Source: Candidatus Aminicenantes bacterium
Lineage (GTDB): Bacteria > Acidobacteriota > Aminicenantia > Aminicenantales > UBA8522
Direction of reading: 5' to 3'
Length of the DNA: 64,000 nucleotides
NCBI GenBank assembly: GCA_037444845.1
Contig: JBBILQ010000004.1
Span: 12,745 to 76,744, forward strand
Numbering within the stretch: position 1 is the stretch's first letter; every line of letters begins with the position of its first letter. Positions 1-64,000 of this stretch are shown here, one piece after another. Below the pieces are notes generated by a model. That model made no database searches. It saw only the letters and a program-made list of their open reading frames with translations, and had not been told where the DNA came from. A program made the position numbers and the translations under genes.

Positions 1-1150
1 CCATCGTGATTTCTTTGTTCTTCGACAGGATCACAGCGTGCTCGATCATGTTTTCGAGCTCCCTCACATTACCCGGCCAGGAGTAATTCAGCATGAATTC
101 GATGACCTCCGGCGAAAATTTCTTAACGGCCTTATTATTACTCCTGGAAAACTTTCTCAAGAAATGCTCGGCCAGGGGAAGAATATCCTCCTTCCTCTCC
201 TGAAGCGGCGGGAGTTGAACGGTGACCACCTTTAACCGGTAATAGAGGTCCTCTCTGAAAGCCCCCTGCTTGACCAGCGTTCTTAAATCCTTATTCGTAG
301 CCGCAATGACCCGGACATCAACACCGATCTCCTCATTCCCCCCAACCCGGGTAATCTTTTTCTCTTCCAGCGCTCTCAATAGGTGAATCTGGGTATTAGC
401 GTTTATTTCACCTATTTCATCTAAGAATAAAGTCCCTCCGTCTGCCGCCTCAAATTTTCCCTTTTTGCGTTCGATCGCTCCCGTGAACGATCCTTTTTCA
501 TGTCCGAAAAGCTCACTCTCGAGCAGGCTCTCCGGAAGGGAGGCGCAGCTAAGGGCAAGGAAGGGCTTCCGGCGACGCTGACTCTGATGATGAATGGCCC
601 GGGCAACGATTTCCTTCCCCGTGCCAGTCTTCCCGGTGATCAAGACCGTGGCCGTCGTCGGGGCGACCGTTTTAATAAGCTCAAATATCCTCAGCATCCC
701 ACGGCTTTTAGCGATGATCCCTTCAAAGAGATACCTATCCTCTATCTTCCGCCGCAGGGAGATGTTTTCTTCAACCAGGTCCTGGTGAGCCACCAGGTTT
801 TTGATGAGAAGCTCGACTTTTTCGGGGCAAAAAGGTTTTTCGATGTAATCATAGGCGCCTTCCCTGATGGCGGAGATGGCCGTTTGAATCGAACCGTAAG
901 CCGTGATGATGACCGTTATCAGCGCCGGGACCATTCTCCTTGCTTCCTTCATCAGCTCGATCCCGTCTATCCCGGGCATAACCAGGTCAGCCAGCATGAT
1001 TTTTATGTTTTTCCGCCTCAGAATTCCCAGCGCGGCCTCTCCGGATTCGGCGACCTCAACGTTATAGCCAACGTTTACCAGCCAGTCCCGGAGCGATTCT
1101 CTTACTATTTTTTCATCATCGACGACAAGGATTACCGCCTTTTTTCCCAT
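1..1150 (-). CDS. Sigma-54-dependent response regulator (NtrC family). N-terminal receiver, AAA+ sigma-54 activator domain; C-terminus runs off the window start.
   Basis: Manual translation of the minus strand from ATG at 1150: [16 protein letters not shown] (receiver), GKTGTGKE Walker [27 protein letters not shown] (sigma-54 interaction motifs). Not in the ORF track because it has no stop inside the window. The plus-strand ORF 500..1174 is its shadow. Confidence 0.85.
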
Positions 1151-2660
1151 CCATGGCCTCCAGGTAGATCGTGAATGTTGTCCCCTTGTTAAGCTCGCTG
1201 GCTACTTCTATCTTTCCCTTGTGCCTCTCAATAATCCCATGAACGACCGGAAGTCCCAGCCCCACGCCCCTGCCCTTTTCCTTGGTGGTGAAGAAAGGCG
1301 TGAAAAGCTTGCTCAGGTTTTCTTTGGGAATGCCGACCCCGGTGTCGGCGACATCAATCCTGACGGTATTCTTGATTGCTTCATTGATTCTGACGCCCCG
1401 GGCAGCCGATGTGGCGATGGTTAATTTTCCGCCCTCGGGCATTGCTTGAGTCGCATTCAGAATGATATTGATCAGGACCTGCTGAATCTGGTCGAAACCA
1501 GCATGAACAAGAGGTAGATCCTTGCCTAATTTCAGCTCAAGGGTAATGTTTTCCAGGCTGATCTGGTGCCTGACCAACAACAGGGCAGCCTGCACGACCT
1601 TGTTGATCTCAATCGGCCTCATGTCAGCGTCCGATTGGCGTGAGAAATCGAGCAGGTTTCTGATGATCCCGGACGTTCTTTCGAGTTCTTTCTTCATCTT
1701 CAAAAGCTGATTTTCTGTGTCTTCTGTTTGCAATCTTTTGGCTTGATACTTCTTAAGGAGGAGGGTTGTGTAGACCATAATCCCGGCTAAGGGGTTGTTC
1801 ACTTCGTGAGCGACGCTGGCCGCTAATTGACCCAGAGAGGCCAGTTTTTCTGACCTGATCAGTTCGACCTCCGTTTCTTTGCGCTTTGTGATGTCTTCTC
1901 CTGAGCTGAGGGTGCCGATGATCAGGCCCTTTTCATCCGTGAGCGTCGAATTGTGCCAGGCAATGATCCTTTCCTCACCGGACTTGGTCAAGACTGTGTT
2001 TTCATAGTCCTCAACTTCCTCCTCTTCTCCAGCCATCACTTTTTTGAAAGTTTCCCTTCTTTTTTCCCTGACCCTTTCCGGCACGCACAAATCAAACCAG
2101 TCTTTTCCGATTATCTCTTCTCCTCTGTAGCCCAAGACATCACACCCTTTCTTGTTAATGAGCGTAACGATGCCTTTTTCATTAATAGCGATGATGATGG
2201 CTCCCGCGATATTGAGGTACTGTTGGGCTCTATTCCTTTCCTCGAGCAGCTTTGCCCACAGTCCCTTGTGCTTGGTTAAATTCCTGAAGTGTTCCACGGC
2301 GCCGATGATCTCGTTCTTGCTGGAGCGCAAGGGCGAGGTCGTTATGTTGACAGGAATCTTCTTCCCTTCTTTATTCGTTATCACCACCTCATAGCCGAAA
2401 AATGTTTCCCCTGTTGTCATGGCCTTTTTGACGAGACATTCTTCTTTGCAGAGGTCACTCTTGAGAACCTGATCGCACTCCCTGTTCAGCACTTCCTCCC
2501 GCTTGAACCCAGAAATCTCCTCGGCCGCCTGATTAAACGTCGTAATTCTCATCTCTTTATCTACGGTGAGAACTCCCCCTTCCATGCTGTCCAGGACGTT
2601 TTCCAGGAATTCTTTGGTGAGGCCGTTCTCGCTGCTCAAGGAAATTTCTCCCTCTACCAT
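1116..2660 (-). CDS. PAS-domain sensor histidine kinase
   Basis: Several PAS-like segments; HisKA motif SEKLASLGQLAASVAHEVNNPLAGI; HATPase_c region DTGVGIPKENLSKLF...GRGVGLGL...GTTFTIYLE. Its 3' end overlaps the start of the regulator gene by 35 nt. Confidence 0.85.
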   Translation of the reverse strand: MVEGEISLSSENGLTKEFLENVLDSMEGGVLTVDKEMRITTFNQAAEEISGFKREEVLNRECDQVLKSDLCKEECLVKKAMTTGETFFGYEVVITNKEGKKIPVNITTSPLRSSKNEIIGAVEHFRNLTKHKGLWAKLLEERNRAQQYLNIAGAIIIAINEKGIVTLINKKGCDVLGYRGEEIIGKDWFDLCVPERVREKRRETFKKVMAGEEEEVEDYENTVLTKSGEERIIAWHNSTLTDEKGLIIGTLSSGEDITKRKETEVELIRSEKLASLGQLAASVAHEVNNPLAGIMVYTTLLLKKYQAKRLQTEDTENQLLKMKKELERTSGIIRNLLDFSRQSDADMRPIEINKVVQAALLLVRHQISLENITLELKLGKDLPLVHAGFDQIQQVLINIILNATQAMPEGGKLTIATSAARGVRINEAIKNTVRIDVADTGVGIPKENLSKLFTPFFTTKEKGRGVGLGLPVVHGIIERHKGKIEVASELNKGTTFTIYLEAMDGKKGGNPCRR

Positions 2661-2717
2661 TATTATAATAAAACCCGTTCCTCAGTAAAGACTTTTGCCT
2701 CTCCCCCTGGCTTCGCC

Positions 2718-2757
2718 GATAGAATCACCCGGCGGGTCCCGTCGAGGTTCACCCCCG
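2718..2757. promoter_or_regulatory. Conserved 40-nt motif D, copy 1 (gatagaatcacccggcgggtcccgtcgaggttcacccccg), in the 5' leader of the minus-strand kinase/regulator operon
   Basis: Near-identical 40-nt block also at 62204..62243. Both lie upstream of minus-strand genes. On the minus strand it reads as two direct GGGTGA(A/T) half-sites about 22 bp apart. Confidence 0.4.
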
Positions 2758-2800
2758 CGCCCCCTCACACCTCTTCTTACCTTGCTCAGTTCCCCTTTTC

Positions 2801-2886
2801 AATGTTTATTATATTTATAGATTTTATAAATTCTATAAAATCTATAAATTCTATTGACTTTGGATATTTTGATTTGTCATAATGAG
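2801..2886 (+). promoter_or_regulatory. AT-rich tandem 9-11 bp repeats (ctataaaWtY units) followed by a sigma-70-like promoter (TTGACT, 17-bp spacer, CATAAT) upstream of ORF 2975
   Basis: Read directly: tagattttataaattctataaaatctataaattctaTTGACTttggatattttgatttgtCATAATgagg. Confidence 0.4.
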
Positions 2887-2974
2887 GCCACGCCTGTTTC
2901 CAGAGTCATGGAAACCCGGAAAATTATTGCCAACGGAAATCCTTTGAAGACAAAATAACATAAGGAGGCCTGCG

Positions 2975-3619
2975 ATGATTTCAATAATCAGGTTAAGTTC
3001 CCAGGAGAGAAAGGAAAGAATGTGTGATCTGGTAATGGCCAAGCTGGGTGAATTACAGGAAAGCCTGAAGGACAAGGGGCAGCTTCTCTACCTGACCAAG
3101 CGCGCCAGGCATGAGGATGTGAGCCTTTTTGTCCACACCATCGACCCGAATTTCCTGGGAGATTTCATCGCTGAGGGTTTGACTAAGATAGATCATGTGA
3201 CGGGGATCTGGGCCATACACTTGATCAAGCCGGTGTTTTACCCTCTGCCCAAAGATACAAAAAACATGAAAAGATATGCCATTTCCTTAAAGGTTTTTAT
3301 AAAAAACCTCAAGGAGGTCTACAAGAATATCGCAACCCCGAGTCTCCCCGCTGGGCTCAAACTAGCGTACGTCGCCTACACGTTTCATCTCTTCGAGGAC
3401 AGCATCCAGTTTTCGATCCTGACCAAAAATGAAAAGACTCTAAACAATTATCTGACTGATGTCATCGAAAAAATGCCCGGCGTGCTGAGAACCACCGTCA
3501 ACCTGATTGAAAGGACCAGACCCCTTGTCTCTCATGACGCCTGGAGAGAATATTCTTTAAGACACGGCATCGTGTCGTCCTGGAACCAGAACTTGATGGT
3601 TGAGCAGTTCCAGGCGTAA
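2975..3619 (+). CDS. Hypothetical protein with two Lrp/AsnC-type ligand-binding (RAM) domain-like repeats
   Basis: C-terminal segment ...NNYLTDVIEKMPGVLRTTVNLIERTRPLV resembles the AsnC C-terminal domain (IPGVxRTET). No clear HTH recognised. Its own promoter lies upstream. Confidence 0.4.
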   Translation: MISIIRLSSQERKERMCDLVMAKLGELQESLKDKGQLLYLTKRARHEDVSLFVHTIDPNFLGDFIAEGLTKIDHVTGIWAIHLIKPVFYPLPKDTKNMKRYAISLKVFIKNLKEVYKNIATPSLPAGLKLAYVAYTFHLFEDSIQFSILTKNEKTLNNYLTDVIEKMPGVLRTTVNLIERTRPLVSHDAWREYSLRHGIVSSWNQNLMVEQFQA

Positions 3620-3628
3620 CCTGGCAAT

Positions 3629-3970
3629 TCATTCCAACCTAAGTCTTTCCGCTTCGAGGCCAAAATCCTTCACCATAAGTTTGATGGCATGCGCTCTCTT
3701 CTCTGCTTTGAGATTTCCCTCATTGTAGTGGCAATCACCCAGATGACAACCGGGCGTCAGCAGTCCGTTCGACGCATTTCTATTTTGGGATAGCTCCGGC
3801 TTTCTATCCTCCTCATACCTGGCGAACATGACTCCCTTCTGCCTTGCCTTGGTATAATAGCCTTCTCTGAATCCATACGTTCTGATGTCCCGGAACAAAA
3901 CATAAACCTTCGTCCCGGGGAGAAAGCTCTTTTCCCTTCAAGGCGTTCTTCACTGCCTCGGTGCAACAAA
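3629..3970 (-). pseudogene. Decayed hdrA'-'mvhD fusion remnant: partial duplicate of the hdrA/mvhD junction with internal deletion
   Basis: The 89-aa ORF 3629..3898 reads FRDIRTYGFREGYYTKARQKGVMFARYEEDRKPE (matches HdrA 8084..11347 region FRDIRTYGFRESYYSEARRQGVMFARYEEDRKPE) joined to GCHLGDCHYNEGNLKAEKRAHAIKLMVKDFGLEAERLRLE (matches MvhD 7671..8087 GCHPGDCHYKEGNLKAEKRAEAIVLMLEDFGLEADRFKLE). Nucleotide identity is visible, e.g. ctgatgtcccggaacaaaacata shared with 8776..8798. Confidence 0.7.
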
Positions 3971-4028
3971 TGCTGAAGTAATAAATCTTGAATATTCGGT
4001 TGACACGACCGAAATTTCAAGATAATCT

Positions 4029-5198
4029 ATGGCCATGATAGACCGTCCTAGAGAAATTAAAACGCTGAAGAGGCTCATCGCTAGCCATCCTGTCGTCGGC
4101 ATCATCGGCGCCCGACAGGTTGGGAAGACGACTCTGGCCCGGTCGTTCGTCGCCCAGTGGCCAGGGCCGACTCATTATTTTGACCTCGAGAATACCGAAG
4201 ACGAGGCACGGCTCAGTGACCCCATGCTTGCGCTCAAAGGGCTTAAGGGCCTCATCGTGATCGATGAAATCCAGCGCTTGCCGGGTCTCTTTCAGGTTCT
4301 TAGGGTGCTCGCAGATAGAGTCCGGCCCGCCGCCCGTTTTCTCGTCTTGGGAAGCGCCTCGCCCGAGCTGCTTCGTCAGGGGTCTGAGACGCTTGCCGGC
4401 CGGATCATATATCACGAGCTAAGAAGCCTGTCTCTTGATGAAGTCGGGATGATAAATCACGCGCGCTTATGGTTGAGAGGAGGATTTCCCAGGGCTTATC
4501 TGGCCCGAACGGCCACCACGAGCGATGAGTGGCGCCGCGGCTTCATTAGGACATTTCTGGAGCGAGATCTGCCCCAGCTTGGTATTGCGATCCAATCGTC
4601 TACGCTGCGCCGATTCTGGACCATGCTGGCGCATTATCACGGCCAGATCTGGAATTCCTCGGAATTTGCCCGCTCATTCGGCGTTGCCGACACGACCGTA
4701 CGGAACTATCTCGATCTGCTGACTTCGGCGCTGGTTGTCACTCAGCTTCAGCCGTGGCATGAGAACATCAGCAAGCGTCAGATAAAGTCGCCAAAGATCT
4801 ATCTTGCAGATAGTGGAATACTGCACACCCTCCTCAACATCACCTACTTGCAGGACCTCGAAATGCATCCCAAACTTGGAGCCTCATGGGAGGGTTTCGT
4901 GATCAGCCAGGTGATCCGGCAGCTTGGGGCGAGGCCTGATGAATGCTATTTTTGGGGCACCTATGCCGGAAGTGAATTGGATCTATTCGTGGCCAAGGGT
5001 CAATTGCGGCTCGGATTCGAGATCAAGAGAACCAGCTCGCCACGCCTCACGCCGTCCATGAGAACCGCTATGAAAGACCTGAAATTAAAGAGTCTGGACG
5101 TAATCCATGCGGGAGAGAACACCTTTGGCTTGGCCGAGAAAATCCGAGCAGTGGCTTTCCCCAGGTTGCTCGAAGATATAAAGCCCCTACACAAATAG
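4029..5198 (+). CDS. AAA+ ATPase of the DUF4143/COG1373 type (P-loop NTPase)
   Basis: Walker A GARQVGKTTLA and Walker B LIVIDEIQ; architecture typical of stand-alone AAA ATPases that often sit next to defence genes. Confidence 0.75.
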   Translation: MAMIDRPREIKTLKRLIASHPVVGIIGARQVGKTTLARSFVAQWPGPTHYFDLENTEDEARLSDPMLALKGLKGLIVIDEIQRLPGLFQVLRVLADRVRPAARFLVLGSASPELLRQGSETLAGRIIYHELRSLSLDEVGMINHARLWLRGGFPRAYLARTATTSDEWRRGFIRTFLERDLPQLGIAIQSSTLRRFWTMLAHYHGQIWNSSEFARSFGVADTTVRNYLDLLTSALVVTQLQPWHENISKRQIKSPKIYLADSGILHTLLNITYLQDLEMHPKLGASWEGFVISQVIRQLGARPDECYFWGTYAGSELDLFVAKGQLRLGFEIKRTSSPRLTPSMRTAMKDLKLKSLDVIHAGENTFGLAEKIRAVAFPRLLEDIKPLHK

Positions 5199-5349
5199 TG
5201 TCAACGCCTCGAGCTCGACCCAGTCTTTGGAAAGCACTGTTGAAGCCCGGGAGGCTGCCGCCGTGGCCAGAAAGACAGCGTCTTTTTAGCATGATAAAAA
5301 TATCGTAAACCGGACTTGAATTCATGGCCATATTAAGATTATTGGCAGG

Positions 5350-6381
5350 ATGAGGGAAATATTCCGGTTCGGTTCGCCAGCCGACAAAACGAAAAAACTC
5401 AGCAAGAGGACTTCCATAAGAAGCGCAAGTAAAGTGTTTGATACGCGCCCCCGGATCAGTGACTCTTTTGGACTGGATGAACGGATCGTCGTTCATTGCG
5501 GCGACTGCCTGGATTTCCTGAAATCGATTCCGGATCAAACACAACAGTTTATTGTAACATCCCCGCCCTATAATATAGGCAAGGAATACGAAAAACGCCT
5601 TGAGCTCCAGGTATATTTGGATCAACAAGCAAATGTCATTACTGAGTGCGCCCGGGTTTTAAAGCATTCCGGCAGCATCTGCTGGCAGGTTGGAAATTAT
5701 GTTAAGAACGGATCGATAATTCCCCTCGATACTGTCTTATATCCCATCTTTATAGGATTGGGCTTTAAGATGAGAAATCGCATCATTTGGCATTTTGAGC
5801 ACGGCCTTCATTGCTCAAGGCGCTTCTCTGGTCGCTACGAAACGATCATCTGGTTCACTAAGTCGGATGAATACTATTTTAATCTCGACGGGGTCCGCGT
5901 TCCGCAAAAATACCCAGGGAAAAGGCATTTCAAGGGCCCAAAAGCAGGACTGTACTCGGGCAATCCGCTGGGCAAGAATCCCGGCGATCTGTGGATCATT
6001 CCAAACGTCAAGAGTAACCATATCGAGAAGACAATCCACCCCTGCCAGTTTCCCGTTGAACTAATCGAGCGGCTCGTGTTAGCCCTGACTCAAACCGGAG
6101 ATTGGGGCCTGGACCCATTTCTTGGGGTCGGCACTTCGATCATCGCCGCAATCCGGCATGATCGAAGAGGCGCTGGCGCGGAAATCGTTCCCAAGTATGT
6201 TGAGCTTGCCAAAGAGAGAATTGACCAGGAGATCGACGGCACCCTAAAAACGCGGCCCATGAGCCGGCCTGTATATGATCCAGTTGAAGCGGGGAACAGC
6301 CTGACGAAATCCCCATGGGGATCAGAATCTAAGTCTCCTCAACTCTCCCTCATCAAAAGCTTGGTGAACAGGCAGGAATAG
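5350..6381 (+). CDS. Type II DNA methyltransferase, beta-class (N4-cytosine or N6-adenine; SPPY motif IV before FxGxG motif I)
   Basis: TSPPY catalytic motif near the N-terminus, HPCQFP and DPFLGVGTS (AdoMet motif I) near the C-terminus. This order is typical of N4C MTases such as M.BglII, M.PvuII and M.BamHI. Confidence 0.85.
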   Translation: MREIFRFGSPADKTKKLSKRTSIRSASKVFDTRPRISDSFGLDERIVVHCGDCLDFLKSIPDQTQQFIVTSPPYNIGKEYEKRLELQVYLDQQANVITECARVLKHSGSICWQVGNYVKNGSIIPLDTVLYPIFIGLGFKMRNRIIWHFEHGLHCSRRFSGRYETIIWFTKSDEYYFNLDGVRVPQKYPGKRHFKGPKAGLYSGNPLGKNPGDLWIIPNVKSNHIEKTIHPCQFPVELIERLVLALTQTGDWGLDPFLGVGTSIIAAIRHDRRGAGAEIVPKYVELAKERIDQEIDGTLKTRPMSRPVYDPVEAGNSLTKSPWGSESKSPQLSLIKSLVNRQE

Positions 6382-6385
6382 CTGA

Positions 6386-7155
6386 TTGACAATCGCTGAA
6401 ATCTATTCTCATCTTAATGGGCAGGAGTTTCTCTTGGTGCATAAGCGCGCGCTTTGGAAAGAAATCAAAGCGGTCATTAAAGAAGTCGATGCCGTGAAAT
6501 GCAGGACAAAAATCTCGAAGGAAAAAACGAAGAAAGGAAGAACGCTGTACAGCCCGATTGCTCTCAACGCAGATTTTAAAAGACTGCTCAGGGCAAAGAA
6601 TTGGCAAGAGAGCCGGGTTAGTTACTGGGTGACGAAGAGCGAAAAGCTTATTCGAAAGACGTTGACGATGACCGCGGCCGAGCAAAAACGCGAAATCGAA
6701 GAAGCTGGAGAGAAACCTATTTTTAGCTATAATCAGACGGATTTCGTCAAAGACAGAGTCGCGGTAGAAGTCCAATTCGGGAAATACGCGTTTGTTGCTT
6801 ATGATCTATTCGTAAAACACTTGGCTTTCTATGTTGGCGATCAAATAGCCTGATCTATTCACAAAATGATACGATAAAACGCCCCCTCCCCTGGCGGGAG
6901 GGGATAGAGGGGAGGGGGAATCTTTGAATGATCCCCCTCACCCCGACCCTCTCCCACATGGGGAGAGGAGATTTTTTCCTTTCATTTCGTGAATAGTCCA
7001 GGATAGATGTTGGGATTGAAATTCTTCCGATGAAGACTCTACAGAACGAGATGAGTTCGGGCGTTCCTTATTTTGAGGGTGAGTTTTATAACGTCGTTCG
7101 ACAGGGACGGGGAGTCCCCGCTGTGCCTCTGGTGCTAATCGGAGTCGAAGCTTAA
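6386..7155 (+). pseudogene. BglII-family type II restriction endonuclease gene interrupted by a MITE-A insertion (N-terminal part 6386..6848, C-terminal part 7007..7155)
   Basis: N-terminal ORF ends ...RVAVEVQFGKYAFVAYDLFVKHLAFYVGDQIA*. It contains the BglII-like ALWKEI segment and the catalytic EVQF block (BglII TLVEVQF). The stop codon lies in the MITE terminal repeat. Removing 6849..7006 (element plus one ATAG copy) restores an in-frame 203-aa reading frame: ...DQID VGIEILPMK...VPAVPLVLIGVEA*. Confidence 0.75.
6849..7002 (-). mobile_element. MITE-A copy 1 (154 bp), flanked by 4-bp ATAG duplications; sits inside the REase gene
   Basis: Near-identical to 20977..21116 and 59289..59442. Terminal inverted repeats cctgRYctattcacRaaat; direct repeats atag at 6845..6848 and 7003..7006. 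Confidence 0.85.
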
Positions 7156-7445
7156 TCCCTGAGCACTCAACCCTAAGGTAATGAGGTAGCAGCGCGCCTA
7201 ATGCTTCAGCCATAAAGTCAGCATAACGCCATAAATAGGGTTCATAAGGATATGGGCTCAGATGTCAAATCGTGCAAAAAATGCGGAAGGCGGGCTCTGA
7301 AGATACAAAAAGGCCGAGTCACGCAGAAATCATCCAGACCTGTCTGACCTATCCTCCTGGAAAAGAAAGGATTACTAAAAATACTCAGCCGAAGTCTCGG
7401 CGGCCAGGAGAACTTCGTGATAGACAAGGCAGGATTGCTGGGCGG

Positions 7446-7655
7446 TTAAGCCGGGGGCGGCTGGCCTTCCAGGACAATTTTCGTCACCAATCTTCTTGTA
7501 TAAAGAAGAAATTGCCCCCCTTCTTCTATCAACTCCACTTCAAAATTGTCCTTCTTGTAGTTCTCCATCACCTCTTGAGCCTTCTCCCTGGACTCGTAGA
7601 CAACGCCATCCCACATGAATTTTTTCCCGTTTATGATCCTCGAAGAATCCGGCAT
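7446..7655 (-). CDS. Small hypothetical protein (69 aa) at the 3' end of the hdr operon
   Basis: ORF on the same strand and tightly spaced after mvhD. No recognisable motifs or cysteines. Confidence 0.3.
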   Translation of the reverse strand: MPDSSRIINGKKFMWDGVVYESREKAQEVMENYKKDNFEVELIEEGGQFLLYTRRLVTKIVLEGQPPPA

Positions 7656-7670
7656 CTTAAACCCTCTGTC

Positions 7671-8087
7671 TTAGGTTTTATACGGGCTCGGCCCTAACTT
7701 TTTAACCTTCTCGGTAAACTCCCTCACCACCTGGGCGAACCTCGGCCCCTCAGACGCCGAAACCCATTCCAACTTAAACCTGTCCGCTTCCAGGCCAAAA
7801 TCTTCCAGCATCAAAACGATTGCCTCGGCTCTCTTCTCCGCCTTGAGGTTTCCCTCCTTGTAGTGGCAGTCGCCGGGATGGCAACCGCACATCAGCACCC
7901 CATCCGCTCCCTTGGTCAGGGCATCAATCACTAAATTGGGATGGACCATCCCTGAGCACATCACTCTGATGATCCTTATATTGGGAGGATACTGCAACCT
8001 TGACACCCCGGCCAGGTCCGCTCCCGCATAGGAACACCAGTTGCAGCAAAAACTCACGATTAAGGGCTCAAACGCCTCACTCATCAT
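7671..8087 (-). CDS. mvhD: MvhD-like subunit (methyl-viologen-reducing hydrogenase delta / FlxD-like)
   Basis: FCCNWCSYAGADLAG...RVMCSGMV...CGCHPGDCHYKEGN, the MvhD signature. Confidence 0.9.
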   Translation of the reverse strand: MMSEAFEPLIVSFCCNWCSYAGADLAGVSRLQYPPNIRIIRVMCSGMVHPNLVIDALTKGADGVLMCGCHPGDCHYKEGNLKAEKRAEAIVLMLEDFGLEADRFKLEWVSASEGPRFAQVVREFTEKVKKLGPSPYKT

Positions 8088-11000
8088 CCTACTCCTAAGG
8101 CCGCGTTGGCCTGCGCGGCTAACTGTTCAAGGGTAAAGCCTTTGACGAATATTCCCTTCTTGGGACAGGTGGCCATGCAGCACCCGCAGCCCTTGCAGGC
8201 CGTCTCATCCACCTCGACCGTCTTTTTCACCGAACCATTTCTCATGTATTCGATTAATGTAATTGCCTGATAAGGACATGGTTCAATGCAGTAGGCGCAG
8301 CCGTCGCAGTTCTCATCCACCACCTGAGAAATGTTCGCCTCCAGCTCCACACTGTCCTTGGAGAGCACCGTCGATGCCCGGGAGGCTGTCGCCTGGGCCT
8401 GGATGATGCTCTCGTCGATGGCTTTGGCCGAATGAGCCAGGCCGCATAAAAAGACTCCCTCGGTGGCAAAATCAACAGGCCGCAACTTCATGTGGGCTTC
8501 CAGGAAAAACTTCTCCTTGGTTAAGGGGACTTTCAAGAATTTGGCAATCTCCTCGTTCCCCTGATCTGCCACAATTCCGGCCGACAACACGACCAAGTCC
8601 GCGGTAAGCTCCAGGGGCATCTTTAACGTCTGGTCAAAAACCACGACACTCAACCCATTCCCGTTCTGGGACACCTCCGGCTTTCTATCCTCTTCATACC
8701 TGGCGAACATGACTCCCTGCCGCCTGGCTTCGGAATAGTAGCTTTCCCTGAACCCGTACGTCCTGATGTCCCGGAACAAAACATACACATTCGTCTTAGA
8801 AGAAAGCTCTTTTATTTTTAGAGCGTTCTTGACGGCTTCGGTGCAGCAAATCCGGGAGCAGTAGGGCCTTTCCACATCCCGGGAGCCAACGCATTGAATC
8901 ATCACGATGTTCCTGGGAATTCCGTTATTCCTGCCCTTTGACCAAATTCCACCCTCGCCGAGGCGCTGCTCCAGCTCAAGCTGAGTTATGACTCTGTCAT
9001 TCTGTCCGTACAGATACTCCTTGGGTTTATATTGCTGAGCTCCGGTGGCAACGATCACGACGCCGTGTTCAAATTCTTCTGATTTTCCGTTCGTGCTAAT
9101 CGTTGTCTTGAAATTCCCGATTGTCCCTTCAATCTTTTCGATCTTAGCATCTGTGTAAAGAAAGATTTTTCCCGAGTCTTCGACCTGTTCGATAAGGCTT
9201 TTTAACCTGCTCTGCGGGTTTTCTCCGCTTATTAAGTAGTTGATATGCCGGAGATTTCCGCCCAGCTCCTTCTCCTTCTCAACCAGATGGACATAAAACC
9301 CCTGGTTAGCCAGTTCGATTGCCGAAGTCATGCCCGAAAGCCCGCCGCCGATGACGAGGGCAGCTTTAACGATGGGCACGGCTCTTTTCTGGAGAGGGCT
9401 CAATAATCGCGCCTTGGCCACAGCCATTCTGACCAAGTCCCTGGATTTCTCCGTTGCCTTTTCCGGCTCCGCCATATGCACCCAGGAGCACTGGTCCCTG
9501 ATATTGGCCATCTCGAAAAGATAGGGGTTCAGCCCAGCTTCCCTGGCCGTATTCCTGAACAGAGGCTCGTGAGTTCGCGGCGTGCAGGAGGCCACGACGA
9601 CGCGGTTGAGGCTGTGCTCCTTGATTTTTTCCTTTATTCTCTCTTGAGTGTCGTTCGAACAGGTGTAGAGGTTATTTTCTGCGTAAACGACACCGGGAAG
9701 CGTCCTGGCATACTCGACTACATCCAGGACACGGACCACCCCGGCGATATTTGTCCCGCAGTGACAGACGAAGACTCCGATTCGCGGCGCCTGCCCGCTG
9801 ACATCAGTCTCCGGGGGGTATTCCTTGGGAATAATAAGGCTTCCTTTAACGTCTCTTAAGAGCGACAGGACTTTGGACGAGGCGCCCGAGGCCTGCATGA
9901 CCGTCTCCGGTATATCCTTTGGCTCAGTAAAAGGACCGGCGACATACACTCCTTCGCGTTTTGATTCAACCGGAGCAAAAGGAGACGTCTTGCAGAAATG
10001 GAATTCATTGAGCTCGACCCCGAATATTTCAGAAATTTCTTTGGCCGATTTTGGGGGGAGCATGCCGACGGATAAAACAACAAGGTCATACTCACGCGAA
10101 GCCTTCCTGTCGTCCTCCGTTAGATAGTCGACGATCAGGTTTTTTGTTTGAGGGACCTCTTTAATGGTGGGCGGACGACACCTTACATAATTTACTCCAT
10201 GCTCCTTAGCCCTTTGATAATACTCATCAAACCCCTTGCTGAAGGCGCGCATGTCCATGATGTAGACATCACAGTCCAGATCTCCGCTGATATGCTCCTT
10301 GGCAATGATGGCTTCCTTGGTCGCGTACATGCAGCAGACAGAGGAGCAATAATCCCGCTCCGAATCACGCGAGCCCACGCACTGGATAAAGGCTATCCTT
10401 CTGGGTTCGGTCTTGTCATAAGGCCTTAAGACTTTTCCAGAATAGGGGCCCGAAGCAGAGAGGATTCTTTCAAACTCGAGCGAGGTGACGACATTAGGGG
10501 AAGCCCCGTATCCCAAACCCTCTTTGATCTTGGCGTCGAACAGGTCGTATCCCGGCGACAGGATGACCGCGCCGACATCCAATTCCATTTTCTTCTCGGT
10601 CTGGTCATAGTCAATCGCCCCGGCTTCGCAAAACTCCTTGCAGACCCCGCATTCATCCTTGAGCACATGGACACAGTATCGTTCGTCGATCGCTGCTTTA
10701 TGAGGAACGGCCTGGGGATAGGCAATGTAGGCCGCAGCCCGATCGAGCAATCCCTTGTCAAATTCATTCAAGATGGGGATTTCTTTATTCTTGCTGATTT
10801 TCTCAAGCCTAATCCTTTCGGTCGGACAAATAAAGGCACAGGCTCCGCAGGTCTGGCAGACATCGGAATTGGCATCAAACGGCGGGCCGACCTTCCGCTG
10901 AGGTCCGCGATGGACAAACCCGATGGCCGCGACACCCATTCGTTCGCAGCACATTCTTGTGCACAAGCCGCAAAGGAAACAATCATCGTTCCTCTTTGTA

Positions 11001-11347
11001 AAGCGTGTTTCTCTAACCCCATGTTCTTCGGCAACACTCTGGATGACTTTTGAATCAGGGCATCTCGCCAGGAGCAGTTCGATCATGATCTTCCGCGATT
11101 TTTTCACCCTTTCGGAATCCGTCTTCACCTCCAAACGATGGCTCGCCGGATAGGTGCATGAAGTCTGAATCGTCGTCCTCCCCCTTTGAATAACCTCGAC
11201 CAGGCATAATCTGCAAGCTCCGTAAGGAGTTAGGGCTTTATGATAACAGAGAGTCGGGACCTTTATGCCCACACTCTGAAGACATTCTAAGACTGTCTTC
11301 CCTTCATCGAATTCGTACTGTCTGCCGTTTATCGTCAGCTCAATCAC
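8084..11347 (-). CDS. hdrA: HdrA-like FAD/FeS oxidoreductase with an N-terminal NuoG-like 2Fe-2S/4Fe-4S domain and tandem HdrA modules (1087 aa)
   Basis: N-terminus MIELTINGRQYEF...CYHKALTPYGACRLCLVEV (2Fe-2S ferredoxin domain); FAD-binding GGGLSGMTSAIELA; HdrA Cys-rich CHCGTNIAG and CSWVH motifs; C-terminal CxxCxxCxxxCP ferredoxin. Confidence 0.85.
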   Translation of the reverse strand: MIELTINGRQYEFDEGKTVLECLQSVGIKVPTLCYHKALTPYGACRLCLVEVIQRGRTTIQTSCTYPASHRLEVKTDSERVKKSRKIMIELLLARCPDSKVIQSVAEEHGVRETRFTKRNDDCFLCGLCTRMCCERMGVAAIGFVHRGPQRKVGPPFDANSDVCQTCGACAFICPTERIRLEKISKNKEIPILNEFDKGLLDRAAAYIAYPQAVPHKAAIDERYCVHVLKDECGVCKEFCEAGAIDYDQTEKKMELDVGAVILSPGYDLFDAKIKEGLGYGASPNVVTSLEFERILSASGPYSGKVLRPYDKTEPRRIAFIQCVGSRDSERDYCSSVCCMYATKEAIIAKEHISGDLDCDVYIMDMRAFSKGFDEYYQRAKEHGVNYVRCRPPTIKEVPQTKNLIVDYLTEDDRKASREYDLVVLSVGMLPPKSAKEISEIFGVELNEFHFCKTSPFAPVESKREGVYVAGPFTEPKDIPETVMQASGASSKVLSLLRDVKGSLIIPKEYPPETDVSGQAPRIGVFVCHCGTNIAGVVRVLDVVEYARTLPGVVYAENNLYTCSNDTQERIKEKIKEHSLNRVVVASCTPRTHEPLFRNTAREAGLNPYLFEMANIRDQCSWVHMAEPEKATEKSRDLVRMAVAKARLLSPLQKRAVPIVKAALVIGGGLSGMTSAIELANQGFYVHLVEKEKELGGNLRHINYLISGENPQSRLKSLIEQVEDSGKIFLYTDAKIEKIEGTIGNFKTTISTNGKSEEFEHGVVIVATGAQQYKPKEYLYGQNDRVITQLELEQRLGEGGIWSKGRNNGIPRNIVMIQCVGSRDVERPYCSRICCTEAVKNALKIKELSSKTNVYVLFRDIRTYGFRESYYSEARRQGVMFARYEEDRKPEVSQNGNGLSVVVFDQTLKMPLELTADLVVLSAGIVADQGNEEIAKFLKVPLTKEKFFLEAHMKLRPVDFATEGVFLCGLAHSAKAIDESIIQAQATASRASTVLSKDSVELEANISQVVDENCDGCAYCIEPCPYQAITLIEYMRNGSVKKTVEVDETACKGCGCCMATCPKKGIFVKGFTLEQLAAQANAALGVG

Positions 11348-11375
11348 GCCGACCTCCGTTCAAAGGAAACTGTTT

Positions 11376-14300
11376 TCATTCTTTAGCCTCGAGATCACAC
11401 CTCAGACATCGCTTGGCTTCAAGGACGGCATCGGCCTCGCTGAATCCCAGTTCAACCTCTGAAAAATCTTTAAGTCTCTGCTCAACCGGCCGGGATTGGA
11501 CTTCAGGCCTTTTCAGGCTTTTCGTCTCTTGCTCCGTGAGCTCAACGGCCTCCACATGCACGGCCGGACGGGTGACCTCATATCTTCTCTCCAGCTTTTC
11601 ACCCCTGATATACGTATCTATCATCTGAGCAGCCGTTTTGCCATGGGCCATGGCCTCGGTCACTGTATTCGGGCCGGTCACCACATCACCCCCTGCGAAT
11701 ATCCCCTTGATATTTGTAGAAAGAGTTTCGGGATCGACCTCGATGGTATTCCATTTAGAAATGTTCAATCCATTTCCGCTGAACAAAGAGACATCCGGCT
11801 CCTGACTGATGGCCAAAATCAACGTATCCACGTCGAGGCGAAATTCTGAGCCCTCTACCGGGACAGGCCGTCTTCTCCCGCTCTGGTCTATTTCTCCCAG
11901 TTCCATCCTGATACATTCAATAGCTTTGAGCTGGCCATTGCCTGAAATGACTTTGACCGGAGCAGCCAGGAATTGGATCTCCACGCCCTCGGCCATGGCT
12001 CCTTCAACTTCGCTCTCGATAGCGGGCATCTCCGCTCTCGTCCTTCTGTATAAAATTTTCGTATTCCTGCCTAAGCGTCTGGCTACCCGGGCAGCATCGA
12101 TGGCAGAATTTCCCCCCCCGACAACGATGACCTTGTCACCAATCTTGACTTGGCGTCCAAGGTTAACATCCCTCAGGAATTCGATGGCATCGATAACACC
12201 CCCCGCTTCTTCGCCGGGGATTTTCATCTTCAAGCCTCTATGAGCTCCGATGGCGATGAAAACAGCGTTATAGTCTTCCTTCAGTTTAGCTAAGGAAATG
12301 TCTTTCCCCACAGTCGTGTTCGTCTTTATTTCCACCCCTAATTTTTTTATCCTGTCTATTTCATACTTCAAGACATCCTTGGGGAGCCTGAAATCCGGAA
12401 TACCCAGGGCCAGCATGCCGCCGGGGAGTTCCTGGCTTTCAAATATGGTCACTTTGTACCCTTCAAGAGCAAGATAATAAGCGCACGTCAGCCCTCCCGG
12501 ACCGGAGCCAACGATGGCCACCTTTTCTTTTTTTTGGCTCTTTGGTTTTTCTCCCGTGTCGAGGTCATGCTTCATCTCATAATCGGCCAGGAAACGCTTC
12601 AGCAGCCTGATGGAGATGGGATCATCCCATTCCCCGGCGACGCACTTCTTTTCACAGGGCGTATTACAGACCCTCCCGCAGACAAGAGGGAGCGGGTTTT
12701 CTTTTCTCACCACTTTAATGGCATCTTCAAGTTTTCCCCGGGCAATGAGCCCTATATAACTGGGGACATCCTGGGAAAGCGGGCAGATATGCTGACAGGC
12801 AGATGAAATAATCCCCTTGCACACCAACGCAGAGCATCTCTTGTATTTAATGTGCTCGATATACTCGTCCTCGAAATATCTCAACGTGCTCAGGACAGGG
12901 TTCGGGAGCGTCTGTCCCAGCCCGCACATCGAGGCGTCTTTGATCGCATCGCTGAGCTCTTCTAAAATCTGGATGTCCTTTTCTTTGCCTTCCCCTCTGC
13001 AGATCCTCCTGAGTATTTCCAGGAGCTCCGTTGACCCGTCGCGGCAGGAAGCGCATTTTCCGCAGGACTCATCGTTGGTGAATTCGATAAAATACTTGGC
13101 CACATCCACGACACAGGTGTCCTCGTCCATCACAATCAACCCGCCGGATCCCATAATCGACCCTGCTTCGGTCAATTTTTCATAATCCACCGGCAGGTTT
13201 ATCAAACTCGCGGGAATGCACCCCCCTGAAGGCCCTCCCGTCTGGATGGCCTTGAACTTTTTCCCCTTCGGGATTCCGCCTCCGATATCATAGATGATTT
13301 CTTTTAGAGTAATTCCCATGGGGACTTCGACCAGGCCCGTGTTGTTGATCTTGCCGACAAGAGAAAATACCTTTGTCCCTTTGCTCAACGGAGTGCCAAT
13401 ACTGCTAAACCAATCCGATCCTCGGTCAATGATAACCGGAATCGTCGCCCAGGTTTCGACATTATTGATGACCGTGGGCTTTCCCCATAGCCCTGACTCA
13501 ACAGGAAACGGCGGCCTCTGTCTTGGCTCTGGCGGACGCCCCTCTATGGAACCGATGAGCGAGGTTTCTTCGCCGCAAACGAATGCCCCTGCTCCCTGTT
13601 TGATGGAAATATCAAAGCTGAAATCCGTATCGAATATTCTTTCACCAAGAAGCCCGTAATCTCTTGCCTGGGCCAGCGCAATCTCCAGCCTCTTCATGGC
13701 CAGCGGGTACTCCGCTCTGATGTAGACATACCCTTTTCTGGCGCCTATGGCTCTGGCTCCGATCAGCATTCCTTCGATGACCGAATGAGGGTCAGCCTCG
13801 ACAATGCTCCTGTCCATGTAAGCGCCGGGGTCGCCTTCATCTCCATTGCAGATGATGTATTTTGTGTCTCCCGGCTGGTTCCAGCACAGTTCCCACTTCA
13901 GGCCTGTTGGGAATCCAGCCCCTCCCCGGCCTCGCAGGCCGGATTTTTTCACTTCTTCAATAATATCTTCCGTCGACATTTCTGTGAGCGCCTTGGCCAG
14001 GGCTTTATACCCGTCTCTGGCGATGTATTCGTCGATGACTTCAGGGTCTATTAACCCCCTGTTTCTAAGAGAGATGAGCGTCTGGCGGGAGAAGAATCCA
14101 ATATCCATCATCTTGGGAATGGGAACCCTCTCGGCAGGGGGGGTAAACAGAAGCCGCTTGACAGGCCTCCCTTTCAAGAAATGCTCCTCAACCAGATGCG
14201 GAATGATATCTTTAGTTAGACTATGATAGAAAATGCCATCGGGCATGACAGTCATGACAGGGCCTACAGCGCAAAATCCGTTACATCCTGTCATGACAAC

Positions 14301-14441
14301 GATGACTTCTTTATCCAGTCCTTGCTTCTTTAATTCTTCGTCCAGCGCTTCCTTGATCTTAAAAGCCTTATTGGAAACACAAGCGGTCCCCGCGCAGAGC
14401 ATTAAATGGAGCCTGTATCTGTCCAAGTTTTGCCCGTTCAT
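11376..14441 (-). CDS. NuoE-like/NuoF-like/GltD(NfnB)-like fusion: NAD(P)H-oxidising flavoprotein (FlxA-like input module)
   Basis: N-terminal thioredoxin-like 2Fe-2S domain; NuoF motifs GLRGRGGAGFPTGLKWE and SCGKCxxCR; C-terminal GltD-type VAIVGSGPGGLTCAYYLALEGY...GGGNSAIDAAR. Confidence 0.85.
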   Translation of the reverse strand: MNGQNLDRYRLHLMLCAGTACVSNKAFKIKEALDEELKKQGLDKEVIVVMTGCNGFCAVGPVMTVMPDGIFYHSLTKDIIPHLVEEHFLKGRPVKRLLFTPPAERVPIPKMMDIGFFSRQTLISLRNRGLIDPEVIDEYIARDGYKALAKALTEMSTEDIIEEVKKSGLRGRGGAGFPTGLKWELCWNQPGDTKYIICNGDEGDPGAYMDRSIVEADPHSVIEGMLIGARAIGARKGYVYIRAEYPLAMKRLEIALAQARDYGLLGERIFDTDFSFDISIKQGAGAFVCGEETSLIGSIEGRPPEPRQRPPFPVESGLWGKPTVINNVETWATIPVIIDRGSDWFSSIGTPLSKGTKVFSLVGKINNTGLVEVPMGITLKEIIYDIGGGIPKGKKFKAIQTGGPSGGCIPASLINLPVDYEKLTEAGSIMGSGGLIVMDEDTCVVDVAKYFIEFTNDESCGKCASCRDGSTELLEILRRICRGEGKEKDIQILEELSDAIKDASMCGLGQTLPNPVLSTLRYFEDEYIEHIKYKRCSALVCKGIISSACQHICPLSQDVPSYIGLIARGKLEDAIKVVRKENPLPLVCGRVCNTPCEKKCVAGEWDDPISIRLLKRFLADYEMKHDLDTGEKPKSQKKEKVAIVGSGPGGLTCAYYLALEGYKVTIFESQELPGGMLALGIPDFRLPKDVLKYEIDRIKKLGVEIKTNTTVGKDISLAKLKEDYNAVFIAIGAHRGLKMKIPGEEAGGVIDAIEFLRDVNLGRQVKIGDKVIVVGGGNSAIDAARVARRLGRNTKILYRRTRAEMPAIESEVEGAMAEGVEIQFLAAPVKVISGNGQLKAIECIRMELGEIDQSGRRRPVPVEGSEFRLDVDTLILAISQEPDVSLFSGNGLNISKWNTIEVDPETLSTNIKGIFAGGDVVTGPNTVTEAMAHGKTAAQMIDTYIRGEKLERRYEVTRPAVHVEAVELTEQETKSLKRPEVQSRPVEQRLKDFSEVELGFSEADAVLEAKRCLRCDLEAKE

Positions 14442-14481
14442 CGTCTATTTGACCTCTATTCGTGAAATGACGGAAAGCACG

Positions 14482-14865
14482 TCAAGAGACCCTCTCGCTT
14501 CCCACAGCCAGGGCATAGTCACTGACGATCTTCCCTCCGTTGACGTGCTCTGCCAATATTCTCCGTATCTTTTCCGGAGTCAAATCGACATACTTGACAG
14601 GCGCGTCGCCCTTCAGTTCCACCGTGGCCATGGGCTCTTTGCTGCACAACCCCGCGCACCCTGAGCTGGTGAGAATAACATCCTTGATGTTTTGCTTCTC
14701 AAACTCATCCATTAACGTGCTCATGATCACCCTCGCTCCAGCGGCTATCCCGCAAGTTCCCATGTGAACGGTTATTTTGGCTCTTCCCGCTCCTTCCCTC
14801 AAAAGAGTCGTCTTTTTCACTCTCTCGCTGATGGCATCCAAATCTTTAATCGTTAGTTTCGGCAT
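14482..14865 (-). CDS. NuoE/HoxE-like thioredoxin-fold 2Fe-2S ferredoxin
   Basis: Cys pattern HMGTCGIAAGA...SSGCAGLCSKEP, typical of NuoE-family proteins. Confidence 0.8.
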   Translation of the reverse strand: MPKLTIKDLDAISERVKKTTLLREGAGRAKITVHMGTCGIAAGARVIMSTLMDEFEKQNIKDVILTSSGCAGLCSKEPMATVELKGDAPVKYVDLTPEKIRRILAEHVNGGKIVSDYALAVGSERVS

Positions 14866-14926
14866 TATCTCTCTCTCCGTTAAAAGCGTTCAAGCATCAG
14901 ACCTTGAACGGCTTTTGCCCGAGCCA

Positions 14927-15817
14927 TTACTGGGCGTGCGCATATGTTCCCAGCAACTCGGGCACTTTTGTCTTGGACATAAGACCATGAATATCTTCTC
15001 CCACCTTCAGGACTGGAGCCAGGCCGCAGCATCCGATACAACGCACGGTCTCAAGCGTAAAAAGCATGTCCTTTGTCGTCTCCCCGTTTCTTATCCCCAG
15101 CTCACTTTCAAGGGCCCCGACAACTTTGCCGGCGCCCTTGACATGACAGGCCGTCCCGAGGCAGACCGTGATGATATGCTTGCCCCTCGGCTCCAGGCTG
15201 AAAGCGTTATAAAAGGTGGCGATTCTACAGACCACACTCAAAGGCATGTTGAGCTGATCAGCCACGTATCTCAACACGGGCTCGGGCAGATAGTTATACG
15301 TATCATTGGCTTTCTGCAGGATGGCGACCAGCGGCCCTTCTATATCTTTATATTCTTTGATGATTCTGTTCATGATTTCCATATCTTTAACGGAAATATC
15401 AATTTTGTCTTTTTCCGGTGTCACATAAATGATATGGTGAACCGGGCAATTCTCCGTGCAGATACCGCATCCCGTGCACTTCTCCTCGTCCACAAACCTC
15501 GGTCTCTTCCGGATTTTTACTTTAAAATGGCCAGCTGTTCCTTCGATGCTCTCGATGTCGGCAAGGGAAATCACTTCAATGTCCTTGTGTCTGCCCACTT
15601 CAACCAGCCTCGGCGCCATCGTGCACATGGCGCAATCGTTCGTCGGGAAAGTCTTGTCGAGTTGAGCCATGACGCCGCCGATGGATGGTTGGCTATCGAC
15701 CAGATAAACCTTAATGCCTGATTCAGCCAGGTCAAGGGCTGCCTGCATACCGCCAATTCCGCCGCCAACAACCAGGGCGGCACCAATTTTTTTATTTTCC
15801 TCTGCGTTCATTGACAT
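14927..15817 (-). CDS. Fusion of an HdrA N-terminal FAD-binding/ferredoxin segment with a NuoE-like 2Fe-2S domain
   Basis: ALVVGGGIGGMQAALDLAESG...DKTFPTNDCAMCTMAPRLVEV (HdrA N-terminus), CTGCGICTENCP, then NuoE-like CLGTACHVKG...CIGCCGLAP. Confidence 0.7.
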   Translation of the reverse strand: MSMNAEENKKIGAALVVGGGIGGMQAALDLAESGIKVYLVDSQPSIGGVMAQLDKTFPTNDCAMCTMAPRLVEVGRHKDIEVISLADIESIEGTAGHFKVKIRKRPRFVDEEKCTGCGICTENCPVHHIIYVTPEKDKIDISVKDMEIMNRIIKEYKDIEGPLVAILQKANDTYNYLPEPVLRYVADQLNMPLSVVCRIATFYNAFSLEPRGKHIITVCLGTACHVKGAGKVVGALESELGIRNGETTKDMLFTLETVRCIGCCGLAPVLKVGEDIHGLMSKTKVPELLGTYAHAQ

Positions 15818-15898
15818 GGCCTGAGATTCTCTCCTTGTTCACACGCCTTTGAACCCTATTTTTCATTCCGGTTCGTATCGCCTTCATTCCTTCTCCAC

Positions 15899-16750
15899 TC
15901 AGAGAAGGCCTTTTGATTTCAATAGATCACACGGATCAATAATGTGCCTTCTTAGCCATTGATCTACTTCCTCCGAGCCCAAGGCCAATCCTAGTAGCTC
16001 TGTAAAATAAAAGATGGGGAAGTGAACCTCCCGACCTACATTTTTCGAGACCGCCAGCTGTTTCGTGTCCAGATTGGCTTGGCAGAGGGGGCATGCCGTG
16101 GCCACACAATCCGCTCCTGCATCTTCCGCCATTTGGATGAGTTTTCCTGAAAGCTGGGCCACAATATCAGGTCGGGAAAGCATCAGGCTTCCACCACAAC
16201 AGTCTGTTTTATAGGACCAGGGATAAACCTCCACGCCCAAAAGGGATAAAAGCTCATCCATAGCTTGGGGATTTTCGTAGTTTTTCGCATCCGTCACCTT
16301 GGGAGGCCTGGTTATGAGACACCCATAGTAACAAACAGCCTTGAGACCCTTCAAAGGTTTTTTTATTTTCTCTTTGATGCCTTTAAGATTTTCTTTTTCA
16401 AAGAGAAAATCGAGGAGATGTTTAATGGGAACTTTTCCCCGATAGGAAGTCTCTATAACAGGTTTCTTTCCTTCTCGGACGTGTTTTTCTGCAACCTTGA
16501 ACCTTTGAAAGCAAGCGGCGCAAGGAATCACCAGGTCCAAGCCAACATCCTCCGCCGTAACAAGGTTGCGTGTCGCAAGCTCAATGGCTAAGACCTCATC
16601 GGTACAATGGGCAGAACTCGCACCACAGCAGTTCCAGTCTGTAAGTTCATTTAGCTCGATACCCAGAATCTTGCAGACCTCCAGCGTGGATTTTCCATAC
16701 TCAAGTCCAGTGCTACGCAGGGAACAGCCGGGGTAATACGAAACTTTCAC
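15899..16750 (-). CDS. hdrB: HdrB-like subunit with two CCG domains
   Basis: YYPGCSL...NCCGA and YYGCLITRP...CCGG...CPLCQ, the CCG-domain signatures. Confidence 0.9.
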   Translation of the reverse strand: MKVSYYPGCSLRSTGLEYGKSTLEVCKILGIELNELTDWNCCGASSAHCTDEVLAIELATRNLVTAEDVGLDLVIPCAACFQRFKVAEKHVREGKKPVIETSYRGKVPIKHLLDFLFEKENLKGIKEKIKKPLKGLKAVCYYGCLITRPPKVTDAKNYENPQAMDELLSLLGVEVYPWSYKTDCCGGSLMLSRPDIVAQLSGKLIQMAEDAGADCVATACPLCQANLDTKQLAVSKNVGREVHFPIFYFTELLGLALGSEEVDQWLRRHIIDPCDLLKSKGLL

Positions 16751-17334
16751 GTACGTTCTCCTCTGTTTAGCTTTTTGAAAAGCTTTTTGATCTCTTTTCT
16801 TCCTTTGATCCTTTCAGGGATGATTTTCAGCTTTCCATTCTTGAACAACTTCCATCCCACTTTCATGTCTTCCAAAAGAGAACCGTTCTTTATGTTGGAA
16901 ACCAAATCTCCACTTCTCAGGACGTATGAGCCAATCATCCCCAGCTCATACAGTCTTCCCGTTTTTTTAATCGAGGAGAGAACGGAACCGTGAAAAACAG
17001 ATGGCCTCTTTTCTCCCAACTCCAATCCGGATTTGATTGAAGCCATCCTCAGAGCGTCTATAATCTTGGCGACATCAATATCATTAGGACAGCGTGTGGT
17101 GCAGGCTTCACAGGAAACGCACAGCCAGATAGAAGAGCTCTTTAAAACGATTTCTTTTAGTCCCATTCGAATCATATGAATGATCTTGTGCGGCGGTAAA
17201 TCCATAGCAAAAGCAACGGGGCATCCGCTGGAACATGTCTTACACTGATAACAGATTGAAGCGCTTTCCCCGCTGAATTTCTCCACCTCCGCAAGCCAGG
17301 CGTGATTTGGGACAATCGCTGACTCAGACGGCAT
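16747..17334 (-). CDS. hdrC: HdrC-like 4Fe-4S subunit
   Basis: CYQCKTCSSGCPV and CVSCEACTTRCP cluster motifs. Confidence 0.85.
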   Translation of the reverse strand: MPSESAIVPNHAWLAEVEKFSGESASICYQCKTCSSGCPVAFAMDLPPHKIIHMIRMGLKEIVLKSSSIWLCVSCEACTTRCPNDIDVAKIIDALRMASIKSGLELGEKRPSVFHGSVLSSIKKTGRLYELGMIGSYVLRSGDLVSNIKNGSLLEDMKVGWKLFKNGKLKIIPERIKGRKEIKKLFKKLNRGERT

Positions 17335-17647
17335 GATTTATCTCCTTGACACTGTGAGGAAACGGGCCATCGAAATCATATCTCCACCCCCAGGGCTCTG
17401 TCTTTCTGGGGCAGGCCGTTGAACAATCGCCGCAGTAGTAGCACAACCACGGCTCGAGGCTGCTTCGCAGCAGGCCTTTCAAGCCCAGGAGCACATAGCG
17501 CATCGTTCTCCTGGGAAATGAAGCCGAGTCCTTTGCTAAGTTACAGGAAACCGTGCAGCTTCCGCATTGATAACAAGCGTTTACGTCGAAATGGCCGTAC
17601 TTCCGGACTTCTTCCAATAAGTTAGGATCACTTTTAATATTTATCAT
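17324..17647 (-). CDS. Small HdrC-like 4Fe-4S ferredoxin; first gene of the operon
   Basis: CYQCGSCTVSC and CYYCGDCSTACP motifs; overlaps hdrC by about 11 nt. Confidence 0.65.
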   Translation of the reverse strand: MINIKSDPNLLEEVRKYGHFDVNACYQCGSCTVSCNLAKDSASFPRRTMRYVLLGLKGLLRSSLEPWLCYYCGDCSTACPRKTEPWGWRYDFDGPFPHSVKEINHAV

Positions 17648-17982
17648 GCTTGCACCGCTTCACTGAGATAGCCCTATCCTTTCTTTTGGCCACAAACCTC
17701 CCTTTTGGCTTCTCTTAAAATCAATACATGGGTAAAGCTGTTTTGTCTTTCCGCTTTGAATAAGGGCATCGTCTTATAATTATAATAACAAGCAGGCAAT
17801 TAGTCCTGAACTGGGCCTCAGGAACACGGTATAATATAAAACAAAGATTCTGTTGTCAAGAAATTCGCAGAAACTCGCTTGGCTGACCAAAATTCGGGAG
17901 CGGTAGCGCTTTGAAAGCGAGTTGGATATAATAGAATGTTTATTTCTTTGATTCTCGAATTCATAAAATAAGGAGGCCCTGG

Positions 17983-18429
17983 ATGAGCAACGGAACTTTC
18001 GAGCCCAGGCTGGTCGGGTTCCTGTGCAACTGGTGCTCATACACAGGAGCAGACCTTGCCGGCACAGCGAGGATGATCTACGCGCCCAACATCCGCGTCA
18101 TCCGGGTCATGTGCAGCGGCCGTGTCGACCCTCAGTTCGTTCTGAAAGCATTCAAGGAAGGGGCTGACGGAGTCCTGATCTCGGGCTGCCATCCAGGAGA
18201 CTGTCATTACAAGGAAGGCAATTATAAGGCTCTCAAGCGGGCCAAGCTTCTGTCGAAAATGCTTGATCAGTTCGGCATCGAAAAAGAGAGATTCCGGCTG
18301 GAATGGGTCTCCGCAGCCGAGGGAGTAAAATTCCAGCGGGTCTGCAATGAATTCACGGAACAGATCCGGAAACTGGGGCCGCTCGGCCTGGCCAAAAACG
18401 GAGGCAAACATGAGCAACGCGAAGCCTAA
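17983..18429 (+). CDS. mvhD: MvhD (second paralog), first gene of the mvhDGA operon
   Basis: LCNWCSYTGADLAG...ISGCHPGDCHYKEGN; RBS AAGGAGG before the ATG; a TATAAT box at about 17926. Confidence 0.9.
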   Translation: MSNGTFEPRLVGFLCNWCSYTGADLAGTARMIYAPNIRVIRVMCSGRVDPQFVLKAFKEGADGVLISGCHPGDCHYKEGNYKALKRAKLLSKMLDQFGIEKERFRLEWVSAAEGVKFQRVCNEFTEQIRKLGPLGLAKNGGKHEQREA

Positions 18430-19390
18430 GGTTGCCTTTTACTGGTCCTCCTCGTGCGGCGGCTGCGAGGAATCCATCGTTGACCTGGCAGAAGACATCC
18501 TCAAAGTTGTTGCTGCCGTGGACATCGTCTTCTGGCCGGTCGCTCTCGATTTTAAGAAGAAGGATGTCGAGGCCATGCCCGACGGCTCCATCGCCGTGAG
18601 TTTCATCAACGGCGCCGTCAGGCTCTCCGAGCAGGAGGAAATGGTCAAGCTCCTGCGCCGGAAATCCCAGCTCGTCGTCGCCCACGGATCCTGCTCCCAT
18701 CTTGGAGGAATCCCCGGGCTGGGGAACTTCTGGAATAGAGAGACGATCTTCCGGCGCGCCTATCACACGACGCCTTCCACGCAAAACCCTGAGAAAATCG
18801 TCCCGCAGGAAAAGACCATCCTTGAAGGAAAAGAGCTCACCCTGCCCGTGTTTTACGACACGGTTTACGCTCTCAACCAGGTCATCGATGTCGACTATTA
18901 CCTGCCCGGGTGCGCGCCGCCTCGGGATCTCATCCTCAGCGCCGTCAGCGCCATTTTAGAGGGAAAGCTTCCGGCGAAAGGAGCCGTCCTCTCGCCCAAC
19001 ACGTCTCTCTGTGACGACTGCGATAGGAACAAAACCAAGCCCGAAAAATTGACCATCAAGGAGATCAAGCGTCCCTGGGAAATCATGTTAGACCCAGAAA
19101 AATGCTTCCTTGCCCAGGGAGTCATCTGCATGGGACCGGCCACCCGGACAGGCTGCAACGAGCGCTGCATCGAGGCGAACATGCCTTGCCGGGGCTGTTT
19201 CGGCCCCACCGACCAGGTCTACGACCAGGGCGCCAAGTTTCTCTCAGCCCTGGCTTCGATCTTAGACACGAACGACGAAAAGGAAATCGACAGGATCGTC
19301 CAATCCATATCCGACCCTGCAGGAACCTTTTACCGGTTCAGTCTGCCCACGTCCATCCTGCAGCGAAGACGCATGGAGGCCATAAAATGA
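18407..19390 (+). CDS. mvhG: NiFe hydrogenase small subunit, MvhG-type (group 3c)
   Basis: Start chosen at MSNAKPKVAFYWSSSCGGCEES (RBS GGAGG 5 nt upstream); proximal cluster Cys motifs; overlaps mvhD by 23 nt. Confidence 0.85.
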   Translation, partial: NMSNAKPKVAFYWSSSCGGCEESIVDLAEDILKVVAAVDIVFWPVALDFKKKDVEAMPDGSIAVSFINGAVRLSEQEEMVKLLRRKSQLVVAHGSCSHLGGIPGLGNFWNRETIFRRAYHTTPSTQNPEKIVPQEKTILEGKELTLPVFYDTVYALNQVIDVDYYLPGCAPPRDLILSAVSAILEGKLPAKGAVLSPNTSLCDDCDRNKTKPEKLTIKEIKRPWEIMLDPEKCFLAQGVICMGPATRTGCNERCIEANMPCRGCFGPTDQVYDQGAKFLSALASILDTNDEKEIDRIVQSISDPAGTFYRFSLPTSILQRRRMEAIK

Positions 19391-20847
19391 CTCAAAGAAT
19401 AACCATTGACCCGATCACTCGACTCGAAGGCCACGGCAAAATCGAGATTTTTCTCGACGACAAAGGAAATGTCGACCGGGCCATCCTCCAGATCCCGGAG
19501 CTCAGGGGTTTCGAACAGTTTGCCGTGGGCAGGCCGGTGGAGGAAATGCCGCGGATCACACCCCGCATCTGCGGTGTCTGTCCGACCGCTCACCACATGG
19601 CGTCGACCAAAACCGTCGACGCCGTCTTCCACGTCGAGCCCACTCCGACTGCCCGCAAAATCAGGGAACTCATCTACAACACGTTCATGATGGAAGACCA
19701 CACTCTCCACTTCTTCTTCCTGGGAGGGCCGGATTTCGTCGTCGGCCCCCAAGCGCCGGCGGCCGAGCGGAATATCTTGGGCGTCATCGGCAAGGTCGGC
19801 CTCGAGATTGGCGGCAAGGTCATCCGGGTGCGGCGTGAGTGCCGGGACATCATCAATTACCTGGCCGGAAAAGTCATCCACCCGGTCTGCGGCCTCCCGG
19901 GCGGCGTCTCCAAGGGGCTGGATGAAGAACACCGGGTTCAGTTCCTGGAGACGGCCAAATTCGCCGTCGAATTCGCCCAATTCGCCCTCCAGATATTTAA
20001 CGACGTCGTCCTGAAGAACAAAGAATACGTCGCCCTCGTCGTCGGCGACGCCTATAAAATCAAAACCTACTACATGGGACTTGTCGATGACAAAAACAAG
20101 GTCAATTTCTATGACGGAGCCGTGCGCGTCGTCTCTCCGGAAGGGAAAGAGTTCGCCAAGTTCAGGCCGAATGAATATTTAGAGCACATCGCCGAGCGCG
20201 TCGAGCCGTGGAGCTACATTAAGTTTCCTTTCTTAAAAAAAGTCGGCTGGAATGGGTTTACGGAAGGTTCGGGATCGGGCGTCTACAGGGTTGCCCCGCT
20301 GGCCCGGTTGAACGCTTCGGATGGCATGGCCACTTCTCTGGCCCAGAAAGAGCACGACCGGATGTACGAGACACTCGGAGGAAAACCTGCTCATAACACG
20401 TTGGCTTTCCACTGGGCCCGCCTGATTGAGGCCCTCCAGGCTGCCGAAGCCATGGTCATGTTGCTCGAGGACAGGTCCATCACCGATACAAATATCCGCA
20501 CGATCCCCACCCAGACGCCAACCGAAGGCGTGGGCATCGTAGAAGCACCCCGGGGAACGCTCATCCACCACTACAAGACAGATGAAAAGGGGATCGTTGA
20601 GGAGGCCAACTTGATCGTGGCCACGGTCAACAACTCGGCGGCTATCAACATGTCCATAGAGAAAGCGGCTAAAGCGTTCATAAAGGGTGGAAATGTCTCC
20701 GAAGGGCTGCTTAACCTGGCTGAGATGGCCTTCCGCCCCTACGACCCCTGCCATGCCTGCGGAACCCATGCCCTGCCAGGCGATATGCCGCTCGTCATCA
20801 ACATCTATGATCGAGACGGAGAGCTCGTCCGGCAGCTGAAGAGATGA
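19387..20847 (+). CDS. mvhA: NiFe hydrogenase large subunit, MvhA-type
   Basis: Start MTQRITIDPITRLEGHG overlaps the mvhG stop (ATGA). RICGVCP N-terminal Ni-binding motif; C-terminal DPCHACGTH followed by a short cleavable tail. Confidence 0.9.
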   Translation: MTQRITIDPITRLEGHGKIEIFLDDKGNVDRAILQIPELRGFEQFAVGRPVEEMPRITPRICGVCPTAHHMASTKTVDAVFHVEPTPTARKIRELIYNTFMMEDHTLHFFFLGGPDFVVGPQAPAAERNILGVIGKVGLEIGGKVIRVRRECRDIINYLAGKVIHPVCGLPGGVSKGLDEEHRVQFLETAKFAVEFAQFALQIFNDVVLKNKEYVALVVGDAYKIKTYYMGLVDDKNKVNFYDGAVRVVSPEGKEFAKFRPNEYLEHIAERVEPWSYIKFPFLKKVGWNGFTEGSGSGVYRVAPLARLNASDGMATSLAQKEHDRMYETLGGKPAHNTLAFHWARLIEALQAAEAMVMLLEDRSITDTNIRTIPTQTPTEGVGIVEAPRGTLIHHYKTDEKGIVEEANLIVATVNNSAAINMSIEKAAKAFIKGGNVSEGLLNLAEMAFRPYDPCHACGTHALPGDMPLVINIYDRDGELVRQLKR

Positions 20848-20910
20848 AACTCATGAGGATGGTCCTGAAGAAGCGCCCTCTCTTATAGGGATTTCCGTTT
20901 GTTCAATTCT

Positions 20911-21165
20911 AATAGGCGGATGTTTCTCCTGTCAAGGCGAGCACCCATTGCGTGCGTGGCATCCCATGATAACTAACCTGGACTATTCACGAAATGAAAG
21001 GAAAAAATCCCCTCTCCCCATGTGGGAGAGGGTCGGGGTGAGGGGGATCATTCAAAGATTCCCCCTCCCCCCAGGGGAGGGGCCTGCTTTCTGGCATAAT
21101 TTGTGAATAGGTCAGGCTAACTGAGATCACTTCGTTTCGCTCGCGATGACAAAGTCCTAACGGCA
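20911..21165. repeat. Repeat-C palindromic element (REP-like) split by a nested MITE-A insertion
   Basis: Left half gtcaaggcgagcacccattgcgtgcgtggcatcccatgataa, right half ctgagatcacttcgtttcgctcgcgatgac. Together they align to the uninterrupted copy at 38620..38696. Confidence 0.7.
20977..21116 (+). mobile_element. MITE-A copy 2 (140 bp; 14-bp internal deletion relative to the other copies) with CTAA target duplication
   Basis: ctaa at 20973..20976 and 21117..21120; inserted within repeat C. Confidence 0.85.
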
Positions 21166-21251
21166 ATTTTCGGGCCACTTTATTTCCTTGAGGGTCTTCG
21201 CTCTTTTAGAGTATAATGTTTTTTAAGAAAAAAATAGCCCCGTAAAGTCTG

Positions 21252-23234
21252 ATGCATCCTCTTCGCTTGTCCCTGCGAATAAAGCTCATCCTCAGTTTTT
21301 TGGTGGTCATCATCATAGGCGGGTTGATCTCCCTCACCTTCGGCCAGCGCTTGATCAAGAACGTTCTCATCTCTCAAGCCCAGGTCAAGGTCAATCACGA
21401 CCTGGCCTCTGCCTGGATCGTCTTCAACGAGAAGCTCAATGACATCGAAGACATCGTCAGCCTTACCGCTTCCCGGGAAAGCCTCCATGAGGCAATCCGG
21501 AATAACCGGAAAGACATTCTTCTCCGCTACCTGAACCGGGTCAGGAACCAGTACGGCCTGGACGTTCTGACCCTTACGGACAGACGAGGTCGGGTCATCA
21601 CGAGGACCAGGAACCCTGAGGTGGAAGGGGATGACCAGTCCGGGGATGAAATCGTCAGCTGGGCTCTTCAGCCCAATGTCCTCGCCTATCCCCAGATTAT
21701 CCCCCGGGAGGAGCTCCTTAAAGAGGGAAAAGACCTGGCCGAGAAAGCCTGCATGGAATTCATCCCTACCCCCAAGGCCGCTCCAAGGCCCGAGAATAAA
21801 GAGACAAGCGGCTTGATGCTTAAGGCAGCTGCCTCGGTCATCGATGAGAATGACGAGCCCCTCGGGGTTCTCTACGGCGGCATCCTCCTTAACCGCAACT
21901 ATGAGATCGTGGATAAGGTCAAAGAGACCGTCTTCAAAGGAGAAAAATACAAGGGGGTGGAGACGGGAACGGCGACGATCTTCCAGGGAGACCTGCGCAT
22001 CTCCACAAACGTCACCGATGCCCAGGGCCATCGGGCCATCGGCACGCGTATCTCCGAGGAGGTGAAGAAAGCCGTGCTCGATAAGGGCAAGTCCTGGAAC
22101 GACCGGGCGTTCGTCGTCAAGGACTGGTACATCACGGCTTACGAGCCGATCAAAAACATCAAGGACGAGATCATCGGCATCCTCTATGTGGGAACGCTGG
22201 AAAAGCCGTACATCGATATCGCCAATCGAGTCATGTTGACTTTCACTATCCTGGCCTCCCTCTGCGTCATCTTTCTCTTAGTCAGCCTCTATTTCTCAAC
22301 GACAAGAATCATCAAGCCTCTTCAGCGGATGGTCAACGCTACTCAGGAGATTGCCAAAGGAGACCTCGAGCATAAGGTGGAAATCAAGTCGACCGACGAG
22401 CTGGGCTATCTTGCCTCCTCCTTCAACCAGATGACCGAAAAACTCAAGGCCGCCAACGAGGAGCTTATCGAATGGGGCAGGACGCTTGAAAAAAAAGTCC
22501 AGGAGAGGACCGGAGAACTCCTGGAGATGCAGGCCTCCCTCGTTCAGTCAGAAAAACTGGCCTCGCTGGGCAAGCTGGCCGCAGGAATCGCCCACGAAAT
22601 CAACAACCCCCTGGGAGGAATTCTCATTTATAGCCATCTCCTCCTCGAAGAGACAAAGGGAAAAAGCGGCCAGTCTGAAACCCTGAAAAAAATCATCAAA
22701 GAGACATCCCGCTGCAAGAACATCGTCAAAGGGCTGTTGGAGTTTGCCCGGCCCAAAGAGCCGGAGATGGCGCCAACCGACCTCAATGAGGTAATAAACA
22801 AGACCCTGGCGATTTTTGAGCGCCAGGCGCTTTTTCAAAACATCAAGGTCGAGAAAGATTTTTCTGGCATTCCCAGGATCGTGGCTGACGGGTCCCAGCT
22901 CCAGCAGGTCTTCGCCAACATCATCATCAACGCCGCCGAAGCCATGGACGGAAATGGCCTGCTGACGATCAAGACATATCTGGACACAAAGACCAACGTT
23001 TTAAGAATCGAGTTCCGGGACACGGGACACGGAATCCGAGAAGAGGACCTGCCCCGTCTCTTCGAGCCTTTCTTCACCACTAAAGAAGTGGGCAAGGGGA
23101 CCGGCTTGGGCCTGGCCATCAGCTACAGCATCGTCCAAAAACACAACGGGTCTATCAAGGTAAAGAGCGAGGTCGGCCAGGGCTCAACCTTTACCGTCAT
23201 TCTCCCCCTGAACAAGGAAGCGCCATATGAATAA
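21252..23234 (+). CDS. Sensor histidine kinase with periplasmic sensor domain, HAMP, HisKA and HATPase_c
   Basis: N-terminal TM segment LILSFLVVIIIGGLISL and a second TM segment; HAMP region; SEKLASLGKLAAGIAHEINNPLGG; GTGLGLAISYSIVQKHNGSIKV. Confidence 0.85.
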   Translation: MHPLRLSLRIKLILSFLVVIIIGGLISLTFGQRLIKNVLISQAQVKVNHDLASAWIVFNEKLNDIEDIVSLTASRESLHEAIRNNRKDILLRYLNRVRNQYGLDVLTLTDRRGRVITRTRNPEVEGDDQSGDEIVSWALQPNVLAYPQIIPREELLKEGKDLAEKACMEFIPTPKAAPRPENKETSGLMLKAAASVIDENDEPLGVLYGGILLNRNYEIVDKVKETVFKGEKYKGVETGTATIFQGDLRISTNVTDAQGHRAIGTRISEEVKKAVLDKGKSWNDRAFVVKDWYITAYEPIKNIKDEIIGILYVGTLEKPYIDIANRVMLTFTILASLCVIFLLVSLYFSTTRIIKPLQRMVNATQEIAKGDLEHKVEIKSTDELGYLASSFNQMTEKLKAANEELIEWGRTLEKKVQERTGELLEMQASLVQSEKLASLGKLAAGIAHEINNPLGGILIYSHLLLEETKGKSGQSETLKKIIKETSRCKNIVKGLLEFARPKEPEMAPTDLNEVINKTLAIFERQALFQNIKVEKDFSGIPRIVADGSQLQQVFANIIINAAEAMDGNGLLTIKTYLDTKTNVLRIEFRDTGHGIREEDLPRLFEPFFTTKEVGKGTGLGLAISYSIVQKHNGSIKVKSEVGQGSTFTVILPLNKEAPYE

Positions 23235-24579
23235 ACCGGCCAACATCCTGATCATCGACGACGAAGAATCCATGCGCGATTCCATGAGCCAGGTTCTCCG
23301 CAAAGAAGGCTACACGGTCAAAGGGGCGGTTGAAGGAAAAGAAGGGTTGAACCTCTTCAACCGGGAGACATTCCACGTTGTCTTCCTCGACCTTAAGTTG
23401 CCGGGGGTCAAGGGTATGCAGGTGCTCAGCTGGATCAAAGATACCAGCCCGGAAACGCCGGTCATCATCGTCACCGGCTACGCATCGATCGAATCAGCTG
23501 TTGAAGCGATGAAGCGGGGCGCATTCGACTACATGGCCAAGCCCTTTACTCCCGAAGAGCTGCGGGTCGTCACCAAGAGGGCCTTGGACGGACGGAAGCT
23601 TCTGTTTGAAAACATCTATCTTCGCGGCGAGCTCGAGGCCAAAACTGAATTCGAGATGGTCATCGGGAAGAGCAAAGCCATGCGCGATGTTCTCGACATC
23701 GTCAGGCGGGTCAGCCCCACCGAGAGCACGGTCCTCATCACCGGAGAGAGCGGCACGGGCAAGGAGCTCATCGCCCGGGAAATTCATCTTCACAGCCTGA
23801 GACGACAGGCGCCTTTCGTGGTCGTCGACTGCGGAGCCCTGGTCGAGACGCTCTTCGAGTCTGAGCTTTTCGGACACGTCAAAGGGTCGTTCACCGGAGC
23901 CCACGAGACCAAGCACGGGCGGTTCGAAGTGGCTGACGGAGGCACAATTTTCTTCGACGAGATCAGCAACATCGGGCTCAACATCCAGGTCAAGCTGCTC
24001 CGTGTTATCCAGGAGAGGGAGATTACCCGGATCGGGTCGAGCAAGCCGATCAAAGTTGACGTCCGGATCCTGGCCGCAACCAATGAAGACCTGGCCGAGG
24101 CCGTGAGAAAGGGAAAATTCAGGGAGGACCTCTTCTACAGGCTGAGCGTCGTCCCGATCCAACTGCCCGCCCTGCGCGAAAGGAAAGAAGACATACCTCT
24201 GCTGGTCGAGCATTTCTTGCGCAAGTACAACAAAAGAGCCAAGAAAAATATTGAAGGCGTTTCCCCTCGCGCCATCAAAGCGCTCGCCGAATACGACTGG
24301 CCCGGAAACATCCGCGAGCTGGAGAACACGATAGAAAGAGCCGTCGTCCTGTCCAAGACGAACGGCATCGACATGGAGGACCTGATGTATCACGGGATCA
24401 GCGCTTCAACCGGCCTGGCGGCATCTGCCGGCGGAAAATACAGAACCCTGGAAGAAATAGAGAAAGAGCACATCAAAGCCGTCCTCCAGGCTCAGTTCGG
24501 GAACAAGAGCCGGGCCGCTGAGGTGCTGGGGATTGACCGAAAAACTCTCTGGGCCAAAGTCAAGAAGTACAAAATCTAG
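23227..24579 (+). CDS. Sigma-54-dependent response regulator (NtrC family) with C-terminal HTH
   Basis: Receiver ILIIDDEESMRD...DLKLPG; GESGTGKE; ESELFGHVKGSFTGA; GKFREDLFYRL; C-terminal Fis-like HTH RAAEVLGIDRKTLWAKVKKY. Confidence 0.9.
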   Translation: MNKPANILIIDDEESMRDSMSQVLRKEGYTVKGAVEGKEGLNLFNRETFHVVFLDLKLPGVKGMQVLSWIKDTSPETPVIIVTGYASIESAVEAMKRGAFDYMAKPFTPEELRVVTKRALDGRKLLFENIYLRGELEAKTEFEMVIGKSKAMRDVLDIVRRVSPTESTVLITGESGTGKELIAREIHLHSLRRQAPFVVVDCGALVETLFESELFGHVKGSFTGAHETKHGRFEVADGGTIFFDEISNIGLNIQVKLLRVIQEREITRIGSSKPIKVDVRILAATNEDLAEAVRKGKFREDLFYRLSVVPIQLPALRERKEDIPLLVEHFLRKYNKRAKKNIEGVSPRAIKALAEYDWPGNIRELENTIERAVVLSKTNGIDMEDLMYHGISASTGLAASAGGKYRTLEEIEKEHIKAVLQAQFGNKSRAAEVLGIDRKTLWAKVKKYKI

Positions 24580-24674
24580 GTCAGCAGTATTTTTTTGTAT
24601 TTTTCGTGGACGCCGTGCCACCCATTCTCATTAGGCTGGTTTGCCTGATCAAGGCGAATCGTCCAGGATAAGGA

Positions 24675-24693
24675 TGGGGGAACGTCCCCCAGG
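24675..24693. promoter_or_regulatory. Palindrome TGGGGGAACGTCCCCCAGG, candidate upstream activator site about 135 bp before the sigma-54 promoter
   Basis: Inverted repeat read directly. A related palindrome CCTGGGGAAAAATTCCCCAGG sits about 120 bp before the second sigma-54 promoter at 29849. Confidence 0.45.
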
Positions 24694-24824
24694 AGTGAGG
24701 AAAAATGCCACTCTAAGGAGAACGAGTTTTTTAAACCAACTTCTGGGAAGGTCGGTTGCCTGATAATTTATTTTGAATCAATGTGTTAGGAAGTAATTAG
24801 CCGGCGCCAGAGCGCCTCCAATTA

Positions 24825-24839
24825 GGCACAGAATTTGCA
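24825..24839 (+). promoter_or_regulatory. Sigma-54 (-24/-12) promoter GGCAC-N5-TTGCA upstream of the sulfhydrogenase-like operon
   Basis: taGGCACagaatTTGCAt matches the TGGCAC-N5-TTGCW consensus with correct GG/GC spacing; located just downstream of the sigma-54 activator gene. Confidence 0.7.
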
Positions 24840-24971
24840 TAACCTCTTCTTCTACGGTTGCGGAGTCTGTTTTTTCATGATACAAGAACAGTGTCATCAA
24901 AATCGGGCTCTTATGTTGTTTGCCCTAACGGAGGGGCAAAAAATGTTCGAGCCGACATAAGGACGGACAAC

Positions 24972-26030
24972 ATGAGAATATCAAAACTCCAAAAGAACGG
25001 GCTTTTCCCCTTCCTTGAAGCTATTTCCAGGGAGGCAGAGCTGTGGGCGCCCGTCGCCAAGGGGGATAAGTTCGCCTTTGACCGCGTCGCCGACTTTTCG
25101 CGGATCGCCATGAATTCAACCCGCACGATCATCCCGGCTAAAAAAATCATGGTCCCTGCCAGCTTCAACATGTTTCACTTCACAGAAAAGGGGTATAGGG
25201 AGGACCTCTCTCATGTCACCAACAGAATCCTGTTCGGCGTTCATGCCTGCGACATTCATGGCCTTTTGACCTTGGACAAGATCTTTACGCAGGCCTATCC
25301 CGACCCTTATTATCTCGAACCCAGAAAAAGGACGATGATTCTCGGGCTGTCCTGCTGGCCTGACGAGCACTGCTTCTGCAAATCAACCCATACTCACATT
25401 GTCGAGGAAGGTTATGACCTTTTCTTCACGGACTTAAAGTCATATTTCCTCGTCTGGATCGGGTCCAGCCGGGGCGACGACCTCATTCGCCTCGCCCCCG
25501 ACCTTTTCGACGAGAACCTGACCGAGAAGGACGTCAAGACGTATATCAAATGGCAGGACGAAAGAGATAAGGCCTTCAAGACAGAAATCCAGTTCATCCG
25601 GATGCCTGACCTGATGGAGCTCAACTACCGGGCGCCTTTCTGGGAGGAGGCCGGAGATGCCTGTCTGGCCTGCGGCTCCTGCACCATGGTTTGCCCGACG
25701 TGCAATTGTTACAACGTCATGGATAAGCAATTTCTTGGGGGAAAACCGGGCCAGCGGGTACGGCACTGGGATTCCTGCACTCTCCCCGAGTATTCTGAGG
25801 TGGCGGGCGGAGAAAACTTCAGGGAGAAAAAGTCCCAGCGTCTCAAGCTCTGGTACACCCATAAGCTCCAGGCTTATGTCTCCAAGTACGGCAAGCCGAG
25901 CTGCGTCGGCTGCGGCCGTTGCCTGGTAACGTGCCCGGTCCAGATAAACGTCAAGACGGTGGCCGCGGCCCTGGAAGGGCAGGAGCCGGAGGCATTCTGG
26001 AAAAACCTGGCCAGGGAGGCAACAAGATGA
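24972..26030 (+). CDS. hydB: Sulfhydrogenase beta-like 4Fe-4S subunit (HydB/AsrA family)
   Basis: Start moved to MRISKLQ (RBS AAGGA; the annotated upstream ATG would overlap the promoter). CLACGSCTMVCPTCNC and CVGCGRCLVTCP motifs. Confidence 0.7.
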   Translation: MRISKLQKNGLFPFLEAISREAELWAPVAKGDKFAFDRVADFSRIAMNSTRTIIPAKKIMVPASFNMFHFTEKGYREDLSHVTNRILFGVHACDIHGLLTLDKIFTQAYPDPYYLEPRKRTMILGLSCWPDEHCFCKSTHTHIVEEGYDLFFTDLKSYFLVWIGSSRGDDLIRLAPDLFDENLTEKDVKTYIKWQDERDKAFKTEIQFIRMPDLMELNYRAPFWEEAGDACLACGSCTMVCPTCNCYNVMDKQFLGGKPGQRVRHWDSCTLPEYSEVAGGENFREKKSQRLKLWYTHKLQAYVSKYGKPSCVGCGRCLVTCPVQINVKTVAAALEGQEPEAFWKNLAREATR

Positions 26031-26887
26031 ACACTCAAGATAAGTGTCCTGCGGAAACTAATCCCTTTATGCCCGAGCCGGCCCGAATTGTCCGCGCCTA
26101 TCATCTGACCGAGGACGTCAAATTCTTCCAGGCCCGATTCGTTGACATGGAAAAGGCTCTGGCCTTCAGCTATAAGCCGGGGCAGTTTGCCATGGTCTCG
26201 ATCTTAGGGGCCGGAGAAGCTCCTTTCTCGATCTCCTCGACGCCTTCGCGGCCAGGCCTTCTTGAGTTCTGCATCCGGAGAGCCGGGACGGTCACCAACG
26301 CCCTCTTCCGGCTGAAAGAAAACTCGCTCATCGGCCTCCGCGGCCCTTACGGCAACGGTTTTCCCGTCGAGGCCATGACTGGCAAGGACATTCTTATCGT
26401 CGTCGGCGGGCTGGGCGCGGCCCCTCTCCGCTCTGTCCTTCTTTACAGCCTGGACAACCGCGACCAGCTCGGCCGGGTGACTGTTCTCTATGGCGCCAAG
26501 AGGCCGGCGGAAATGATTTTCAGGGAGGAATATTTATCCCTGAAACAGAGGAACGACCTCGAATGTCATTTAGCTGTAGACGCGGACGACACCGGGAAAT
26601 GGACAGAAAACGTCGGCGTCGTGACCACGCTCTTCCCCAGTCTAAAAAAAATAGACGCGCCCAACACCTATGCTCTCGTCTGCGGCCCGCCCGTGATGTA
26701 TAAATTCGTCATCAAGGAACTGATCAAGCTCGCCATCCCCAAGAACCAGATCCTGATGACGCTCGAACGGCGGATGAAATGCGGGGTGGGCAAGTGCGGC
26801 CACTGCGCCATCGATTACATCTACACCTGCCTCGACGGCCCTGTTTTTACCTACTGGGATGTCATCCACATGAGGGAGCTCATCTAA
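26027..26887 (+). CDS. hydG: Sulfhydrogenase gamma-like FAD/NAD(P)-binding 2Fe-2S subunit (HydG/AsrB/PyrK-like)
   Basis: Start MNTQDK overlaps the hydB stop (ATGA). FAD and NAD folds; C-terminal CGVGKCGHC 2Fe-2S motif. Confidence 0.8.
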   Translation: MNTQDKCPAETNPFMPEPARIVRAYHLTEDVKFFQARFVDMEKALAFSYKPGQFAMVSILGAGEAPFSISSTPSRPGLLEFCIRRAGTVTNALFRLKENSLIGLRGPYGNGFPVEAMTGKDILIVVGGLGAAPLRSVLLYSLDNRDQLGRVTVLYGAKRPAEMIFREEYLSLKQRNDLECHLAVDADDTGKWTENVGVVTTLFPSLKKIDAPNTYALVCGPPVMYKFVIKELIKLAIPKNQILMTLERRMKCGVGKCGHCAIDYIYTCLDGPVFTYWDVIHMRELI

Positions 26888-27107
26888 GTGCGCCCTTTCG
26901 TAAATACTGTAACACACTCAATATCTCCGGAGGGCGCACTTGGGGCGGTGTCGGAGGGGTATGCCCCTCTGACGGGGTTACAGCGGAAGAACGCGACGAG
27001 GAGGAGCGTTCTGGAGCGCCAGAGGGGCGTTAGCCCCTGTGGAAGTGCCCCGTTTCGTCCCAAAATATGGGATAGCATTTATGAAACGGGGCACTAAGGA
27101 GGAGACG

Positions 27108-27890
27108 ATGGAAAAAGAAAAGTTGAAAATCGGCATCTACGAGCTCACCGGCTGCGCCGGCGACGCTCTCCTCATTGTCGACTGCGAAGAGGAGCTTGTG
27201 AACATCTTCAAGGCCGCCGACATCGAGTCCTTCCTCATGGCCAAGAGCGATAACCGCAACGGCGAGCTCGACGTGGCTCTGGTGGAGGGCTCGGTCAGCA
27301 CGGAAAACGAAAAGGAAGAGCTCCTGGATATCAGAAAACGGTCCAAGGTTGTCGTGGCCATAGGCAACTGCGCCTGCGTCGGCGGCATCCAGGCAGCCTT
27401 CCTGGACAAGAAAGACTGGGAGAAGAACTTCAAGAAAGTTTACGGTGCCACCGCCTTCACCCACACCAAACCCGCCCAGAGCAAGCCTATCGACGCGTAC
27501 ATCCGCGTCGATCATTATCTTCCTGGCTGTCCCATCGGGAAAGAGCAGTTTCTTTCGACCTTCGCCCGGATGGTGGAAGGGAACCCGCCGGAGCTTTACC
27601 GCTTCCCCGTTTGCGTCGAATGCAAATGGCATGAAAACGACTGTCTTCTCAACAAAGACATCCCCTGTCTGGGTCCTTTGACATTGGGCGGCTGCGGGTC
27701 CGTTTGCCCGAATCATGCCATCCCCTGCTTTGGCTGCTGGGGCCCGACAGAGGAGGCCAATATGACTTCCGAATACCGCCTTCTCTTAGAAAAAGGCTTT
27801 GACCTCGAAATGATCAAAAAGAGAATGGCCACCTACTCCGGAACGAGGATTGCCGAGTTCTTCGCGCAATTCAGAAAGGAGAAAAGATGA
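27108..27890 (+). CDS. hydD: NiFe hydrogenase small subunit, group 3b (HydD-like)
   Basis: Start MEKEKLKIGIYELTGCAGD with RBS AAGGAGG; GNCACVGG and other cluster Cys motifs. Confidence 0.85.
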   Translation: MEKEKLKIGIYELTGCAGDALLIVDCEEELVNIFKAADIESFLMAKSDNRNGELDVALVEGSVSTENEKEELLDIRKRSKVVVAIGNCACVGGIQAAFLDKKDWEKNFKKVYGATAFTHTKPAQSKPIDAYIRVDHYLPGCPIGKEQFLSTFARMVEGNPPELYRFPVCVECKWHENDCLLNKDIPCLGPLTLGGCGSVCPNHAIPCFGCWGPTEEANMTSEYRLLLEKGFDLEMIKKRMATYSGTRIAEFFAQFRKEKR

Positions 27891-29623
27891 AGACGATCAG
27901 CATCGACCACCTCGCCCGCGTTGAAGGCAATGGCGGCATTTCCGCCACCATCGATGGCCGCGTCGTCACCGAAGTCAAGTTCACGGTCAACGAAGGCCCG
28001 AGACTCATCGAGCGCCTGACGGTCGGCAAGACGCCCGAAGAGGACGTCAGCATCGCTCCCCGGATATGCGCCATCTGCACTCTTTCTCATAAAAACGCCG
28101 TCCTCCGTGCCATGGAGAACGCCCTGGGTGTCAAGGTTCCGGCGAAAGTGACTCTCCTCCGGGAGCTCATGCACATGGGTGAGTTCATCGAAAGCCATTC
28201 CCTGCACGTGTTTTATCTTGCTCTCCCCGATTATGTAGGTTTTCCCAACGCCATTGCCATGGCCTCAAAATTTCCGCTTGAGGTCAAGATCGCCTTAGAG
28301 ATGAAGCAGTTCGGCAACCACATCATGAAAGTCCTGAGCGGCCGGTATATCCACGGCGAAAACCCGGTCATCGGCGGGTTCGGGAAGTACCCCGCCAGGG
28401 ATGAGCTCATCTGGATCAAAAACCGGGCGTTCCAGTTCATGCCCTTTGTTATCAGGACGGTGGACCTGTTCTGCGGCCTTGGCTATCCGGCCATTCCCGA
28501 GGAGGATACCGTCTACGCCTGTTGCGAGCCGGAAGACGGAAAATACGGTCTCTGGGGGGACGAGATCATCCTGTCCACGGGAGAAAAAATCAACAGGGAT
28601 GACTACAGGAGTTTGACAAACGAATTTTTCGTCCCGCATTCCTTTTGCAAGCGCAGCCGGTACAAAGGAAACACGTATTCTGTGGGCGCCCTCGCCCGAG
28701 TCAACGTCCTGGGCGAGAGGCTCGAGGGGGAAACAGGCAAGATGTTCAAGAAATATTTCAACGCCCGCTGGAAAAGGAACCCCCTCTTCCACAACGCTGC
28801 CCAGGCTCTGGAAATTCTTTACGCTTTTGAAAAAATCCCGGAGCTGGTGGATGAAATTCTCAAACACCCAGAGAATCCAGCTTTGGTTCCGTACAAATCC
28901 AAGAGCGGCAAAGGGACAGGCCTGGTGGAAGCTCCCCGGGGCCTCCTCGTCCATCATTATGAAATAGCAGACGGCCTTGTCGCCGACGTCGACATCATCA
29001 CTCCGACCGCTCAGAACGCCGAAGAGATCGAACGATATTGCTACATTGCAGCCCAGAAGCTCTTAGATGAGGGGAAAGAGAGCGAGATCAGAGACAGGAT
29101 GGAGCTCGTCGTCCGGGCGTTTGACCCATGCATCAGCTGTTCGGTCCATATGGCCGAGGTCAAAAAGGCCCCGGCCGAGAACTGGAAAATCAAGCTGGCC
29201 GGGCTCCTTAAAGCCAACCCTGTTTTTATCGGCGTCGGGAAAGAAGGCCGGTCGGACGACCGGGCCGGCCTTGAACTGGCCTTAGAGATGAGGAAAGCCG
29301 GCGTCAAAGACGTCTACCTGGAACAGGAACTCGAAGAGGGCCACATCCTGGAAAAGGCCTCCCGGCGGCCTCTCATTTTCCTGGACATCGCGAACATGGG
29401 AGAACAGGCGGGTAAAATTGCCGTGCTGCCTCTCCAGCACGTCTTCTGGAACTCCGTGCTAAGCCACAGACTCTTGCCCGCCCTCTCGAACAAACTGACC
29501 CACGACGAGATCAAACACGCCTACATTCTCGGCATCCAGCCCAAATCTGTGGAAGAAGGAGACGACTTGTCTCGGCCGGTCCGGCGGGCCCTAAAAAAAA
29601 TCCTGAGTGAAACGATAGATTAA
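27887..29623 (+). CDS. hydA: NiFe hydrogenase large subunit (HydA-like) fused in frame to a C-terminal maturation endopeptidase (HycI/HybD-like) domain
   Basis: RICAICT N-terminal motif; DPCISCSVH C-terminal Ni-binding motif at about aa 410. After a 24-aa linker comes VFIGVGKEGRSDDRAGLELALEM (compare the protease motif LGxGNxxxxDDGxG), then LIFLDIANMGEQAGK and THDEIKHAYILGIQPK. Confidence 0.8.
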   Translation: MKTISIDHLARVEGNGGISATIDGRVVTEVKFTVNEGPRLIERLTVGKTPEEDVSIAPRICAICTLSHKNAVLRAMENALGVKVPAKVTLLRELMHMGEFIESHSLHVFYLALPDYVGFPNAIAMASKFPLEVKIALEMKQFGNHIMKVLSGRYIHGENPVIGGFGKYPARDELIWIKNRAFQFMPFVIRTVDLFCGLGYPAIPEEDTVYACCEPEDGKYGLWGDEIILSTGEKINRDDYRSLTNEFFVPHSFCKRSRYKGNTYSVGALARVNVLGERLEGETGKMFKKYFNARWKRNPLFHNAAQALEILYAFEKIPELVDEILKHPENPALVPYKSKSGKGTGLVEAPRGLLVHHYEIADGLVADVDIITPTAQNAEEIERYCYIAAQKLLDEGKESEIRDRMELVVRAFDPCISCSVHMAEVKKAPAENWKIKLAGLLKANPVFIGVGKEGRSDDRAGLELALEMRKAGVKDVYLEQELEEGHILEKASRRPLIFLDIANMGEQAGKIAVLPLQHVFWNSVLSHRLLPALSNKLTHDEIKHAYILGIQPKSVEEGDDLSRPVRRALKKILSETID

Positions 29624-29718
29624 GTAAGAATATGATCGATCCATTTATCTCTTGTGAGCCTTCCCCTAAAGTGATAGAATCGTTCTCCTGAAAAGAAGTC
29701 GAGGAAATATTGGAACAA

Positions 29719-29739
29719 GCCTGGGGAAAAATTCCCCAG
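29719..29739. promoter_or_regulatory. Palindrome CCTGGGGAAAAATTCCCCAGG: candidate activator binding site and/or hydA terminator hairpin
   Basis: Perfect 9-bp inverted repeat with a 3-nt spacer, about 95 nt after the hydA stop and about 120 bp before the sigma-54 promoter. Confidence 0.45.
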
Positions 29740-29848
29740 GCCGCTTGGATATCGCAGGGCCCAAAAGAGAGAAGAGATGGCTGTTAGCTCTATGTTATTT
29801 AATATCAATAACATAAATATTCCACTCGGGCCACCTCCCCCGCACGTT

Positions 29849-29864
29849 TGGCACACAAATTGCT
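29849..29864 (+). promoter_or_regulatory. Sigma-54 promoter TGGCAC-N5-TTGCT upstream of the receiver gene
   Basis: tTGGCACacaaaTTGCTt is a perfect consensus match; the RBS GAGGA and ATG 29891 follow. Confidence 0.75.
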
Positions 29865-29890
29865 TTACTTCCCTCCCTGAGGAATATGCG

Positions 29891-30262
29891 ATGAGCAGCG
29901 GAGAAAAGAGAATCCTGATCGTCGACCCCGATCCTGTTCAGAGGCGGGACTTGGCCCAGTTTCTTAAGAATGAAAACTACGATCCCGAAACAGCCAGAAA
30001 CCTCTCCGAGGCCATCAAGAAAGTATCCGGGAGAGGTTTTAGCTGTCTGGTGATGGATACTCATCTTCCCGAGATGAAAGGCTATGAAGCTGTTTCCATT
30101 CTCAAGAACCTCGACCCGGGGCTCAAGATCATCATGACGACGAAGAAAAACACCAAGCGGCTTGAGGCCAAAGTCCGGGAGCAGGACATCTTCTTCTATT
30201 TTATCAAGTCCTTCGGCAAAGATGAGCTGAAGCTTGCCATAAGAAACGCTTTTAACAAGTAA
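29891..30262 (+). CDS. Single-domain response regulator (CheY-like receiver)
   Basis: Start chosen at MSSGEKRILIVDPD; phospho-acceptor Asp context CLVMDTHLPEMKG; conserved K in IIMTTKK. Confidence 0.7.
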   Translation: MSSGEKRILIVDPDPVQRRDLAQFLKNENYDPETARNLSEAIKKVSGRGFSCLVMDTHLPEMKGYEAVSILKNLDPGLKIIMTTKKNTKRLEAKVREQDIFFYFIKSFGKDELKLAIRNAFNK

Positions 30263-30275
30263 AGGAGGAAAGGCA

Positions 30276-30683
30276 ATGAACAAAAGCGCCCAGAAAATCT
30301 TGGTCATCGACGACGACCCCGATTTCTTGGCTGCGGTGACCCCAATCTTGAAATCAGCCCTTTACGAAGTTGCGACGGCCACAAACCCAAAGGAGGCCAA
30401 GGAAAAGATTTTTTCCGAAAAGCCCAACCTCATCCTGCTCGACATCATGATGGACAGCCTTTTTGACGGCTTTTCCCTCTGTCACGCCATTAAGACTTCG
30501 AAGGAATTTAGAGACTATAAAGATACACCCATCATTTTCATTTCAGCCGTAAAGGAGATCGCCGGCACCAGGTTCCAGTTCAAGGGCGATGAAGAGGGCA
30601 TGGCCGGTCCCGATGACTATATCGACAAGCCGGTCAAGCCCGACGACCTGCTGGCCCGGATCGCCAAACTCCTCAAAAAATAG
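30276..30683 (+). CDS. Single-domain response regulator (receiver) with a divergent C-terminal half
   Basis: KILVIDDDPDFL...LILLDIMMDS...IIFISA; strong RBS AAGGAGG. Confidence 0.75.
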   Translation: MNKSAQKILVIDDDPDFLAAVTPILKSALYEVATATNPKEAKEKIFSEKPNLILLDIMMDSLFDGFSLCHAIKTSKEFRDYKDTPIIFISAVKEIAGTRFQFKGDEEGMAGPDDYIDKPVKPDDLLARIAKLLKK

Positions 30684-30744
30684 AATTCCTCCGCCTCCTC
30701 CATTCCCTTCCCGCTGCCCCAGGAAAAGAAAGTAACTTCTATAA

Positions 30745-30866
30745 TGGGCGCAGGGGGCTGCTCTAAAGCCCCCGTAGCGGAGGGGGGACCCGTCGGCTTC
30801 TCCGACGGGGGGAACCGACGGGACTGGTTCCCCGGGGCGCGGGGGCCAAGAGCAGCCTCCTGCGCC
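30745..30866 (+). ncRNA. Repeat B copy 1: about 122-nt structured element (outer 19-bp stem enclosing three hairpins), candidate small RNA preceded by TATAAT
   Basis: Second copy at 52253..52376 shows compensatory changes in the stems. G-U pairs are possible only on the plus strand. TATAAT lies at 30739..30744, immediately upstream. Confidence 0.5.
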
Positions 30867-30961
30867 CTATCCAATGATATAAGTAGAAATGCTTAGCGGA
30901 GTAAAATCCGGGCTGAAATGAATCGCGATTTGCGCTAAAATAGAGCTCCAGGAGAAAAGCC

Positions 30962-32074
30962 GTGGCCGAAAAAAACCCGATTGTTCTTGTTATTGACGAC
31001 GAAGAAGCCATGCGGGATTCGTGCTCCCTCATCCTGGCCAAAGGCGGGTTCACCGCCGTGACAGCCGAAGACGGCCAGGTTGGGCTGGAAAAAATAAGGG
31101 ATCTCAAACCCGACGTCGCTCTCATCGACCTGAAGATGCCGGGCATCAGCGGGTTCGACGTCCTGGAAAAAACGAAAGAGATTGACCCCCAGCTCATTCC
31201 CATCGTCATCACGGGATATGCGACCGTGGATTCTGCCGTCGAAGCGATGAAAAAAGGCGCTTATGACTTCCTGCCCAAGCCCTTCACTCCCGAGGAGCTC
31301 CGGATTATCATCAGCCGGGCGCTGGAAAGGCGCCGGCTGGCTATGGAGGCCGAGACACTGCGGCGCGAAAAGAAGCTCATGGAGGATAATTTCATCACCA
31401 TGGTCACCCACCAGCTCCGCAGCCCGCTGGTGGCCATCCAGCAGTATTTCGAGGTCATCCTGGCTGGACTGGCCGGCCAGGTCGATAAAACCCAGCAGGA
31501 GATGATCCTGAGAGCCCGGGAGCGGCTGGACAGCCTGCTCCGGCTGATCAACGACTGGCTGGACCTGGCCAGAATCGACCGGGGCCAGATCGTGGGCAAG
31601 CTCAAACCCGTGGCTCTCGACAACCTGCTCAAGAAGCAGGTTGAATTTTTAGAGTCGCTGGCGAAGGAGTATGAGGTGAGCCTGGAACTCGAGCCGGCCA
31701 AAGGGCCAGCCGCTGTGCTGGGCGATGAGCAGATGCTGGACCAGGTCTTCTCCAATATCATCACCAATGCCATCAAGTACAACAAGCCGAAAGGCTCAGT
31801 GACCATCTCGATGGGTCATGAGGACAGCTTCGTCGTCGTCAAGGTAAAGGACACGGGGATCGGGATTGCCAGGGAACACCTTCCGTTCATCTTCGACCAA
31901 TTCTACCGTGTCAGCCGCAGGGAGGACCAGAAAATCAAGGGGACTGGCCTGGGGCTTTCAATCGCCAAAAAAATCGTCGAAGCCCACAACGGCTCGATAG
32001 ACGCGGAGAGCGAGCCGGGTCAAGGCTCCACGTTCAGCGTCAGGCTTCCCCGGCCGGAAGATGAAACAAAATGA
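30962..32074 (+). CDS. Hybrid response regulator-histidine kinase (N-terminal receiver, HisKA, HATPase_c)
   Basis: IVLVIDDEEAMRD...IDLKMPGISG; HQLRSPLVAIQQY; DTGIGIAREHLPFIFDQFYRV...GLGLSIAKKIVEAHNGSI. Confidence 0.85.
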   Translation: MAEKNPIVLVIDDEEAMRDSCSLILAKGGFTAVTAEDGQVGLEKIRDLKPDVALIDLKMPGISGFDVLEKTKEIDPQLIPIVITGYATVDSAVEAMKKGAYDFLPKPFTPEELRIIISRALERRRLAMEAETLRREKKLMEDNFITMVTHQLRSPLVAIQQYFEVILAGLAGQVDKTQQEMILRARERLDSLLRLINDWLDLARIDRGQIVGKLKPVALDNLLKKQVEFLESLAKEYEVSLELEPAKGPAAVLGDEQMLDQVFSNIITNAIKYNKPKGSVTISMGHEDSFVVVKVKDTGIGIAREHLPFIFDQFYRVSRREDQKIKGTGLGLSIAKKIVEAHNGSIDAESEPGQGSTFSVRLPRPEDETK

Positions 32075-32550
32075 AGACTCTTGTTTTAGGCCTGGGAAAC
32101 GAGCTCTACGGAGACGACGGAATCGGCGTCCAGGTCATTCGCCATCTCAGGGAGGAAATGACAAAAATGCCGACCGGGGATTTCCAGGATGTCGACCTGG
32201 AAGAATGCTCCCTGTCCGGCCTCGCCCTTTTAGATGTTATCGTCGGCTACGACCGGCTCATCCTCATCGACACCATCAAGCGGGAGGCCCCCCAAACGGG
32301 AAGAATCCAGGTTTTGGGAGAGGCCGATATCCGGGCCGTTCCCGGCCCCTCTCCCCATTACGCCTCGGTGCCGCAGGCGATCGAAATCGGGCGAAGCCTC
32401 GGCCTCCACATGCCCTCCCGCATCCAGGTCGTGGCCGTCGAGGCAAAGAACCTTCATTCTTTAGGAGAAAAGCTATCGGAGGAAATGGAAAAAAACATGC
32501 CGGCCATTGCCGAGAAGGTCAAAAAAATCTTGAGAAAAACAGAGGATTAG
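32071..32550 (+). CDS. hycI: Hydrogenase maturation endopeptidase (HycI/HoxW/HybD family)
   Basis: LVLGLGNELYGDDGIGV signature; start overlaps the upstream stop (ATGA). Confidence 0.85.
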   Translation: MKTLVLGLGNELYGDDGIGVQVIRHLREEMTKMPTGDFQDVDLEECSLSGLALLDVIVGYDRLILIDTIKREAPQTGRIQVLGEADIRAVPGPSPHYASVPQAIEIGRSLGLHMPSRIQVVAVEAKNLHSLGEKLSEEMEKNMPAIAEKVKKILRKTED

Positions 32551-32553
32551 GAA

Positions 32554-33225
32554 GTGGACAGAAAAGAGGTTCTTGTCCGCGAGGAGATCTTAGCCTCAAA
32601 CAAGAAAATAGCCGCTGAAATCCGCGCCCGGCTGGAAAAAGAAGGCATCCTGACCGTCAATCTCCTCAGCTCGCCGGGAGCAGGCAAGACCTCGCTCTTG
32701 GAGAGAATCGCTGAAGCTTTCAAACTGAATCACCGCATGGCTGTCATCGAGGGCGATATCGAAACTGACCTGGACGCCGAGCGGATCCGGAAGAAGGGTG
32801 TGACGGCCTGGCAGATCACCACCGGCGGCGCCTGCCATCTCGAGGCCAGGATGGTCGCCAGGCTCATTCCCGAAATTCCCTCCGAGACCAAGTTTTTGTT
32901 CATCGAAAACGTCGGCAACCTTGTCTGTCCGGCCAGCTACGACCTGGGAGAAAGCCTGCGCTGCGTCCTCCTCTCACTGCCCGAGGGCGACGACAAACCA
33001 AAGAAATATCCCAAGGCTTTTGCCACGGCCGACTGCCTCATTTTCACCAAGGCCGACCTGATGCCCGTCGTTCCCTTCGACCTGAGGCGGGCGGAAAAGG
33101 AAGCCCTGGAGATCAACCCGAAGCTCCGCGTTTTCCTGACCTCTGCCCTCAGGGGCGCGGGCATTGCCGAGCTTGTCCGCTTCTTTATTGAGCGCCGCGT
33201 CAACATGATCCAGCGTCATGCATGA
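32554..33225 (+). CDS. hypB: Hydrogenase nickel-incorporation GTPase HypB
   Basis: P-loop SSPGAGKTSLL; ENVGNLVCP; SYD...; probable GTG start. Confidence 0.85.
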   Translation: MDRKEVLVREEILASNKKIAAEIRARLEKEGILTVNLLSSPGAGKTSLLERIAEAFKLNHRMAVIEGDIETDLDAERIRKKGVTAWQITTGGACHLEARMVARLIPEIPSETKFLFIENVGNLVCPASYDLGESLRCVLLSLPEGDDKPKKYPKAFATADCLIFTKADLMPVVPFDLRRAEKEALEINPKLRVFLTSALRGAGIAELVRFFIERRVNMIQRHA

Positions 33226-33562
33226 ACTTTCCATCATCGCCAGCCTGTTTGAAATCCTGGAAGAAAAAGCCCAGGAGCAGAAAGCGAACAAAATCGTCCT
33301 CGTCAAGTTAAAGGTCGGAAAACTGGCGGGCGCCGTCCCCGAGTTCCTCGAAACCGCCTTCAATATTTACAAGGACGGAACAATCGCCAGAGAAGCGATC
33401 CTGGAAATCGAGGAAGTCCCCCTCAGGATTCGCTGCCGCACGTGTCAGGCCATTGCCGAAAGGGATGACTTTGTCTTCGTCTGCCCGGCCTGCGGTTCGA
33501 CCGTCCTCGAAACTCTCGAAGGGACCGAGCTTCTCCTCGAAAAAATCGCCCTGGAAATCTAA
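33218..33562 (+). CDS. hypA: Hydrogenase nickel-insertion protein HypA
   Basis: MHELSIIASL N-terminus; zinc-finger CRTCQ...CPACGS. Confidence 0.85.
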   Translation: MHELSIIASLFEILEEKAQEQKANKIVLVKLKVGKLAGAVPEFLETAFNIYKDGTIAREAILEIEEVPLRIRCRTCQAIAERDDFVFVCPACGSTVLETLEGTELLLEKIALEI

Positions 33563-36500
33563 CCCCCCAGGAGGCCTTCGATCTCCGCAAAAATCTGCTC
33601 ATCACGGAAATGATTCTGCTGGGAAGCGGCCGCGGGACAGGCGGCGACACACGTCCCGCAGCCCTTGCAGAGCGCCTCGTTCACCTTGGAGATGCCTTCG
33701 TCCTCAGAGAACTTGATGGCCGTGTAGGGACAGAGGTCGTTGCAGAGGCGGCAGCCGGAGCAGAGCTCCGGGTCGATATAAGCCTGGATGGGCTCGATTT
33801 CAATCTCTCCCTTAGAAATATAGGCCAGAATGCGCGCGGCCGCCGAGCTCGCCTGGGCCACGCTGTCTGGAATGTCCTTCGGCCCTTGACAGCATCCCGC
33901 GATGTATATTCCATCTGTGGCCGTGGCCGTTGGGTCGAGCTTGGGATGCTTCTCCAGGAAGAAACCATCAGGGCTTCGGCTGATGGAAAAGAGCCGCTGG
34001 ATGTCGCCCGCGTCGGGTTGAGGCTCGATGGCGTTGCAGAGCACGACCATGTCAACGGGGATTTCCCGGTACTTTTTGATCAGCGTATCTTCGCAGCGGA
34101 TGAGGAGAGTCCCTTCTTCTTTTTTGGACCAGCCAGATTGAACCACCTCGGCCACTTTGCCCCGAATGACATTCACCCCCTCTTCTAAGATCCGGGAATA
34201 GAACTCTTCATACCCCTTGCCAAAGGCTCTCATATCAATGTAGAACTCGTAGACTTCAGCGTCTGTCCTGTCTTTGATGAGATGGGCAAACTTGAGCGCA
34301 TACATGCAACAGACACGGGAGCAGTAGGGGTGATACTTTTCATCCCGGGATCCGACGCAATGGATGATCCCGATGGCCCTCGGCTCCTGGCCATTTTTCA
34401 AGACAATCCTTCCCTGGGTTGAGCCTGTGGAACTCACGATCCTCTCAAATTCAAGGCTTGTGTAGACGTTATCGAATTGGCCGTAGCCGTAAAGGCTGAG
34501 GGCCTTGGAATTTAACGTTGCGTAGCCTGTGGCCAGGAGGATCTGCCCGACCTTAATCTCCTTGATCTCATCCTTCATGCGATGGTCAATGGCTTTCGGC
34601 TCGCAAACGCGCACGCACTCTTGGCATTCAACACAGATGCCGCAATTCAGGCAGCGTTCCGCTTCTTTCATCGCCTCTTCCTCGGTTAAGCCCAACTCCA
34701 CTTCTTCAAAGGTTTTGAGCCTTTTCTCCAGGCTAATTTCACTCATCTTCGTCCGGGGCACCCTGGGAGTTTCCTTGAAGGCTGGAGCATACCGATGAGG
34801 ACGGAAGCTCTCATCCCTTTTCGCCAGCTTCTTCGCCCGGGGAGTTGTGAAATCCGCGAGAGGCTCGTTGTTGAGGTATTTATCGATGGCTTCAGCGGCG
34901 CGCTTCCCGTCGCTCATGGCAGCGATCACGGTGGCCGGCCCGAGGACAACATCTCCTCCGGCAAAAACTCCTCTGATGTTGGTCTCCAGCGTCTCCGGGT
35001 TGACCTCGAGGGTGCTCCATTTGGTCACGTTGAGGGGAAATTTACCGGTTAAAAAGTCAACAACAGGCTCCTGGCTGACGGCAATGAGCAATGTGTCAAA
35101 GGCGAGATCATGCTGGCTTCCCTCAACTGGCACCGGCCGGCGCCGGCCGCTCGAATCAGGCTCTCCCAGTTCCATGCGGATGCATCGCACGCCGCAAATT
35201 TTTCCTTCTTTTCCTAAAACTTCGACCGGAGCCACGAGATATTGAATGGCGACTCCTTCTTCTTCAGCCGCAAGAATTTCCGCTTCCTCGGCCGGCATCT
35301 CCTTCCTGGTTCGCCGATACAAGACGGTCACCTCCCTGGCTCCGCAGCGGAGAGCGGTCCTGGCGGCGTCTACGGCCGTATTTCCCCCTCCCACAACAGC
35401 CACTCTCTTTCCCACAGGCTGAGGCCTTCCGAGGTTGATATCCCGCAAGAAATCGACGCCGTGCAAGACGCCTTCCAGGTTTTCTCCCGGAATGGCCATT
35501 TTTAGGCTTTTGTGGGCTCCTGTGGCAATATAAATCGCCTTGAATCCCTGGCTAAAAAGATCGTCGATGACGAAGTCTTTTCCCAGAGCCATGTTTGTCT
35601 TTATCGTCACCCCCATCCGTTTGATAAAGTCAATCTCCATATTGAGGATTTCCCGGGGCAAACGGTATTCAGGAATGCCCAAAATCAGCATGCCTCCCGC
35701 CACCTCGTGCTTTTCAAAGATGACGGGTGAATAGCCTCTCAAGGCGAGCTCATGGCCGCAAGCAAGGCCGGACGGCCCTGATCCGATAATGGCAATCTTC
35801 TCTTTCTTTTTCTTCTCCGCCTTGGGAACTTCGACAAGCGCCTTATTTTTGAGCTCCCAGTCCATGACAAACCGCTTGATGTTTTTTATGGCTAAAGGCT
35901 CATCGGCAAACCGGCGGCTGCATTCCGACTCGCAGGGATGGTAGCAGACGCGGCCGCAGACGAAGGGCAAAGGATTGTCCCGGCGAATGAGGCGGGCCGC
36001 TTCGGCAAACCTCCCTTTGGCAACAAGGGCGATGTATCCGGCGGCCTCCTGGCCGATGGGACAGGTCTCGCGGCAGGGGGGGCGTTCTTCCTTATCGATA
36101 AGGTAGGTGTTGGGAACAGCCTGGGGAAAGGTCCTGTAGATGGCGCTCCTTGCAACCTGATTCTCTTCAAATGAGTTGGGAACAAGGATTGGACAGGCTT
36201 TAACACATTCCCCGCAGGCGGTGCATTTTTCGCTGACATAGCGGGCCTTTTTCTTCACCTTGACGGTGAAATCGCCGATGAAGCCCTGGACATCCTCGAT
36301 TTCGCTCAGGCTGAGGAGCTCGATGTCCTCGTGCTGGGCGACGGAGACCATCTTTGGAGTGAGGATGCAGGCGGCGCAATCCAGGGTGGGGAAGGTTTTA
36401 TCGAACTTGGCCATCTTGCCGCCGATCGTCGAATCCCGCTCGACAAGATACACTTTGTTTCCGGAATCGGCGATCTCCAGAGCAGCCTGAATCCCTGCGA

Positions 36501-36963
36501 TTCCGCCTCCAACGATGAGCGTAGCAGGGTTGACTTTTACCACGACGGGGTCGAGGGGAGCCTGGCGGACAACTCTCATCACCGCTGCCTTGACCAAGGC
36601 TTTGGCCTTCTCGGTAGCCTCCTCCTTTTTTTGATGAACCCAGGAGCACTGTTCCCGGATATTGGACATCTGAAAAAGGAATCGGTTCAATTTGGCCGTC
36701 TCACAGGCCTTGCGAAACGTCTTTTCGTGCATCAAGGGCGAGCAGGAAGCGACCACAACCCGGTCGAGCCCCATCTCTTTTATATCCTTGATGATGAGCT
36801 CCTGGCCGGGATCAGAGCACATGAACTTGTATTCCCGTGCCACTGCCACACAGTCGAGCCTGGAGGCAAAACCCGTCACTTCGTAGACATCAACTGTCTG
36901 AGCGATATTGAACCCGCAATGGCAAATATAGACTCCGACCTTCACATTTTTATCCCTGCTCAT
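33559..36963 (-). CDS. hdrL: HdrL-like protein: HdrA with an inserted NfnB/GltD-like NAD(P)H-binding domain (1134 aa)
   Basis: HdrA N-terminus VYICHCGFNIA, CSWVH, IVGGGIAGIQAALEIA; inserted GltD-like IAIIGSGPSGLACGHELA...VVGGGNTAVDAAR; C-terminal HdrA half with ferredoxin motifs CSGCRLCNDLCP and CKGCGTCVAACP. Confidence 0.85.
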   Translation of the reverse strand: MSRDKNVKVGVYICHCGFNIAQTVDVYEVTGFASRLDCVAVAREYKFMCSDPGQELIIKDIKEMGLDRVVVASCSPLMHEKTFRKACETAKLNRFLFQMSNIREQCSWVHQKKEEATEKAKALVKAAVMRVVRQAPLDPVVVKVNPATLIVGGGIAGIQAALEIADSGNKVYLVERDSTIGGKMAKFDKTFPTLDCAACILTPKMVSVAQHEDIELLSLSEIEDVQGFIGDFTVKVKKKARYVSEKCTACGECVKACPILVPNSFEENQVARSAIYRTFPQAVPNTYLIDKEERPPCRETCPIGQEAAGYIALVAKGRFAEAARLIRRDNPLPFVCGRVCYHPCESECSRRFADEPLAIKNIKRFVMDWELKNKALVEVPKAEKKKKEKIAIIGSGPSGLACGHELALRGYSPVIFEKHEVAGGMLILGIPEYRLPREILNMEIDFIKRMGVTIKTNMALGKDFVIDDLFSQGFKAIYIATGAHKSLKMAIPGENLEGVLHGVDFLRDINLGRPQPVGKRVAVVGGGNTAVDAARTALRCGAREVTVLYRRTRKEMPAEEAEILAAEEEGVAIQYLVAPVEVLGKEGKICGVRCIRMELGEPDSSGRRRPVPVEGSQHDLAFDTLLIAVSQEPVVDFLTGKFPLNVTKWSTLEVNPETLETNIRGVFAGGDVVLGPATVIAAMSDGKRAAEAIDKYLNNEPLADFTTPRAKKLAKRDESFRPHRYAPAFKETPRVPRTKMSEISLEKRLKTFEEVELGLTEEEAMKEAERCLNCGICVECQECVRVCEPKAIDHRMKDEIKEIKVGQILLATGYATLNSKALSLYGYGQFDNVYTSLEFERIVSSTGSTQGRIVLKNGQEPRAIGIIHCVGSRDEKYHPYCSRVCCMYALKFAHLIKDRTDAEVYEFYIDMRAFGKGYEEFYSRILEEGVNVIRGKVAEVVQSGWSKKEEGTLLIRCEDTLIKKYREIPVDMVVLCNAIEPQPDAGDIQRLFSISRSPDGFFLEKHPKLDPTATATDGIYIAGCCQGPKDIPDSVAQASSAAARILAYISKGEIEIEPIQAYIDPELCSGCRLCNDLCPYTAIKFSEDEGISKVNEALCKGCGTCVAACPAAASQQNHFRDEQIFAEIEGLLGG

Positions 36964-37829
36964 AGCCTTCCTCCAAGAATTTTCTCTCCAGCAGGGACAA
37001 GGTTCTGGCCAAGCCCGGCTTCCTTTGGGGTCGATCCCATGGAAAGAGCCAAGAGCTGCGTAAAAAAGAGGATGGGGATATGGACCTTAATCTTGAATTT
37101 TTTGCTGATTTTCTTCTGATAGGCATCCAAATTGATCTGACACAGGGGGCACGTCGTCACGATGCAGTCGGCGCTGTTCTCCACGGCGCACTCGAGAATC
37201 TCTTTGTTGAGCTTCAGGGCGACTTCAGGAAACGTCGTCATGAGCATGCCCCCGCAGCAACGGACTTTCACCGGAAAATAGACATTGTTTCCGCCCAACG
37301 CTTCAAACAGCTTGTCCATGGCGGTTGGATTTTCCGGGTCATCGAAGACCCCTTCTGGCCTGACGATCTGGCATCCGTAGTACGGAGCAATGTTGAGGCC
37401 TTCCAAGGAGTGCGTGGCCCTCGAAGCGATCGCATCAATCCCGACATCATTGACGAGGACATCGAGAGGGTGCCGGGCCTTGACCTTCAGGTGATAGGAC
37501 AGGCCCTCCCGTTTTAAGGACTGGTTGACTTTGGCCTTCAAAATGAAATTTTCTTTGAGAATTTTGTTCGTCTTGTTGAGGATGGTGTAGCAGGAACTGC
37601 AAGGAGCGACCACGTCTCCTCCCATCCTTTCCGCCAGCGCCAGGTTGCGGGCTGAAAAGACAAGGGAAATCGTCTCCTTGGTGGACATGTACATCGTGGC
37701 TCCGCAGCAATTCCAATCCTCGAGCTCCACCAATTCTTTCCCGAGGCTCTGAAAAACCCAGCGGGTCGACACATCATACGATTTTGCTGACGACTCTAAA
37801 CTGCAACCGGGATAATAAAGGTAAGACAT
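36960..37829 (-). CDS. hdrB: HdrB-like CCG-domain subunit
   Basis: YYPGCSL...NCCGA and YYGCQIVRP...CCGG...CPLCQ. Confidence 0.85.
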   Translation of the reverse strand: MSYLYYPGCSLESSAKSYDVSTRWVFQSLGKELVELEDWNCCGATMYMSTKETISLVFSARNLALAERMGGDVVAPCSSCYTILNKTNKILKENFILKAKVNQSLKREGLSYHLKVKARHPLDVLVNDVGIDAIASRATHSLEGLNIAPYYGCQIVRPEGVFDDPENPTAMDKLFEALGGNNVYFPVKVRCCGGMLMTTFPEVALKLNKEILECAVENSADCIVTTCPLCQINLDAYQKKISKKFKIKVHIPILFFTQLLALSMGSTPKEAGLGQNLVPAGEKILGGRL

Positions 37830-37839
37830 CTTTGCCTCC

Positions 37840-38505
37840 TCAGGACGCCTTAATCATGCCTGGGGCAACCGCTCTTTTGGGAACCACCGGGTAGGTCCCC
37901 TCGGGGACAATCATTTCCATGACCTCGGCCTCAGTTAGGATGGCCGAAAGCTCTTTCCTCTTTTTTATTCTCGCGGGAAACGGAGCGATTCTTCCTTTCC
38001 TGAACAACCGGTACGCAAGGGGGAGAAGAGAAAACAGTTTCAGGGGATTTGTCCTCAGGTAGTAAAGAAGAAGCAGCCCGGCCTCGTAACTTCGGCCGTA
38101 GCGGTTGATCAGAAAGACAAAGGATTTGGAGAGAACGAAGATAGGAAATCTTTTGGGAAAAAGCTCCTTTTCCATGGCCATTCTTTTGAGAGCATAAAGA
38201 ATATCCGTGACTTTAATGCCCACGGGGCATCGGACTGTGCAGGCGTAGCAGGAAGCGCATATCCAGATGGTGCGGCTGTTGAGGACGGATTCCATAGCTC
38301 CGGCCCGAAAAAGGGCGATGATTTCACGCGGCATGATGTCCATCGTGTAGCTCACTGGACAGGACCCCGTGCATGTTCCGCACTGAATGCATTTTTTGAT
38401 TTTTTCTCCCCCGGGTATGTTGGAGACCTGGTAGAGGAAAGCGGCTCGAAGTTCGCTCTCTTTTTTATCCAGGATTCCCGGCTCTTTTAAAACATCGACG
38501 GCCAT
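37840..38505 (-). CDS. hdrC: HdrC-like 4Fe-4S subunit
   Basis: CIQCGTCTGSCPV and CASCYACTVRCP. Confidence 0.8.
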   Translation of the reverse strand: MAVDVLKEPGILDKKESELRAAFLYQVSNIPGGEKIKKCIQCGTCTGSCPVSYTMDIMPREIIALFRAGAMESVLNSRTIWICASCYACTVRCPVGIKVTDILYALKRMAMEKELFPKRFPIFVLSKSFVFLINRYGRSYEAGLLLLYYLRTNPLKLFSLLPLAYRLFRKGRIAPFPARIKKRKELSAILTEAEVMEMIVPEGTYPVVPKRAVAPGMIKAS

Positions 38506-38619
38506 CGTGTTGACCTCCTCAGATTTGTCTTAGCATAACTTTATATTGTCCGACGAAATGATGATCTGATCAAGGCGCATTTCACAGTCCAGAATTGCCG
38601 TTAGGAAAACGTTATCCCT

Positions 38620-38696
38620 GTCATCGCGAGCACCCCTTGGGTGCGTGGCGATCTCATCAACACAAACTGAGATTGCTTCGCTTCGCTCGCAAAGAC
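38620..38696. repeat. Repeat-C palindromic element (uninterrupted copy) in the hdrC/gdh divergent intergenic region
   Basis: gtcatcgcgagcaccccttgggtgcgtggcgatctcatcaacacaaactgagattgcttcgcttcgctcgcaaagac; the terminal arms gtcatcgcgagc and gctcgcaaagac are inverted repeats. Confidence 0.6.
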
Positions 38697-39087
38697 AATT
38701 TTCTATCGGCAATTTCTGGTCACGGCCTCGGCGTTAGCCAGAAGAGATTGCAATTTTGATACCAACTTCAGGGATAAAAACAGGCTCTCCTGGATCCCTA
38801 TAACCTGTTGATATCAAACAAATAGCTGGATCAGGTCATTCTCGGCGTCAGACCCTTAGGGTTCCGCTGAGGATTTTTTCCCCACTTTTGGGAATTTTTC
38901 CCAAACTCACCCCTACTTCCATCGCCCATGCGAAAATTGTCAATCGTGAGATCGCCGCGGCATCTTCAATCCCTCCTCATGACGGGGATCGCGCTGTCCC
39001 ACCGGCAACTTTGGGCCCCGGTCGCGAACAGGCACCCTTCGGTCTTATGATATAATAAACGCTAACTGTATATGGGAGAAAGTCACG

Positions 39088-41964
39088 ATGAAAAGCCTTA
39101 AAGAGATCGCCGTCAAGTCGGTCCTTTCCGAGACCCAGCTCAGGGAGCTCGAGCGGATTATCCTCCGCCAGGGGCCTTACACTCAAGAATCCGTTCGCGA
39201 GGAGTTGGACTGGTTCTGCGCCGGGCTGGGAATGAACGAGTACTACTTCCGGACGACACCCCTCCAGACGATCGCCAATCACATCCAGGCCATCAAGGCC
39301 GCCGAGATCATCGCCACGATCAAAAAGGAAAAGTCGGTCACAATCGACCTGGCCACCGAACATGAAAACGAGGCCATCTACCTCGTAGACGACGTCCACA
39401 GCCGGGCTCTCGAAATCGAGCGCCGGATCGAAGAAAAATACCCGAACTGCCGCCTCCAGTCTTACCGGACTCAGCGCAAGGCCATGGGACTGGAACACCT
39501 GAGGATGTATGTCGTGTGCCGGCCGAAGTTTCCGGCGGCTCATCCCGAGCCCGGAGAAACCCGCCTCCGTAAGATCGCCGACCTGACCTTCCTCAAGACA
39601 GCTCCGGCCGAAACCTTTAACCGCTACCAGGCCCTTATCTCGAAGACCAGCCGCTGGGAAAGCCCGCACATCGAATCAAGCCACGTTTCCCGGACGGGCG
39701 AGCTCCGTCTCACGGTCGTGACCAAGCGCGACTCCAGCTACCGCTTCTTTTCCAATGTCTCGGACGTGATCAACTCTCACGGCCTTGTCTCCAACCGCAA
39801 GTATGTCGAGCAGTTCAGCAACGGCCGGACAGCCTACGCCTTCTATTTCAAGGATCTCAAGGATAAAGCGCTCGTCCAGGAGTTAGTCGAAGACATCAGC
39901 CTGATCTATGTCGTTCCTGAGTCGCCGCTCTCGAGCTTGTTCCGGGAGGGAAAGCTCAGCGCCCAGGAGACCGCTTTCGGCGTCTCAGCCTGGAGCTTCG
40001 CTCACCAGTTCCTGACGGGCTACAACGAAGAATACCTGAGGCTGGCTGAGGCCCTGAAGGACTCGCCAGAACTCCTGGGAATCCTGCGGACACTGAAGAC
40101 CAAGCTCGTCAAGGACACCTACACGGAAGCCAGAGTCTGGGATGCCTTCCTGGAGAACCATGGGATGATAAAGGAACTCTTCCGGCTGTTCGACCGGAAA
40201 TTTAGCCCTGCTTCACCCGGCCGGGAGGTCAACAAAGACATGGACGCTTTGAAAAAGGACATCGCCGTCAACCTGCCGGTGGAAATTGACCGGGATATCT
40301 TTCTCGCCGTCTGCACCTTCATCGAGGCCATCCTGAAGACCAACTTTTACGTCAAAGAAAAGACATCTCTCGCCTACATGTATAACCCCGGCTTCCTGAA
40401 CAAGGTCGATTATCCCGTTACCCCCTGCGGCGTCTTTCACGTCATCGCTGCCGAGATGCGCGGTTTCCATGTCCGCTTCCGCGACATCGCCCGCGGCGGC
40501 ATCCGAATCGTCCGCTCCAGCGGCCTGCAGAACTATCTCAACAACTCGGATTTCATCTTCGACGAAAACTACAACCTGGCCCTGACCCAGCAGCATAAAA
40601 ACAAAGACATTCCCGAAGGAGGCTCGAAGGGAACGATCCTGCTGCGCTGGGGATACCAGCATTGCGCCGAAGAGGCTTTTAAAAAGTACGTCGATGGCCT
40701 GTTAGACCTGATGCTCAACGAGGAGGGCGTTGTCGATAACTTAGGCAAGGAGGCCCTTCTTTTCCTCGGCCCGGACGAGGGAACCGCTGAGCTCATGGAA
40801 TGGGCAGCTCTCCGCGCCAGAGTTAGAGGCTACCGCTACTGGCGGTCGTTCTCGACAGGAAAGCCCGTTTCGATGGGCGGCATCCCTCATGACCTCTACG
40901 GCATGACGACCAACTCCCTCCACCAGTATGTCCTGAAATCCCTGGAAAAGCTGGGGCTTCGGGAGGAGAAGATCACCAAGGTCATGACCGGAGGCCCGGA
41001 CGGCGACCTCGGCAGCAACGAAATCCTGATCTCTAAGGACAGAATTCTAGCCATCATCGACGGCTCGGGCGTTCTCTGCGACCCGGAAGGACTGGACCGG
41101 AAAGAGCTCGTGCGGCTGGCCCGGGCGCGCCAAATGGCCGAAAATTTCAGCCGCGAGCGACTCTCGATCCGGGGGTTTTTTGTCGGGATCACAGAGCGGA
41201 ATGTGCGCCTTCCTGACGGGGAAAAAGTCGATTCCGGCCTCGACTTCCGGAATTCCTTTCATCTTCATCCGAGGTTTCAGGCCGACCTCTTCGTCCCCTG
41301 CGGCGGCCGGCCCTCCTCGGTCAACATCAACAATTGGCAAAACTACCTGGATGAAAAAGGCAATCCGAGGTTTAGAATCATCGTCGAGGGCGCCAACCTG
41401 TTCCTCACCCAGCAGGCCCGGCTACGCCTCGAGGAGCGCGGGGTCATCATCTACAAGGACGCTTCAGCCAACAAGGGCGGCGTCACGTCGTCCTCCCTCG
41501 AAGTGCTGGCCAGCCTGGCCCTCACGGATTCAGAATACGACAAGCTGATGTGTGTCCGGGACGGCGTCGTCCCGTCTTTTCGCCGGAAATACATCGCTCA
41601 GATCCTCGATATCATCCGGGAAAACGCCCGGCTCGAGTTCGACATCATCTGGAGGGAAAACGAGGCCAAAGGCCTGCCGCGCTCGGTTCTCTCCGACCTC
41701 ATCAGCGAGAAGATCAACCTGATCAAGGACGCGGTCGCCCAGTCTGACCTGTGGCAGGACCGGGCCCTTTTCAGGAAAGTGACCGCCTGCTGCATCCCCG
41801 CCGTTCTGGCCGAGGAAATCGGGTTTGCCAGGATCCTGAAGAGGGTGCCGATGGCTTATCTCAGGGCGCTTTTTGCTTCGGAGCTGGCCAGCCGGTACGT
41901 TTACAAACACGGCCTCGACGCCAACGAGATCAACTTCTACGCCTTCCTCAAAGAAATCCGCTGA
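39088..41964 (+). CDS. NAD-specific glutamate dehydrogenase, large (about 110 kDa) type
   Basis: Motifs GPDEGTA, ARGGIRI, GGPDGDLGSNE, KGGVTSSSLEV typical of the large NAD-GDH family. Assigned from recalled family features only. Confidence 0.55.
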   Translation: MKSLKEIAVKSVLSETQLRELERIILRQGPYTQESVREELDWFCAGLGMNEYYFRTTPLQTIANHIQAIKAAEIIATIKKEKSVTIDLATEHENEAIYLVDDVHSRALEIERRIEEKYPNCRLQSYRTQRKAMGLEHLRMYVVCRPKFPAAHPEPGETRLRKIADLTFLKTAPAETFNRYQALISKTSRWESPHIESSHVSRTGELRLTVVTKRDSSYRFFSNVSDVINSHGLVSNRKYVEQFSNGRTAYAFYFKDLKDKALVQELVEDISLIYVVPESPLSSLFREGKLSAQETAFGVSAWSFAHQFLTGYNEEYLRLAEALKDSPELLGILRTLKTKLVKDTYTEARVWDAFLENHGMIKELFRLFDRKFSPASPGREVNKDMDALKKDIAVNLPVEIDRDIFLAVCTFIEAILKTNFYVKEKTSLAYMYNPGFLNKVDYPVTPCGVFHVIAAEMRGFHVRFRDIARGGIRIVRSSGLQNYLNNSDFIFDENYNLALTQQHKNKDIPEGGSKGTILLRWGYQHCAEEAFKKYVDGLLDLMLNEEGVVDNLGKEALLFLGPDEGTAELMEWAALRARVRGYRYWRSFSTGKPVSMGGIPHDLYGMTTNSLHQYVLKSLEKLGLREEKITKVMTGGPDGDLGSNEILISKDRILAIIDGSGVLCDPEGLDRKELVRLARARQMAENFSRERLSIRGFFVGITERNVRLPDGEKVDSGLDFRNSFHLHPRFQADLFVPCGGRPSSVNINNWQNYLDEKGNPRFRIIVEGANLFLTQQARLRLEERGVIIYKDASANKGGVTSSSLEVLASLALTDSEYDKLMCVRDGVVPSFRRKYIAQILDIIRENARLEFDIIWRENEAKGLPRSVLSDLISEKINLIKDAVAQSDLWQDRALFRKVTACCIPAVLAEEIGFARILKRVPMAYLRALFASELASRYVYKHGLDANEINFYAFLKEIR

Positions 41965-41974
41965 CGCGGCGGCC

Positions 41975-42736
41975 CTAACTAATCTCACCGGTCAGATAGG
42001 CTCTGGTTCTGGGGTCTCTGGGGTTGGCGAAGACCTCCTCGGCCGGGCCGTGCTCGACGAGCTCTCCCATATAAAGGAAAGCGATATAATCAGCGATCCT
42101 CTTGGCCTGCCGGAGGATGTGCGTGACGACAATCACGGTATAGTCATTCTTTAATTCGATCAGCCGCTTTTCCACGTTCTGGCTCGATTGAGGATCAAGG
42201 GCCGAGGTCGGCTCATCTCCCAGGATAATCTCCGGCTCCACAGCCAGGCCTCTGGCTAAGCAAAGCCGCTGCTGCTGGCCGACCGAAAGCCGAGAAGCTG
42301 GCTCGGACAGCCTGTCCTTGACTTCCTCCCAGAGCTTGGCCATCTGGAGATACCGCTCGACGATCTCGTCCAGCTTTTTTTTGTTTTTCTGGCCGTGGAG
42401 ACGAGGCCCGTATGCGACGTTATCATAGATGGACATCGGAAGAACCTGCGGCTTCTGAGAAAGAAGGCCCATCTTTTTCCGGATGTGCGTCACCTCCGTT
42501 TTCGGGTCGTAGATGTCCTCCTCGTCAACGAATATTTTTCCGCTGACCTTGACGCCGTCCAGGGGTTCCACCAGCCGGTTCAGACACTTCAACAGGGTCG
42601 TTTTCCCGCAGCCGGAGGGCCCGATGATGACCGTGATTTTTTTGTCTGGAATATCGATAGTAATATCATTTAACGCCCTCTGTCTGCCGAAAAAGACGCT
42701 TAAATTCTGGATCCTGATGTGCGGTTTCTTGTTCAT
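41975..42736 (-). CDS. pstB: Phosphate ABC transporter ATP-binding protein PstB
   Basis: GPSGCGKTT Walker A; LSVGQQQRLCLAR signature; PstB-typical N-terminus. Confidence 0.9.
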   Translation of the reverse strand: MNKKPHIRIQNLSVFFGRQRALNDITIDIPDKKITVIIGPSGCGKTTLLKCLNRLVEPLDGVKVSGKIFVDEEDIYDPKTEVTHIRKKMGLLSQKPQVLPMSIYDNVAYGPRLHGQKNKKKLDEIVERYLQMAKLWEEVKDRLSEPASRLSVGQQQRLCLARGLAVEPEIILGDEPTSALDPQSSQNVEKRLIELKNDYTVIVVTHILRQAKRIADYIAFLYMGELVEHGPAEEVFANPRDPRTRAYLTGEIS

Positions 42737-42761
42737 GGCTTTAACCTCTTTGCCTATCTTC

Positions 42762-43637
42762 CTAAATCACATGTTTTGTGTATTTTTTGATCAGGCTTCT
42801 GGCCAGCAGGCTGACGAGCAGGATGATCCCAGTCAGCAAGGCCGCCGAGGCGTAGGCTCTGGCCTGGACCTCGGGGAAGGGCGTGCCCAATTGGAAGAAA
42901 ATGGCCAGAGGCAGCGTCGCCGCCGGCTGGAATAAGGAGGTAGGAAGACGGTCGGTGAAACCGGCGGTGAACAGGACTGAGGCGGCATCGCCGATGCCGC
43001 GGCCAAAAGCGATCAAGATGGCGGTCAAGATGCCGGGAAGGCTCTGTCTGACTACGACCTTCAGGGCCGTTTCCAGCTTGGTCGCGCCCAGGGAATAAGA
43101 TGCCTCCAGGAGCTCGGAGGGCATAAGACGAATGACTTCATCCATTGCCCGGCTCATGATCGGCAGCTCAAGAAGCGCCACGATGACGATTCCTGCCAGG
43201 AGAGAGGCTCTCATTCCCATAAAAACCATGAGAATAAACCCAAAGGCCCCGTAGACAATCGAGGGAACCCCCCACAGGACGTCGAATGAAAACCTTGTCC
43301 AGGTTGCCAGCCGGGAAGTCTTTCTGGCATACACGTTGATAAAGAGGACGATCGGAAGGCTGAAAACGACGGCCAAGAGAGTCGCTCCAGAAGCAATGTA
43401 AAGGGAGCCGACGATGGCATTGAGAATTCCTCCCTCTCTCCCCAGATAATAGCCGCCCTTGGGTGTCTCGGTGATCATGGATAGGCTCAAGGCCGGCAGC
43501 CCTTTCCAGAGAATCGCACCCACAATCAACCCCAGGCAGGCGATGACGATCGAGATAGACGTGACCATCAATACGCGGAAAAAATTTTCCTCGACCTTCC
43601 TCCGGCGGAGGTTGCGCAGGGCCTGCGGCTTTCTCAT
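42762..43637 (-). CDS. pstA: Phosphate ABC transporter permease PstA
   Basis: Multi-TM permease; position in the pstSCAB order. Confidence 0.8.
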   Translation of the reverse strand: MRKPQALRNLRRRKVEENFFRVLMVTSISIVIACLGLIVGAILWKGLPALSLSMITETPKGGYYLGREGGILNAIVGSLYIASGATLLAVVFSLPIVLFINVYARKTSRLATWTRFSFDVLWGVPSIVYGAFGFILMVFMGMRASLLAGIVIVALLELPIMSRAMDEVIRLMPSELLEASYSLGATKLETALKVVVRQSLPGILTAILIAFGRGIGDAASVLFTAGFTDRLPTSLFQPAATLPLAIFFQLGTPFPEVQARAYASAALLTGIILLVSLLARSLIKKYTKHVI

Positions 43638-44515
43638 CCTGATTTCCTTTCGACTCTGACCAGTATAATCCTGGCCAGGACGTTGAAGGCCAGGACGATG
43701 ACCAGGAGGACTCCGGCCGCCAGCATGAGCGCTGAATCATAAAGCGGCACAGACATCATTTCCCCGTAGTTATTGGCGATCAGGGCCGGCAGAGGATAGC
43801 CTGCATCAAAGACTGACCGGGGCACTTTAGGGACGTTGCCGACGACCATCAACACAGCCATGGTCTCACCGAGGGCCCGTGACAGGCCCAAAACGACGGC
43901 GGCAATAATGCCCTGCAACCCCTTTTTCAAAACGACATGCTTGACGGTTTCCCATTTGGTGGCGCCCAAGGAAAGCGATGCCTCTCTCAGCTCGTAAGGG
44001 ATGGAGGAAATGACTTCAAGGGAAACGTAGATGATCGTGGGAAAGATCATGATGGCCAGGACCAATCCGCCGGCCAGGATGCTGTAGCCGCTGGAGGCAC
44101 CGCCGAAAAAAGGAGCAATTCGGGCGACAAGAGGCACGATCAAGAGGACGCCCCAGACACCATAGACGACCGATGGAAGACCAGCCAGCACGTCGATCAT
44201 CGGCCGGATGAATTCCCGGACAGGCCGAGAAGCGTATTCGGAAAGATAGATCGAGGCAAAGAGAGAAATCGGCACGGCGATGATCAAAGCGACTGCGGTG
44301 ACCCACAAAGTTCCCATGATGAAAGGAAAGAACCCAAAATCTCCGCGGCCAGGAGCCCAGGAAGAAGAGAACAGCAAGGAAAAGAGAGGCTTCTCTGCCA
44401 AGATAGGCCGGCCGCGAAGGTACAGACCGAAGATTATCAGGAAGACAACGAGGCCCGGGAAGAAGCTCAAAAAAAGCATTACCTTTGAAGCGAGCGCGTC
44501 TTTCAGCAGCCTCAC
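43634..44515 (-). CDS. pstC: Phosphate ABC transporter permease PstC
   Basis: Multi-TM permease; position in the pstSCAB order. Confidence 0.8.
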   Translation of the reverse strand: MRLLKDALASKVMLFLSFFPGLVVFLIIFGLYLRGRPILAEKPLFSLLFSSSWAPGRGDFGFFPFIMGTLWVTAVALIIAVPISLFASIYLSEYASRPVREFIRPMIDVLAGLPSVVYGVWGVLLIVPLVARIAPFFGGASSGYSILAGGLVLAIMIFPTIIYVSLEVISSIPYELREASLSLGATKWETVKHVVLKKGLQGIIAAVVLGLSRALGETMAVLMVVGNVPKVPRSVFDAGYPLPALIANNYGEMMSVPLYDSALMLAAGVLLVIVLAFNVLARIILVRVERKSG

Positions 44516-44524
44516 GTTGTCCCC

Positions 44525-45484
44525 TTAGCGAAAGCCGATTTTTCTAAAGCTTTCGGCCAATTTTTCCGGACTCAACTCAATATAGCCAGTTTCGGCAACA
44601 TACTGCTGGCCGTCTCCCAGGATCCATGTCAGGAACCTGACCAAAAGGGGATTTTCTGGCTTTCCCTTGGTCACCAGGTAAAGGTCGCGGGCTGGAGGAG
44701 AAGGATATGCTCCCCGGGCAATGGCCTGCGTGACGGCATCCCGGTTCGCGTAGAAATCTTCCTCCTCATCAACCTGGCGGTTCCCGTTAAGGTCAATCGG
44801 CAGAACGGCTATTCCCAGGACAGGTTTTTTTGTCTTGGCATCGTAAGCGTAGTTGATGTTGTTGAAACCTATCCCCAAGGAGTCGCGGCGGACAGCCTCA
44901 GCCAGTCCCGGGTCACCATAGACGCCAACTCCTTCGAGGTCCTCTTGCCTCTTCCCCAGGAATGCCGCCCAGGTCTCGGCAGCTCCGCACGCATCCGACC
45001 GGGTGTAGACATGAAGCGGAGCTTTTTCGTCGCTTCCCAGGAGATGGCCCCAGGTTGTCGCCTCTCTGGTGATCCAGACCATGACGCACATTTCCTTGGT
45101 CACGCCTTTCTCGAGAACCTGACGCCGGAATGGATTTTTCTCGCTGATCGTCGGGACGACGGCGTCCTTGCAGACGGCGATGGCCCAGGCTCCTTTCTCG
45201 ACTTCGGCGGGATGAATGTCCCGCGAGACCATCCCCACATCGACGAGGCCGGCCAGGACGTCTGCAATTCCCTTGCCCGCTCCTCCGGCCTGGACATCGA
45301 TGCGCACCCGAGGATAGATTTTCTTAAACTCTTCTGCCCACCTGAGGGCCATGGGGTAGAGGGCCCAGGCGCCCGAGATCGTCAGGCTTCCCTGCAGGCC
45401 TTTTTCCGCCGGCAAAGGTCGAGAGATGATGACGACCGTGATGGCGATCGTCATGAGGCCGCTCGCGACTTTGTTCGCCCTCAT
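44525..45484 (-). CDS. pstS: Phosphate-binding periplasmic protein PstS
   Basis: Signal peptide; LTISGAWALYP...QAGGAGKG, typical of the PstS family. Confidence 0.85.
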   Translation of the reverse strand: MRANKVASGLMTIAITVVIISRPLPAEKGLQGSLTISGAWALYPMALRWAEEFKKIYPRVRIDVQAGGAGKGIADVLAGLVDVGMVSRDIHPAEVEKGAWAIAVCKDAVVPTISEKNPFRRQVLEKGVTKEMCVMVWITREATTWGHLLGSDEKAPLHVYTRSDACGAAETWAAFLGKRQEDLEGVGVYGDPGLAEAVRRDSLGIGFNNINYAYDAKTKKPVLGIAVLPIDLNGNRQVDEEEDFYANRDAVTQAIARGAYPSPPARDLYLVTKGKPENPLLVRFLTWILGDGQQYVAETGYIELSPEKLAESFRKIGFR

Positions 45485-45519
45485 CTTTCTCCGCTATCAA
45501 TATTAATATAAACGCATTA

Positions 45520-45695
45520 AGTGTCATTGCGAGGAACGCAGTGACGAAGCAATCCGACGCAGTCGCCGCGAGCGCAGCGTGGCGGTCTCATGCCTATTTC
45601 GCACTTGATGAGATCCCTCGCCATGCTCGGGACGGCCCAAAGGGCCGGATTGCTTCGCTCCCGCCGGTCGCTCGCAATGACCATGTAATATTATT
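45520..45695. repeat. Long imperfect palindrome related to repeat C, between pstS and the Rrf2 gene
   Basis: Left arm gtcattgcgaggaacgcagtgacgaagcaatcc pairs with right arm ggattgcttcgctcccgccggtcgctcgcaatgac; internal ttgatgagatccctcgcca resembles the repeat-C core. Confidence 0.55.
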
Positions 45696-45767
45696 AATTA
45701 CGTTTGTATTAATACGATATAATCGATAGACAAACTAAACTATAAATAAAAAAAATATAGATCAGCG

Positions 45768-46208
45768 TTAATTCCTTCTCCGGCCTGGCTTGGCGGCCCT
45801 CGCTTTGCTCGCCAGGTCGGCGAAGGTCGTCCTTTCCATGATCTCCGCCACGGCGTCCCGGACGTCCTTCCACAGCCATCTCAGGGTGCAGGTGGCCTCG
45901 TGCGGGCAGACTTCGTGCGCCGTCACGCTGACGCAGTCGATGGGCGCGAGCGGCCCGTCCATGACCCGGATGACCTCGGCGACGTTAATCTCGGCAGGCG
46001 GCTTGGAAAGCGTATAGCCGCCGTTCGGACCCTTGCGGCTGCGCAGGTAGCCCGCCCTCTTGAGCTGGAGCAGAATCTGCTCCAGGAACCGCTGCGGGAT
46101 GTCCTGAGCCTTGGAAATGTCACGGATGTGGAGGGGTTTCTTTTCGTAGTGACGGGCTAACTCGAGCATGGCCCGGCTGGCGTATTCGCCTTTCGTAGAA
46201 AGCCGCAT
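45768..46208 (-). CDS. Rrf2-family transcriptional regulator (IscR-like, with a Cys cluster)
   Basis: MRLSTKGEYASRAMLELA HTH; Cys residues CVSVTAHEVCPHEATC. Confidence 0.85.
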   Translation of the reverse strand: MRLSTKGEYASRAMLELARHYEKKPLHIRDISKAQDIPQRFLEQILLQLKRAGYLRSRKGPNGGYTLSKPPAEINVAEVIRVMDGPLAPIDCVSVTAHEVCPHEATCTLRWLWKDVRDAVAEIMERTTFADLASKARAAKPGRRRN

Positions 46209-46425
46209 GCGCGTCGATCCCTTTATTGTCGACTAATTCAATCGACTATATCAACTTATCACGTCTGCAACCTGCTGTCAAGCCATTTTATTGCAAAGCC
46301 GCCCTTTCGGGCGACTTGTGGCCGGACAGTGTTTTATAATATCATCCTTGTTCAGAAGTTCCCCGGGCGAGATGAGCCAGGGGATCTTAGGCCAAAACAA
46401 AACCTGTAGAGGAGGAGAAATATTC

Positions 46426-48615
46426 ATGTTTAAACAAAAACGAGCCTTTATAATCCGCTTCATTCTGTTTCTCTTTCTTGCCAACTTGGCTTTGGGCCAG
46501 CCTCACGTTCCGGCGAAAAGAATCACCTTTGAACAGGCCTATTTGAACAAGGAGCCCCGCCTGCTCGTAAGACTCCCGCGCGCGACCTGGCTCGATGACG
46601 AAAATTATCTCCTCCGAGAGACAGACGATAGGGATAAAACCAGGCGCTTATTCAAAGTGTCTGTCCGGACAGGAGAAAAAACTCTCTTCCTGGATGTCAT
46701 CGCGCTCGAAAAACGCCTTCCCAAGGGCATGGTTGCCAGGGAACACGTGGCTGCCACGCCAGATTTTTCGATCCTTGTGTATTCTTATGAGAATGATCTC
46801 TACTGTTATGTTCAACCTGCCGAGAAACTCAAACGGCTGACCGCCACGCCGGCTGAAGAGGAAAAGAATCCCCGTTTCTCCCCCGACGGAAAATACTTAG
46901 CCTACACCCGTTCGAACAACCTTTTTGCCTGTGAGCTCGAAACGGGGCTCGAACACCAGCTCACGTCAGATGGATCTGAGACGATTGCCAACGGCTGGGC
47001 CTCCTGGGTTTACTACGAAGAAATCCTGGGCCGGATTTCTCGGTATGCAGCCTTCTGGTGGTCTCCAGACAGCCGAAAGATCGCCTTCCTGCGCTTCGAC
47101 GACAGCCCGGTCCCGACGTTTCCCATTTTCCACGCTAAAGGCGTTCACGGCGAGCTCGAAATCCAGAGGTATCCCAAGTCAGGCGATCCCAACCCGCGGG
47201 TGAAGTTAGGCGTGGCCAGCCTGCCTGACGGCAACATTGTCTGGGTCGATATCGATGACAGGGCGGACCATTACATCGCCTGGCCGCTCTGGCTTCCCGG
47301 AGGCTCCGGGCTGACTTTCCAGTGGATGAACCGCGGCCAGGACAACATCAAGATCTACGCCATGGACCTCAAGACCGGCGGAAAAGAAGAAATCTTCGAC
47401 GAAAAACAGCCCTCATGGGTCGAGTTTTTCGAGGACCTCTATTTTTTCAAAGACGGGAGCGGTTTTCTCCTCCGGAGCGACGTCGACGGGTGGCGGCATC
47501 TCTACCATTACGACCTCCAGGGGAAGCTTATCCGTCGCCTGACCGAGGGCCCCTGGCAGGTAGAGAGCATCAACCTTGTTGACGAAAAAAACAGGCGGGT
47601 TTATTTCACTGGCCGGAAGGAGAAAACAACGGAAACTCATCTTTTCAAGGTCGGGCTCGACGGCCAGGGCCTCGAGCAGCTCACCCGCGAGCCCGGAACC
47701 CATCGCAGCCAGGTCTCGCCGGGCGGCAGCTATTTCCTGGATTCTTTCTCGAGCGTCGATTCTCCCACGCGGCTGGACCTCTTCCGCAGCGACGGGACCG
47801 AGCTCAAAACTATCGAACTGAGCGAAACGCCGGAAATGAAGGAATACACGCTGGCAAAAAAAGAGCTCTTCACCATCCCCACCGAAGACGGCTTCGAGCT
47901 TCCTGCTTACTGGCTTCTTCCGCCGGGTTTTGACCCGGCCAAAAAATACCCCGTGCTTTTTACGATTTACAGCGGGCCGGGATCGGCCACCGTCTCCAAT
48001 TCCTATCCGCCTTTATCCTCTTTGTTCCTGGCCCAGGAGGGGATCATCGTCATGAGCGTTGACCACCGAGGCTCGGGCCATTTCGGGAAAAAGGGCATGG
48101 CCCTGATGCACCGGAATCTGGGCAAGTGGGAAATGCACGACCTTATCGAAGCGGCCAAATGGATCCGCCAGAAGCCTTTTGTGGACAGCCAAAGGATCGG
48201 CATCACGGGAGGGAGCTACGGCGGCTACACGACCTGCTTGGCCCTGACCTACGGCGCCGACTACTTCACTCACGGGTTCGCGAGCGCTTCAGTCACAGAC
48301 TGGAAGCTCTACGACACGGTCTACACCGAGCGCTACATGGACAGGCCGGAGGAGAATGAAGATGGGTACAGGTTCGGGTCGGTCATGACCCATGCGGGAA
48401 AGCTCAAGGGCGTTCTTTTCCTCGAGCACGGGGCCACTGATGACAACGTCCACATGCAGAACACCATCCAGCTCATCGATGCCCTGATGGACTTAGACAA
48501 AATGTTTGAATTCATGCTGTACCCCGGCCAACGCCACGGGTTCATCGGCAAGAAACGGGAAAACTCAAACCGCCGGTCCGTCAATTTCTGGCTCAAACAC
48601 CTCCTCAATCGTTGA
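46426..48615 (+). CDS. Secreted S9-family serine peptidase (dipeptidyl-peptidase / prolyl oligopeptidase-like)
   Basis: Signal peptide; beta-propeller N-terminal half; catalytic GGSYGGY serine motif; start chosen at MFKQKR with RBS GGAGGAG. Confidence 0.8.
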   Translation: MFKQKRAFIIRFILFLFLANLALGQPHVPAKRITFEQAYLNKEPRLLVRLPRATWLDDENYLLRETDDRDKTRRLFKVSVRTGEKTLFLDVIALEKRLPKGMVAREHVAATPDFSILVYSYENDLYCYVQPAEKLKRLTATPAEEEKNPRFSPDGKYLAYTRSNNLFACELETGLEHQLTSDGSETIANGWASWVYYEEILGRISRYAAFWWSPDSRKIAFLRFDDSPVPTFPIFHAKGVHGELEIQRYPKSGDPNPRVKLGVASLPDGNIVWVDIDDRADHYIAWPLWLPGGSGLTFQWMNRGQDNIKIYAMDLKTGGKEEIFDEKQPSWVEFFEDLYFFKDGSGFLLRSDVDGWRHLYHYDLQGKLIRRLTEGPWQVESINLVDEKNRRVYFTGRKEKTTETHLFKVGLDGQGLEQLTREPGTHRSQVSPGGSYFLDSFSSVDSPTRLDLFRSDGTELKTIELSETPEMKEYTLAKKELFTIPTEDGFELPAYWLLPPGFDPAKKYPVLFTIYSGPGSATVSNSYPPLSSLFLAQEGIIVMSVDHRGSGHFGKKGMALMHRNLGKWEMHDLIEAAKWIRQKPFVDSQRIGITGGSYGGYTTCLALTYGADYFTHGFASASVTDWKLYDTVYTERYMDRPEENEDGYRFGSVMTHAGKLKGVLFLEHGATDDNVHMQNTIQLIDALMDLDKMFEFMLYPGQRHGFIGKKRENSNRRSVNFWLKHLLNR

Positions 48616-48616
48616 G

Positions 48617-49534
48617 ATGGAAGGAACAGAGGCTCAATTCATCGACGTCGCCGCCTGTCCGGCCTGCGCCGGGCGGAGCTTTCATCCCCACAAAAAGGGA
48701 ACGTACGCGGGCCGGCTGACCCGGGACGAGATCAAGATCACGGACAGTCAGTACGGCAGAGTATGGGACCTCAGCCTGTGTCTGGACTGCGGCCATATCT
48801 TTGCCAACCCGTGTCCTTCTCCGGACTTTATCTTCTCTCTTTACGGCGAGGTCTGTGACCCAGAGTACGAAGAAGAGGCGGCCGGACGCTCCAGAAATTT
48901 TCTCAGGATTCTCGACGCTCTCGAAAGGATTGTCCCGGAGCGGGGCGCTCTTTTCGATGTCGGCGCGGCCACGGGCATCCTGCTCGACATCGCCCGCAGC
49001 CGCGGCTGGCAGCCGGACGGCATAGAGCCAAGCTCCTGGGCCGTCAGAATCGCAGCGGAGAAATATGGCTTGGCCTTGCAGCACGGCCCCTTTGAAACGG
49101 CCCGCCTCAAGGAGAACGCTTACGCGGCCGTGCTGATGGTTGATTTCATCGAGCACACGCCTTTGCCCCGCGAGGCGATCGTCCGGGCGCAGCGAATTTT
49201 GCGGCCAGCCGGAATCTTAGTTTTGGTGACGCCGGACATCCGCAGCCCGGCCGCAAAAATCGCTGGCCGGAGGTGGTGGCATCTCCGCCCGGCTCACCTT
49301 GCTTTTTTCTCCCGCGCCTCTCTCCAGGCCCTGCTCAGCCGGGCCAGCTTCACGATCATCGAGGAGAGGCGGTATGCCTGGACCTTTAGCGCCCACTACC
49401 TGCTTTCCAGGAGAAGCCTGACGCGTGTTCTGCTCAAAAATTCAGCTATGGCTTCTTTTTTCAAACGAATTCCGATAAAATTGGCCCTCGGCGACTCGTT
49501 TGAAATATATGCCCGAAAGGACAGAAACGCATGA
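48617..49534 (+). CDS. Class I SAM-dependent methyltransferase
   Basis: LFDVGAATGILL (motif I) and LRPAGILVL; N-terminal Cys4 zinc-ribbon-like CPACAG...CLDCGH. Confidence 0.65.
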   Translation: MEGTEAQFIDVAACPACAGRSFHPHKKGTYAGRLTRDEIKITDSQYGRVWDLSLCLDCGHIFANPCPSPDFIFSLYGEVCDPEYEEEAAGRSRNFLRILDALERIVPERGALFDVGAATGILLDIARSRGWQPDGIEPSSWAVRIAAEKYGLALQHGPFETARLKENAYAAVLMVDFIEHTPLPREAIVRAQRILRPAGILVLVTPDIRSPAAKIAGRRWWHLRPAHLAFFSRASLQALLSRASFTIIEERRYAWTFSAHYLLSRRSLTRVLLKNSAMASFFKRIPIKLALGDSFEIYARKDRNA

Positions 49535-50424
49535 AGGCTTACGTGCGGGCTCTGCGTCTCGAACGATGGCCGCGCAGCACTGCCATCCTTTTGGGGGGCG
49601 CCGGCTTCTTTTTCCTCCACCATGACATCCTTGAGCCCTTCAGCCTGCCGACGATTCTCTCTCGCCTTCTTTTTTCTTTTCTCCTGACCTGGGGCATATC
49701 CACGGCCAACTACGTGATCAACGAAATCGTCGATGTCCCCTACGACGCTCACCATCCAATCAAGCGACATCGGCCCCTGGTCAAGGGTGAAATCAGCAAA
49801 ACGTTCTTCATCCTGGTCGGCGTCGCGCTTTCCTTGACTTGCCTCAGCCTGGCAGCAGCAGCTTTTTCCCGGCCCTTTTTCCTGGCGCTCCTGTCCCTTC
49901 TTGCGGCCGGGTTTGTATACAACATCAAGCCCATCAGGACGAAAGACATCCCGTTTCTCGACGCGGTCTCCGAATCAGCCAACAACCCCATCCGTTTCCT
50001 CATCGGCTGGTATGCGTTCTCTCCTTCCCAGCTTTTCCCCCCCCTGAGCTTGCTCATCTCGTGGTGGTCGTTCGGGGCTTTCCTGATGGAGGCCAAAAGG
50101 TTGTCAGAATTCAGGCTGCTCAAAGAAAACGCCGCCAACTACAGGGCTTCTCACAAGAAATACACCCGGACGTCTCTCCTCGCCGGCATGGCAGCGAGCG
50201 CCGTCCTCTTCATGGCAAGCTACGCGCATTTCGCCCTCAGCCAGGGGCTTCCTCTCCTCCTCTATGCCTCGCCCCTCCTCCTTCTCTATCTCTCCCTCTT
50301 TTTCCATAAAACTCTTCGCGAAAAGGAAATCATGGAAGAACCGGAAACTCTGCTCCTCCACCCGCTGATTGCGCTCTTCACTTTAGTGCTCCTCCTCCTC
50401 TTTGCCCTGGCCTTCTTTTTGTGA
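49531..50424 (+). CDS. UbiA-family prenyltransferase (membrane)
   Basis: NYVINEIVDVPYDAHH (NxxxDxxxD) motif; multiple TM helices; start overlaps the upstream stop. Confidence 0.7.
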   Translation: MKAYVRALRLERWPRSTAILLGGAGFFFLHHDILEPFSLPTILSRLLFSFLLTWGISTANYVINEIVDVPYDAHHPIKRHRPLVKGEISKTFFILVGVALSLTCLSLAAAAFSRPFFLALLSLLAAGFVYNIKPIRTKDIPFLDAVSESANNPIRFLIGWYAFSPSQLFPPLSLLISWWSFGAFLMEAKRLSEFRLLKENAANYRASHKKYTRTSLLAGMAASAVLFMASYAHFALSQGLPLLLYASPLLLLYLSLFFHKTLREKEIMEEPETLLLHPLIALFTLVLLLLFALAFFL

Positions 50425-50447
50425 TACAGTAGCAACATGTTTGGGGT

Positions 50448-51104
50448 TTGACAGGCATGAATATCTTGGAAACGTTGCTCAAACTTCTCCTGGCCATCGC
50501 TCTCGGCGGGATTATCGGCCTGGAAAGAGAGACCAGCCAGAAGCCTGCCGGGTTGAGGACTCATATCCTCATCTGCCTGAGCGCAACCATGATGATGGCC
50601 TTTTCCCAGTTCATGCTGGCAGGCAAAGGAGCGGCAACGAGCGACATGCTGCGCGTCGCGGCTGCCGTCATCATGGGCATGGGGTTTATCGGCGCCGGCA
50701 CGATCATGCAGGCCCAGGGAAGCGTCCACGGGCTGACAACGGCTGCAACCCTTTGGGCTGTGACCGGGCTGGGGCTGGTCGTCGGAGCAGGCTACTATGC
50801 CGTCGCCGTGGTGTTCTCGGTGCTGGTCCTGGCGACTCTCGTCCTCTTCCGCCGAGTCGAAGAAACCCACCTCAAGAAAGCCCTTTATCGGTATCACCTC
50901 AAGATTAAAGACAGCCCTGATTTCCTGATCAACCTGAGAAAACTGGTCTTCCATTTAGGGCTCAAGATGGCGGAGTTGAACCTGAAAAAGGAAAGGAACA
51001 TCTTGGCCATCGCCCTCTCCTTCGCTGCGTCTGAAGAAAAGGAGAGGGAATTCCACCAGAGCCTCTACGACCTGGCCGATATCCTCGAAATCAAAATTGA
51101 CTAA
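50448..51104 (+). CDS. mgtC: MgtC/SapB-family membrane protein
   Basis: LLLAIALGGIIGLERE N-terminal signature. Confidence 0.8.
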   Translation: MTGMNILETLLKLLLAIALGGIIGLERETSQKPAGLRTHILICLSATMMMAFSQFMLAGKGAATSDMLRVAAAVIMGMGFIGAGTIMQAQGSVHGLTTAATLWAVTGLGLVVGAGYYAVAVVFSVLVLATLVLFRRVEETHLKKALYRYHLKIKDSPDFLINLRKLVFHLGLKMAELNLKKERNILAIALSFAASEEKEREFHQSLYDLADILEIKID

Positions 51105-51735
51105 AAAGAAGCTCGTTCTGGCCACCTCAAACCGGGGCAAATTCAGAGAAATAAAAGAGTATCTGGCCGACCTTCCCGTCCATATCGTTTCCCTCGATGA
51201 CCTGAGCTCAAGCGAGGAGGTCGAAGAAAAAGGAAAGACTTTTTTTGAGAATGCCCGCCTGAAAAGCCTGACCTGGAGCCGGAAAGCGGACGGCCTCGTC
51301 CTGGCTGAAGACTCGGGCCTTGAGGTTGAGCACTTGGGCGGAAAGCCCGGCATCTTTTCAGCGCGCTTCTCTGCGCCCCGGCCAACCGACGAAAAGAACA
51401 TCCGGAAGGTGCTCCAGCTGATGGCCGGTGTGCCCTGGAACCAGCGCCAGGCCCGGTTTGTCTCTTGCCTGGTCCTGGCTCAAAAAGGAAAGGTCCTAAA
51501 GGAAGCGAGGGGCGAGGTCAGAGGCTTTGTTGCTTTCAAGAAAAAGGGCAACCGGGGATTCGGCTACGACCCGATTTTTTACTACCCTCGCTGGCGGAAG
51601 AACTTCGGCGAGCTCGACCCCCGGGAGAAAAACAAAGTCAGCCACCGCGGCCGCGCTCTCCGGAAAATGAAAGCTTTTCTCGCCGCCTTTCTGAGCGTGC
51701 AAAAAAAGCGAGAAGGACGGGAAGAAGGGGGCTGA
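51097..51735 (+). CDS. rdgB: Non-canonical purine NTP pyrophosphatase RdgB/HAM1
   Basis: LVLATSNRGKFREI, EDSGLEV, FGYDPIF, SHRG motifs. Confidence 0.85.
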   Translation: MTKKKLVLATSNRGKFREIKEYLADLPVHIVSLDDLSSSEEVEEKGKTFFENARLKSLTWSRKADGLVLAEDSGLEVEHLGGKPGIFSARFSAPRPTDEKNIRKVLQLMAGVPWNQRQARFVSCLVLAQKGKVLKEARGEVRGFVAFKKKGNRGFGYDPIFYYPRWRKNFGELDPREKNKVSHRGRALRKMKAFLAAFLSVQKKREGREEGG

Positions 51736-51751
51736 GCCCCCTTCTTATTTG
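51721..51751. terminator. Bidirectional hairpin terminator between convergent rdgB and comEA
   Basis: gaagaagggggc-tga-gcccccttctta then tttg; the rdgB stop codon forms the loop. Confidence 0.55.
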
Positions 51752-52056
51752 CCCGTGCTTTCAGCGCCGACAGTGATCAGGTCTTTCAGCTGATTATACG
51801 TTTTTTCGCCGATCCCCCTGACCTTCATGATCTCTTCGATTTTCCTGAAATTCCCGTGCTCCTTCCTGTAGTCGATGATCCTCTGGGCGACCTGCGGCCC
51901 GACCCGGGGCAGCTTCTGGAGTTCACTTAGTGAGGCGGTGTTGATGTTGATTTTCTGTTCACCGCCTTTGGACCCAGCCTGCTGGGCGATGAGAGGAAGG
52001 AACGACAGGCCCACGGCCAGGGCAATGACCAGGGCTACGACCTTTGAGCTTTTCAT
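51745..52056 (-). CDS. comEA: ComEA-like helix-hairpin-helix DNA-binding protein
   Basis: Signal peptide; KININTASLSELQKLPRVGPQVAQRIIDYR...IGEKT HhH motifs. Confidence 0.8.
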   Translation of the reverse strand: MKSSKVVALVIALAVGLSFLPLIAQQAGSKGGEQKININTASLSELQKLPRVGPQVAQRIIDYRKEHGNFRKIEEIMKVRGIGEKTYNQLKDLITVGAESTGK

Positions 52057-52252
52057 GATAACCTCCTTTCGTCTTCCCCTTATGCAAACCGGAGGCCAAA
52101 GCCTGGATGTTGTATAGTTACTTTATTTTCAATGAGATAGAATTTTGTCCGGCTGGCTGATGTCAATGTCCGTTGACTTTTTCTGCCGCCGCGATCAACC
52201 GGCGTTGACGCAGGAGTGCGGGAAGAATCTCCAAATATGTGATTTCTATTAT

Positions 52253-52376
52253 GGGTGCAAGGGGCTGCTCTGAAGCCCCCGTAGCGGAGGGGGGACCCAT
52301 CGGATTCTCCGATGGGGGGAACCGACGGGACTGGTTCCCCCGGGGCGCGGGGGCCAAGGGCAGCCTCTTGCGCCCA
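52253..52376 (+). ncRNA. Repeat B copy 2 (structured element, candidate small RNA) preceded by TATTAT
   Basis: About 90% identical to 30745..30866, with compensatory substitutions in two stems. Confidence 0.5.
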
Positions 52377-52412
52377 ATTGAATCACATAACGGAGATATC
52401 TACAGGAGTGTT

Positions 52413-53543
52413 TCATTCGACCGGGGGAAGCGTCAGCCCTTCTGGCTCGAAAATGACCCGTCGCTCCCCTTCCTCCACATGGCCAAGGTCAAGGAGTTCG
52501 TACCCGGCTTTTTTGCCCGCTTCAATTGTTTTATCCACTTCTTTTTCAGGCGCGAAGATATAGAATCCCACCCCCCAGTTGAACGTGGTCAGGCAGTCTT
52601 TCAGGCTGACGCCAATTTCTCGCATGAACAGGAAGAGGGGCGGTATCTCCTCCACCCATTTTCGGATTCTGTACGTGAATGGCCTCTTGTCATAGGCAAT
52701 CTTGGAAATCCCTCCGCCCGTGCCTCCCAGCAGAGAGTGCACCTCCACGCCGTTTTCCAGGAGCGCCTCAACCAGCCTCACATAAGAGCGGGTTGGGATA
52801 AGCGCCTCATCTCCCAGCGTGTTTCCGTTCGGCAGCTGATGGAGAAATTTGTCCTTAAGCGTCAGGGCTCGCTTGATCACTAAGGAAATCCCGTTAGAAT
52901 GGAGCCCGGACGACGTCGCTCCGATGACGTGATCGCCCGCACCGAGCTTTTCTCCTGTGACCATTCTTTCGGCAGGCGCGATGATTCCCGTCACGCACCC
53001 CGACAGGGAAGGAGCGCTCTTCACGGGCGGCTCAGGTTTGATCAAATAGCGGAGGGCCGGAGATTCGCCGGCGGGAAGGGCCATGCCGCACATCTCGCAG
53101 GCCTTAAAAAAACTCTCCGCCAAGTCATGGCTTCTCTTTTCATCCATGAACCACTCGCTGTCTCCGGCAGCCACCTCATCCGTGTAGATGACAGGAAGAG
53201 CGCCCTGACAAATCACGTCGTTGGCGGCCATCAAAGCTGTATCAATGCCAATGCCCTCGTAATACGTCCTTCCTGTCCCCGCATGGTGATACATCCATTC
53301 CGCGATCCAGTTCTTGTTGCCCAGGCCTTCCTGAGTCTTGCACCAGAGGTGAGACCCAGCCCCGCGATAGCGGAAAACAACGCCGTGCAGCCCCAGGCTT
53401 TCAGCCTCGATGTAGACATCTCTCTTGTTCGGAAATTCGAGCGTCCGCTTTCCGGCCTCAACCATGGCCATCTTGAAGGGCTCGATCTTTGCGTAGTCAA
53501 CCCCGGCCTTGGCGTACTCAGATTTCGGCTTTTCCTTGGACAT
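52413..53543 (-). CDS. purM: AIR synthase (PurM)-like protein
   Basis: Start chosen at MSKEKPKSEYAKAGVDY (PurM-like N-terminus); AIRS N- and C-terminal domain character. Confidence 0.55.
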   Translation of the reverse strand: MSKEKPKSEYAKAGVDYAKIEPFKMAMVEAGKRTLEFPNKRDVYIEAESLGLHGVVFRYRGAGSHLWCKTQEGLGNKNWIAEWMYHHAGTGRTYYEGIGIDTALMAANDVICQGALPVIYTDEVAAGDSEWFMDEKRSHDLAESFFKACEMCGMALPAGESPALRYLIKPEPPVKSAPSLSGCVTGIIAPAERMVTGEKLGAGDHVIGATSSGLHSNGISLVIKRALTLKDKFLHQLPNGNTLGDEALIPTRSYVRLVEALLENGVEVHSLLGGTGGGISKIAYDKRPFTYRIRKWVEEIPPLFLFMREIGVSLKDCLTTFNWGVGFYIFAPEKEVDKTIEAGKKAGYELLDLGHVEEGERRVIFEPEGLTLPPVE

Positions 53544-53544
53544 A

Positions 53545-54648
53545 TCAGGCCTTTTTCTCGAGCTCTCCCATGTCTGTCTCTGAAGGCCGGTTGGGAATGA
53601 CCGCGATTGTTCTGCCTTTGTACTCGAACACCTGTTTGTCATCATCTGTAATTTCGGCGATCATTTCCGCTTTGACCCCTTTGGAACGGATGACGGACAA
53701 GACGTCATCAACGTCTTTCCCTTCCACCTGGACCGCCATTCTGCCCTGAGTTTCACAGATCATGATTTCTTCCGGCGTGATCTCGTCAACCTTAACCGGG
53801 ACCTTGGATAAGTTGACAGATGCTCCAAAACCTCCGTACCTGGCTGATTCGCAAACCGCCGCGCCGATGCCGGCTGCGCCAAGGTCAGAGCACGCCTTTA
53901 TCTTTCCCGTGCGAAACGCGGCCAGGGTTGCCTCCATGACCTGCCTTTCTTCCTCAAAAAGAGCGACGGCAGGCCTCATTTCCTTGACCAGGCCTGCCCT
54001 GTAGAGAGTGTCGTTGCCGTCGTTTCCGGTCTGGCCGATGAGGATGACTTTATCTCCGGCCGACTTGGCGGGCTTCGTGAGCGGCCTGGCCGTGACCAAC
54101 TTTCCGATCACTGAAACAACGACGGCCGGAACGATGTCGGAGAATGAGGTGGAAAAACCGCCCCCGATGATAAACACATCCATGGCGTGGCACATGTCCC
54201 TCAGGCCTTTGACCATCAAATTCACTCTTTCCTGGCTCGTCATTTCGACGCACTTTCCGCAGGTGCACCTTCCCTCAAACCCACAGACGCCGACGATGAC
54301 CTTTTCATGCAAAGGCCGGGTCCCGATAAAATTCATGAGAAAAATTGGCCTTGCTCCCATGGCCAGAACATCGCGCATAGCCCCGCCTGCCCCTGTTGCA
54401 GCAGCGTCGTACGGCCTCGGAACACAGGGAGAACAATGGCTTTCCATTTTGGCAACGAATAATGCGTCCGTCTCAGGAAATTTGATGACAGCCGCATCAT
54501 CTCCCGGGCCGACGATCAGAGCGCCAGGAAACATCTTGCTGACCTGGTCATTTAGGGCCTCAATAGCCCTAAAATCAATCGCCTTATCGATGTTGTGATG
54601 AAGATGGACAAACAGAGCATGCATTAAAGCTTTTTCGATGGTGTTCAT
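53545..54648 (-). CDS. AIR synthase-related (PurM/PurL/HypE superfamily) protein
   Basis: GDDAAVI and GGAMRDVLAMGARP motifs of AIRS-domain proteins; no HypE C-terminal PRIC motif. Confidence 0.55.
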   Translation of the reverse strand: MNTIEKALMHALFVHLHHNIDKAIDFRAIEALNDQVSKMFPGALIVGPGDDAAVIKFPETDALFVAKMESHCSPCVPRPYDAAATGAGGAMRDVLAMGARPIFLMNFIGTRPLHEKVIVGVCGFEGRCTCGKCVEMTSQERVNLMVKGLRDMCHAMDVFIIGGGFSTSFSDIVPAVVVSVIGKLVTARPLTKPAKSAGDKVILIGQTGNDGNDTLYRAGLVKEMRPAVALFEEERQVMEATLAAFRTGKIKACSDLGAAGIGAAVCESARYGGFGASVNLSKVPVKVDEITPEEIMICETQGRMAVQVEGKDVDDVLSVIRSKGVKAEMIAEITDDDKQVFEYKGRTIAVIPNRPSETDMGELEKKA

Positions 54649-54789
54649 CCTCCAGCCTCCTCAAAATTGAATGATAATTCTCGCCCGACTGTAAGATAGA
54701 CAAGTTTTAAGAAATTAGCAAATTTTTTTGTTCATCTTCATTATTGACATGAATTTTCGCTTACAAACCATTGATACAAGACAGGATGA

Positions 54790-55674
54790 TCAGGACCGCG
54801 GGTGGCTCTTGCGGTAGACGTCCATCAGCCGGCCGAGGTTGAGGTGGGTGTATTTCTGGGTCGTGGCCAGGCTTTCATGGCCGAGGAGCTCCTGGATGAC
54901 CCGGAGGTCTGCTCCGCGGCTCAAAAGATGGGAGGCAAAAGAGTGCCGGAGGGAATGGGGGCTGATCTTCCTCCGCACGGCCGCGAGCCGGATGTACTTG
55001 TCAACGATTCTCTCCACCGACCGGGCCGTCAGCCGCCTCCCCTGGTAGTTGAGAAAGAGCGCTTTTTCTCCGACCTCGGATTTGAGGAGCGTTAGCCTAA
55101 CCCCCACGTATCCTGTCATCCTCTCTCCGGCGATCCGGCCGAACGGCACAAGGCGCTCCTTCTTGCCCTTCCCCCGGATGCGGATCAGCCGTTCCTTAAA
55201 ATTCACGTCATCTTGATTGATTCCAACGAGCTCGCTGACCCGGATGCCCGTGGCGTAGAGGAGCTCAAGGATGGCCCTGTCCCGAAGATCGAGGGGCCGG
55301 CCGGAGCCGGGCGTCTCCAGAAAGCCGGCCACTTCTTCTTCGGATAGAAAAGAGGGGACGCGTTTATCCTGCTTGGGCGTGGCCACGATTCTGGCCGGGT
55401 TCTCGGCCAGCCAGCCCTTCCTCACGCAGAATTGAAAAAAAGACCGGACTGCGGCCAGCTTGCGCGCCAGCGAGGATTTCTTGAGTTTTCTCTCGTGGAG
55501 CTCGGCCATGAACCCCCGGACATGGACATTGTCCACCCGGCTCAGGGTGAGCTCTCTGGATTCAAGATAAGCCGCCAATTGCCCCAGGTCACGCCTGTAG
55601 CTTGAAATCGTATGGCCCGAGGCGTTCCGCTCATGGCGGAGATAGTCAAGGAACTGGCTAAGTTCTCGCTTCAT
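54790..55674 (-). CDS. xerC: Tyrosine site-specific recombinase XerC/XerD
   Basis: R...HSLRHSFASHLL...LGH...Y catalytic motifs; conserved dprA-topA-xerC neighbourhood. Confidence 0.85.
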   Translation of the reverse strand: MKRELSQFLDYLRHERNASGHTISSYRRDLGQLAAYLESRELTLSRVDNVHVRGFMAELHERKLKKSSLARKLAAVRSFFQFCVRKGWLAENPARIVATPKQDKRVPSFLSEEEVAGFLETPGSGRPLDLRDRAILELLYATGIRVSELVGINQDDVNFKERLIRIRGKGKKERLVPFGRIAGERMTGYVGVRLTLLKSEVGEKALFLNYQGRRLTARSVERIVDKYIRLAAVRRKISPHSLRHSFASHLLSRGADLRVIQELLGHESLATTQKYTHLNLGRLMDVYRKSHPRS

Positions 55675-57889
55675 CTTTTTGGGATTCTTTGGCCTCTTCC
55701 TTGAAGCCGCATTTCTCGTCCCGGCAATAGACAGTGGTCACCCCCTTCCGGGTTTTGCGTAGAAGAACGGGCTTGCCGCAGCAAGGGCAGGCCCTGGCGA
55801 CGGGCTCGTCCCAGGTGGCAAAACGGCATTTGGGAAAACGGCTGCAGCCGTAAAATATCTTCCCCCGCCTGGTCGTCCTCCGGACGATCTTCCCGCCGCA
55901 GCCCAGGGGACAGGCCATATCGGTCTCAGCCTTTTCCGTCTTCTCTTTCTTGATGAACCGGCACTGCGGATAGTTCGAGCAGGCGACGAATTTCCCGAAC
56001 CTTCCCCGCTTTTCCTGGAGCTGGGCGCCGCACTTGGGACAGAGCTCATCCAGGTTGATCGTCTCTTTTTTGGTCAGGCTCTCTTTGTGCGTGCATTCGG
56101 GAAAACCCGAACAGGCTTTGAACCGGCCGAACCGGCCGTTCTTGATCAGCAGGGGCCGGCCGCAGCGGGGGCACTTTTCGTCAACCGGGATCCCTTTGAC
56201 GCCTTTGACTTCCCCGGCTTTGGCCAGGTCCTGGTTGAGAAGATCGTGGTACCGGCGCAGGGAGGACAGCCAATCCTGGTCGCCCTCGCTGATTTTGTCC
56301 AGCTCCTCCTCCATCCTGGCCGTGAACTTGACTTCCATCAGGTCAGCAAAATGGGCCACTAAAAAATCCGTGACAAACATTCCAAGGTCGGTCGGGATGA
56401 ACTTGCCCTTTTCCTTGATGACGTAAACACGGTCCTGAAGGGTGGCGATGATCGGCGCATACGTGCTCGGCCGGCCGATGCCTTTGGCTTCAAGCTCTCT
56501 CACCAGAGTTCCCTCAGTGTAGCGGGGCGGAGGCTGAGTGAAATTCTGTTTTGTCTCAAGCTCCAGGAGCCGGAGAGTCTCCCCTTTCTGTGCTTTGGGC
56601 AACTGCTCTTCCTCCTCCTTTTTGGAGTTGGGGAAAAGCACTAAGAAGCCGTCAAACCTGATGACTTCGCCCTTGGCCCTAAACTCCGACCGTCCGGCCC
56701 GGATCAAGAACTCGGTCTCCTCTGTGTCGGCGGCGCTCATCTGCGAGGCTAAGAAACGGTTCCAGATGAGCGTGTAGAGGTCAAATTCCTCTTTCTTGAG
56801 ATAGGGCTTGACGACATCGGGCGGCAGGTCGGGAGAGGTCGGCCGGATGGCCTCGTGAGCGTCCTGAGCCTTCCGCTTATTCTTGAACAGGCGAGATTTG
56901 GCCGGGACATAGTCTCTGGAATAGGTGACCTCGATGTGCTTTCTGGCCCAGTTGATGGCGCTATCGGAGACGCGGACAGAATCGGTCCTCATGTACGTGA
57001 TCAGCCCTACCAGGCCGCGCTCGCCGACCGGGAGGCCCTCGTAAAGCCTCTGGGCGATGGACATCGTCCTCTTTACGGGAAACTGGAGAAGCCGGAAGCT
57101 GTCCTGCTGCAGGGTGCTTGTGATATAGGGAGGGCCAGGCTGGCGTTTTTTTTGCCTGACCTTGATGTCCTCAAGGACAAAGGCCGCTGTCTTCAGCTCG
57201 GCCACGATCTCATTGGCCCTGGCTTCGTTACTGATCTTAGCCTTCTTGCCGTCTATTCGGGCGAGGTTCGCTTTGAAAGCCGGCGGGCGAGAAGCCTCAA
57301 GATGCGCGGCGACCGTCCAGTATTCCTCAGCCACGAAATTCCTGATCTCTTTTTCCCGCTCGCAGACGAGCCGCAGGGCGATCGACTGAACCCGGCCGGC
57401 GCTCAGTCCGCGGCCGATTTTTTTCCACAGGAGCGGGCTGATGAGATACCCGACCAGCCGGTCGAGAATGCGCCTGGTTTGCTGGGCCTTGATTTTGTTC
57501 TCGTCGAGGTGTCCCAGGCTCTGGAAGGCTTCTTCAACCGCCTTCTTGGTGATCTCATGGAGGAGGACGCGGCGGATGTTCGGGTTTCGCTTCTCGAGGA
57601 GGGCGCTGAGATGCCAGCAGATGGCCTCTCCCTCCCGGTCCGGGTCAGCGGCCAGGATGACGGAAGCGGAATCCGCTGCCAGCTTTTCGAGGTCGGCGAC
57701 GACCTTTTTCCGCTCGGGGATGAGGACATAACGGGGCGCAAAATCATGCTCGACATCCACGCCCAGGCTGCTTTTCGGAAGGTCGCGGACGTGCCCCATC
57801 GAGGCCTTGACGAGGTAGCCGGAGCCAAGGTAGCGGTTGATGGTCTGGGCTTTGGCCGGCGATTCGACGATCACGAGAGATCTGGACAT
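55658..57889 (-). CDS. topA: DNA topoisomerase I with C-terminal zinc-ribbon repeats
   Basis: MSRSLVIVESPAKAQTI Toprim N-terminus; catalytic-Tyr region; multiple C4 zinc fingers at the C-terminus. Confidence 0.9.
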   Translation of the reverse strand: MSRSLVIVESPAKAQTINRYLGSGYLVKASMGHVRDLPKSSLGVDVEHDFAPRYVLIPERKKVVADLEKLAADSASVILAADPDREGEAICWHLSALLEKRNPNIRRVLLHEITKKAVEEAFQSLGHLDENKIKAQQTRRILDRLVGYLISPLLWKKIGRGLSAGRVQSIALRLVCEREKEIRNFVAEEYWTVAAHLEASRPPAFKANLARIDGKKAKISNEARANEIVAELKTAAFVLEDIKVRQKKRQPGPPYITSTLQQDSFRLLQFPVKRTMSIAQRLYEGLPVGERGLVGLITYMRTDSVRVSDSAINWARKHIEVTYSRDYVPAKSRLFKNKRKAQDAHEAIRPTSPDLPPDVVKPYLKKEEFDLYTLIWNRFLASQMSAADTEETEFLIRAGRSEFRAKGEVIRFDGFLVLFPNSKKEEEEQLPKAQKGETLRLLELETKQNFTQPPPRYTEGTLVRELEAKGIGRPSTYAPIIATLQDRVYVIKEKGKFIPTDLGMFVTDFLVAHFADLMEVKFTARMEEELDKISEGDQDWLSSLRRYHDLLNQDLAKAGEVKGVKGIPVDEKCPRCGRPLLIKNGRFGRFKACSGFPECTHKESLTKKETINLDELCPKCGAQLQEKRGRFGKFVACSNYPQCRFIKKEKTEKAETDMACPLGCGGKIVRRTTRRGKIFYGCSRFPKCRFATWDEPVARACPCCGKPVLLRKTRKGVTTVYCRDEKCGFKEEAKESQKDEART

Positions 57890-59035
57890 TTAGAGACTCC
57901 TCTGAAAATACTTCCCGGGGACTTGATGGACGAGTCCCTTGAGCTCGAGGCCGAGAAGGATGGCTAAGATTTCGGACACTGAGGCGGTCGTCGCCTCGGC
58001 CAGCTCATCTATATGAGTGACCTCGTCCGTCTTGAGGTGATCAACAATCATCTTCTCCTCAGTGCTCAGTTCCGGCATTTTCTCTTTTTCCTCCTCCTTG
58101 CGAGCGAGAAACTTCTCCCGCAGGGGCAACGAGAATTCTTCTACCACATCTTCCCATGTTTCCACAAGCTTGGCGCCCGATTTGATGAGCCAGTGGCAGC
58201 CTCGACTGAGGCCGGAGGTGACGTTTCCGGGCACGGCCATCACTTCGCGATCCTGCTCCAGGGCCAGCCGTGCCGTGATGAGCGAACCGCTCCGGCCGGT
58301 CGCCTCGACAACCACGACGGCCAGAGAAAGGCCGCTGATGATACGGTTCCGGAGGGGGAAGTGAAAAGCGAAAGGTGGCATCGCCGGAGGAAACTCGGAG
58401 ACGACGGCCCCGCGGTCGACAATCTTACGAAACAGGGGTTTATTTTCCCGGGGATAGATATTGTCGAGCCCAGATCCCAAGACCGCGACGGTCCTCCCCT
58501 CTGCAAGCGCTCCCCAGTGGGCGATCGAATCGATCCCCAAGGCCATCCCGCTCACCACGACAAGGCCGCGAGCCGCCAAATCCTTAGCGAGCCTCTCGGC
58601 AACAGCCCGGCCGTACGGAGTCGGCCGGCGGGCGCCGACGACGGCGACAGACGGTTCTTTCAGGACTTCCGGGTTTCCCGCGCCGTAAAGAAGGTAAGGC
58701 GGGTCGAAGATTTCCCGCAAGGTTTCAGGGTAGTCCGGACTATCCGGGGTGATCAAGAAATAGCCCTTTTTGGAGACCCAGTCGAGAACCCGGCCGGCCT
58801 GGTCAAAAATGGCTGGAGAAGTGAGCGCTCTGGCTTTTTCTTCTTCCAGCCCGAGGACCGTGAGATGCGAGGGAGAGGCGTGGAAAATGTCCTCGAGGCT
58901 GGCAAAATGGTTGATAATTTTCTGGGCCGGACCGAGGCTGTCGGAAAGGACGAGGTTCAAGCCCACTCGAAAAAGGAGGCTTTCAGCATCGCCCCTGAAT
59001 AATTTTCCCTGGGAGTGTCCTTTCCCTCGTCGCAT
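57890..59035 (-). CDS. dprA: DNA processing protein DprA/Smf
   Basis: Rossmann-like core VVSGMALGIDSIAH...VLGSGLDNIYP. Confidence 0.85.
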   Translation of the reverse strand: MRRGKGHSQGKLFRGDAESLLFRVGLNLVLSDSLGPAQKIINHFASLEDIFHASPSHLTVLGLEEEKARALTSPAIFDQAGRVLDWVSKKGYFLITPDSPDYPETLREIFDPPYLLYGAGNPEVLKEPSVAVVGARRPTPYGRAVAERLAKDLAARGLVVVSGMALGIDSIAHWGALAEGRTVAVLGSGLDNIYPRENKPLFRKIVDRGAVVSEFPPAMPPFAFHFPLRNRIISGLSLAVVVVEATGRSGSLITARLALEQDREVMAVPGNVTSGLSRGCHWLIKSGAKLVETWEDVVEEFSLPLREKFLARKEEEKEKMPELSTEEKMIVDHLKTDEVTHIDELAEATTASVSEILAILLGLELKGLVHQVPGKYFQRSL

Positions 59036-59288
59036 GATCGTGTTTTCCAGCCCAAACGGCCGCCTCTATTCAAGACGACTGACCCCGCCTCTTCTTTCTC
59101 AGCCTCTGGAGCATCAACCCTGATGAAAATACTCTAAGTATGAATATAAAGACTTGGATGAGCGCCTAATTATTGACTGGTAATCCATTCCATCTGAGGC
59201 GGAAGCGTTCCCAGTGAGATGAATTGAAAGACATCCCTTAAGATCCCAATAGTCTGGGGGATATTGTCATAGGCGAGTTTTCTATTAA

Positions 59289-59442
59289 CCTGGACTATTC
59301 ACGAAATGAAAGGAAAAAATCCCCTCTCCCCATGTGGGAGAGGGTCGGGGTGAGGGGGATCATTCAAAGATTCCCCCTCCCCTCTATCCCCTCCCCCCAG
59401 GGGAGGGGCCTGCTTTCTGGCATAATTCGTGAATAGGTCAGG
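59289..59442 (+). mobile_element. MITE-A copy 3 (154 bp) flanked by TTAA / TTAG
   Basis: Identical architecture to copies 1 and 2; intergenic between dprA and the nucleotidyltransferase gene. Confidence 0.85.
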
Positions 59443-59714
59443 TTAGATAAGTTTTAAGCATTCATCCCTGCTGGCATCGATAAGGAGTATAAACCGGCAG
59501 CTCGGAAAGCGTCAAGTTGCCGGAGAAGGAATTGGTTCTTGGTTGTACCAGATCTATATAAAACGTCATAAATAGTCGGGCGCAATTTTAGGCGTTATCA
59601 CTCCTGCCTTTATGGATAGATCACGTTGGTGAAGAAGTAAACTGGCGCCTTCGAAGGCAGTTCCTTATTCGAAAATGATAGCAACACAGGGTCCTGCCGA
59701 ATTTTCGCCTTGCT

Positions 59715-60341
59715 TTGGGCTTGTCCCAATGGGTGAGAACTGTTATTATTTACGGCGTCATGAAGGCCGAAGAAATAAAAAAAATTCTTCAGCGAGCAGA
59801 GTCACCGCTGAAAAAACAGCTTCTCCTTGTCGCATTGATCAGCCGCACGCTCGAGGATCGGGGCAAGGACACGCCAGTCGTCATCGGCGGTTGCGCTCTT
59901 TCATACTATACGCGGGAGGTATATTTTACGGCTGACATAGACCTTGCTTATGCCGACAGGAAAGCTCTGAATGCAGTGCTCAGGGAGTTCGGGTTTTCGA
60001 AGAGAGGTAGGTACTGGGTCAGCCATGATCTGGATATGGCCGTCGAGGCTCCTGTCTCAACACTGGCCGGAGAAGATTCTCCCATCGAGGTTGTCGAGTT
60101 CGACGAAGGCTGGCGGTGCAAGATACTCGGACTCGAGGATTTGATCATCGATCGCATGAACGCCTGCAAACACTGGAAATCGGAAATCGATTGCGAGATG
60201 GTCGAACTTCTACTGAGAAAGTATGGAAAGGAGGTTGATTGGAGCTATTTGAAGACGAAAGCCGCTCTGCCGGAAAATGACCTTCTCCCGGAACTGACAA
60301 CGCTAAGAACAAAAACACGCCGAAGCAAGAGAAAGAGATGA
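59715..60341 (+). CDS. Predicted nucleotidyltransferase (Pol-beta superfamily minimal NTase fold)
   Basis: VVIGGCAL...TADIDLA (G[GS]-x(n)-DxD NTase motif). The true start may be MKAEEIKK at 59760. Confidence 0.45.
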   Translation: MGLSQWVRTVIIYGVMKAEEIKKILQRAESPLKKQLLLVALISRTLEDRGKDTPVVIGGCALSYYTREVYFTADIDLAYADRKALNAVLREFGFSKRGRYWVSHDLDMAVEAPVSTLAGEDSPIEVVEFDEGWRCKILGLEDLIIDRMNACKHWKSEIDCEMVELLLRKYGKEVDWSYLKTKAALPENDLLPELTTLRTKTRRSKRKR

Positions 60342-60365
60342 TTTTAAAGCGAGAACCTTAGGGGA

Positions 60366-60581
60366 ATGAGAGCGAGAGAAAAAAAGTATAAAGAAACTTC
60401 GCCTCTGGAATTCCTTCTCCTCAGGGATAGGTGGGGTCTGAGTAGGTATAGAAAAAGTCGGAGAAGGGACCCTCTAAAGCTTAAAATTCTGACCAAGCTA
60501 GCCCTAGAAAAGATGGAGAAAAAGGAAAAGGATGATTTTATCCTGGTTGAGTACCGGAGGCGGAAATTAAAACTTCTCTGA
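60366..60581 (+). CDS. Small, highly basic hypothetical protein (71 aa)
   Basis: ORF only; follows the NTase gene on the same strand. Confidence 0.2.
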   Translation: MRAREKKYKETSPLEFLLLRDRWGLSRYRKSRRRDPLKLKILTKLALEKMEKKEKDDFILVEYRRRKLKLL

Positions 60582-60655
60582 CCCGGCCCTGTCATGGAAT
60601 TCTTGATACCTTTTCGAGGTCTGATTTACCGTTCTCCAATTGTTCTGATGTCACG

Positions 60656-61966
60656 TTATTTCCCAAGGAGAATCGAGCTGCCGGTGAAGAATGTGCCGGC
60701 CACAGCGCCGGTCATCAAGCCGACCAGGGTGGCAGCAAGAAGGGCCCTGAAGCCCAAGCGCGACAGGTCCTTGGTGCGGGTAGGGGCCAGAGCGCCGATC
60801 CCGCCGACAAAGATGGCCAGCGAAGCGACGTGGGCGAAGCCGCATAGAGCATAGGAGGCAATGAGGCCCGAGCGCGGGTGAACTAGCGTGCCTTGGGCCA
60901 GCAACCGGGCTAGGTCCTTGTAAGAGGCAACTTCGGTGGCCACGACCCTCTCGCCGATGATCCTGGCGATAGAAAGAGCATCGGCCGGCGGAATGCCGAT
61001 GACGAGGGCAAACGGGTAAAAAATGTAGCCCAACAGCGCTCTGAACGACCATTCCTGGGTCCAGCCGAACCAGCTATTCAGGTAGCCGCCAAACCAGCCC
61101 AGGGCGAGGTCTAACAGGGCCAGGATTCCCAGGAAAGCCAGGAGCAGGGTGATGATTCCGCCCAGCAGCCTCAACCCGTTCCAGGCGCCGTTGATGATCG
61201 CCAGGATGAGATTGTCTTCTTTTTCGTAATGGGGCTTGATATCCAGCCCCAGAGTCTTCGGCGTCTCCGTCTCGGGCATCAACAACTTGGAGATGACCAA
61301 CGTCGCCGGTGCGGCCAGGAAAGAGGCAGAGACGAGGTGGCCGGCGATGGTCGGAATTTCATTATGGAGTAAAAAAACATAGACGGCCAGCACGGTCGAA
61401 GCGATGGTGGACATCCCGGCCGTGAGGATGGTCGTGAGCTCGGAGCGCGTCATTTCCGCGAGATACGGCCTGATGACAAGCGAGGATTCGACGCCGACAA
61501 AAATTTCGCTCGAGACGCACAGAGCTTCTGCGCCGCTGACCCTCATCAACTTGGTGAAAACCCGGGCGAAGAGCCGGACGAAAAAAGGCATAATACCCAG
61601 GAAGTAGAGGGCGCCGACGAGGCCGGCGAAAAAGATGACCGTGGACAGGCCCTGGAAGGCTAAGATGCTGCCCAGGGAAGCCTCGCCGGCCTCGCCCGTC
61701 GTCCCTGGAGGAATGGCCAGCACGCCAAAGACGAAACGTGTCCCGGCCGAGGCGCTGTCTAACACGGTGACGACGATCCGGTTTACGAAAAGGAAAGCTT
61801 TGGTACCGACGGGAAGGACAAAAATGAAAAAAGCGAACAGGAATTGAAGCCCGATTCCCCAGAAAACGACGCGCCAGTTGACAATCCTCCTTTTAGCCGA
61901 GAGAAGCCAGGCGAAAGCGGCCAGGATGAAGATGCCGGCAAAACTCACCGCGTTATAAGCGTCCAT
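60656..61966 (-). CDS. nupC: Concentrative nucleoside transporter (NupC/CNT family)
   Basis: Multi-TM; CNT-family N-terminal region and C-terminal GFAH...GGIGALAP region. Confidence 0.8.
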   Translation of the reverse strand: MDAYNAVSFAGIFILAAFAWLLSAKRRIVNWRVVFWGIGLQFLFAFFIFVLPVGTKAFLFVNRIVVTVLDSASAGTRFVFGVLAIPPGTTGEAGEASLGSILAFQGLSTVIFFAGLVGALYFLGIMPFFVRLFARVFTKLMRVSGAEALCVSSEIFVGVESSLVIRPYLAEMTRSELTTILTAGMSTIASTVLAVYVFLLHNEIPTIAGHLVSASFLAAPATLVISKLLMPETETPKTLGLDIKPHYEKEDNLILAIINGAWNGLRLLGGIITLLLAFLGILALLDLALGWFGGYLNSWFGWTQEWSFRALLGYIFYPFALVIGIPPADALSIARIIGERVVATEVASYKDLARLLAQGTLVHPRSGLIASYALCGFAHVASLAIFVGGIGALAPTRTKDLSRLGFRALLAATLVGLMTGAVAGTFFTGSSILLGK

Positions 61967-62203
61967 GTGACCTTCCTTCCCGCCGATATCTTAAGTGGCA
62001 TGAGAACGGGTCCTGTCCCGGCGCGAGCTTCTCGACCCCAGCGTGGCGCGCGCCCGGCCGGACCCGGACGGTCAGCAATGTTTTCTCCTTCTTCCCGCCC
62101 GCTTCTTTTCTCTCCATGGTGGATTCCCGGCGGCGACGCCAATATCGCAATTTACTATAAATGGAGCAATTTCTATCGCGATGTCATTTTACACAAATTC
62201 GCA

Positions 62204-62243
62204 GATAGAATCACCCGGCGGGTCCTGTCGCGGTTCACCCCCG
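62204..62243. promoter_or_regulatory. Conserved 40-nt motif D, copy 2, in the long 5' leader of nupC
   Basis: gatagaatcacccggcgggtcctgtcgcggttcacccccg; 37/40 identical to 2718..2757. A third GGGTCCTGTC occurrence lies at about 62008. Confidence 0.4.
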
Positions 62244-62358
62244 AACCACGCCACCCATCGGGTGTAATCCCTGTCATGCTCATTTAGTGGCAAAGCAAAC
62301 GCTTTTGTTGGTGAAAATTCCCAAAAGGCAATTTCGGGGTGCTTTCCGGTGTTTTTTG

Positions 62359-62682
62359 TTAGAATGGGGGACGCGCGGTCGCAAGCAGGCGTTTAGCGTA
62401 GTGAGCGAGCGATCCGACAAGAAAAGAATCGACGAAAACAATGACCAGAGCGACGATGATGGGGCTGACGTCAATTCCTCCCAGGTTGCGGGGCGGGACG
62501 AGGCGACGGAAAGGCCGGAGCACGGGCTCGGTCAGCCGGTAGAGGACGAGGATGACCGGGTAAAGAGAGGGGACGTTGACCCAGGAGAGAACAGCCCGGA
62601 TGATGACGACCCACAGATAGAGCATCAGGACAAGATGGAGAATCTTCGCAACGGCAGCCAGAAAATTCCCGAAGAGGATCAC
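62359..62682 (-). CDS. yggT: YggT-family membrane protein
   Basis: LYLWVVIIRAVLSWV and LYRLTEPVLRPFRR, the YggT signature. Confidence 0.75.
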   Translation of the reverse strand: MILFGNFLAAVAKILHLVLMLYLWVVIIRAVLSWVNVPSLYPVILVLYRLTEPVLRPFRRLVPPRNLGGIDVSPIIVALVIVFVDSFLVGSLAHYAKRLLATARPPF

Positions 62683-62691
62683 CTCACGGTC

Positions 62692-63471
62692 TCAGCGGAG
62701 GATGTCTTTGTATTTATTAAAGAGCTCTTTGAGCTGCTCTTTGGTGATGATGTAGCCGGTCAAGTAGAGGGAAAGCGTGGAGCGCATCGGGTCGTTGGAT
62801 TTGATCAGGATGTACTCCCTGACCGTGCCCGACCTTTCCTGAGTGGGAATCCTGGCTTCAAGAGTCGTTTCTTTTCTCGCCGCGATTTTCAGAGGCGAGG
62901 GAGCGGGTTTTCCTCCCAGGAAAAAGGAGGCGTTGCGGTGGTTGAACTCGACCCTCAGCTCGAGCTCACCCTTGTTCATGATCTTCAGGGAGGCGCGCAA
63001 CTCGTCCCCGGCCAAGACGAGCCCTCCATCATAGTTATAGGGGTCAACTTCTATCTTCGGCGCCGGAGGGACCTCGATATCGGCTGAAACCTCAAGCTGC
63101 ACCCGCGCCTGACCCGGGTCGTTTGAATCGACAAAGATGTGCTTGCTGACCCTATTTCCGAAGCCCCGGGTGTCAAACTTGACCTCGATCTTTCCCTGTT
63201 TGCCGGGAGCCAGTTTCTCATCCGAGACGAGCGCTGCCGTGCAGCCGCAGGAAGTGGAGACTTTCTTGATGACGAGAGTTGAATCGCCCTCGTTGGCGAA
63301 AACAAACTCATGAGAGAGGATGTCACCCTGCTTGACCTTGCCGAAATCCCTGGCCAGCTCCTTGAATTTTATCCGGGGCTCGCCGGCCCGAAGAGCGGAG
63401 CTCCCAAGGAAAAGCAGCAAGACAAGGCCTGTTAAGGCCACGGCCTGTGTTCCTGCGTGATGCCTTTTCAT
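62692..63471 (-). CDS. Secreted DUF1573-domain protein (two repeats)
   Basis: Start chosen at MKRHHAGT with RBS AAGGAGG; signal peptide; FGKVKQGD...TSCGCT DUF1573 hallmark. Confidence 0.7.
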   Translation of the reverse strand: MKRHHAGTQAVALTGLVLLLFLGSSALRAGEPRIKFKELARDFGKVKQGDILSHEFVFANEGDSTLVIKKVSTSCGCTAALVSDEKLAPGKQGKIEVKFDTRGFGNRVSKHIFVDSNDPGQARVQLEVSADIEVPPAPKIEVDPYNYDGGLVLAGDELRASLKIMNKGELELRVEFNHRNASFFLGGKPAPSPLKIAARKETTLEARIPTQERSGTVREYILIKSNDPMRSTLSLYLTGYIITKEQLKELFNKYKDILR

Positions 63472-63622
63472 AGCTCCTCCTTGCTTTAAAGAATGTACAC
63501 TTTTTTGTCGGAATTGGCAAGCAAAAGGCGACGGGCGCGGTTTTCGCAGAAGGCCATTTCTGACGATAGTCCCGGTTGACCGCTGCTTAATTTTTATTGA
63601 AATCGGCCGAGGTTTTGATATC

Positions 63623-64000
63623 ATGAATACACATGAAATGAGAGACAAATACCGTCAAAGAATGAGCGGAAAGGATGAAAAGGTTATTATCCTGGGCATC
63701 CTGGTCTTTTTTGGCGCAGTGAGACTCCAGGGAGAGACAATAAAACTCAGGGTCACGGCCGAGCAGGCCAATATCCGCGAAAGGCCTGACATCACCAGCG
63801 CCATCCTTCTCCAGGTCAACGAAGGAAGCCTTTTAGAAGCAGATAAAAAAGAGGGAGAGTGGTATGCCGTGCGGGTCGAGCAGGAGGGCGGAATGCTCAT
63901 CAACGGCTACGTGCACGAAAGCCTGGTCGCGGTCTTGGAGCTGCCCAGGCCCGAAGAAAAGGCCGCTCCCATCCTGGAAAAGCCGGTCTTAGAAAAACCG
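63623..64000 (+). CDS. Secreted SH3b-like domain protein, partial (runs off the window end)
   Basis: Manual translation: MSGKDEKVIILGILVFFGAV...ANIRERPDITSAILLQVNEGSLLEADKKEGEWYAVRV, the bacterial SH3 pattern. Confidence 0.45.
   Translation, partial: MNTHEMRDKYRQRMSGKDEKVIILGILVFFGAVRLQGETIKLRVTAEQANIRERPDITSAILLQVNEGSLLEADKKEGEWYAVRVEQEGGMLINGYVHESLVAVLELPRPEEKAAPILEKPVLEKP

Follow-up and report, generated by a model that had tools for sequence, protein, structure and literature searches.

A probable sigma-54-dependent control region between a two-component gene pair and a group-3b-like [NiFe] hydrogenase operon in Candidatus Aminicenantes

The window analysed here, a stretch of 64,000 nucleotides from a Candidatus Aminicenantes genome, carries a sensor kinase gene and an NtrC-class sigma-54 activator gene (21252..24579), followed by a control region and then by a group-3b-like hydBGDA operon (Table 1). 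We read positions 24675..24839 as the complete sigma-54-dependent control region of this operon, with a probability of about 0.78. The sequence and its comparison with orthologous loci show that the motifs exist, how they are spaced, how far they are conserved and that they go together with the activator gene. A preliminary description of this DNA had proposed that the wiring runs from kinase and activator through a palindrome and a promoter to hydBGDA. This proposal is backed by the domain content of the two proteins, by conserved synteny, by the invariant core of the promoter in orthologous regions and by the lack of that promoter where no activator gene is adjacent. Moreover, the promoter (P1) appears to be one of at least three of the same design, which would form a small hydrogen/redox regulon.

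Table 1. Features of the hydBGDA locus and of the related promoter regions, in window positions
Feature	Position	Strand	Basis
Candidate sigma-70-like promoter, TTGAGG-18-TATAAT	21188..21217	+	consensus match only
Sensor histidine kinase gene	21252..23234	+	Pfam and hydropathy
Gene for NtrC-class (group I) bacterial enhancer-binding protein	23227..24579	+	Pfam, motifs
Putative distal enhancer site TGGGGGAACGTCCCCCA, 7-3-7 palindrome	24675..24691	strandless	
Putative proximal enhancer site TGAGGAAAAATGCCACT	24696..24712	strandless	
IHF-consensus site AATCAATGTGTTA	24776..24788	+	consensus match
Predicted sigma-54 (-24/-12) promoter P1 AGGCACAGAATTTGCA	24824..24839	+	core conservation, matrix score
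Predicted 5' leader, ~122 nt	24850..24971	+	
hydB	24972..26030	+	
hydG	end 26887	+	
hydD	27039..27890	+	
hydA	27887..29623	+	
P2 putative enhancer: TGGGGAAAAATTCCCCA (29722..29738) and half-site-like distal element	29701..29738	strandless	
P2: IHF-like TATCAATAACATA (29803..29815) and predicted promoter TGGCACACAAATTGCT (29849..29864)	29803..29864	+	
P3 region: two putative enhancer sites, IHF-consensus site, predicted promoter	38749..38904	-	

Promoter P1 and the operon downstream

P1 lies on the hydB strand, 148 bp ahead of the ATG of hydB, with its GG at 24825-26 and its GC at 24837-38. The GGCAC-N5-TTGCA that the preliminary description had placed at 24825..24839, downstream of the regulator gene, is present and has the correct GG-N10-GC spacing. 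Compared with TGGCAC-N5-TTGCW, AGGCACAGAATTTGCA carries one mismatch, at the non-critical first base. Sites within one mismatch of this consensus occur twice in the window against 1.49 expected, which is not significant, and counts at one or two mismatches equal chance. Therefore, we relied on conservation and on a sigma-54 matrix trained only on other genomes, with the window left out.

Across 15 orthologous hydB upstream regions with a mean identity of 43%, the core GGCA/TTGC is invariant and supplies 8 of the 11 invariant alignment columns, the remaining three falling in the enhancer region. The promoter regular expression matches 14/16 loci with kinase-activator synteny and 0/12 loci without an adjacent activator gene; in the 86-bp intergenic region of L013 no promoter was found by either the expression or the matrix. 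The matrix scan for sigma-54 sites that had been proposed earlier was run within the window (128 kb of strand searched) and ranked P1 first at 29.6 bits, followed by two further promoters, P2 at 28.2 bits and P3 at 13.1 bits, with no other site above 10.8 bits. Neither a sigma-70-like promoter nor a terminator was found on the + strand of the intergenic region. Transcription from P1 is predicted to start at ~24850, ~12 nt past the GC, and would depend on RpoN and an ATP-hydrolysing activator; rpoN does not lie within the window, a six-frame scan of which returned no RpoN-box motif.

The four downstream genes, in the order B-G-D-A, have ShyB/HydB, ShyC/HydG, ShyD/HydD and ShyA/HydA sulfhydrogenase models as their best or near-best NCBIfam matches, at 188-358 bits, far under the equivalog cut-offs of 460-880, and for this reason we name the class group-3b-like. 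Sulfhydrogenases of group 3b are built of Fe-S beta, FAD/NAD(P)-binding gamma, small delta and large NiFe alpha subunits. The order of the genes is conserved among orthologous loci, HydA carries a C-terminal maturation-protease domain, and the operon is predicted to encode a group-3b-like soluble NAD(P)-linked [NiFe] hydrogenase. The preliminary description had put the probable hydB start at 24972, and this position agrees with a conserved MRI(L/V)KL N-terminus, an AAGGA ribosome-binding site and the public gene call, whose 352 aa imply the same start. What it had called the annotated ATG at 24858 is in fact a TTG, where the longest open reading frame happens to have its first start codon. We rejected this TTG as the hydB start, as ~8 nt separate it from the predicted start of transcription, it has no ribosome-binding site, and it would add a 38-codon extension that is unconserved and broken by stop codons in most orthologues. 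A structured or riboswitch-like leader was also considered. Folded as a single sequence, the leader gives a z-score of -3.1 and sequesters the ribosome-binding site. This candidate was rejected as well, with a six-orthologue consensus fold of -1.2 kcal/mol that has no supported helices, and no Rfam family matched in a search of the window.

Enhancer sites and their likely activator

Sigma-54 enhancers typically consist of dyad-symmetric sites ~80-150 bp ahead of the promoter, as a rule at least two and on one face of the helix. Upstream of P1 are paired 17-bp sites of this kind, an arrangement also found at P2, at P3 and in orthologues. In the palindrome reported earlier, two 7-bp arms form a perfect inverted repeat around a 3-bp spacer; it is the core of TGGGGGAACGTCCCCCAGG (24675..24693) and is centred 142 bp upstream of the -24 GG. 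The proximal site is centred 121 bp upstream of the GG, and thus 21 bp from the distal one, and is identical in the two closest relatives, L001 and L002. The family pattern TGGGGNANNNTNCCCCA has two exact matches in the window against 0.01 expected, and both are 127-149 bp upstream of the two sigma-54 matches with at most one mismatch. As the strict palindrome pattern matches just 4 orthologous P1 regions, the clade-wide motif was followed with relaxed and position-anchored scans. As far as our literature searches show, the recognition motif TGGGGAA-N3-TTCCCCA has not been described so far.

We take the palindrome to be one half, the distal one, of an enhancer with two sites. The earlier claim that it is the activator's site thus stands in part: it would be one of two adjacent sites, but the one conserved across the clade is its neighbour. 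It is unlikely, though a reading to be weighed first, that promoter and regulon are real and the activator acts through the A/T-centred proximal site, with the palindrome non-functional as its site and instead a lineage-specific accessory or remnant site or the target of a different factor. On the clade-wide site matrix the proximal site scores 16.7 bits and the palindrome, whose G/C-rich centre is atypical, less than 8, although shuffled sequence reaches a maximum of 17.6 bits, so that the support for the proximal site is positional. In L004-L008 and L026 the sites that match well occupy the proximal place, 121-124 bp from the GG. The distal position is taken in other orthologues by a different conserved element, GTATGTCAAAAT.GAACAG. 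However, the TGGGG and CCCCA arms of the palindrome match the family motif perfectly in an identical 7-3-7 geometry, and the palindrome is offset from the proximal site by exactly 21 bp, or two turns of the helix, like the pairs at P3, L029 and L015, the spacing being 20-22 bp in all four cases. Moreover, the palindrome is kept in L001 and L002, and only there, amid diverging flanks, with a single spacer base changed in L002. These points favour the two-site enhancer.

The proteins encoded upstream fit such an enhancer. Pfam identifies sCache_3_3, HAMP, HisKA and HATPase_c domains in the kinase, and hydropathy places two hydrophobic, presumably transmembrane, segments on either side of a Cache-type domain of ~300 aa that is predicted to be extracytoplasmic. 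The activator combines Response_reg, Sigma54_activat (2.5e-70), AAA_lid_14 and HTH_8 domains, that is, the receiver, AAA+ and C-terminal Fis-type helix-turn-helix (HTH) of a group I enhancer-binding protein, and retains the phospho-acceptor D54, a Walker A motif GESGTGKE, FFDEI and a GSFTGA loop (an A-to-S variant of GAFTGA). Its start overlaps the kinase stop by 8 nt. In L001-L015 and L026 a kinase orthologue immediately precedes the activator gene, except in L011, where the contig ends inside that gene. The order kinase-activator-hydBGDA is kept in 16 genomes, down to ~60% protein identity, and 15 activator orthologues share the HTH motif GIDRKTL without change. From this conserved adjacency, and from the conservation of the HTH in parallel with the motif, we infer that the cognate activator binds the enhancer sites.

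Expression of the pair itself may have a different basis. The sigma-70-like candidate upstream of the kinase gene agrees with the consensus at 10/12 positions and may give the kinase-activator operon basal expression. Autoregulation through the same motif was considered and rejected: in the window, the DNA ahead of the kinase gene has no site of at least 8 bits and, on the + strand, no sigma-54 motif. A palindrome upstream of the kinase gene was found in L014 only.

A second, truncated activator gene is located at the start of the window on the minus strand, with GSFTGA codons at ~493 and a stretch of 109 nt that is 72% similar in DNA to the gene at 23227..24579. Since this gene also encodes a GSFTGA loop, and since binding specificity is unreadable from sequence, a different enhancer-binding protein, either the truncated paralogue or one from another part of the genome, might bind TGGGG-N7-CCCCA, with the adjacent pair controlling something else. 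We consider this improbable, given that the order of kinase, activator and hydBGDA is conserved in 16 genomes, that the promoter is present where the pair is adjacent and absent elsewhere, and that the HTH has been conserved along with the motif.

The palindrome would also fold in RNA as a strong G-C stem of 6-7 bp, and it lies 96 nt past the activator stop, as the P2 palindrome lies 99 nt past the hydA stop; it could accordingly act as a hairpin that ends the kinase-activator transcript or makes it more stable, and be no DNA-binding site at all. This is very improbable. The hairpin is followed by GGAGUGAGG, without a U-tract, and a terminator scan of 24300..25200 gave 0 matches. Moreover, the P3 copies are in a divergent intergenic region with no gene end upstream, orthologous sites keep their bases yet often break the pairing (for example TGGGGAAAAATGCCACG), and the distance to the promoter is fixed whereas that to the preceding stop codon varies. 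A rho-independent terminator in particular was rejected on the U-tract, the scan and the position of the P3 copies. Lastly, the possibility that GGCAC-N5-TTGCA is a chance match, with hydBGDA read through from the kinase-activator operon or expressed from another, unrecognised promoter, is strongly disfavoured: the window count near expectation and the lack of a terminator between the activator gene and hydB, which makes some read-through possible, are set against the core invariant in 15 regions, matches at 14/16 syntenic loci where ~0.007 per locus would be expected (a rough estimate from pattern specificity), and a P1 score of 29.6 bits against at most 10.8 outside the three promoters.

The preliminary description had overlooked an IHF-consensus site, as well as the two further promoters of the same design. 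Between the enhancer and P1, AATCAATGTGTTA fits the IHF consensus WATCAANNNNTTR and has an A/T-rich tract 5' of it. With this consensus, which is taken from E. coli, exact matches were found in 7/28 orthologous promoters against 1% in shuffles, and matches with at most one mismatch in 20/28 against 16%. These sites recur in orthologues at a fixed offset, -46 to -48 for the exact matches. An IHF-type protein may therefore have a role at P1.

Hence, we propose the following mechanism, which is built from sequence comparison. The membrane kinase would sense an extracytoplasmic ligand through its Cache domain and phosphorylate Asp54 of the adjacent activator. Activator dimers would then bind the two TGGGGAA-N3-TTCCCCA-family sites, 21 bp apart, and assemble into an AAA+ ring. 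With the DNA bent by an IHF-type protein at its site, the ring would contact sigma-54 RNA polymerase held as a closed complex at the GG and GC of P1, and ATP hydrolysis would open the promoter. Transcription would proceed from the predicted start, and hydB would be translated from ATG 24972. P1 thus reads as a well-supported sigma-54/enhancer circuit, ordinary in kind.

Two further promoters and a possible regulon

The architecture of P1 recurs at 29722..29864 and 38904..38749, which points to a regulon. P2 (TGGCACACAAATTGCT) is a perfect sigma-54 match upstream of response-regulator genes that begin at ATG 29891. Its enhancer TGGGGAAAAATTCCCCA is a perfect site of 27.9 bits on the site matrix, the half-site-like element lies 21 bp upstream of it, and orthologous sites are found 126-132 bp upstream of the promoter at 10 loci (L001-L006, L008, L012, L014). 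P3 (TGGTATCAAAATTGCA, 38764..38749, minus strand) is the third best site in the window and lies upstream of hdrC-like, hdrB-like and hdrA/gltD-like genes (38505..33559, minus strand). It is accompanied by enhancer sites at 38904..38888 and 38884..38868 and by an IHF-consensus site, TATCAACAGGTTA, at 38813..38801, all on the minus strand, and both promoter and enhancer are conserved in L029-L033, L037 and L052. Linkage in relatives argues for a single regulon: hdrC directly follows the P2 genes in L009, L012 and L014, together with hdrB in L012 and L014, and in L015 it is hydB that directly follows them.

The P1 activator probably also fires P2 and P3. In that case P2 would probably drive two single-domain response regulators, probably also a hybrid kinase and possibly the hyp genes, and P3 would probably drive the Hdr-like complex. 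Tentatively, and with more doubt than confidence, we suggest that the three promoters constitute a signalling cascade in two tiers that is specific to Acidobacteriota of the Aminicenantes type. In its first tier, the Cache kinase and sigma-54 activator would switch on a hydrogen/redox module in the cytoplasm, made up of the group 3b hydrogenase plus an Hdr-like NAD(P)H/ferredoxin complex; in its second, the same activator would switch on another phosphorelay of two CheY-like regulators and the hybrid kinase. The receiver of the hybrid kinase is a close paralogue of that of the activator and so could act back on tier one, for instance as a drain for phosphoryl groups. If true, a cascade of this kind would tie the timing of hydrogen evolution or uptake to an outside signal.

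Significance and comparison with known systems

Few hydrogenases are more abundant in subsurface metagenomes than the [NiFe] enzymes of groups 3b and 3c, and the uncultured lineages obtained from subsurface sediments include Aminicenantes. The bacterial role of these hydrogenases is unresolved (PMC6472368). Our literature searches found no work on the regulation of group 3b/3c hydrogenases, and nothing relevant on sigma-54 control of hydrogenases in Aminicenantes or on group 3b enzymes together with an enhancer-binding protein. The locus offers a testable regulatory model, with a defined promoter, a 17-bp activator motif and a candidate sensor that has a predicted extracytoplasmic ligand-binding domain, and in the regulon model an Hdr-like complex and a nested phosphorelay would be linked with a group 3b hydrogenase. 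Moreover, the motif could be used for mapping regulons in Aminicenantes genomes and for interpreting metatranscriptomes. As the design is the standard one of sigma-54, enhancer and IHF, it is useful to the specialist rather than surprising.

The best NCBIfam matches are AtoS and ZraS for the C-terminus of the kinase, and AtoC (475 bits) and ZraR (438 bits) for the activator, and the ZraR structure 1ojl is among the closest solved structures. AtoS/AtoC and ZraS/ZraR (formerly HydH/HydG) of E. coli are likewise two-component and sigma-54-dependent. However, their sensor domains, signals and target genes differ, and the activator falls far short of the equivalog cut-offs, 714 and 760, so that it is an orthologue of neither.

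Hydrogenase operons are controlled by a kinase and an NtrC-family regulator in Cupriavidus necator (HoxJ/HoxA, with HoxBC) and Rhodobacter capsulatus (HupT/HupR), and HoxA of C. necator works via sigma-54 promoters. In those systems H2 is sensed by a dedicated regulatory hydrogenase together with a soluble PAS kinase, and HoxA/HupR-type regulators are active when unphosphorylated, whereas the kinase here is a predicted membrane Cache sensor. An H2-sensing circuit of the HoxBC/HupUV type was rejected on the nature of this kinase and of the neighbouring upstream hydrogenase, which NCBIfam places with the Mvh/Vhu-like enzymes of group 3c rather than with the group 2b sensors.

IHF takes part at FhlA-dependent promoters, as may be the case here. 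The FhlA hyc/hyp/fdhF regulon of E. coli and Salmonella, as described in PMC4987338, has sigma-54 promoters with an upstream activator sequence and, as proposed here, is a small regulon, composed of a [NiFe] hydrogenase operon and maturation genes. Unlike the present activator, FhlA is no response regulator but detects formate itself, by means of GAF domains. Its site, CATTTCGTACGAAATG, is unlike the motif found here, and its regulon encodes a membrane-bound group 4 hydrogenase, in contrast to the predicted soluble group 3b type. Against the FhlA equivalog the activator scores 305, with a cut-off of 830; against that of NtrC it scores 432, with a cut-off of 559.

NtrB/NtrC at glnAp2 has the same layout of receiver, AAA+ and Fis-type HTH in its activator, and here the gene of the partner kinase is immediately upstream. 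It likewise has tandem 17-bp 7-3-7 sites ~110-150 bp upstream of a GG-N10-GC promoter. The NtrC site is TGCACCA-N3-TGGTGCA, whereas the recognition sequence here would be TGGGGAA-N3-TTCCCCA. Moreover, NtrB is cytoplasmic and controlled by PII, in contrast to the predicted extracytoplasmic Cache sensor of this kinase, and the likely targets of the present system are hydrogenase and Hdr genes rather than those of nitrogen assimilation.

The predicted P1 promoter and the start of hydB

The hydBGDA genes, a group-3b-like [NiFe] hydrogenase operon, are preceded by a predicted sigma-54 promoter (P1), which lies together with a palindrome within the 392-bp intergenic region between the stop codon of an NtrC-class regulator gene (the activator; 24579) and the hydB start. 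The coordinates that the preliminary description gave to both elements were confirmed in the sequence. The positions of the two doublets set the P1 spacing at GG-N10-GC, as a -24/-12 promoter requires, and the first base is the sole mismatch to TGGCAC-N5-TTGCW. Within the window this consensus was matched twice with at most one mismatch, against 1.49 matches expected; such counts do not place the candidate promoter beyond chance, whereas comparison with other genomes does.

A HydB scan, taking one genome per species, gave 28 loci, most of them in metagenome-assembled genomes of the Aminicenantes type (the taxonomic labels of several are evidently unreliable) but some also in more distant Terriglobia, Holophagae and Thermoanaerobaculia. 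The order kinase-activator-hydBGDA is kept in 16 loci, down to ~60% HydB identity, and 14 of these 16 carry GG[CT]A[CT]-N5-[TC]TGC[AT] 45-152 bp ahead of the ATG of hydB. The exceptions are L013, which has no motif upstream of hydB and an intergenic region of only 86 bp, and L015, where hydB comes after response-regulator genes and the motif lies upstream of those genes instead. The -24/-12 motif was found in none of the 12 loci without an adjacent activator gene. When 15 upstream regions were aligned (mean column identity 43%), GGCA and TTGC accounted for 8 of the 11 invariant columns. Moreover, a matrix built from other genomes' sites only picked out P1 and two further promoters of like design, P2 and P3 (see table), the rest of the window reaching at most 10.8 bits. 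The reading of P1 as a chance match is excluded by this conservation, and its earlier designation as a sigma-54 promoter is supported. No rpoN gene is present in the 64-kb window; we infer one in the genome because two activator genes carry intact sigma-54 contact loops.

Features of the window, with promoter scores from other genomes' sites only and enhancer scores from 29 non-window sites (consensus TGGGGAAAAATTCCTCA)
Feature	Position	Strand	Details
MITE-like element, ~150 bp	6841..7006; 20970..21124; 59286..59449		3 copies, two 97-100% identical; terminal inverted repeats (TAACCTGGACTATTCACGAA...), internal G/C-rich hairpins
Mvh/Vhu-like (group 3c) hydrogenase genes	17983..20847		upstream of kinase
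Small repeat, copy 1	20928..20960 + 21119..21169		AATTGCCG.TAGGA-type inverted ends
Small repeat, copy 2	38617..38715	-	as copy 1
Kinase	21252..23234		hydrophobic segments ~10-30 and ~328-350 flank Cache-type domain of ~300 aa; HAMP, HisKA, HATPase_c
Activator	23227..24579		complete group I enhancer-binding protein; 8-nt overlap with kinase gene
Palindrome (distal P1 site)	24675..24691		TGGGGGAACGTCCCCCA; perfect inverted repeat, 7-bp arms, 3-bp spacer; below 8 bits
Proximal P1 site	24696..24712		TGAGGAAAAATGCCACT; 16.7 bits
P1 IHF-consensus match	24776..24788		AATCAATGTGTTA
P1	24824..24839		AGGCACAGAATTTGCA; GG 24825-26, GC 24837-38; 29.6 bits
hydB, hydG, hydD, hydA	24972..29623
P2 distal element	29701..29717		GAGGAAATATTGGAACA
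P2 enhancer site	29722..29738		TGGGGAAAAATTCCCCA; 27.9 bits
P2 IHF-consensus match	29803..29815		TATCAATAACATA; 1 mismatch
P2	29849..29864	+	TGGCACACAAATTGCT; perfect sigma-54 consensus; 28.2 bits
Third dispersed repeat	30732..30882; 52239..52390		87-91% identity over ~150 nt; CCCCGGGGCGCGGGGGCC hairpin
P3	38764 (region 38749..38904)	-	TGGTATCAAAATTGCA; 13.1 bits
P3 IHF-consensus match	38813..38801	-	TATCAACAGGTTA; exact
P3 enhancer sites	38868..38904	-	two 2-mismatch copies; 24.2 and 19.9 bits

In L016-L022 (Terriglobia/Acidobacteriaceae) receiver, hybrid-kinase and receiver genes stand directly before hydBGDA and a kinase gene after it, with neither a sigma-54 activator nor a -24/-12 motif. 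This arrangement implies that the association of group 3b hydrogenase with this small phosphorelay predates the sigma-54 wiring and extends more widely.

Pyrococcus-type sulfhydrogenase subunit models are best or near-best for all four hyd genes but far under their equivalog thresholds, so the earlier wording 'sulfhydrogenase-like' is appropriate. The supposed annotated ATG at 24858 proved to be a TTG, the earliest codon at which the longest ORF could start. With G 24826 as -24 and C 24838 as -12, transcription is predicted to start at ~24850, which would put this TTG ~8 nt into the transcript without room for a ribosome-binding site. The alternative start at 24972 was borne out: the N-terminus at the equivalent position reads M(R/K)(I/V)(I/L/V)K(L/F) in 16/16 orthologues, with an AAGGA-type ribosome-binding site 7-10 nt upstream and, in most, in-frame upstream stop codons, and a public gene call of 352 aa (CAZJPZ010000004.1, GCA_964548295.1) gives the same start. 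The predicted leader of 122 nt has a fold more stable than that of shuffles (z -3.1); we found no conservation of the fold, no Rfam family matched in the leader, and we ascribe no function to it.

HydA (27887..29623, +) is a hydrogenase large subunit fused to a maturation protease domain, with the cleavage motif DPCISCSVH at ~residue 420 followed by a HycI/HybD-like domain (residues ~446-576). The metal ligands of HybD/HycI have plausible equivalents in this domain in a by-eye alignment, and the domain would itself be the C-terminal extension to be removed. The match extends over the full length in L001-L005, L007-L009, L012 and L014, but not in the Terriglobia loci; a literature search surfaced no natural fusion of large subunit and maturation protease.

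Activator and putative enhancer sites

The kinase and sigma-54 activator described upstream of the promoter are both complete in their domains. In the activator we found the receiver residue D54, the Walker A and B motifs (GESGTGKE and FFDEI), GSFTGA as the loop that contacts sigma-54, and an HTH of Fis type. Among NCBIfam models AtoC, ZraR and NtrC match it best, all under equivalog cut-offs, and its closest solved structures are Aquifex NtrC-family proteins and ZraR. A candidate sigma-70-like promoter (21188..21217, +; TTGAGG-18-TATAAT, 10/12 matches), 35 bp ahead of the kinase ATG, suggests that the sensor pair may be expressed independently of sigma-54.

The P2 enhancer site shares the 7-3-7 design of the palindrome and lies ~120 bp upstream of its promoter; the window contains exactly two instances of TGGGGNANNNTNCCCCA, where 0.01 would be expected. 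At P3 the two copies are 20 bp apart and 105-140 bp upstream. In orthologous regions anchored on the promoter, the best P1 site lies 121-124 bp from GG in L004-L008 and L026, and in ten loci the P2 site begins 126-132 bp before the 16-mer (the whole promoter motif). In the window this clade-conserved P1 position is the proximal site and not the palindrome, which lies one 21-bp step further upstream. The palindrome holds up as a perfect inverted repeat and as a member of the enhancer family, but the conserved position belongs to its neighbour. Its matrix score is low because its centre is G/C-rich, perfect arms notwithstanding; the proximal score is within the shuffled-sequence range (maximum 17.6), and thus the support for that site is positional, not statistical.

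That the proximal site is the main operator is a live alternative, given its conserved position and the palindrome's poor score. However, in the closest relatives (L001, L002) both P1 17-mers are kept though the flanks differ, the sole change being one spacer base in the L002 palindrome. From these comparisons we regard the palindrome as one half of a putative enhancer and one of a family. Paired sites 20-22 bp apart occur at P1, P3, L029 and L015, the layout expected of two activator dimers on one helix face. Also live is the reading that a paralogous activator, and not the adjacent one, binds these sites: a second sigma-54 activator gene (1..~1100, -; GSFTGA codons ~493), paralogous to the first, is truncated by the window start, and its DNA-binding domain falls outside the window. 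The HTH of the adjacent activator (LGIDRKTLWAKIKKY) is nearly invariant among orthologues, parallel to the conservation of the motif.

L003-L005 carry a degraded or dissimilar distal element. L006-L010 and L026 have another conserved distal P1 element, GTATGTCAAAAT.GAACAG, immediately upstream of the main site (e.g. L006:5744..5766), as has P2; these elements share ...AAAT..GGAACA.. and form no clear palindrome. They may be half-sites for a second activator dimer, or sites for another factor.

A terminator was rejected as the role of the palindrome: it has no U-tract, the terminator scan gave no match, and the P3 copies are located between divergently oriented genes. Only L014 has a perfect member of the palindrome family (TGTGGAAAAATTCCACA, L014:1098..1114) 170 bp ahead of the kinase gene, hinting at autoregulation in that lineage; it has no counterpart in the window.

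Between enhancer and promoter, P1, P2 and P3 each match the E. coli IHF consensus (WATCAANNNNTTR), every time with an A/T-rich tract before it. Among the orthologous P1 and P2 promoters, 28 in all, the consensus is exact in 7 and within one mismatch in 20, as against 1% and 16% in shuffled regions. Most matches lie at -46 to -48 from the 16-mer, in the same orientation.

P2, P3 and a predicted regulon

The P2 region (29701..29864) is conserved in 12 related loci. It is followed by two single-domain CheY-like response-regulator genes (ATG 29891; 30276..30683), then by a hybrid receiver-kinase gene, an unassigned ORF, hypB and hypA; the ORF (185 aa; 32061..32618, +), between the hybrid kinase gene and hypB, had no Pfam match. 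P3 precedes hdrC-like and hdrB-like genes and the gene for a 1134-aa HdrA/GltD-like flavoprotein (38505..33559), and is kept with its enhancer upstream of the closest hdrC relatives (metagenome loci L029-L033, L037, L052). In L009, L012 and L014 hdrC directly follows the P2 genes, with hdrB next in L012 and L014, so that hdr would belong to the same transcription unit there. This linkage supports one activator for P1, P2 and P3, and the comparison as a whole supports a regulon rather than a single promoter.

At the DNA level the receiver of the hybrid receiver-kinase (30992..31326 within 30962..32074) is closely paralogous to the activator receiver (23254..23588; 90% over 29 nt, 71% over 126 nt). 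Both receivers may share a phosphodonor; if so, two signalling tiers would be cross-linked.

Three dispersed repeats have copies among these genes. One MITE-like copy separates the mvhA-like gene from the kinase gene, and there it apparently splits a copy of the small repeat. The other small-repeat copy lies in the P3 leader and is probably why this leader is ~140 nt longer than that of L029. A copy of the third repeat lies between the genes for the second response regulator and the hybrid kinase.

Comparison with known systems

Taken together, the comparative evidence gives the predicted wiring solid support, and no earlier description of it turned up in literature searches. Hydrogenases of groups 3b and 3c abound in uncultured bacteria of the Aminicenantes type, and their bacterial role, that of group 3c especially, remains unresolved (PMC6472368). 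The physiological analogue is the FhlA-controlled hyc/hyp regulon (PMC4987338). In type, the proposed mechanism is the classical NtrC/glnAp2 design and not new in kind: both have a two-component activator, tandem 17-bp dyads, IHF (here a consensus match) and a -24/-12 promoter. The recognition sequence, however, differs from those of NtrC/glnAp2, FhlA and other known hydrogenase regulators. Whereas FhlA uses formate-binding GAF domains and others an H2-sensing regulatory hydrogenase, the sensor here is a membrane Cache protein. The predicted targets combine a group-3b-like hydrogenase with an Hdr-like complex and a nested phosphorelay, unlike those of known regulators, and the lineage, uncultured Aminicenantes-type bacteria, differs too.

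Follow-up and report, generated by a model that had tools for sequence, protein, structure and literature searches.

C-terminal processing is the checkpoint that commits the large subunit of a [NiFe]-hydrogenase to assembly. The locus described here raises the question of whether a large subunit can be made in one polypeptide with the endopeptidase that processes it. An earlier note had proposed, from the sequence alone, a group 3b large subunit that continues in frame for about 150 aa past its DPCxxCxxH nickel-site motif into a maturation protease domain. The window, the whole stretch of DNA analysed, comprises 64,000 nt from a Candidatus Aminicenantes bacterium (GCA_037444845.1, contig JBBILQ010000004.1, positions 12,745-76,744 of the forward strand).

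The fused gene and its operon

The open reading frame at 27887..29623 of the window (+ strand) encodes 578 aa and is free of stop codons throughout. Past the codon for H421 (cat, 29147-29149) there are 157 further in-frame codons, which bears out the proposed extension. The operon and the parts of the fused gene are listed below.

24972..26030, + strand: hyhB-like beta subunit (4Fe-4S); Pfam Fer4_22, E 8e-33
26027..26887, + strand: hyhG-like gamma subunit (FAD/NAD(P)-binding, 2Fe-2S); Pfam NAD_binding_1, DHODB_Fe-S_bind and FAD_binding_6
27108..27890, + strand: hyhS-like small (delta) subunit; Pfam Oxidored_q6, E 1e-23
27887..29149, + strand: group 3b [NiFe]-hydrogenase large-subunit module, residues 1-421; assigned by NCBIfam, Foldseek and cysteine motifs
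29147..29152, + strand: predicted scissile bond H421/M422 (codons cat atg), from the known cleavage position
29150..29221, + strand: tail and tether, residues 422-445; from alignments A1-A3 and AF2 secondary structure
29222..29623, + strand: HycI/HybD-type endopeptidase domain, residues 446-578 and stop; assigned by profiles, fold and invariant triad

The in-frame fusion of a large subunit to a domain of the HycI/HybD family is real, as the comparisons below confirm. The beta, gamma and delta genes lie directly upstream of the fused gene and form with it a hyhBGSL operon, and the gene order is identical in two related loci (L085 and L086). The mechanical ORF of hyhB begins at 24858 (TTG), but its likely start is the ATG at 24972; the likely ATG of hyhG, at 26027, overlaps the hyhB stop. 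The stop of the hyhS-like gene and the ATG of the fused gene also overlap (ATGA), and the fused ORF is translationally coupled to the small-subunit gene. Ahead of hyhB is a candidate sigma-54 promoter, AGGCACAGAATTTGCA (24824..24839, + strand), with one mismatch to the consensus, though sigma-54 matches in the whole window are no more frequent than chance. A gene for a sigma-54-type response regulator (23227-24579) lies upstream of this candidate.

The large-subunit module

By its sequence and predicted structure, the N-terminal module is a group 3b [NiFe]-hydrogenase large subunit of the HyhL type with its Ni-Fe site motifs intact. The group 3b assignment, already made in the earlier note, agrees with the best NCBIfam matches (ShyA, E 1e-107 to 7e-107; HydA, E 1e-105 to 3e-105) and with the top Foldseek matches, P. 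furiosus SHI alpha and T. kodakarensis HyhL. The best of these is P. furiosus SHI alpha (9nf0_H; TMt 0.93, ~39% identity). The NCBIfam scores are far under the equivalog cut-offs (358 vs 700), which points to a distinct bacterial subclade. The Ni/Fe ligand cysteines are C61 and C64 in RICAIC (residues 59-64, 28061-28078) and C415 and C418 in DPCISCSVH (residues 413-421, 29123-29149). All four, together with H421, are invariant in homologue alignments A1 and A2.

The protease domain

Single-sequence HMM scores of the fused domain are borderline. The extension alone matched the Pfam HycI family (PF01750) at 23.9 bits (E 4e-5; cut-off 23), and the whole 578-aa protein scored 20.2 bits, under that cut-off. 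Against the NCBIfam model TIGR00072, 'hydrogenase maturation protease', the extension reached 45.7 bits (E 6e-12) and just missed the cut-off of 47.45. An HMM search of the extension, the check that the earlier note had named, thus leads to the maturation-protease family. A profile of 20 fused C-terminal regions matched E. coli HycI (2e85/2i8l) with an E of 2e-13 and T. kodakarensis HycI (5zby) with an E of 1e-12, in addition to HybD structures. The AlphaFold (AF2) model of the extension has a pLDDT of 84 and a pTM of 0.83, and its 11 best PDB matches in Foldseek are all hydrogenase maturation proteases (probability 1.00, TM 0.55-0.69). By this model the domain has the alpha/beta fold of HybD and HycI.

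Three metal-ligand positions are invariant in the fused homologues:

29258-29260, + strand: D458
29384-29386, + strand: D500
29465-29467, + strand: H527

Across 57 fused sequences, with identities from 44 to 100%, neither these residues nor H421 vary. In the alignment with E. coli HycI, the triad falls in the motifs GDDGAG, VDATD and TTHNM, and we take the ligand positions of this enzyme to be Asp, Asp and His. The metal ligands of HybD are Glu16, Asp62 and His93, and Ni binding by the triad is believed to serve substrate recognition (PMC2670836).

Three hallmark motifs had been proposed for the extension. Two of them hold: GVGKEGRSDDRAGLE is the genuine first motif and LDIANMG..AGK the second. 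The third, THDEIKH (residues 538-544), is variable in the family and was rejected as the His box; the conserved His is H527 in LSHRLLP. The GxGN motif, a conserved feature at the end of strand 1, reads GVGK in the window protein, with Lys for Asn. Its fourth position is K, R, N, Q, S, C, V or M in the Aminicenantes clade and N in a second clade, from Eisenbacteria and Latescibacteria. The metal ligands do not include the Asn of GxGN.

The fused domain is under purifying selection, with a dN/dS of 0.24-0.26 at unsaturated dS values of 0.42-0.48, compared with 0.06 in the hydrogenase part. It evolves ~4x faster than the hydrogenase core.

Conservation of the fusion

The best 120 database clusters are all 553-608 aa in length. 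A single stop-free frame spans both parts in ~76 of 80 species-level genome loci, mostly from Aminicenantes, which answers the call for the same fusion in related genomes. The continuous fusion is found in >150 protein clusters from independent metagenomes, and the frame is broken in a few related loci (L047, L060 and L065). The same continuous frame is present in the second deep clade, and within 10 kb of its hyhBGS-L~protease operons (four genes) there is no other protease or hyp gene. Neighbourhoods in related genomes were covered over flanks of ~10 kb.

Eisenbacteria also have unfused sister proteins of 427-440 aa (P0290-P0293). They end in H-LVEVRKKE, the same first 8 tail residues as in the fused Eisenbacteria protein P0144, and a rough NJ tree places them within the fused clade. 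This suggests that the protease domain was lost secondarily in these sisters.

The junction, tail and tether

Endopeptidase cleavage of large subunits occurs after the His or Arg of DPCxxCxxH/R, and the cut site here is predicted to be H421/M422. Alignments of the fused homologues show no variation at H421 and either M or L at position 422. The sequence that begins at M422, MAEVKKAPAE, matches the short C-terminal extension of unfused relatives, and the junction HMAEVKKAP..W is conserved among the fused homologues. Alignments and AF2 secondary structure place a helix (residues 432-441) with an invariant W433 after the tail. The tether is 24 aa long here and ranges from 24 to ~65 aa in the second clade.

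Internal initiation at M422 was considered as a conserved way of making a separate protease and was rejected, since the second clade has Leu at position 422. As there is no stop ahead of residue 422, the large subunit must be read through. The full-length AF2 model is confident overall, with a pLDDT of 87 and a pTM of 0.85. The stretches of low confidence are precisely residues 1-15 and 416-420, and residues 423-427 are predicted to form a beta-strand. This pattern matches the report on immature T. kodakarensis HyhL, in which a strand of the C-terminal extension pairs with N-terminal strands (PMC6769069).

A stand-alone protease and a second hydrogenase

The window also encodes a second [NiFe] hydrogenase and a separate maturation protease.

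17983..20847, + strand: second [NiFe] hydrogenase, Mvh-type (mvhD, mvhG, mvhA)
17983-18429, + strand: mvhD
about 18410-19390, + strand: mvhG
19387-20847, + strand: mvhA (large subunit)
32071..32550, + strand: stand-alone hydrogenase maturation protease; TIGR00072, 101 bits, E 6e-29
32554-33225, after the stand-alone protease gene: hypB; cobW/HypB Pfam match
33218-33562, after hypB: hypA; HypA Pfam match

The stand-alone protease gene lies 2.4 kb downstream of the fused gene. Its product is only 29% identical to the fused domain over 79 aa, the level of a distant paralogue. A stand-alone gene is present in ~17 of 80 related loci, so a protease acting in trans is available in many genomes that carry the fusion. 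MvhA has an ordinary 25-aa C-terminal extension (H-ALPGDMPLVINIYDRDGELVRQLKR), and the protease at 32071 plausibly serves the Mvh-type hydrogenase. Among the nearest free-standing relatives of the fused domain, P0136 adjoins hypA.

Proposed maturation mechanism

The sequence evidence makes it likely, in our judgement, that the 578-aa protein is a HyhL-type precursor covalently tethered to its own dedicated endopeptidase, which would cut H421/M422 once Ni is in place and release itself with the tail. The Hyp machinery would insert Fe(CN)2CO and then Ni; hypA and hypB are encoded 3 kb downstream. The tethered domain would recognise the Ni-loaded site through its triad and hydrolyse the H421/M422 bond. 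The products would be a mature 421-aa large subunit of ~47 kDa, whose active site could close and which could associate with the small subunit, and a free 157-aa fragment of ~17.5 kDa made up of tail and protease. Protease and substrate would be made in a 1:1 ratio, with the protease at a very high local concentration and insulated from the other hydrogenase of the island, Mvh, whose tail is of the normal kind and whose processing probably falls to the 32071 protease. Cleavage may be intramolecular or may occur between two precursors, and the 24-residue tether appears long enough for the reaction in cis. Maturation proteases form stable, cofactor-dependent complexes with the large subunit (PMC5299533), so a fusion of the two partners is mechanistically natural.

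A stronger version of this mechanism, which we put forward tentatively and hold to be possible rather than probable, is that the fusion acts as an obligate intramolecular single-turnover device: docked from synthesis, it would fire once on the arrival of Ni and then leave. In that case, an A31 endopeptidase and a [NiFe] large subunit would be covalently trapped as a natural, stoichiometric complex in a triad mutant or in the Ni-free form, and structures of this complex could tackle the catalytic mechanism and the basis of Ni recognition. No solved complex of this kind was among the PDB search results.

Alternative explanations

The fused domain might instead be a non-catalytic Ni sensor or chaperone, an enlarged extension that keeps the large subunit open while the protease encoded at 32071-32550 cuts in trans. 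The stand-alone gene found here and in the ~17 related loci fits such an arrangement, as do the faster evolution of the domain and the lack of conservation at the Asn of GxGN. Moreover, the triad is thought to bind Ni for recognition (PMC2670836), and its conservation alone is no proof of catalysis. We nevertheless judge this alternative unlikely, since deep divergence has left the HycI fold whole and its three ligands unchanged, and since no other protease is encoded within 10 kb of the operons in Eisenbacteria and Latescibacteria. The stand-alone enzyme is also a distant paralogue by sequence, and the second hydrogenase, with its normal tail, probably needs that enzyme.

More improbable still is that the domain is never cut off and that the mature enzyme retains it for good as a fifth domain, which might serve as a cap or an interaction surface. 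Nothing direct speaks for this, although the full-length AF2 model is compact (pTM 0.85). The lowest confidence of that model falls precisely on residues 416-420, and the protein has kept its cleavage motif, its invariant H421 and its tail in just the form seen in processed relatives. During [NiFe] maturation, Cys-4 can close the site once the extension has gone (PMC6769069), and one lineage nested in the fused clade has deleted the domain and retains only 8 tail residues. As for a sequencing or assembly error that erased a stop or shifted the frame between hyhL and a downstream protease gene, the breaks in L047, L060 and L065 show that assembly errors do occur in such MAGs, but they lend no support to an artefact here. 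The continuous frame recurs in ~76 of 80 independent species-level genomes and in the >150 clusters, and the junction HMAEVKKAP..W is itself conserved. The comparative data have already refuted this explanation, and its probability is negligible. Self-release by a tethered endopeptidase is the reading that we prefer.

Comparison with known systems

The HycI proteases of E. coli and T. kodakarensis (MEROPS A31, PF01750) are free-standing enzymes that share the fold of the fused domain, and 2i8l, 2e85 and 5zby are its top Foldseek matches. The three metal-ligand positions, the GxG..DDxxG, xxDAxxxG and xxH motifs and the presumed substrate bond, after the His of DPCxxCxxH, are also common to both. 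Unlike HycI, which is a polypeptide of its own, the fused domain forms the C-terminal part of its presumed substrate. An additional conserved helix with a Trp lies ahead of it, Lys replaces the Asn of GxGN, and the sequence of the domain is only 16-25% identical to those of the solved proteases.

The window protein shares the hyhBGSL operon and the Cys motifs with P. furiosus SHI alpha (HydA) and T. kodakarensis HyhL. Immature HyhL has a short C-terminal tail with a beta-strand, and a strand is predicted in the window protein too. Characterised group 3b enzymes end a few residues past the His and have separately encoded proteases, whereas the window protein runs on for 157 aa. The unfused Eisenbacteria sisters are 67-70% identical to the hydrogenase part of P0144 and have a similar neighbourhood, but they are without the protease domain and no protease gene follows. 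By analogy only, self-releasing proteases of viral polyproteins also lie within the precursor that they cleave, at 1:1, and release themselves. There is no homology to these proteases, and the expected gating here is the insertion of the metal cofactor into the substrate half.

To our knowledge, the fused arrangement is unlike every characterised system. The earlier description of it as unusual holds against those systems, but among Aminicenantes genomes the fusion is the norm. A full-text literature search on hydrogenase/protease fusions, HyhL, Aminicenantes and sulfhydrogenase found no description of it; matches to T. tenax and a Cell 2024 paper concern other fusions. The fusion is apparently undescribed in the literature, though the architecture is already present in databases.

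Significance

Fused proteins are named in databases either 'hydrogenase maturation protease' or 'nickel-dependent hydrogenase large subunit'. With this split naming, tallies of hydrogenases and of proteases will be skewed in surveys of Aminicenantes from sediment and the subsurface, where the enzyme is common.

The fusion bears on several unsettled points, namely the recognition of the Ni-loaded precursor, the catalytic mechanism and the specificity of one protease for one hydrogenase. A maturation endopeptidase could not be classed as a metallo- or serine protease (PMC6769069). With enzyme and substrate in one chain at 1:1, the protein is an obvious construct with which to trap the complex for cryo-EM or crystallography, and as a natural fusion it suits tests of cleavage in cis versus in trans. 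Where several hydrogenases coexist, the fusion is one evolutionary answer to the problem of protease specificity.

Architecture of the fused large subunit

The fused hydrogenase gene is a single open reading frame of 578 amino acids and closes an operon of four genes. Its ATG and the stop codon of the small subunit gene overlap in ATGA (27887-27890), preceded at a distance of a few bases by an AAGGAG.

Genes of the hydrogenase operon (window coordinates)
likely 24972-26030, +, FeS beta subunit (hyhB-like), Fer4_22
26027-26887, +, FAD/NAD(P) gamma subunit, second gene
27108-27890, +, small subunit, Oxidored_q6
27887-29623, +, large subunit with the protease extension, fourth gene

Residues 1-421 contain the Ni/Fe-ligand motifs RICAIC (59-64) and DPCISCSVH (413-421). 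Both top family matches, the sulfhydrogenase alpha subunits ShyA (E 7e-107) and HydA (E 3e-105), score under their equivalog cut-offs. In the full-length AlphaFold model (pLDDT 87, pTM 0.85), the large-subunit part finds its closest structural match in P. furiosus SHI alpha (9nf0_H, 39% identity, TM 0.93), with T. kodakarensis HyhL also among the best superpositions. Because of these motifs, matches and superpositions, the assignment to group 3b is sound.

After the H421 codon (29147-29149), 157 codons continue in frame. The earlier note placed this extension among the HycI/HybD-type endopeptidases, and the searches agree. Scored alone, it matches Pfam HycI at 23.9 bits, above the cut-off of 23. 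Its score against TIGR00072 ("hydrogenase maturation protease") is 45.7 bits (E 6e-12), slightly below the cut-off of 47.45. The single sequence matches T. kodakarensis HycI in the PDB weakly (E 0.03); a profile of 20 fused C-terminal regions matches HycI of E. coli (E 2e-13) and T. kodakarensis (E 1e-12), and HybD of both organisms. The 11 best PDB matches to an AlphaFold model of the extension alone (pLDDT 84, pTM 0.83) are all maturation proteases, each at probability 1.00.

In the profile alignment, D458 (the second Asp of SDDRAG), D500 (FLDIANMG) and H527 (LSHRLLP) align to GDDGAG, VDATD and TTHNM of HycI. These are the metal-ligand positions of the protease family, D16, D62 and H90 in HycI. 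In HybD, the ligands are Glu16, Asp62 and His93 (PMC2670836). Two of the three hallmark motifs named in the earlier note, the first and LDIANMG..AGK, are therefore right. The third, THDEIKH (538-544), was rejected, as it is variable across the family and the aligned His is H527 of LSHRLLP.

Distribution and conservation

The best 120 database clusters (68-100% identity) all encode proteins of 553-608 amino acids at 99-100% query coverage. Among genomes scanned at one per species, 391 have a relative, of which the best 80 were analysed; these are mostly labeled Aminicenantes or Acidobacteriota, with some placeholder names, and match residues 1 to ~575 wherever the contig permits. A frameshift or lost stop codon had been a concern for the fusion, and about 76 of these 80 genomes keep one stop-free frame across both halves. 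The gene at locus L084 runs off the contig edge. At three loci from metagenome-assembled genomes (MAGs; L047, L060 and L065), a frame break interrupts the gene, which may reflect assembly errors or pseudogenes.

Eisenbacteria, Latescibacteria and relatives form another clade of far more distant sequences (44-49% identity) that share the architecture. The tether here ranges from 24 to ~65 residues. In Eisenbacteria and Latescibacteria, the hyhBGS-L~protease operon is solitary, and neither a further protease nor a hyp gene lies within 10 kb to either side. From these sequences the fusion is neither rare nor an artefact, the latter being extremely improbable.

Annotation pipelines name the fused proteins variously "hydrogenase maturation protease", "nickel-dependent hydrogenase large subunit", "sulfhydrogenase subunit alpha" or "hypothetical protein". 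Placeholder taxa, such as "uncultured Eubacteriales bacterium", are assigned to many of the MAGs that carry them, with Aminicenantes as nearest relatives. Two database proteins carry an N-terminal HycI-like domain before unrelated sequence: a long C-terminal region of exported- or lipoprotein-like appearance in P0217 (490 aa), and a short one with a hydrophobic segment in P0196 (286 aa).

Across 57 fused sequences, H421, W433, G449, G451, D457, D458, G461, D500, G509, H527, Q551 and P552 are effectively invariant. In the three closest gene pairs (Nei-Gojobori; dS unsaturated, 0.42-0.63), the protease domain has a dN/dS of 0.24-0.26, against 0.06-0.07 in the hydrogenase part. The protease domain is thus under purifying selection, approximately fourfold more relaxed than the catalytic core.

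The junction and its history

Unfused Eisenbacteria sisters (427-440 aa) terminate in H-LVEVRKKE, and the fused proteins run on from matching residues (H-MAEVKKAP or H-LVEIKKTE). Because of this correspondence, the first ~8-10 residues past H421 are the short C-terminal tail usual in this hydrogenase subclade. They lead into a helix (residues 432-441) that contains the invariant Trp, and then into protease strand 1. The full-length model predicts a beta-strand at 423-427, and its confidence is lowest exactly at residues 416-420 and 1-15. In immature T. kodakarensis HyhL, the extension contributes a strand that pairs with those of the N-terminus and displaces Cys-4 (PMC6769069). The predicted strand and the low-confidence segments match that description, the strand pairing itself being putative here.

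A rough neighbor-joining tree built on the hydrogenase parts places the unfused sisters within the fused clade. At the unfused locus, hyhL is not followed by a protease gene, and the surrounding genes are similar to those around a fused Eisenbacteria locus. One pair, L001 (Eisenbacteria, 1796-3118, GCA_016928935.1, unfused) and L085 (10001-11800, with the protease domain), has closely related hyhL genes in similar neighborhoods. The L001 gene stops 8-19 residues past the His, and an unrelated PNP_UDP_1 gene begins 33 nt later; a clean loss or gain of the domain thus separates them. One old fusion followed by clean loss is suggested, tentatively because the tree carries no support values.

The hydrogenase island and the stand-alone protease

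The operon lies within a hydrogenase/heterodisulfide-reductase island at 15.9-38.5 kb of the window.

Other features of the island (window coordinates)
15899-17647, -, hdrC/B-like genes
17983-20847, +, mvhD, mvhG and mvhA
21252-24579, Cache-domain sensor kinase and sigma-54-type response regulator (activator gene, 23227-24579)
between the response regulator and receiver-protein genes, the 3b operon
29777-32074, two receiver proteins and a hybrid histidine kinase (30962-32074)
32071-32550, +, stand-alone maturation protease, TIGR00072 101 bits
after the stand-alone protease, hypB and hypA
33559-36963, 36960-37829 and 37840-38505, -, hdrA-gltD-like fusion, hdrB and hdrC

MvhA ends in DPCHACGTH-ALPGDMPLVINIYDRDGELVRQLKR, a normal cleavable 25-aa tail. 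The stand-alone protease shares just 29% identity over 79 residues with the fused domain. Its model matches are of the HybD/HupD/FrhD type; those of the fused domain lie closest to HycI. Given this tail and these differences, the suggestion in the earlier note that the stand-alone protease serves Mvh is a reasonable hypothesis. A stand-alone protease occupies a similar position in about 17 of the 80 best related loci.

The start of the stand-alone protease overlaps the hybrid kinase stop (32071-32074) and its stop lies 3 nt before hypB, which suggests co-transcription of regulator, protease, hypB and hypA. The only window matches to the sigma-54 -24/-12 consensus with zero or one mismatch are TGGCACACAAATTGCT (29849-29864, +) and AGGCACAGAATTTGCA (24824-24839, +), and the total count of matches is not above chance. 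Both candidate sites are intergenic and adjoin the sigma-54-type activator gene; the former precedes the receiver/kinase/protease/hypBA string and the latter precedes hyhB. The 1134-aa HdrA-like protein, an unusual fusion beside hyp genes, has an inserted GltD/DPD-type Fer4_20 and Pyr_redox_2 module and is followed by the HdrB (CCG) and HdrC-like genes. Two very large multi-domain oxidoreductases, at 8084-11347 (-) and 11376-14441 (-), may serve the Hdr/Mvh system as an NAD(P)H/ferredoxin-linked partner. One fuses NuoE/NuoF-like and GltD-like modules (1021 aa), and the other has 2Fe-2S, Pyr_redox and 2x4Fe-4S domains (1087 aa).

Proposed maturation by the tethered domain and its alternatives

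In [NiFe] hydrogenase maturation, the endopeptidase acts only after Ni insertion, with the metal as recognition element, and cleaves on the C-terminal side of the His/Arg in DPCxxCxxH/R; once the tail is gone, the active site closes (PMC6769069, PMC2670836, PMC12134894). Maturation proteases form stable, cofactor-dependent complexes with their large subunits (PMC5299533). Given this established knowledge and the anatomy of the fused protein, the most likely reading is that the domain would be a tethered, dedicated and stoichiometric endopeptidase of its own large subunit. It would cleave the H421|M422 bond after metallation of the site and depart with the tail as a 17.5-kDa fragment.

We consider it probable that the domain works as such a protease and removes itself, with roughly half of this probability assigned to strictly intramolecular action. 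The tether of 24 residues, 10 of them helical, is long enough for the N-terminus of the domain to sit beside its own active site; therefore, cleavage in cis is sterically plausible. Cleavage between two precursors fits the data equally well. The main rival, which limits the domain to Ni sensing or a chaperone role and assigns the cut to a protease in trans, is considerably less probable, and permanent retention of the domain is more unlikely still.

Significance

The families of both halves are well known, the maturation step is textbook knowledge, and databases already contain the architecture as precomputed PF00374+PF01750, including in many of the 120 clusters. A full-text literature search returned no description or discussion of a large-subunit-endopeptidase fusion, with prior mention possible in subscription journals, which lie mostly outside its coverage; in a recent review of [NiFe] cofactor assembly, neither "fusion" nor "fused" occurs. 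The appeal of the fusion lies in the natural chimera of enzyme and substrate that it provides for structural study of the maturation step.

Follow-up and report, generated by a model that had tools for sequence, protein, structure and literature searches.

Organization of the locus

The 64-kb window, by which is meant the whole stretch of DNA that was analysed, contains three operons, each preceded by a sigma-54 promoter-like element and by at least one copy of a palindromic motif (Table 1). The operon behind the first promoter, P1, encodes a [NiFe] hydrogenase of the group-3b type. Its subunits match the sulfhydrogenase HydB/G/D/A and ShyB/C/D/A models, with scores below the equivalog cut-offs. 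The second promoter, P2, precedes genes of two receivers, a hybrid kinase and three maturation proteins. The third, P3, which was absent from the list of the earlier note on this DNA, lies on the minus strand in front of hdr-like genes. A two-component pair is encoded upstream of P1. Further upstream lies another hydrogenase (17983-20847), which is Mvh/Vhu-like and of the group 3c type, not of the sensor type.

Table 1. Positions of genes and regulatory elements in the window (distances are from element centre to promoter)
Feature	Position	Strand	Sequence and remarks
Two-component pair	21252..24579	+	Domain matches; putative controller of the regulon
Cache-HAMP histidine kinase	21252-23234	+	Paired with the activator
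NtrC-type enhancer-binding protein	23227-24579	+	REC, AAA+ sigma-54 interaction domain, Fis-type HTH; GSFTGA loop at residue 220
Palindrome quoted in the earlier note	24675..24691	.	TGGGGGAACGTCCCCCA; centre -141, 21 bp upstream of UAS1
UAS1, main activator site of P1	24696..24712	+	TGAGGAAAAATGCCACT; centre 120 bp before AGGCAC; 20.6 bits, cross-genome matrix
IHF-like site of P1	24776..24788	+	AATCAATGTGTTA; exact match to WATCAANNNNTTR, centre 42 bp before promoter
Sigma-54 promoter P1	24824..24839	+	AGGCACagaatTTGCA; AGGCAC-N5-TTGCA
hydB, hydG, hydD, hydA	24972 (ATG of hydB) to 29623	+	Group-3b-type [NiFe] hydrogenase; P1 operon
Upstream box of P2	29701..29717	+	GAGGAAATATTGGAACA; conserved island in alignment A1, consensus GCGAGGAAATnnTGGAACA, column identity 0.73
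UAS2, main activator site of P2	29719..29741	.	GCCTGGGGAA-AAA-TTCCCCAGGC; perfect inverted repeat
IHF-like site of P2	29803..29815	+	TATCAATAACATA; one mismatch to WATCAANNNNTTR
Sigma-54 promoter P2	29849..29864	+	TGGCACacaaaTTGCT; TGGCAC (-24 element), N5, TTGCT (-12 element)
P2 operon	29891..33562	+	Pfam matches; gene order kept across related loci
Receiver	29891-30262	+	First gene of P2 operon
Receiver	30276-30683	+	Second gene of P2 operon
Receiver-HisKA-HATPase hybrid kinase	30962-32074	+	P2 operon
hycI protease	32071-32550	+	P2 operon
hypB	32554-33225	+	P2 operon
hypA	33218-33562	+	P2 operon
HdrA/GltD-like protein	36963-33559	-	1134 aa; P3 operon
hdrB-like	37829-36960	-	P3 operon
hdrC-like	38505-37840	-	P3 operon
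Sigma-54 promoter P3	38764-38749	-	TGGTATcaaaaTTGCA
IHF-like site of P3	38801..38813	-	TATCAACAGGTTA; exact consensus match, centre 43 bp before promoter
Tandem activator sites of P3	38868..38905	-	20 bp centre to centre
P3 site, proximal	38884-38868	-	TGGGGAAAAAATCCTCA; centre -112; 21.7 bits, second best in window
P3 site, distal	38905-38887	-	TTTGGGAAAAATTCCCAAA; centre -132; 15.9 bits, fourth best in window

Promoter P2 and its upstream elements

P2 had been described in the earlier note as a perfect sigma-54 consensus, and this description holds. The pattern TGGCACNNNNNTTGCW is matched exactly once in 64 kb, at P2, as compared with 0.04 matches expected from shuffled sequences (four of 100 shuffles contained one). 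The element is non-coding. It is situated in the 267-nt spacer between hydA and the first receiver gene, on the strand of the latter, and ends 27 nt before the ATG of that gene, with the ribosome-binding site GAGGAA at 29879-29884. A sigma-54 transcript would be expected to begin about 12 nt downstream of the GC of the -12 element; the predicted transcription start of P2 is near 29875, and the leader would be about 16 nt long. Between hydA and P2 the terminator scan gave no call, so that read-through from P1 may also express the genes downstream of P2.

The palindrome upstream of P2, UAS2, has perfect arms of 10 nt each, separated by a 3-nt spacer. Positions 29720-29740 read CCTGGGGAAAAATTCCCCAGG, and the 17-bp core (29722-29738) is TGGGGAAAAATTCCCCA. 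The palindrome is centred on 29730, which puts it 119 bp before the first T of TGGCAC, as measured against the approximately 120 bp given in the earlier note, and at about -145 from the predicted start. A further box is centred about 21 bp, or two helical turns, upstream of the palindrome, at approximately -141 from P2. Its left half resembles the TGGGGAA half-site and only this left half-site is matched; the box is probably a weaker second activator site. The IHF-like site, a potential bending site, is centred 40 bp before the T of TGGCAC and has an A/T-rich tract just upstream.

Conservation of the P2 region

The comparison was based on 28 loci with conserved synteny, from genomes that mostly bear the label Aminicenantes or Acidobacteriota; their HydA proteins are 62-90% identical, and 27 of the loci have a usable spacer between hydA and the first receiver gene. 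To judge from these related loci, the window derives from a relative of Candidatus Aminicenantes. The -24/-12 element of P2 is present with at most one mismatch in 25 of the 27 spacers, 40-48 nt before the start codon, and its column identity is 0.89, as against 0.40-0.47 in the flanking spacer sequence. Alignment A1 of the spacer (24-26 genomes) contains only four conserved islands, with identities of 0.73-0.89 versus 0.28-0.47 elsewhere: the box at -141, the palindrome TGGGGAAAAATTCCYCA, the IHF-like WATCAANNNNTTR at -40 and the -24/-12 element. The palindrome has a column identity of 0.87 and is found 117-122 bp from P2 in 24 loci (sd 1.4). At the IHF-like position, where column identity is 0.74, seven of 26 loci have an exact WATCAANNNNTTR and 19 differ from it by no more than one mismatch, the corresponding frequencies in shuffled sequences being 0.5% and 8%. 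In two relatives the architecture is absent or degenerate: the spacer of L022 is only about 60 nt long, and L021 has no good match. This phylogenetic footprinting strongly supports the earlier proposal that the operon of the two receivers, hybrid kinase, hycI and hypBA has a sigma-54 promoter of its own and has an activator site in common with the hydrogenase promoter.

A common layout at P1, P2 and P3

The hydB promoter is also conserved, (A/C)GGCAY-N5-TTGCA being kept in 19 of the 20 spacers scanned. A site equivalent to UAS1 is present at -113 to -125 in 19 of 20 spacers and forms a conserved island in alignment A2. By these comparisons UAS1 is the true, positionally equivalent counterpart of the 29722-29738 site. 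The earlier note had related the palindrome of P2 to a site before the hyd promoter, and in this it was correct, since the motif is common to both promoters. The copy that it quoted, however, was the wrong one: the palindrome at 24675-24691, not TGAGGAAAAATGCCACT at -120. The sequence TGGGGGAACGTCCCCCAGG at 24675-24693 has no mismatches to the degenerate pattern of that note, which occurs in only two places in the window. The 24675-24691 palindrome is nevertheless kept only in the two closest relatives, L001 and L002, and its score with the cross-genome matrix is less than 8 bits. Other relatives have in this region GGGRACGTYCCC and a T run, a terminator-like arrangement just after the stop codon of the activator gene. 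In the present lineage the 24675-24691 palindrome may be a second activator site. At P1, eight of 20 loci have an exact IHF-like site, and in nearly all cases its position is -41 to -43.

The weight matrix for the motif was trained only on sites from other genomes. With this matrix, the four best sites in the window all fall within the P1, P2 and P3 regions, and three of them reach at least 20 bits, where 0.03 such sites are expected; UAS2, at 27.9 bits, is the best. At P3 there are two clear sites 20 bp apart and at P1 two sites 21 bp apart; at P2 the conserved second element corresponds to a left half-site only. Each of the three regions has its IHF-like site at the constant position of -40 to -43, which is far above the shuffled expectation. 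P3 and its motif are also present in L001 and in metagenomic hdrC loci. The three operons thus share the same three-part layout, motif and distances, which points to a single regulon.

Outside the window, the related genome loci (460 kb) contain 49 motif matches, of which 45 have a sigma-54-like element 100-150 bp downstream; since the same loci supplied the training sites of the matrix, this count is partly circular. In an independent set of 440 kb of metagenomic hdrC loci, 29 of 38 matches were paired with such an element. Enrichment of the palindrome near other sigma-54 promoters, the lack of which the earlier note had named as evidence against its reading, is therefore found both at P3, with its two copies, and in the metagenomic loci. 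What the computation shows is the sequence elements themselves, together with their conservation, constant spacing and joint occurrence.

The candidate activator and its kinase

The closest solved structures to the response regulator encoded at 23227-24579 are those of Aquifex NtrC4 and NtrC1 and of ZraR (PDB 4l4u, 1ny5, 1ojl). Its NCBIfam scores are 474.9 bits for AtoC (cut-off 714), 437.9 for ZraR (760), 432.4 for NtrC (558.6) and 305 for FhlA (830). All of them are below the equivalog cut-offs, and the protein is therefore best described as an NtrC-family response regulator that is not an orthologue of any of the named proteins.

Of the 21 related loci in which both genes were detected, 19 have the kinase-activator pair immediately before hydB, and a scan of conserved genes of the cluster revealed no DNA-binding protein other than the activator. 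From this conserved adjacency, the 23227-24579 protein is most likely the binder of the motif. The claim that one activator co-regulates hydrogenase structural and maturation genes through a common site gains support from the motif, which is conserved at a fixed distance from both promoters, and co-regulation of this kind is what the sequences suggest. In the window and in the related loci fetched, which represent part of the genome only, no RpoN box was found.

Other explanations of the palindrome

The palindrome upstream of P2 has features of an RNA element. Its transcript could fold into a strong, G+C-rich stem of 10 bp with a 3-nt loop (local-fold minimum free energy -23.1 kcal/mol) about 100 nt after the hydA stop codon, and no other terminator was detected after hydA. 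Situated at the 3' end of the hydA mRNA, it might thus act as an intrinsic terminator, as the earlier note had suggested, or as a hairpin that stabilises the transcript, and its likeness to the site upstream of hydB would then reflect hairpins after both upstream genes; the terminator-like GGGRACGTYCCC and T run that follow the activator gene in several relatives fit such a reading. The hairpin, however, has no U tract: it is followed by CCGCUUGGAUAUCG, CCGCTTGGATATCG is directly 3' of it, and the relatives show no conserved T run there. The terminator scan makes no call here because of the missing U tract. The fold is only marginally better than those of shuffled sequences (z = -1.7), and changes that break the pairing are tolerated in relatives (CGTGGAA...TTCCCCA and TGGGGAA...TTCCACA). 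Between 74 and 413 nt separate the palindrome from the hydA stop (sd 71), whereas its distance to the promoter hardly varies at all, and the motif occurs twice in the divergent intergenic region upstream of P3, where no gene ends. These observations speak against the suggestion that the palindrome terminates hydA and make an RNA element highly improbable. A known RNA element was also rejected as an explanation, since the Rfam scan of 24300-30200 gave only a sub-threshold match to a plant microRNA (22.9 bits, the gathering score being 72).

Chance is a still weaker explanation. When one or two mismatches are allowed, the promoter and palindrome patterns each occur in the window at about the frequency expected by chance, as might functionless matches to short consensus patterns. 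The significance of the two elements is due to the exact match, the placement before genes and the strong conservation in relatives, not to single mismatch-tolerant patterns. An exact match such as that of P2 is rarely expected in the window (see above), the elements and their spacing are kept across genomes down to 62% HydA identity, and motif-promoter pairs recur independently in the metagenomic loci. Chance is effectively refuted by these comparative data.

The promoter and the site could both be real and the palindrome be bound by a protein other than the neighbouring regulator: another enhancer-binding protein, a repressor or a co-regulator. Several such activators are usually present in genomes of this kind, and a truncated activator paralogue, 48% identical, is encoded at the edge of the window (2-1150, minus strand). 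The search for covariation between the HTH and the GGGG/GTGG variants of the motif gave no positive link to the neighbouring regulator; it was uninformative because the recognition helix, DRKTLWAKIKKY, is nearly invariant. Against another binder stand the position of the kinase-activator pair next to hydB and the lack of any other conserved DNA-binding protein in the cluster. The fixed geometry at about -120, with an intervening IHF-like site, is moreover the classic layout of an enhancer and not that of an operator overlapping a promoter. The motif also goes along with the regulator genes where these are rearranged: in L019, about 4 kb separate the kinase and activator genes, whose order is reversed, and the motif with a sigma-54 promoter precedes the kinase gene. 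Binding by another protein is thus unlikely, if less so than an RNA element.

Proposed mechanism

The reading that we prefer, and consider very probable on the strength of these sequence comparisons, is that P2 is a genuine sigma-54 promoter, that the palindrome is its enhancer and that the three operons form one regulon under the adjacent two-component pair. The identity of the binding protein, the role of IHF, the transcription start, the signal and the feedback loop are what we infer from the elements described above. The Cache-HAMP kinase would phosphorylate the 23227-24579 activator in response to an extracytoplasmic signal. A dimer of this NtrC-family enhancer-binding protein would bind TGGGGAA-N3-TTCCCCA at the palindrome, with a second, weaker activator contact two helical turns upstream. 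Some 40 bp upstream of the -24 element, an IHF-type protein would bend the DNA at WATCAANNNNTTR; the oligomerised AAA+ activator would then touch the closed complex of the sigma-54 holoenzyme and use ATP for its opening. P2 would in this way give the two receiver genes, the hybrid kinase gene, hycI, hypB and hypA an activator-dependent start about 250 bp after hydA. Two receivers and a hybrid kinase that has no sensor are among the products of P2, and the regulon therefore probably feeds back on its own phosphorelay.

A wider reading, for which we consider the case about evenly balanced, is that throughout the class Aminicenantia the pair acts as a master switch for the cytoplasmic metabolism of hydrogen and for electron bifurcation. 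A single motif would then connect the group-3b hydrogenase, the catalytic subunit of which is fused to its own maturation protease, with the nickel-insertion and protease genes, the HdrCBA-like complex and the feedback by receivers and hybrid kinase. If this were true, the locus would represent an externally cued switch of fermentation and H2 metabolism with built-in feedback. We know of no cultured member and no described regulon of Aminicenantia. A description of this regulon or motif in Aminicenantes was not found in the literature searched. These bacteria are abundant, uncultured and presumably fermentative inhabitants of sediments and the subsurface (PMC6472368, PMC7509429). The locus offers a testable regulon, in which a single motif is common to three promoters and one two-component system is the candidate regulator. 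This regulon could be used to predict co-expressed genes in metatranscriptomes and to place the Hdr-like complex and the group-3b hydrogenase in one physiological module.

Relation to known regulatory systems

The activator of the Escherichia coli hyc, hyp, fdhF and hydN-hypF operons, FhlA, acts through a common upstream activating sequence located about 100 bp or more upstream, with looping assisted by IHF. The FhlA regulon resembles the one proposed here in that a single enhancer-binding protein serves separate promoters of hydrogenase structural and maturation (hyp, hycI) genes. FhlA, however, is a formate-sensing GAF-domain protein and not a phosphorylated response regulator, its hydrogenase is membrane-associated and belongs to group 4 whereas the enzyme here is cytoplasmic and belongs to group 3b, and its binding motif and phylum are different. 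Its model also scores far below the cut-off with the activator described here.

In Cupriavidus necator (HoxA/HoxJ/HoxBC) and Rhodobacter capsulatus (HupR/HupT/HupUV), an NtrC-family response regulator is likewise encoded beside the hydrogenase genes. HoxA and HupR control both structural and accessory hydrogenase operons, in C. necator via sigma-54 promoters, and HupR acts at a sigma-70 promoter. These systems sense H2 by means of a regulatory hydrogenase and a soluble PAS kinase, whereas the kinase here is a membrane protein of the Cache-HAMP type and the neighbouring second hydrogenase, of the group 3c type, is not a sensor and lacks the motif upstream.

AtoC, ZraR, NtrC and Aquifex aeolicus NtrC1 and NtrC4 share with the activator the order of REC, sigma-54 AAA+ and Fis-type HTH domains and include its best sequence matches (AtoC at 475 and ZraR at 438 bits). 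NtrC-type activators use inverted-repeat sites of about 17 bp, arranged in tandem some 100-150 bp upstream; the sites here are similar in length and distance, and two clear tandem sites are present at P3. The targets differ, being hydrogenase, hyp and hdr genes in the present locus, as does the motif, TGGGGAA-N3-TTCCCCA.

A comparable combination of enhancer-binding protein, IHF, sigma-54 and palindromic upstream sites is that of OrpR in the anaerobe Desulfovibrio vulgaris, where divergent redox-related orp operons are reported to be co-regulated through palindromic upstream sites (PMC3897727, PMC8359166). OrpR differs in its sensory domain, which contains a redox-sensing Fe-S cluster, and in its targets, motif and phylum. 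Control of hydrogenase and maturation genes by sigma-54 has been described in Proteobacteria (PMC12316311). The locus repeats this well-known theme of control by sigma-54 and an enhancer-binding protein, and thus extends known biology to a new phylum without introducing a new mechanism.

The Mvh-like hydrogenase genes have neither the motif nor a sigma-54 element upstream, in the window or in relatives, and this second hydrogenase was for that reason rejected as a member of the regulon.

The predicted promoter of the receiver and maturation genes

The consensus sigma-54 promoter sequence (P2) that the earlier note placed ahead of the receiver, hybrid kinase and hycI-hypBA genes is present in the window, as is the palindrome about 120 bp upstream of it (Table; read from sequence 29400-30200). 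TGGCACNNNNNTTGCW has a single exact match in the 64 kb, compared with 0.04 expected from dinucleotide shuffles, and the ATG at 29891, which opens a receiver gene of 123 aa, begins 27 nt past the end of TGGCACacaaaTTGCT. The arms of the palindrome are somewhat longer than stated before, and the T of TGGCAC lies 119 bp downstream of its centre. The degenerate pattern TGGGGRA-N3-TYCCCCAGG matches the window only at this palindrome and at 24675-24693, where it precedes AGGCACagaatTTGCA (24824-24839), the element of the hydBGDA promoter (P1). When one or two mismatches are allowed, the short promoter and palindrome patterns are no rarer than chance in the window, so that the case rests on the exact match, its placement and its conservation.

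Features of the predicted regulon and its neighbourhood in the window (gene layout from Pfam and NCBIfam scans)
Feature	Position	Strand	Remark
Mvh/Vhu-like [NiFe] hydrogenase	17983-20847	+	group 3c type
Cache-HAMP histidine kinase	21252-23234	+	
NtrC-family enhancer-binding protein	23227-24579	+	activator
Putative P1 activator site TGAGGAAAAATGCCACT	24696-24712		conserved; centre -120; positional equivalent of the P2 palindrome
hydB, hydG, hydD, hydA	24972-29623	+	sulfhydrogenase / group 3b type; hydA 27887-29623
P2 palindrome GCCTGGGGAA/TTCCCCAGGC	29719-29741		10-nt perfect arms, 3-nt spacer
P2 -24/-12 element TGGCACacaaaTTGCT	29849-29864	+	
Ribosome-binding site GAGGAA	29879-29884	+	first receiver gene
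Receiver	29891-30262	+	
Receiver	30276-30683	+	
Receiver-HisKA-HATPase hybrid kinase	30962-32074	+	
hycI	32071-32550	+	
hypB	32554-33225	+	
hypA	33218-33562	+	
HdrA/GltD-like gene	36963-33559	-	1134 aa; convergent with plus-strand genes
hdrB-like gene	37829-36960	-	convergent with plus-strand genes
hdrC-like gene	38505-37840	-	convergent with plus-strand genes
P3 sigma-54 element TGGTATcaaaaTTGCA	38764-38749	-	hdrCBA-like operon downstream
P3 IHF-like site TATCAACAGGTTA	38813-38801	-	exact consensus
Putative P3 inner activator site TGGGGAAAAAATCCTCA	38884-38868	-	centre 20 bp from that of the outer site
Putative P3 outer activator site TTTGGGAAAAATTCCCAAA	38905-38887	-	

A scan with HydA, limited to one genome per species, yielded 28 loci of 62-90% identity, mostly labelled Candidatus Aminicenantes or Acidobacteriota. 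Those whose contigs reach far enough share one gene order: kinase, activator, hydBGDA, two receivers, hybrid kinase, (hycI), hypB, hypA. In the spacer between hydA and the first receiver gene, 25 of 27 loci have a -24/-12 element with at most one mismatch, 40-48 nt from the start codon. Alignment of 24 of these spacers reveals four conserved islands, GCGAGGAAATnnTGGAACA, TGGGGAAAAATTCCTCA, TTATTTAnTATCAATAAnTTA and TTGGCACAnnAATTGCT (column identities 0.73, 0.87, 0.74 and 0.89), amid unconserved DNA (0.28-0.47). Two relatives have no good P2: the spacer of one (L022) is only about 60 nt long and that of the other (L021) is degenerate, so that not every relative has the internal promoter.

Related sites at the other promoters

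Thirty-six sites of other genomes, with the window and its two closest relatives excluded, served to build a 17-bp weight matrix. Its four top distinct sites in the window, at 29722 (27.9 bits), 38868 (minus strand, 21.7), 24696 (20.6) and 38888 (minus strand, 15.9), all fall within three sigma-54 promoter regions. Three sites reach 20 bits, compared with 0.03 expected from Markov shuffles, none of 200 of which reached three. The palindrome is thus enriched at sigma-54 promoters besides P2, which is the check that the earlier note had set for the shared site. Across the 28 loci, 45 of 49 matches of at least 14 bits have a sigma-54-like element 100-150 bp downstream; since these loci also served to train the matrix, the count is in part circular.

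At P1, 19 of the 20 spacers scanned between the activator gene and hydB keep (A/C)GGCAY-N5-TTGCA; the motif, which also stands out in their alignment, sits 113-125 bp upstream of this sigma-54 element. The earlier claim of a shared site before the hyd promoter holds for TGAGGAAAAATGCCACT; the palindrome then quoted (24675-24691, centre -141) is another 21 bp upstream. Only the two closest relatives retain this palindrome, so it does not represent the conserved site; given its perfect outer TGGGG/CCCCA pentamers, it may serve as a second activator site specific to the lineage. In other genomes the corresponding region, directly past the activator stop codon, holds GGGRACGTYCCC and then a T run, which looks like a terminator of the activator's operon.

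A third promoter (P3), not listed in the earlier note, lies in the minus-strand region 38480-39120, together with a near match to the motif at 38868-38884. A metagenome scan with HdrC gave 80 loci, in which 29 of 38 motif matches of at least 14 bits sit 95-160 bp upstream of a sigma-54-like element before hdrC; this set is independent of the matrix training. Such pairs are present even at 64-70% HdrC identity. In many of these relatives (L035, L041-L045, L050-L067) motif and promoter stand about 860-1000 bp upstream of hdrC, versus about 130-240 bp, which implies an extra first gene in the operon, absent from the window's lineage.

All three promoters carry an IHF-like site (WATCAANNNNTTR) in a fixed place, with its centre 40-43 bp upstream of the -24 element, counted to its T. 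The site is exact at P1 (AATCAATGTGTTA) and P3 and has one mismatch at P2 (TATCAATAACATA). Among relatives, 7 of 26 P2 spacers and 8 of 20 P1 spacers have an exact match, while 19 and 14, respectively, have one with at most one mismatch; shuffles of the same segments give 0.5% exact and 8% with at most one mismatch.

The candidate activator and the proposed mechanism

The activator comprises a receiver, a sigma-54 AAA+ domain with GSFTGA loop and Walker A motif, and a Fis-type HTH. The closest solved structures are Aquifex NtrC4/NtrC1 and ZraR, and its score is under every named NCBIfam equivalog cut-off, including AtoC, ZraR, NtrC and FhlA. This adjacent response regulator is most likely the protein that binds the motif: the kinase-activator pair immediately precedes hydB in 19 of the 21 loci in which both genes were detected, the activator is the sole DNA-binding protein among the conserved cluster genes scanned, and a locus with rearranged regulator genes (L019) has the motif and a sigma-54 promoter ahead of the kinase gene. 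The earlier proposal of one activator for structural and maturation genes is supported by the motif shared by P1 and P2; which protein binds it is a prediction from the conserved neighbourhood.

L019 is a more distant relative whose activator gene comes before the kinase gene, with the motif (TGGGGAGAAATTCCCCA) and AGGCACacaaaTTGCA between them (957-1131), implying that the activator would control its own kinase there. The left window edge truncates a second NtrC-type enhancer-binding protein (2-1150, minus strand), a paralogue with 48% identity across residues 1-383.

By analogy with the NtrC, NifA and FhlA systems, the predicted layout of P2 is that of a textbook activator-dependent sigma-54 promoter. 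An activator dimer would occupy the UAS about -145 from the predicted start, with a second contact two helical turns upstream, and an IHF-type bend would lie at about -67, between the UAS and the -24/-12 element. The Cache domain of the kinase would sense the signal, and the P2-encoded receivers and sensor-less hybrid kinase would feed back on the phosphorelay.

The palindrome had also been suggested as the hydA terminator, and its RNA is indeed predicted to form a strong hairpin. However, it is followed by CCGCUUGGAUAUCG, which has no U tract, the terminator scan made no call there, and relatives have no conserved T run past it. Its distance to P2 is fixed (117-122 bp, sd 1.4, in 24 loci) whereas that from the hydA stop varies from 74 to 413 nt (sd 71), which ties it to the promoter rather than to the hydA end. 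The P3 region, where nothing terminates, has the motif too; this region is divergent (gdh begins at 39088 on the opposite strand) and contains no gene end. Relatives also tolerate pair-breaking changes. The terminator reading is thus not supported; a minor stabilising or roadblock role of the palindrome RNA is possible.

Since the scan found no terminator past hydA, read-through from P1 into the downstream genes is possible alongside initiation at P2. A CT-rich run, CTTCCCTCCCT, lies within 29865-29884, between the -12 element and GAGGAA, and only the closest relatives share it. A preprint (bioRxiv 10.1101/086108) describes CT-rich motifs of sigma-54 promoters as insulating the downstream gene from read-through translation, which could matter at P2 because no terminator separates it from hydA.

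Comparison with known systems

In E. coli a single sigma-54 activator, FhlA, acts with IHF at shared UASs to drive both the hydrogenase structural genes and the maturation genes hyp and hycI. The FhlA regulon is the closest functional analogue of the predicted hyd/hyp/hdr regulon; HoxA of Cupriavidus is another. In the uncultured lineage of the window, the predicted activator is a different member of the NtrC family, outside the named equivalogs, and has a Cache-HAMP kinase partner, the hydrogenase is of group 3b, and the predicted regulon takes in an Hdr-like complex. For Proteobacteria, sigma-54 control of both [NiFe]-hydrogenase and maturation genes has been described (PMC12316311), and genes for sigma-54 activators often lie beside those for hydrogenases (PMC12727194). 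The literature searches brought up no account of this regulon or its motif in Aminicenantes. The regulon is a solid and useful prediction from sequence; the mechanism itself is not new.

Other features of the cluster

The Mvh/Vhu-like hydrogenase lies immediately upstream of the kinase-activator pair, as it does in at least 14 related loci. Since neither motif nor sigma-54 element was found upstream of this hydrogenase, it appears to fall outside the regulon, though its presumed partner, the Hdr-like complex, is inside. Both ends of the 1134-aa protein match HdrA/HdrA2, and its middle (residues ~290-800) carries a GltD-like insert, an NAD(P)-binding domain like that of the small subunit of glutamate synthase. 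This suggests an NAD(P)H-linked Hdr-type complex, possibly bifurcating.

Maturation proteases normally cut at the C-terminal nickel-binding motif of the hydrogenase large subunit. HydA has 578 aa, versus about 425 aa; its motif, DPCISCSVH, is at residues 413-421 and is followed by a domain of about 155 aa that matches the TIGR00072 maturation protease (E = 1e-10, residues 448-576), with the Asp/Asp/His metal ligands apparently retained by eye (GRSDDRAG, FLDIA, LSHR). The group 3b catalytic subunit thus seems to be fused to its own endopeptidase, besides which the separate hycI gene exists. Full-length HydA is matched in most of the 28 loci, and a 2025 review of [NiFe] maturation makes no mention of such fusions.

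A short repeat, CTCGCGATGACA-N4-13-CCTAACGGCAATT, has three copies, at 21140-21168 (+), 38686-38714 (+) and 38593-38630 (-). One is about 85 nt ahead of the kinase-activator operon; the others form an inverted pair within the leader between P3 and hdrC, whose length is about 244 nt versus about 130 nt in the closest relative (L001). The repeat was found in none of the related loci and so looks like a miniature repeat or insertion peculiar to this genome. Between the second receiver and hybrid kinase genes there is a gap of 279 nt, versus about 108 nt in L001; the G+C-rich, strongly self-complementary stretch that fills it (30700-30860) may represent a structured repeat that was inserted, or an internal attenuator.
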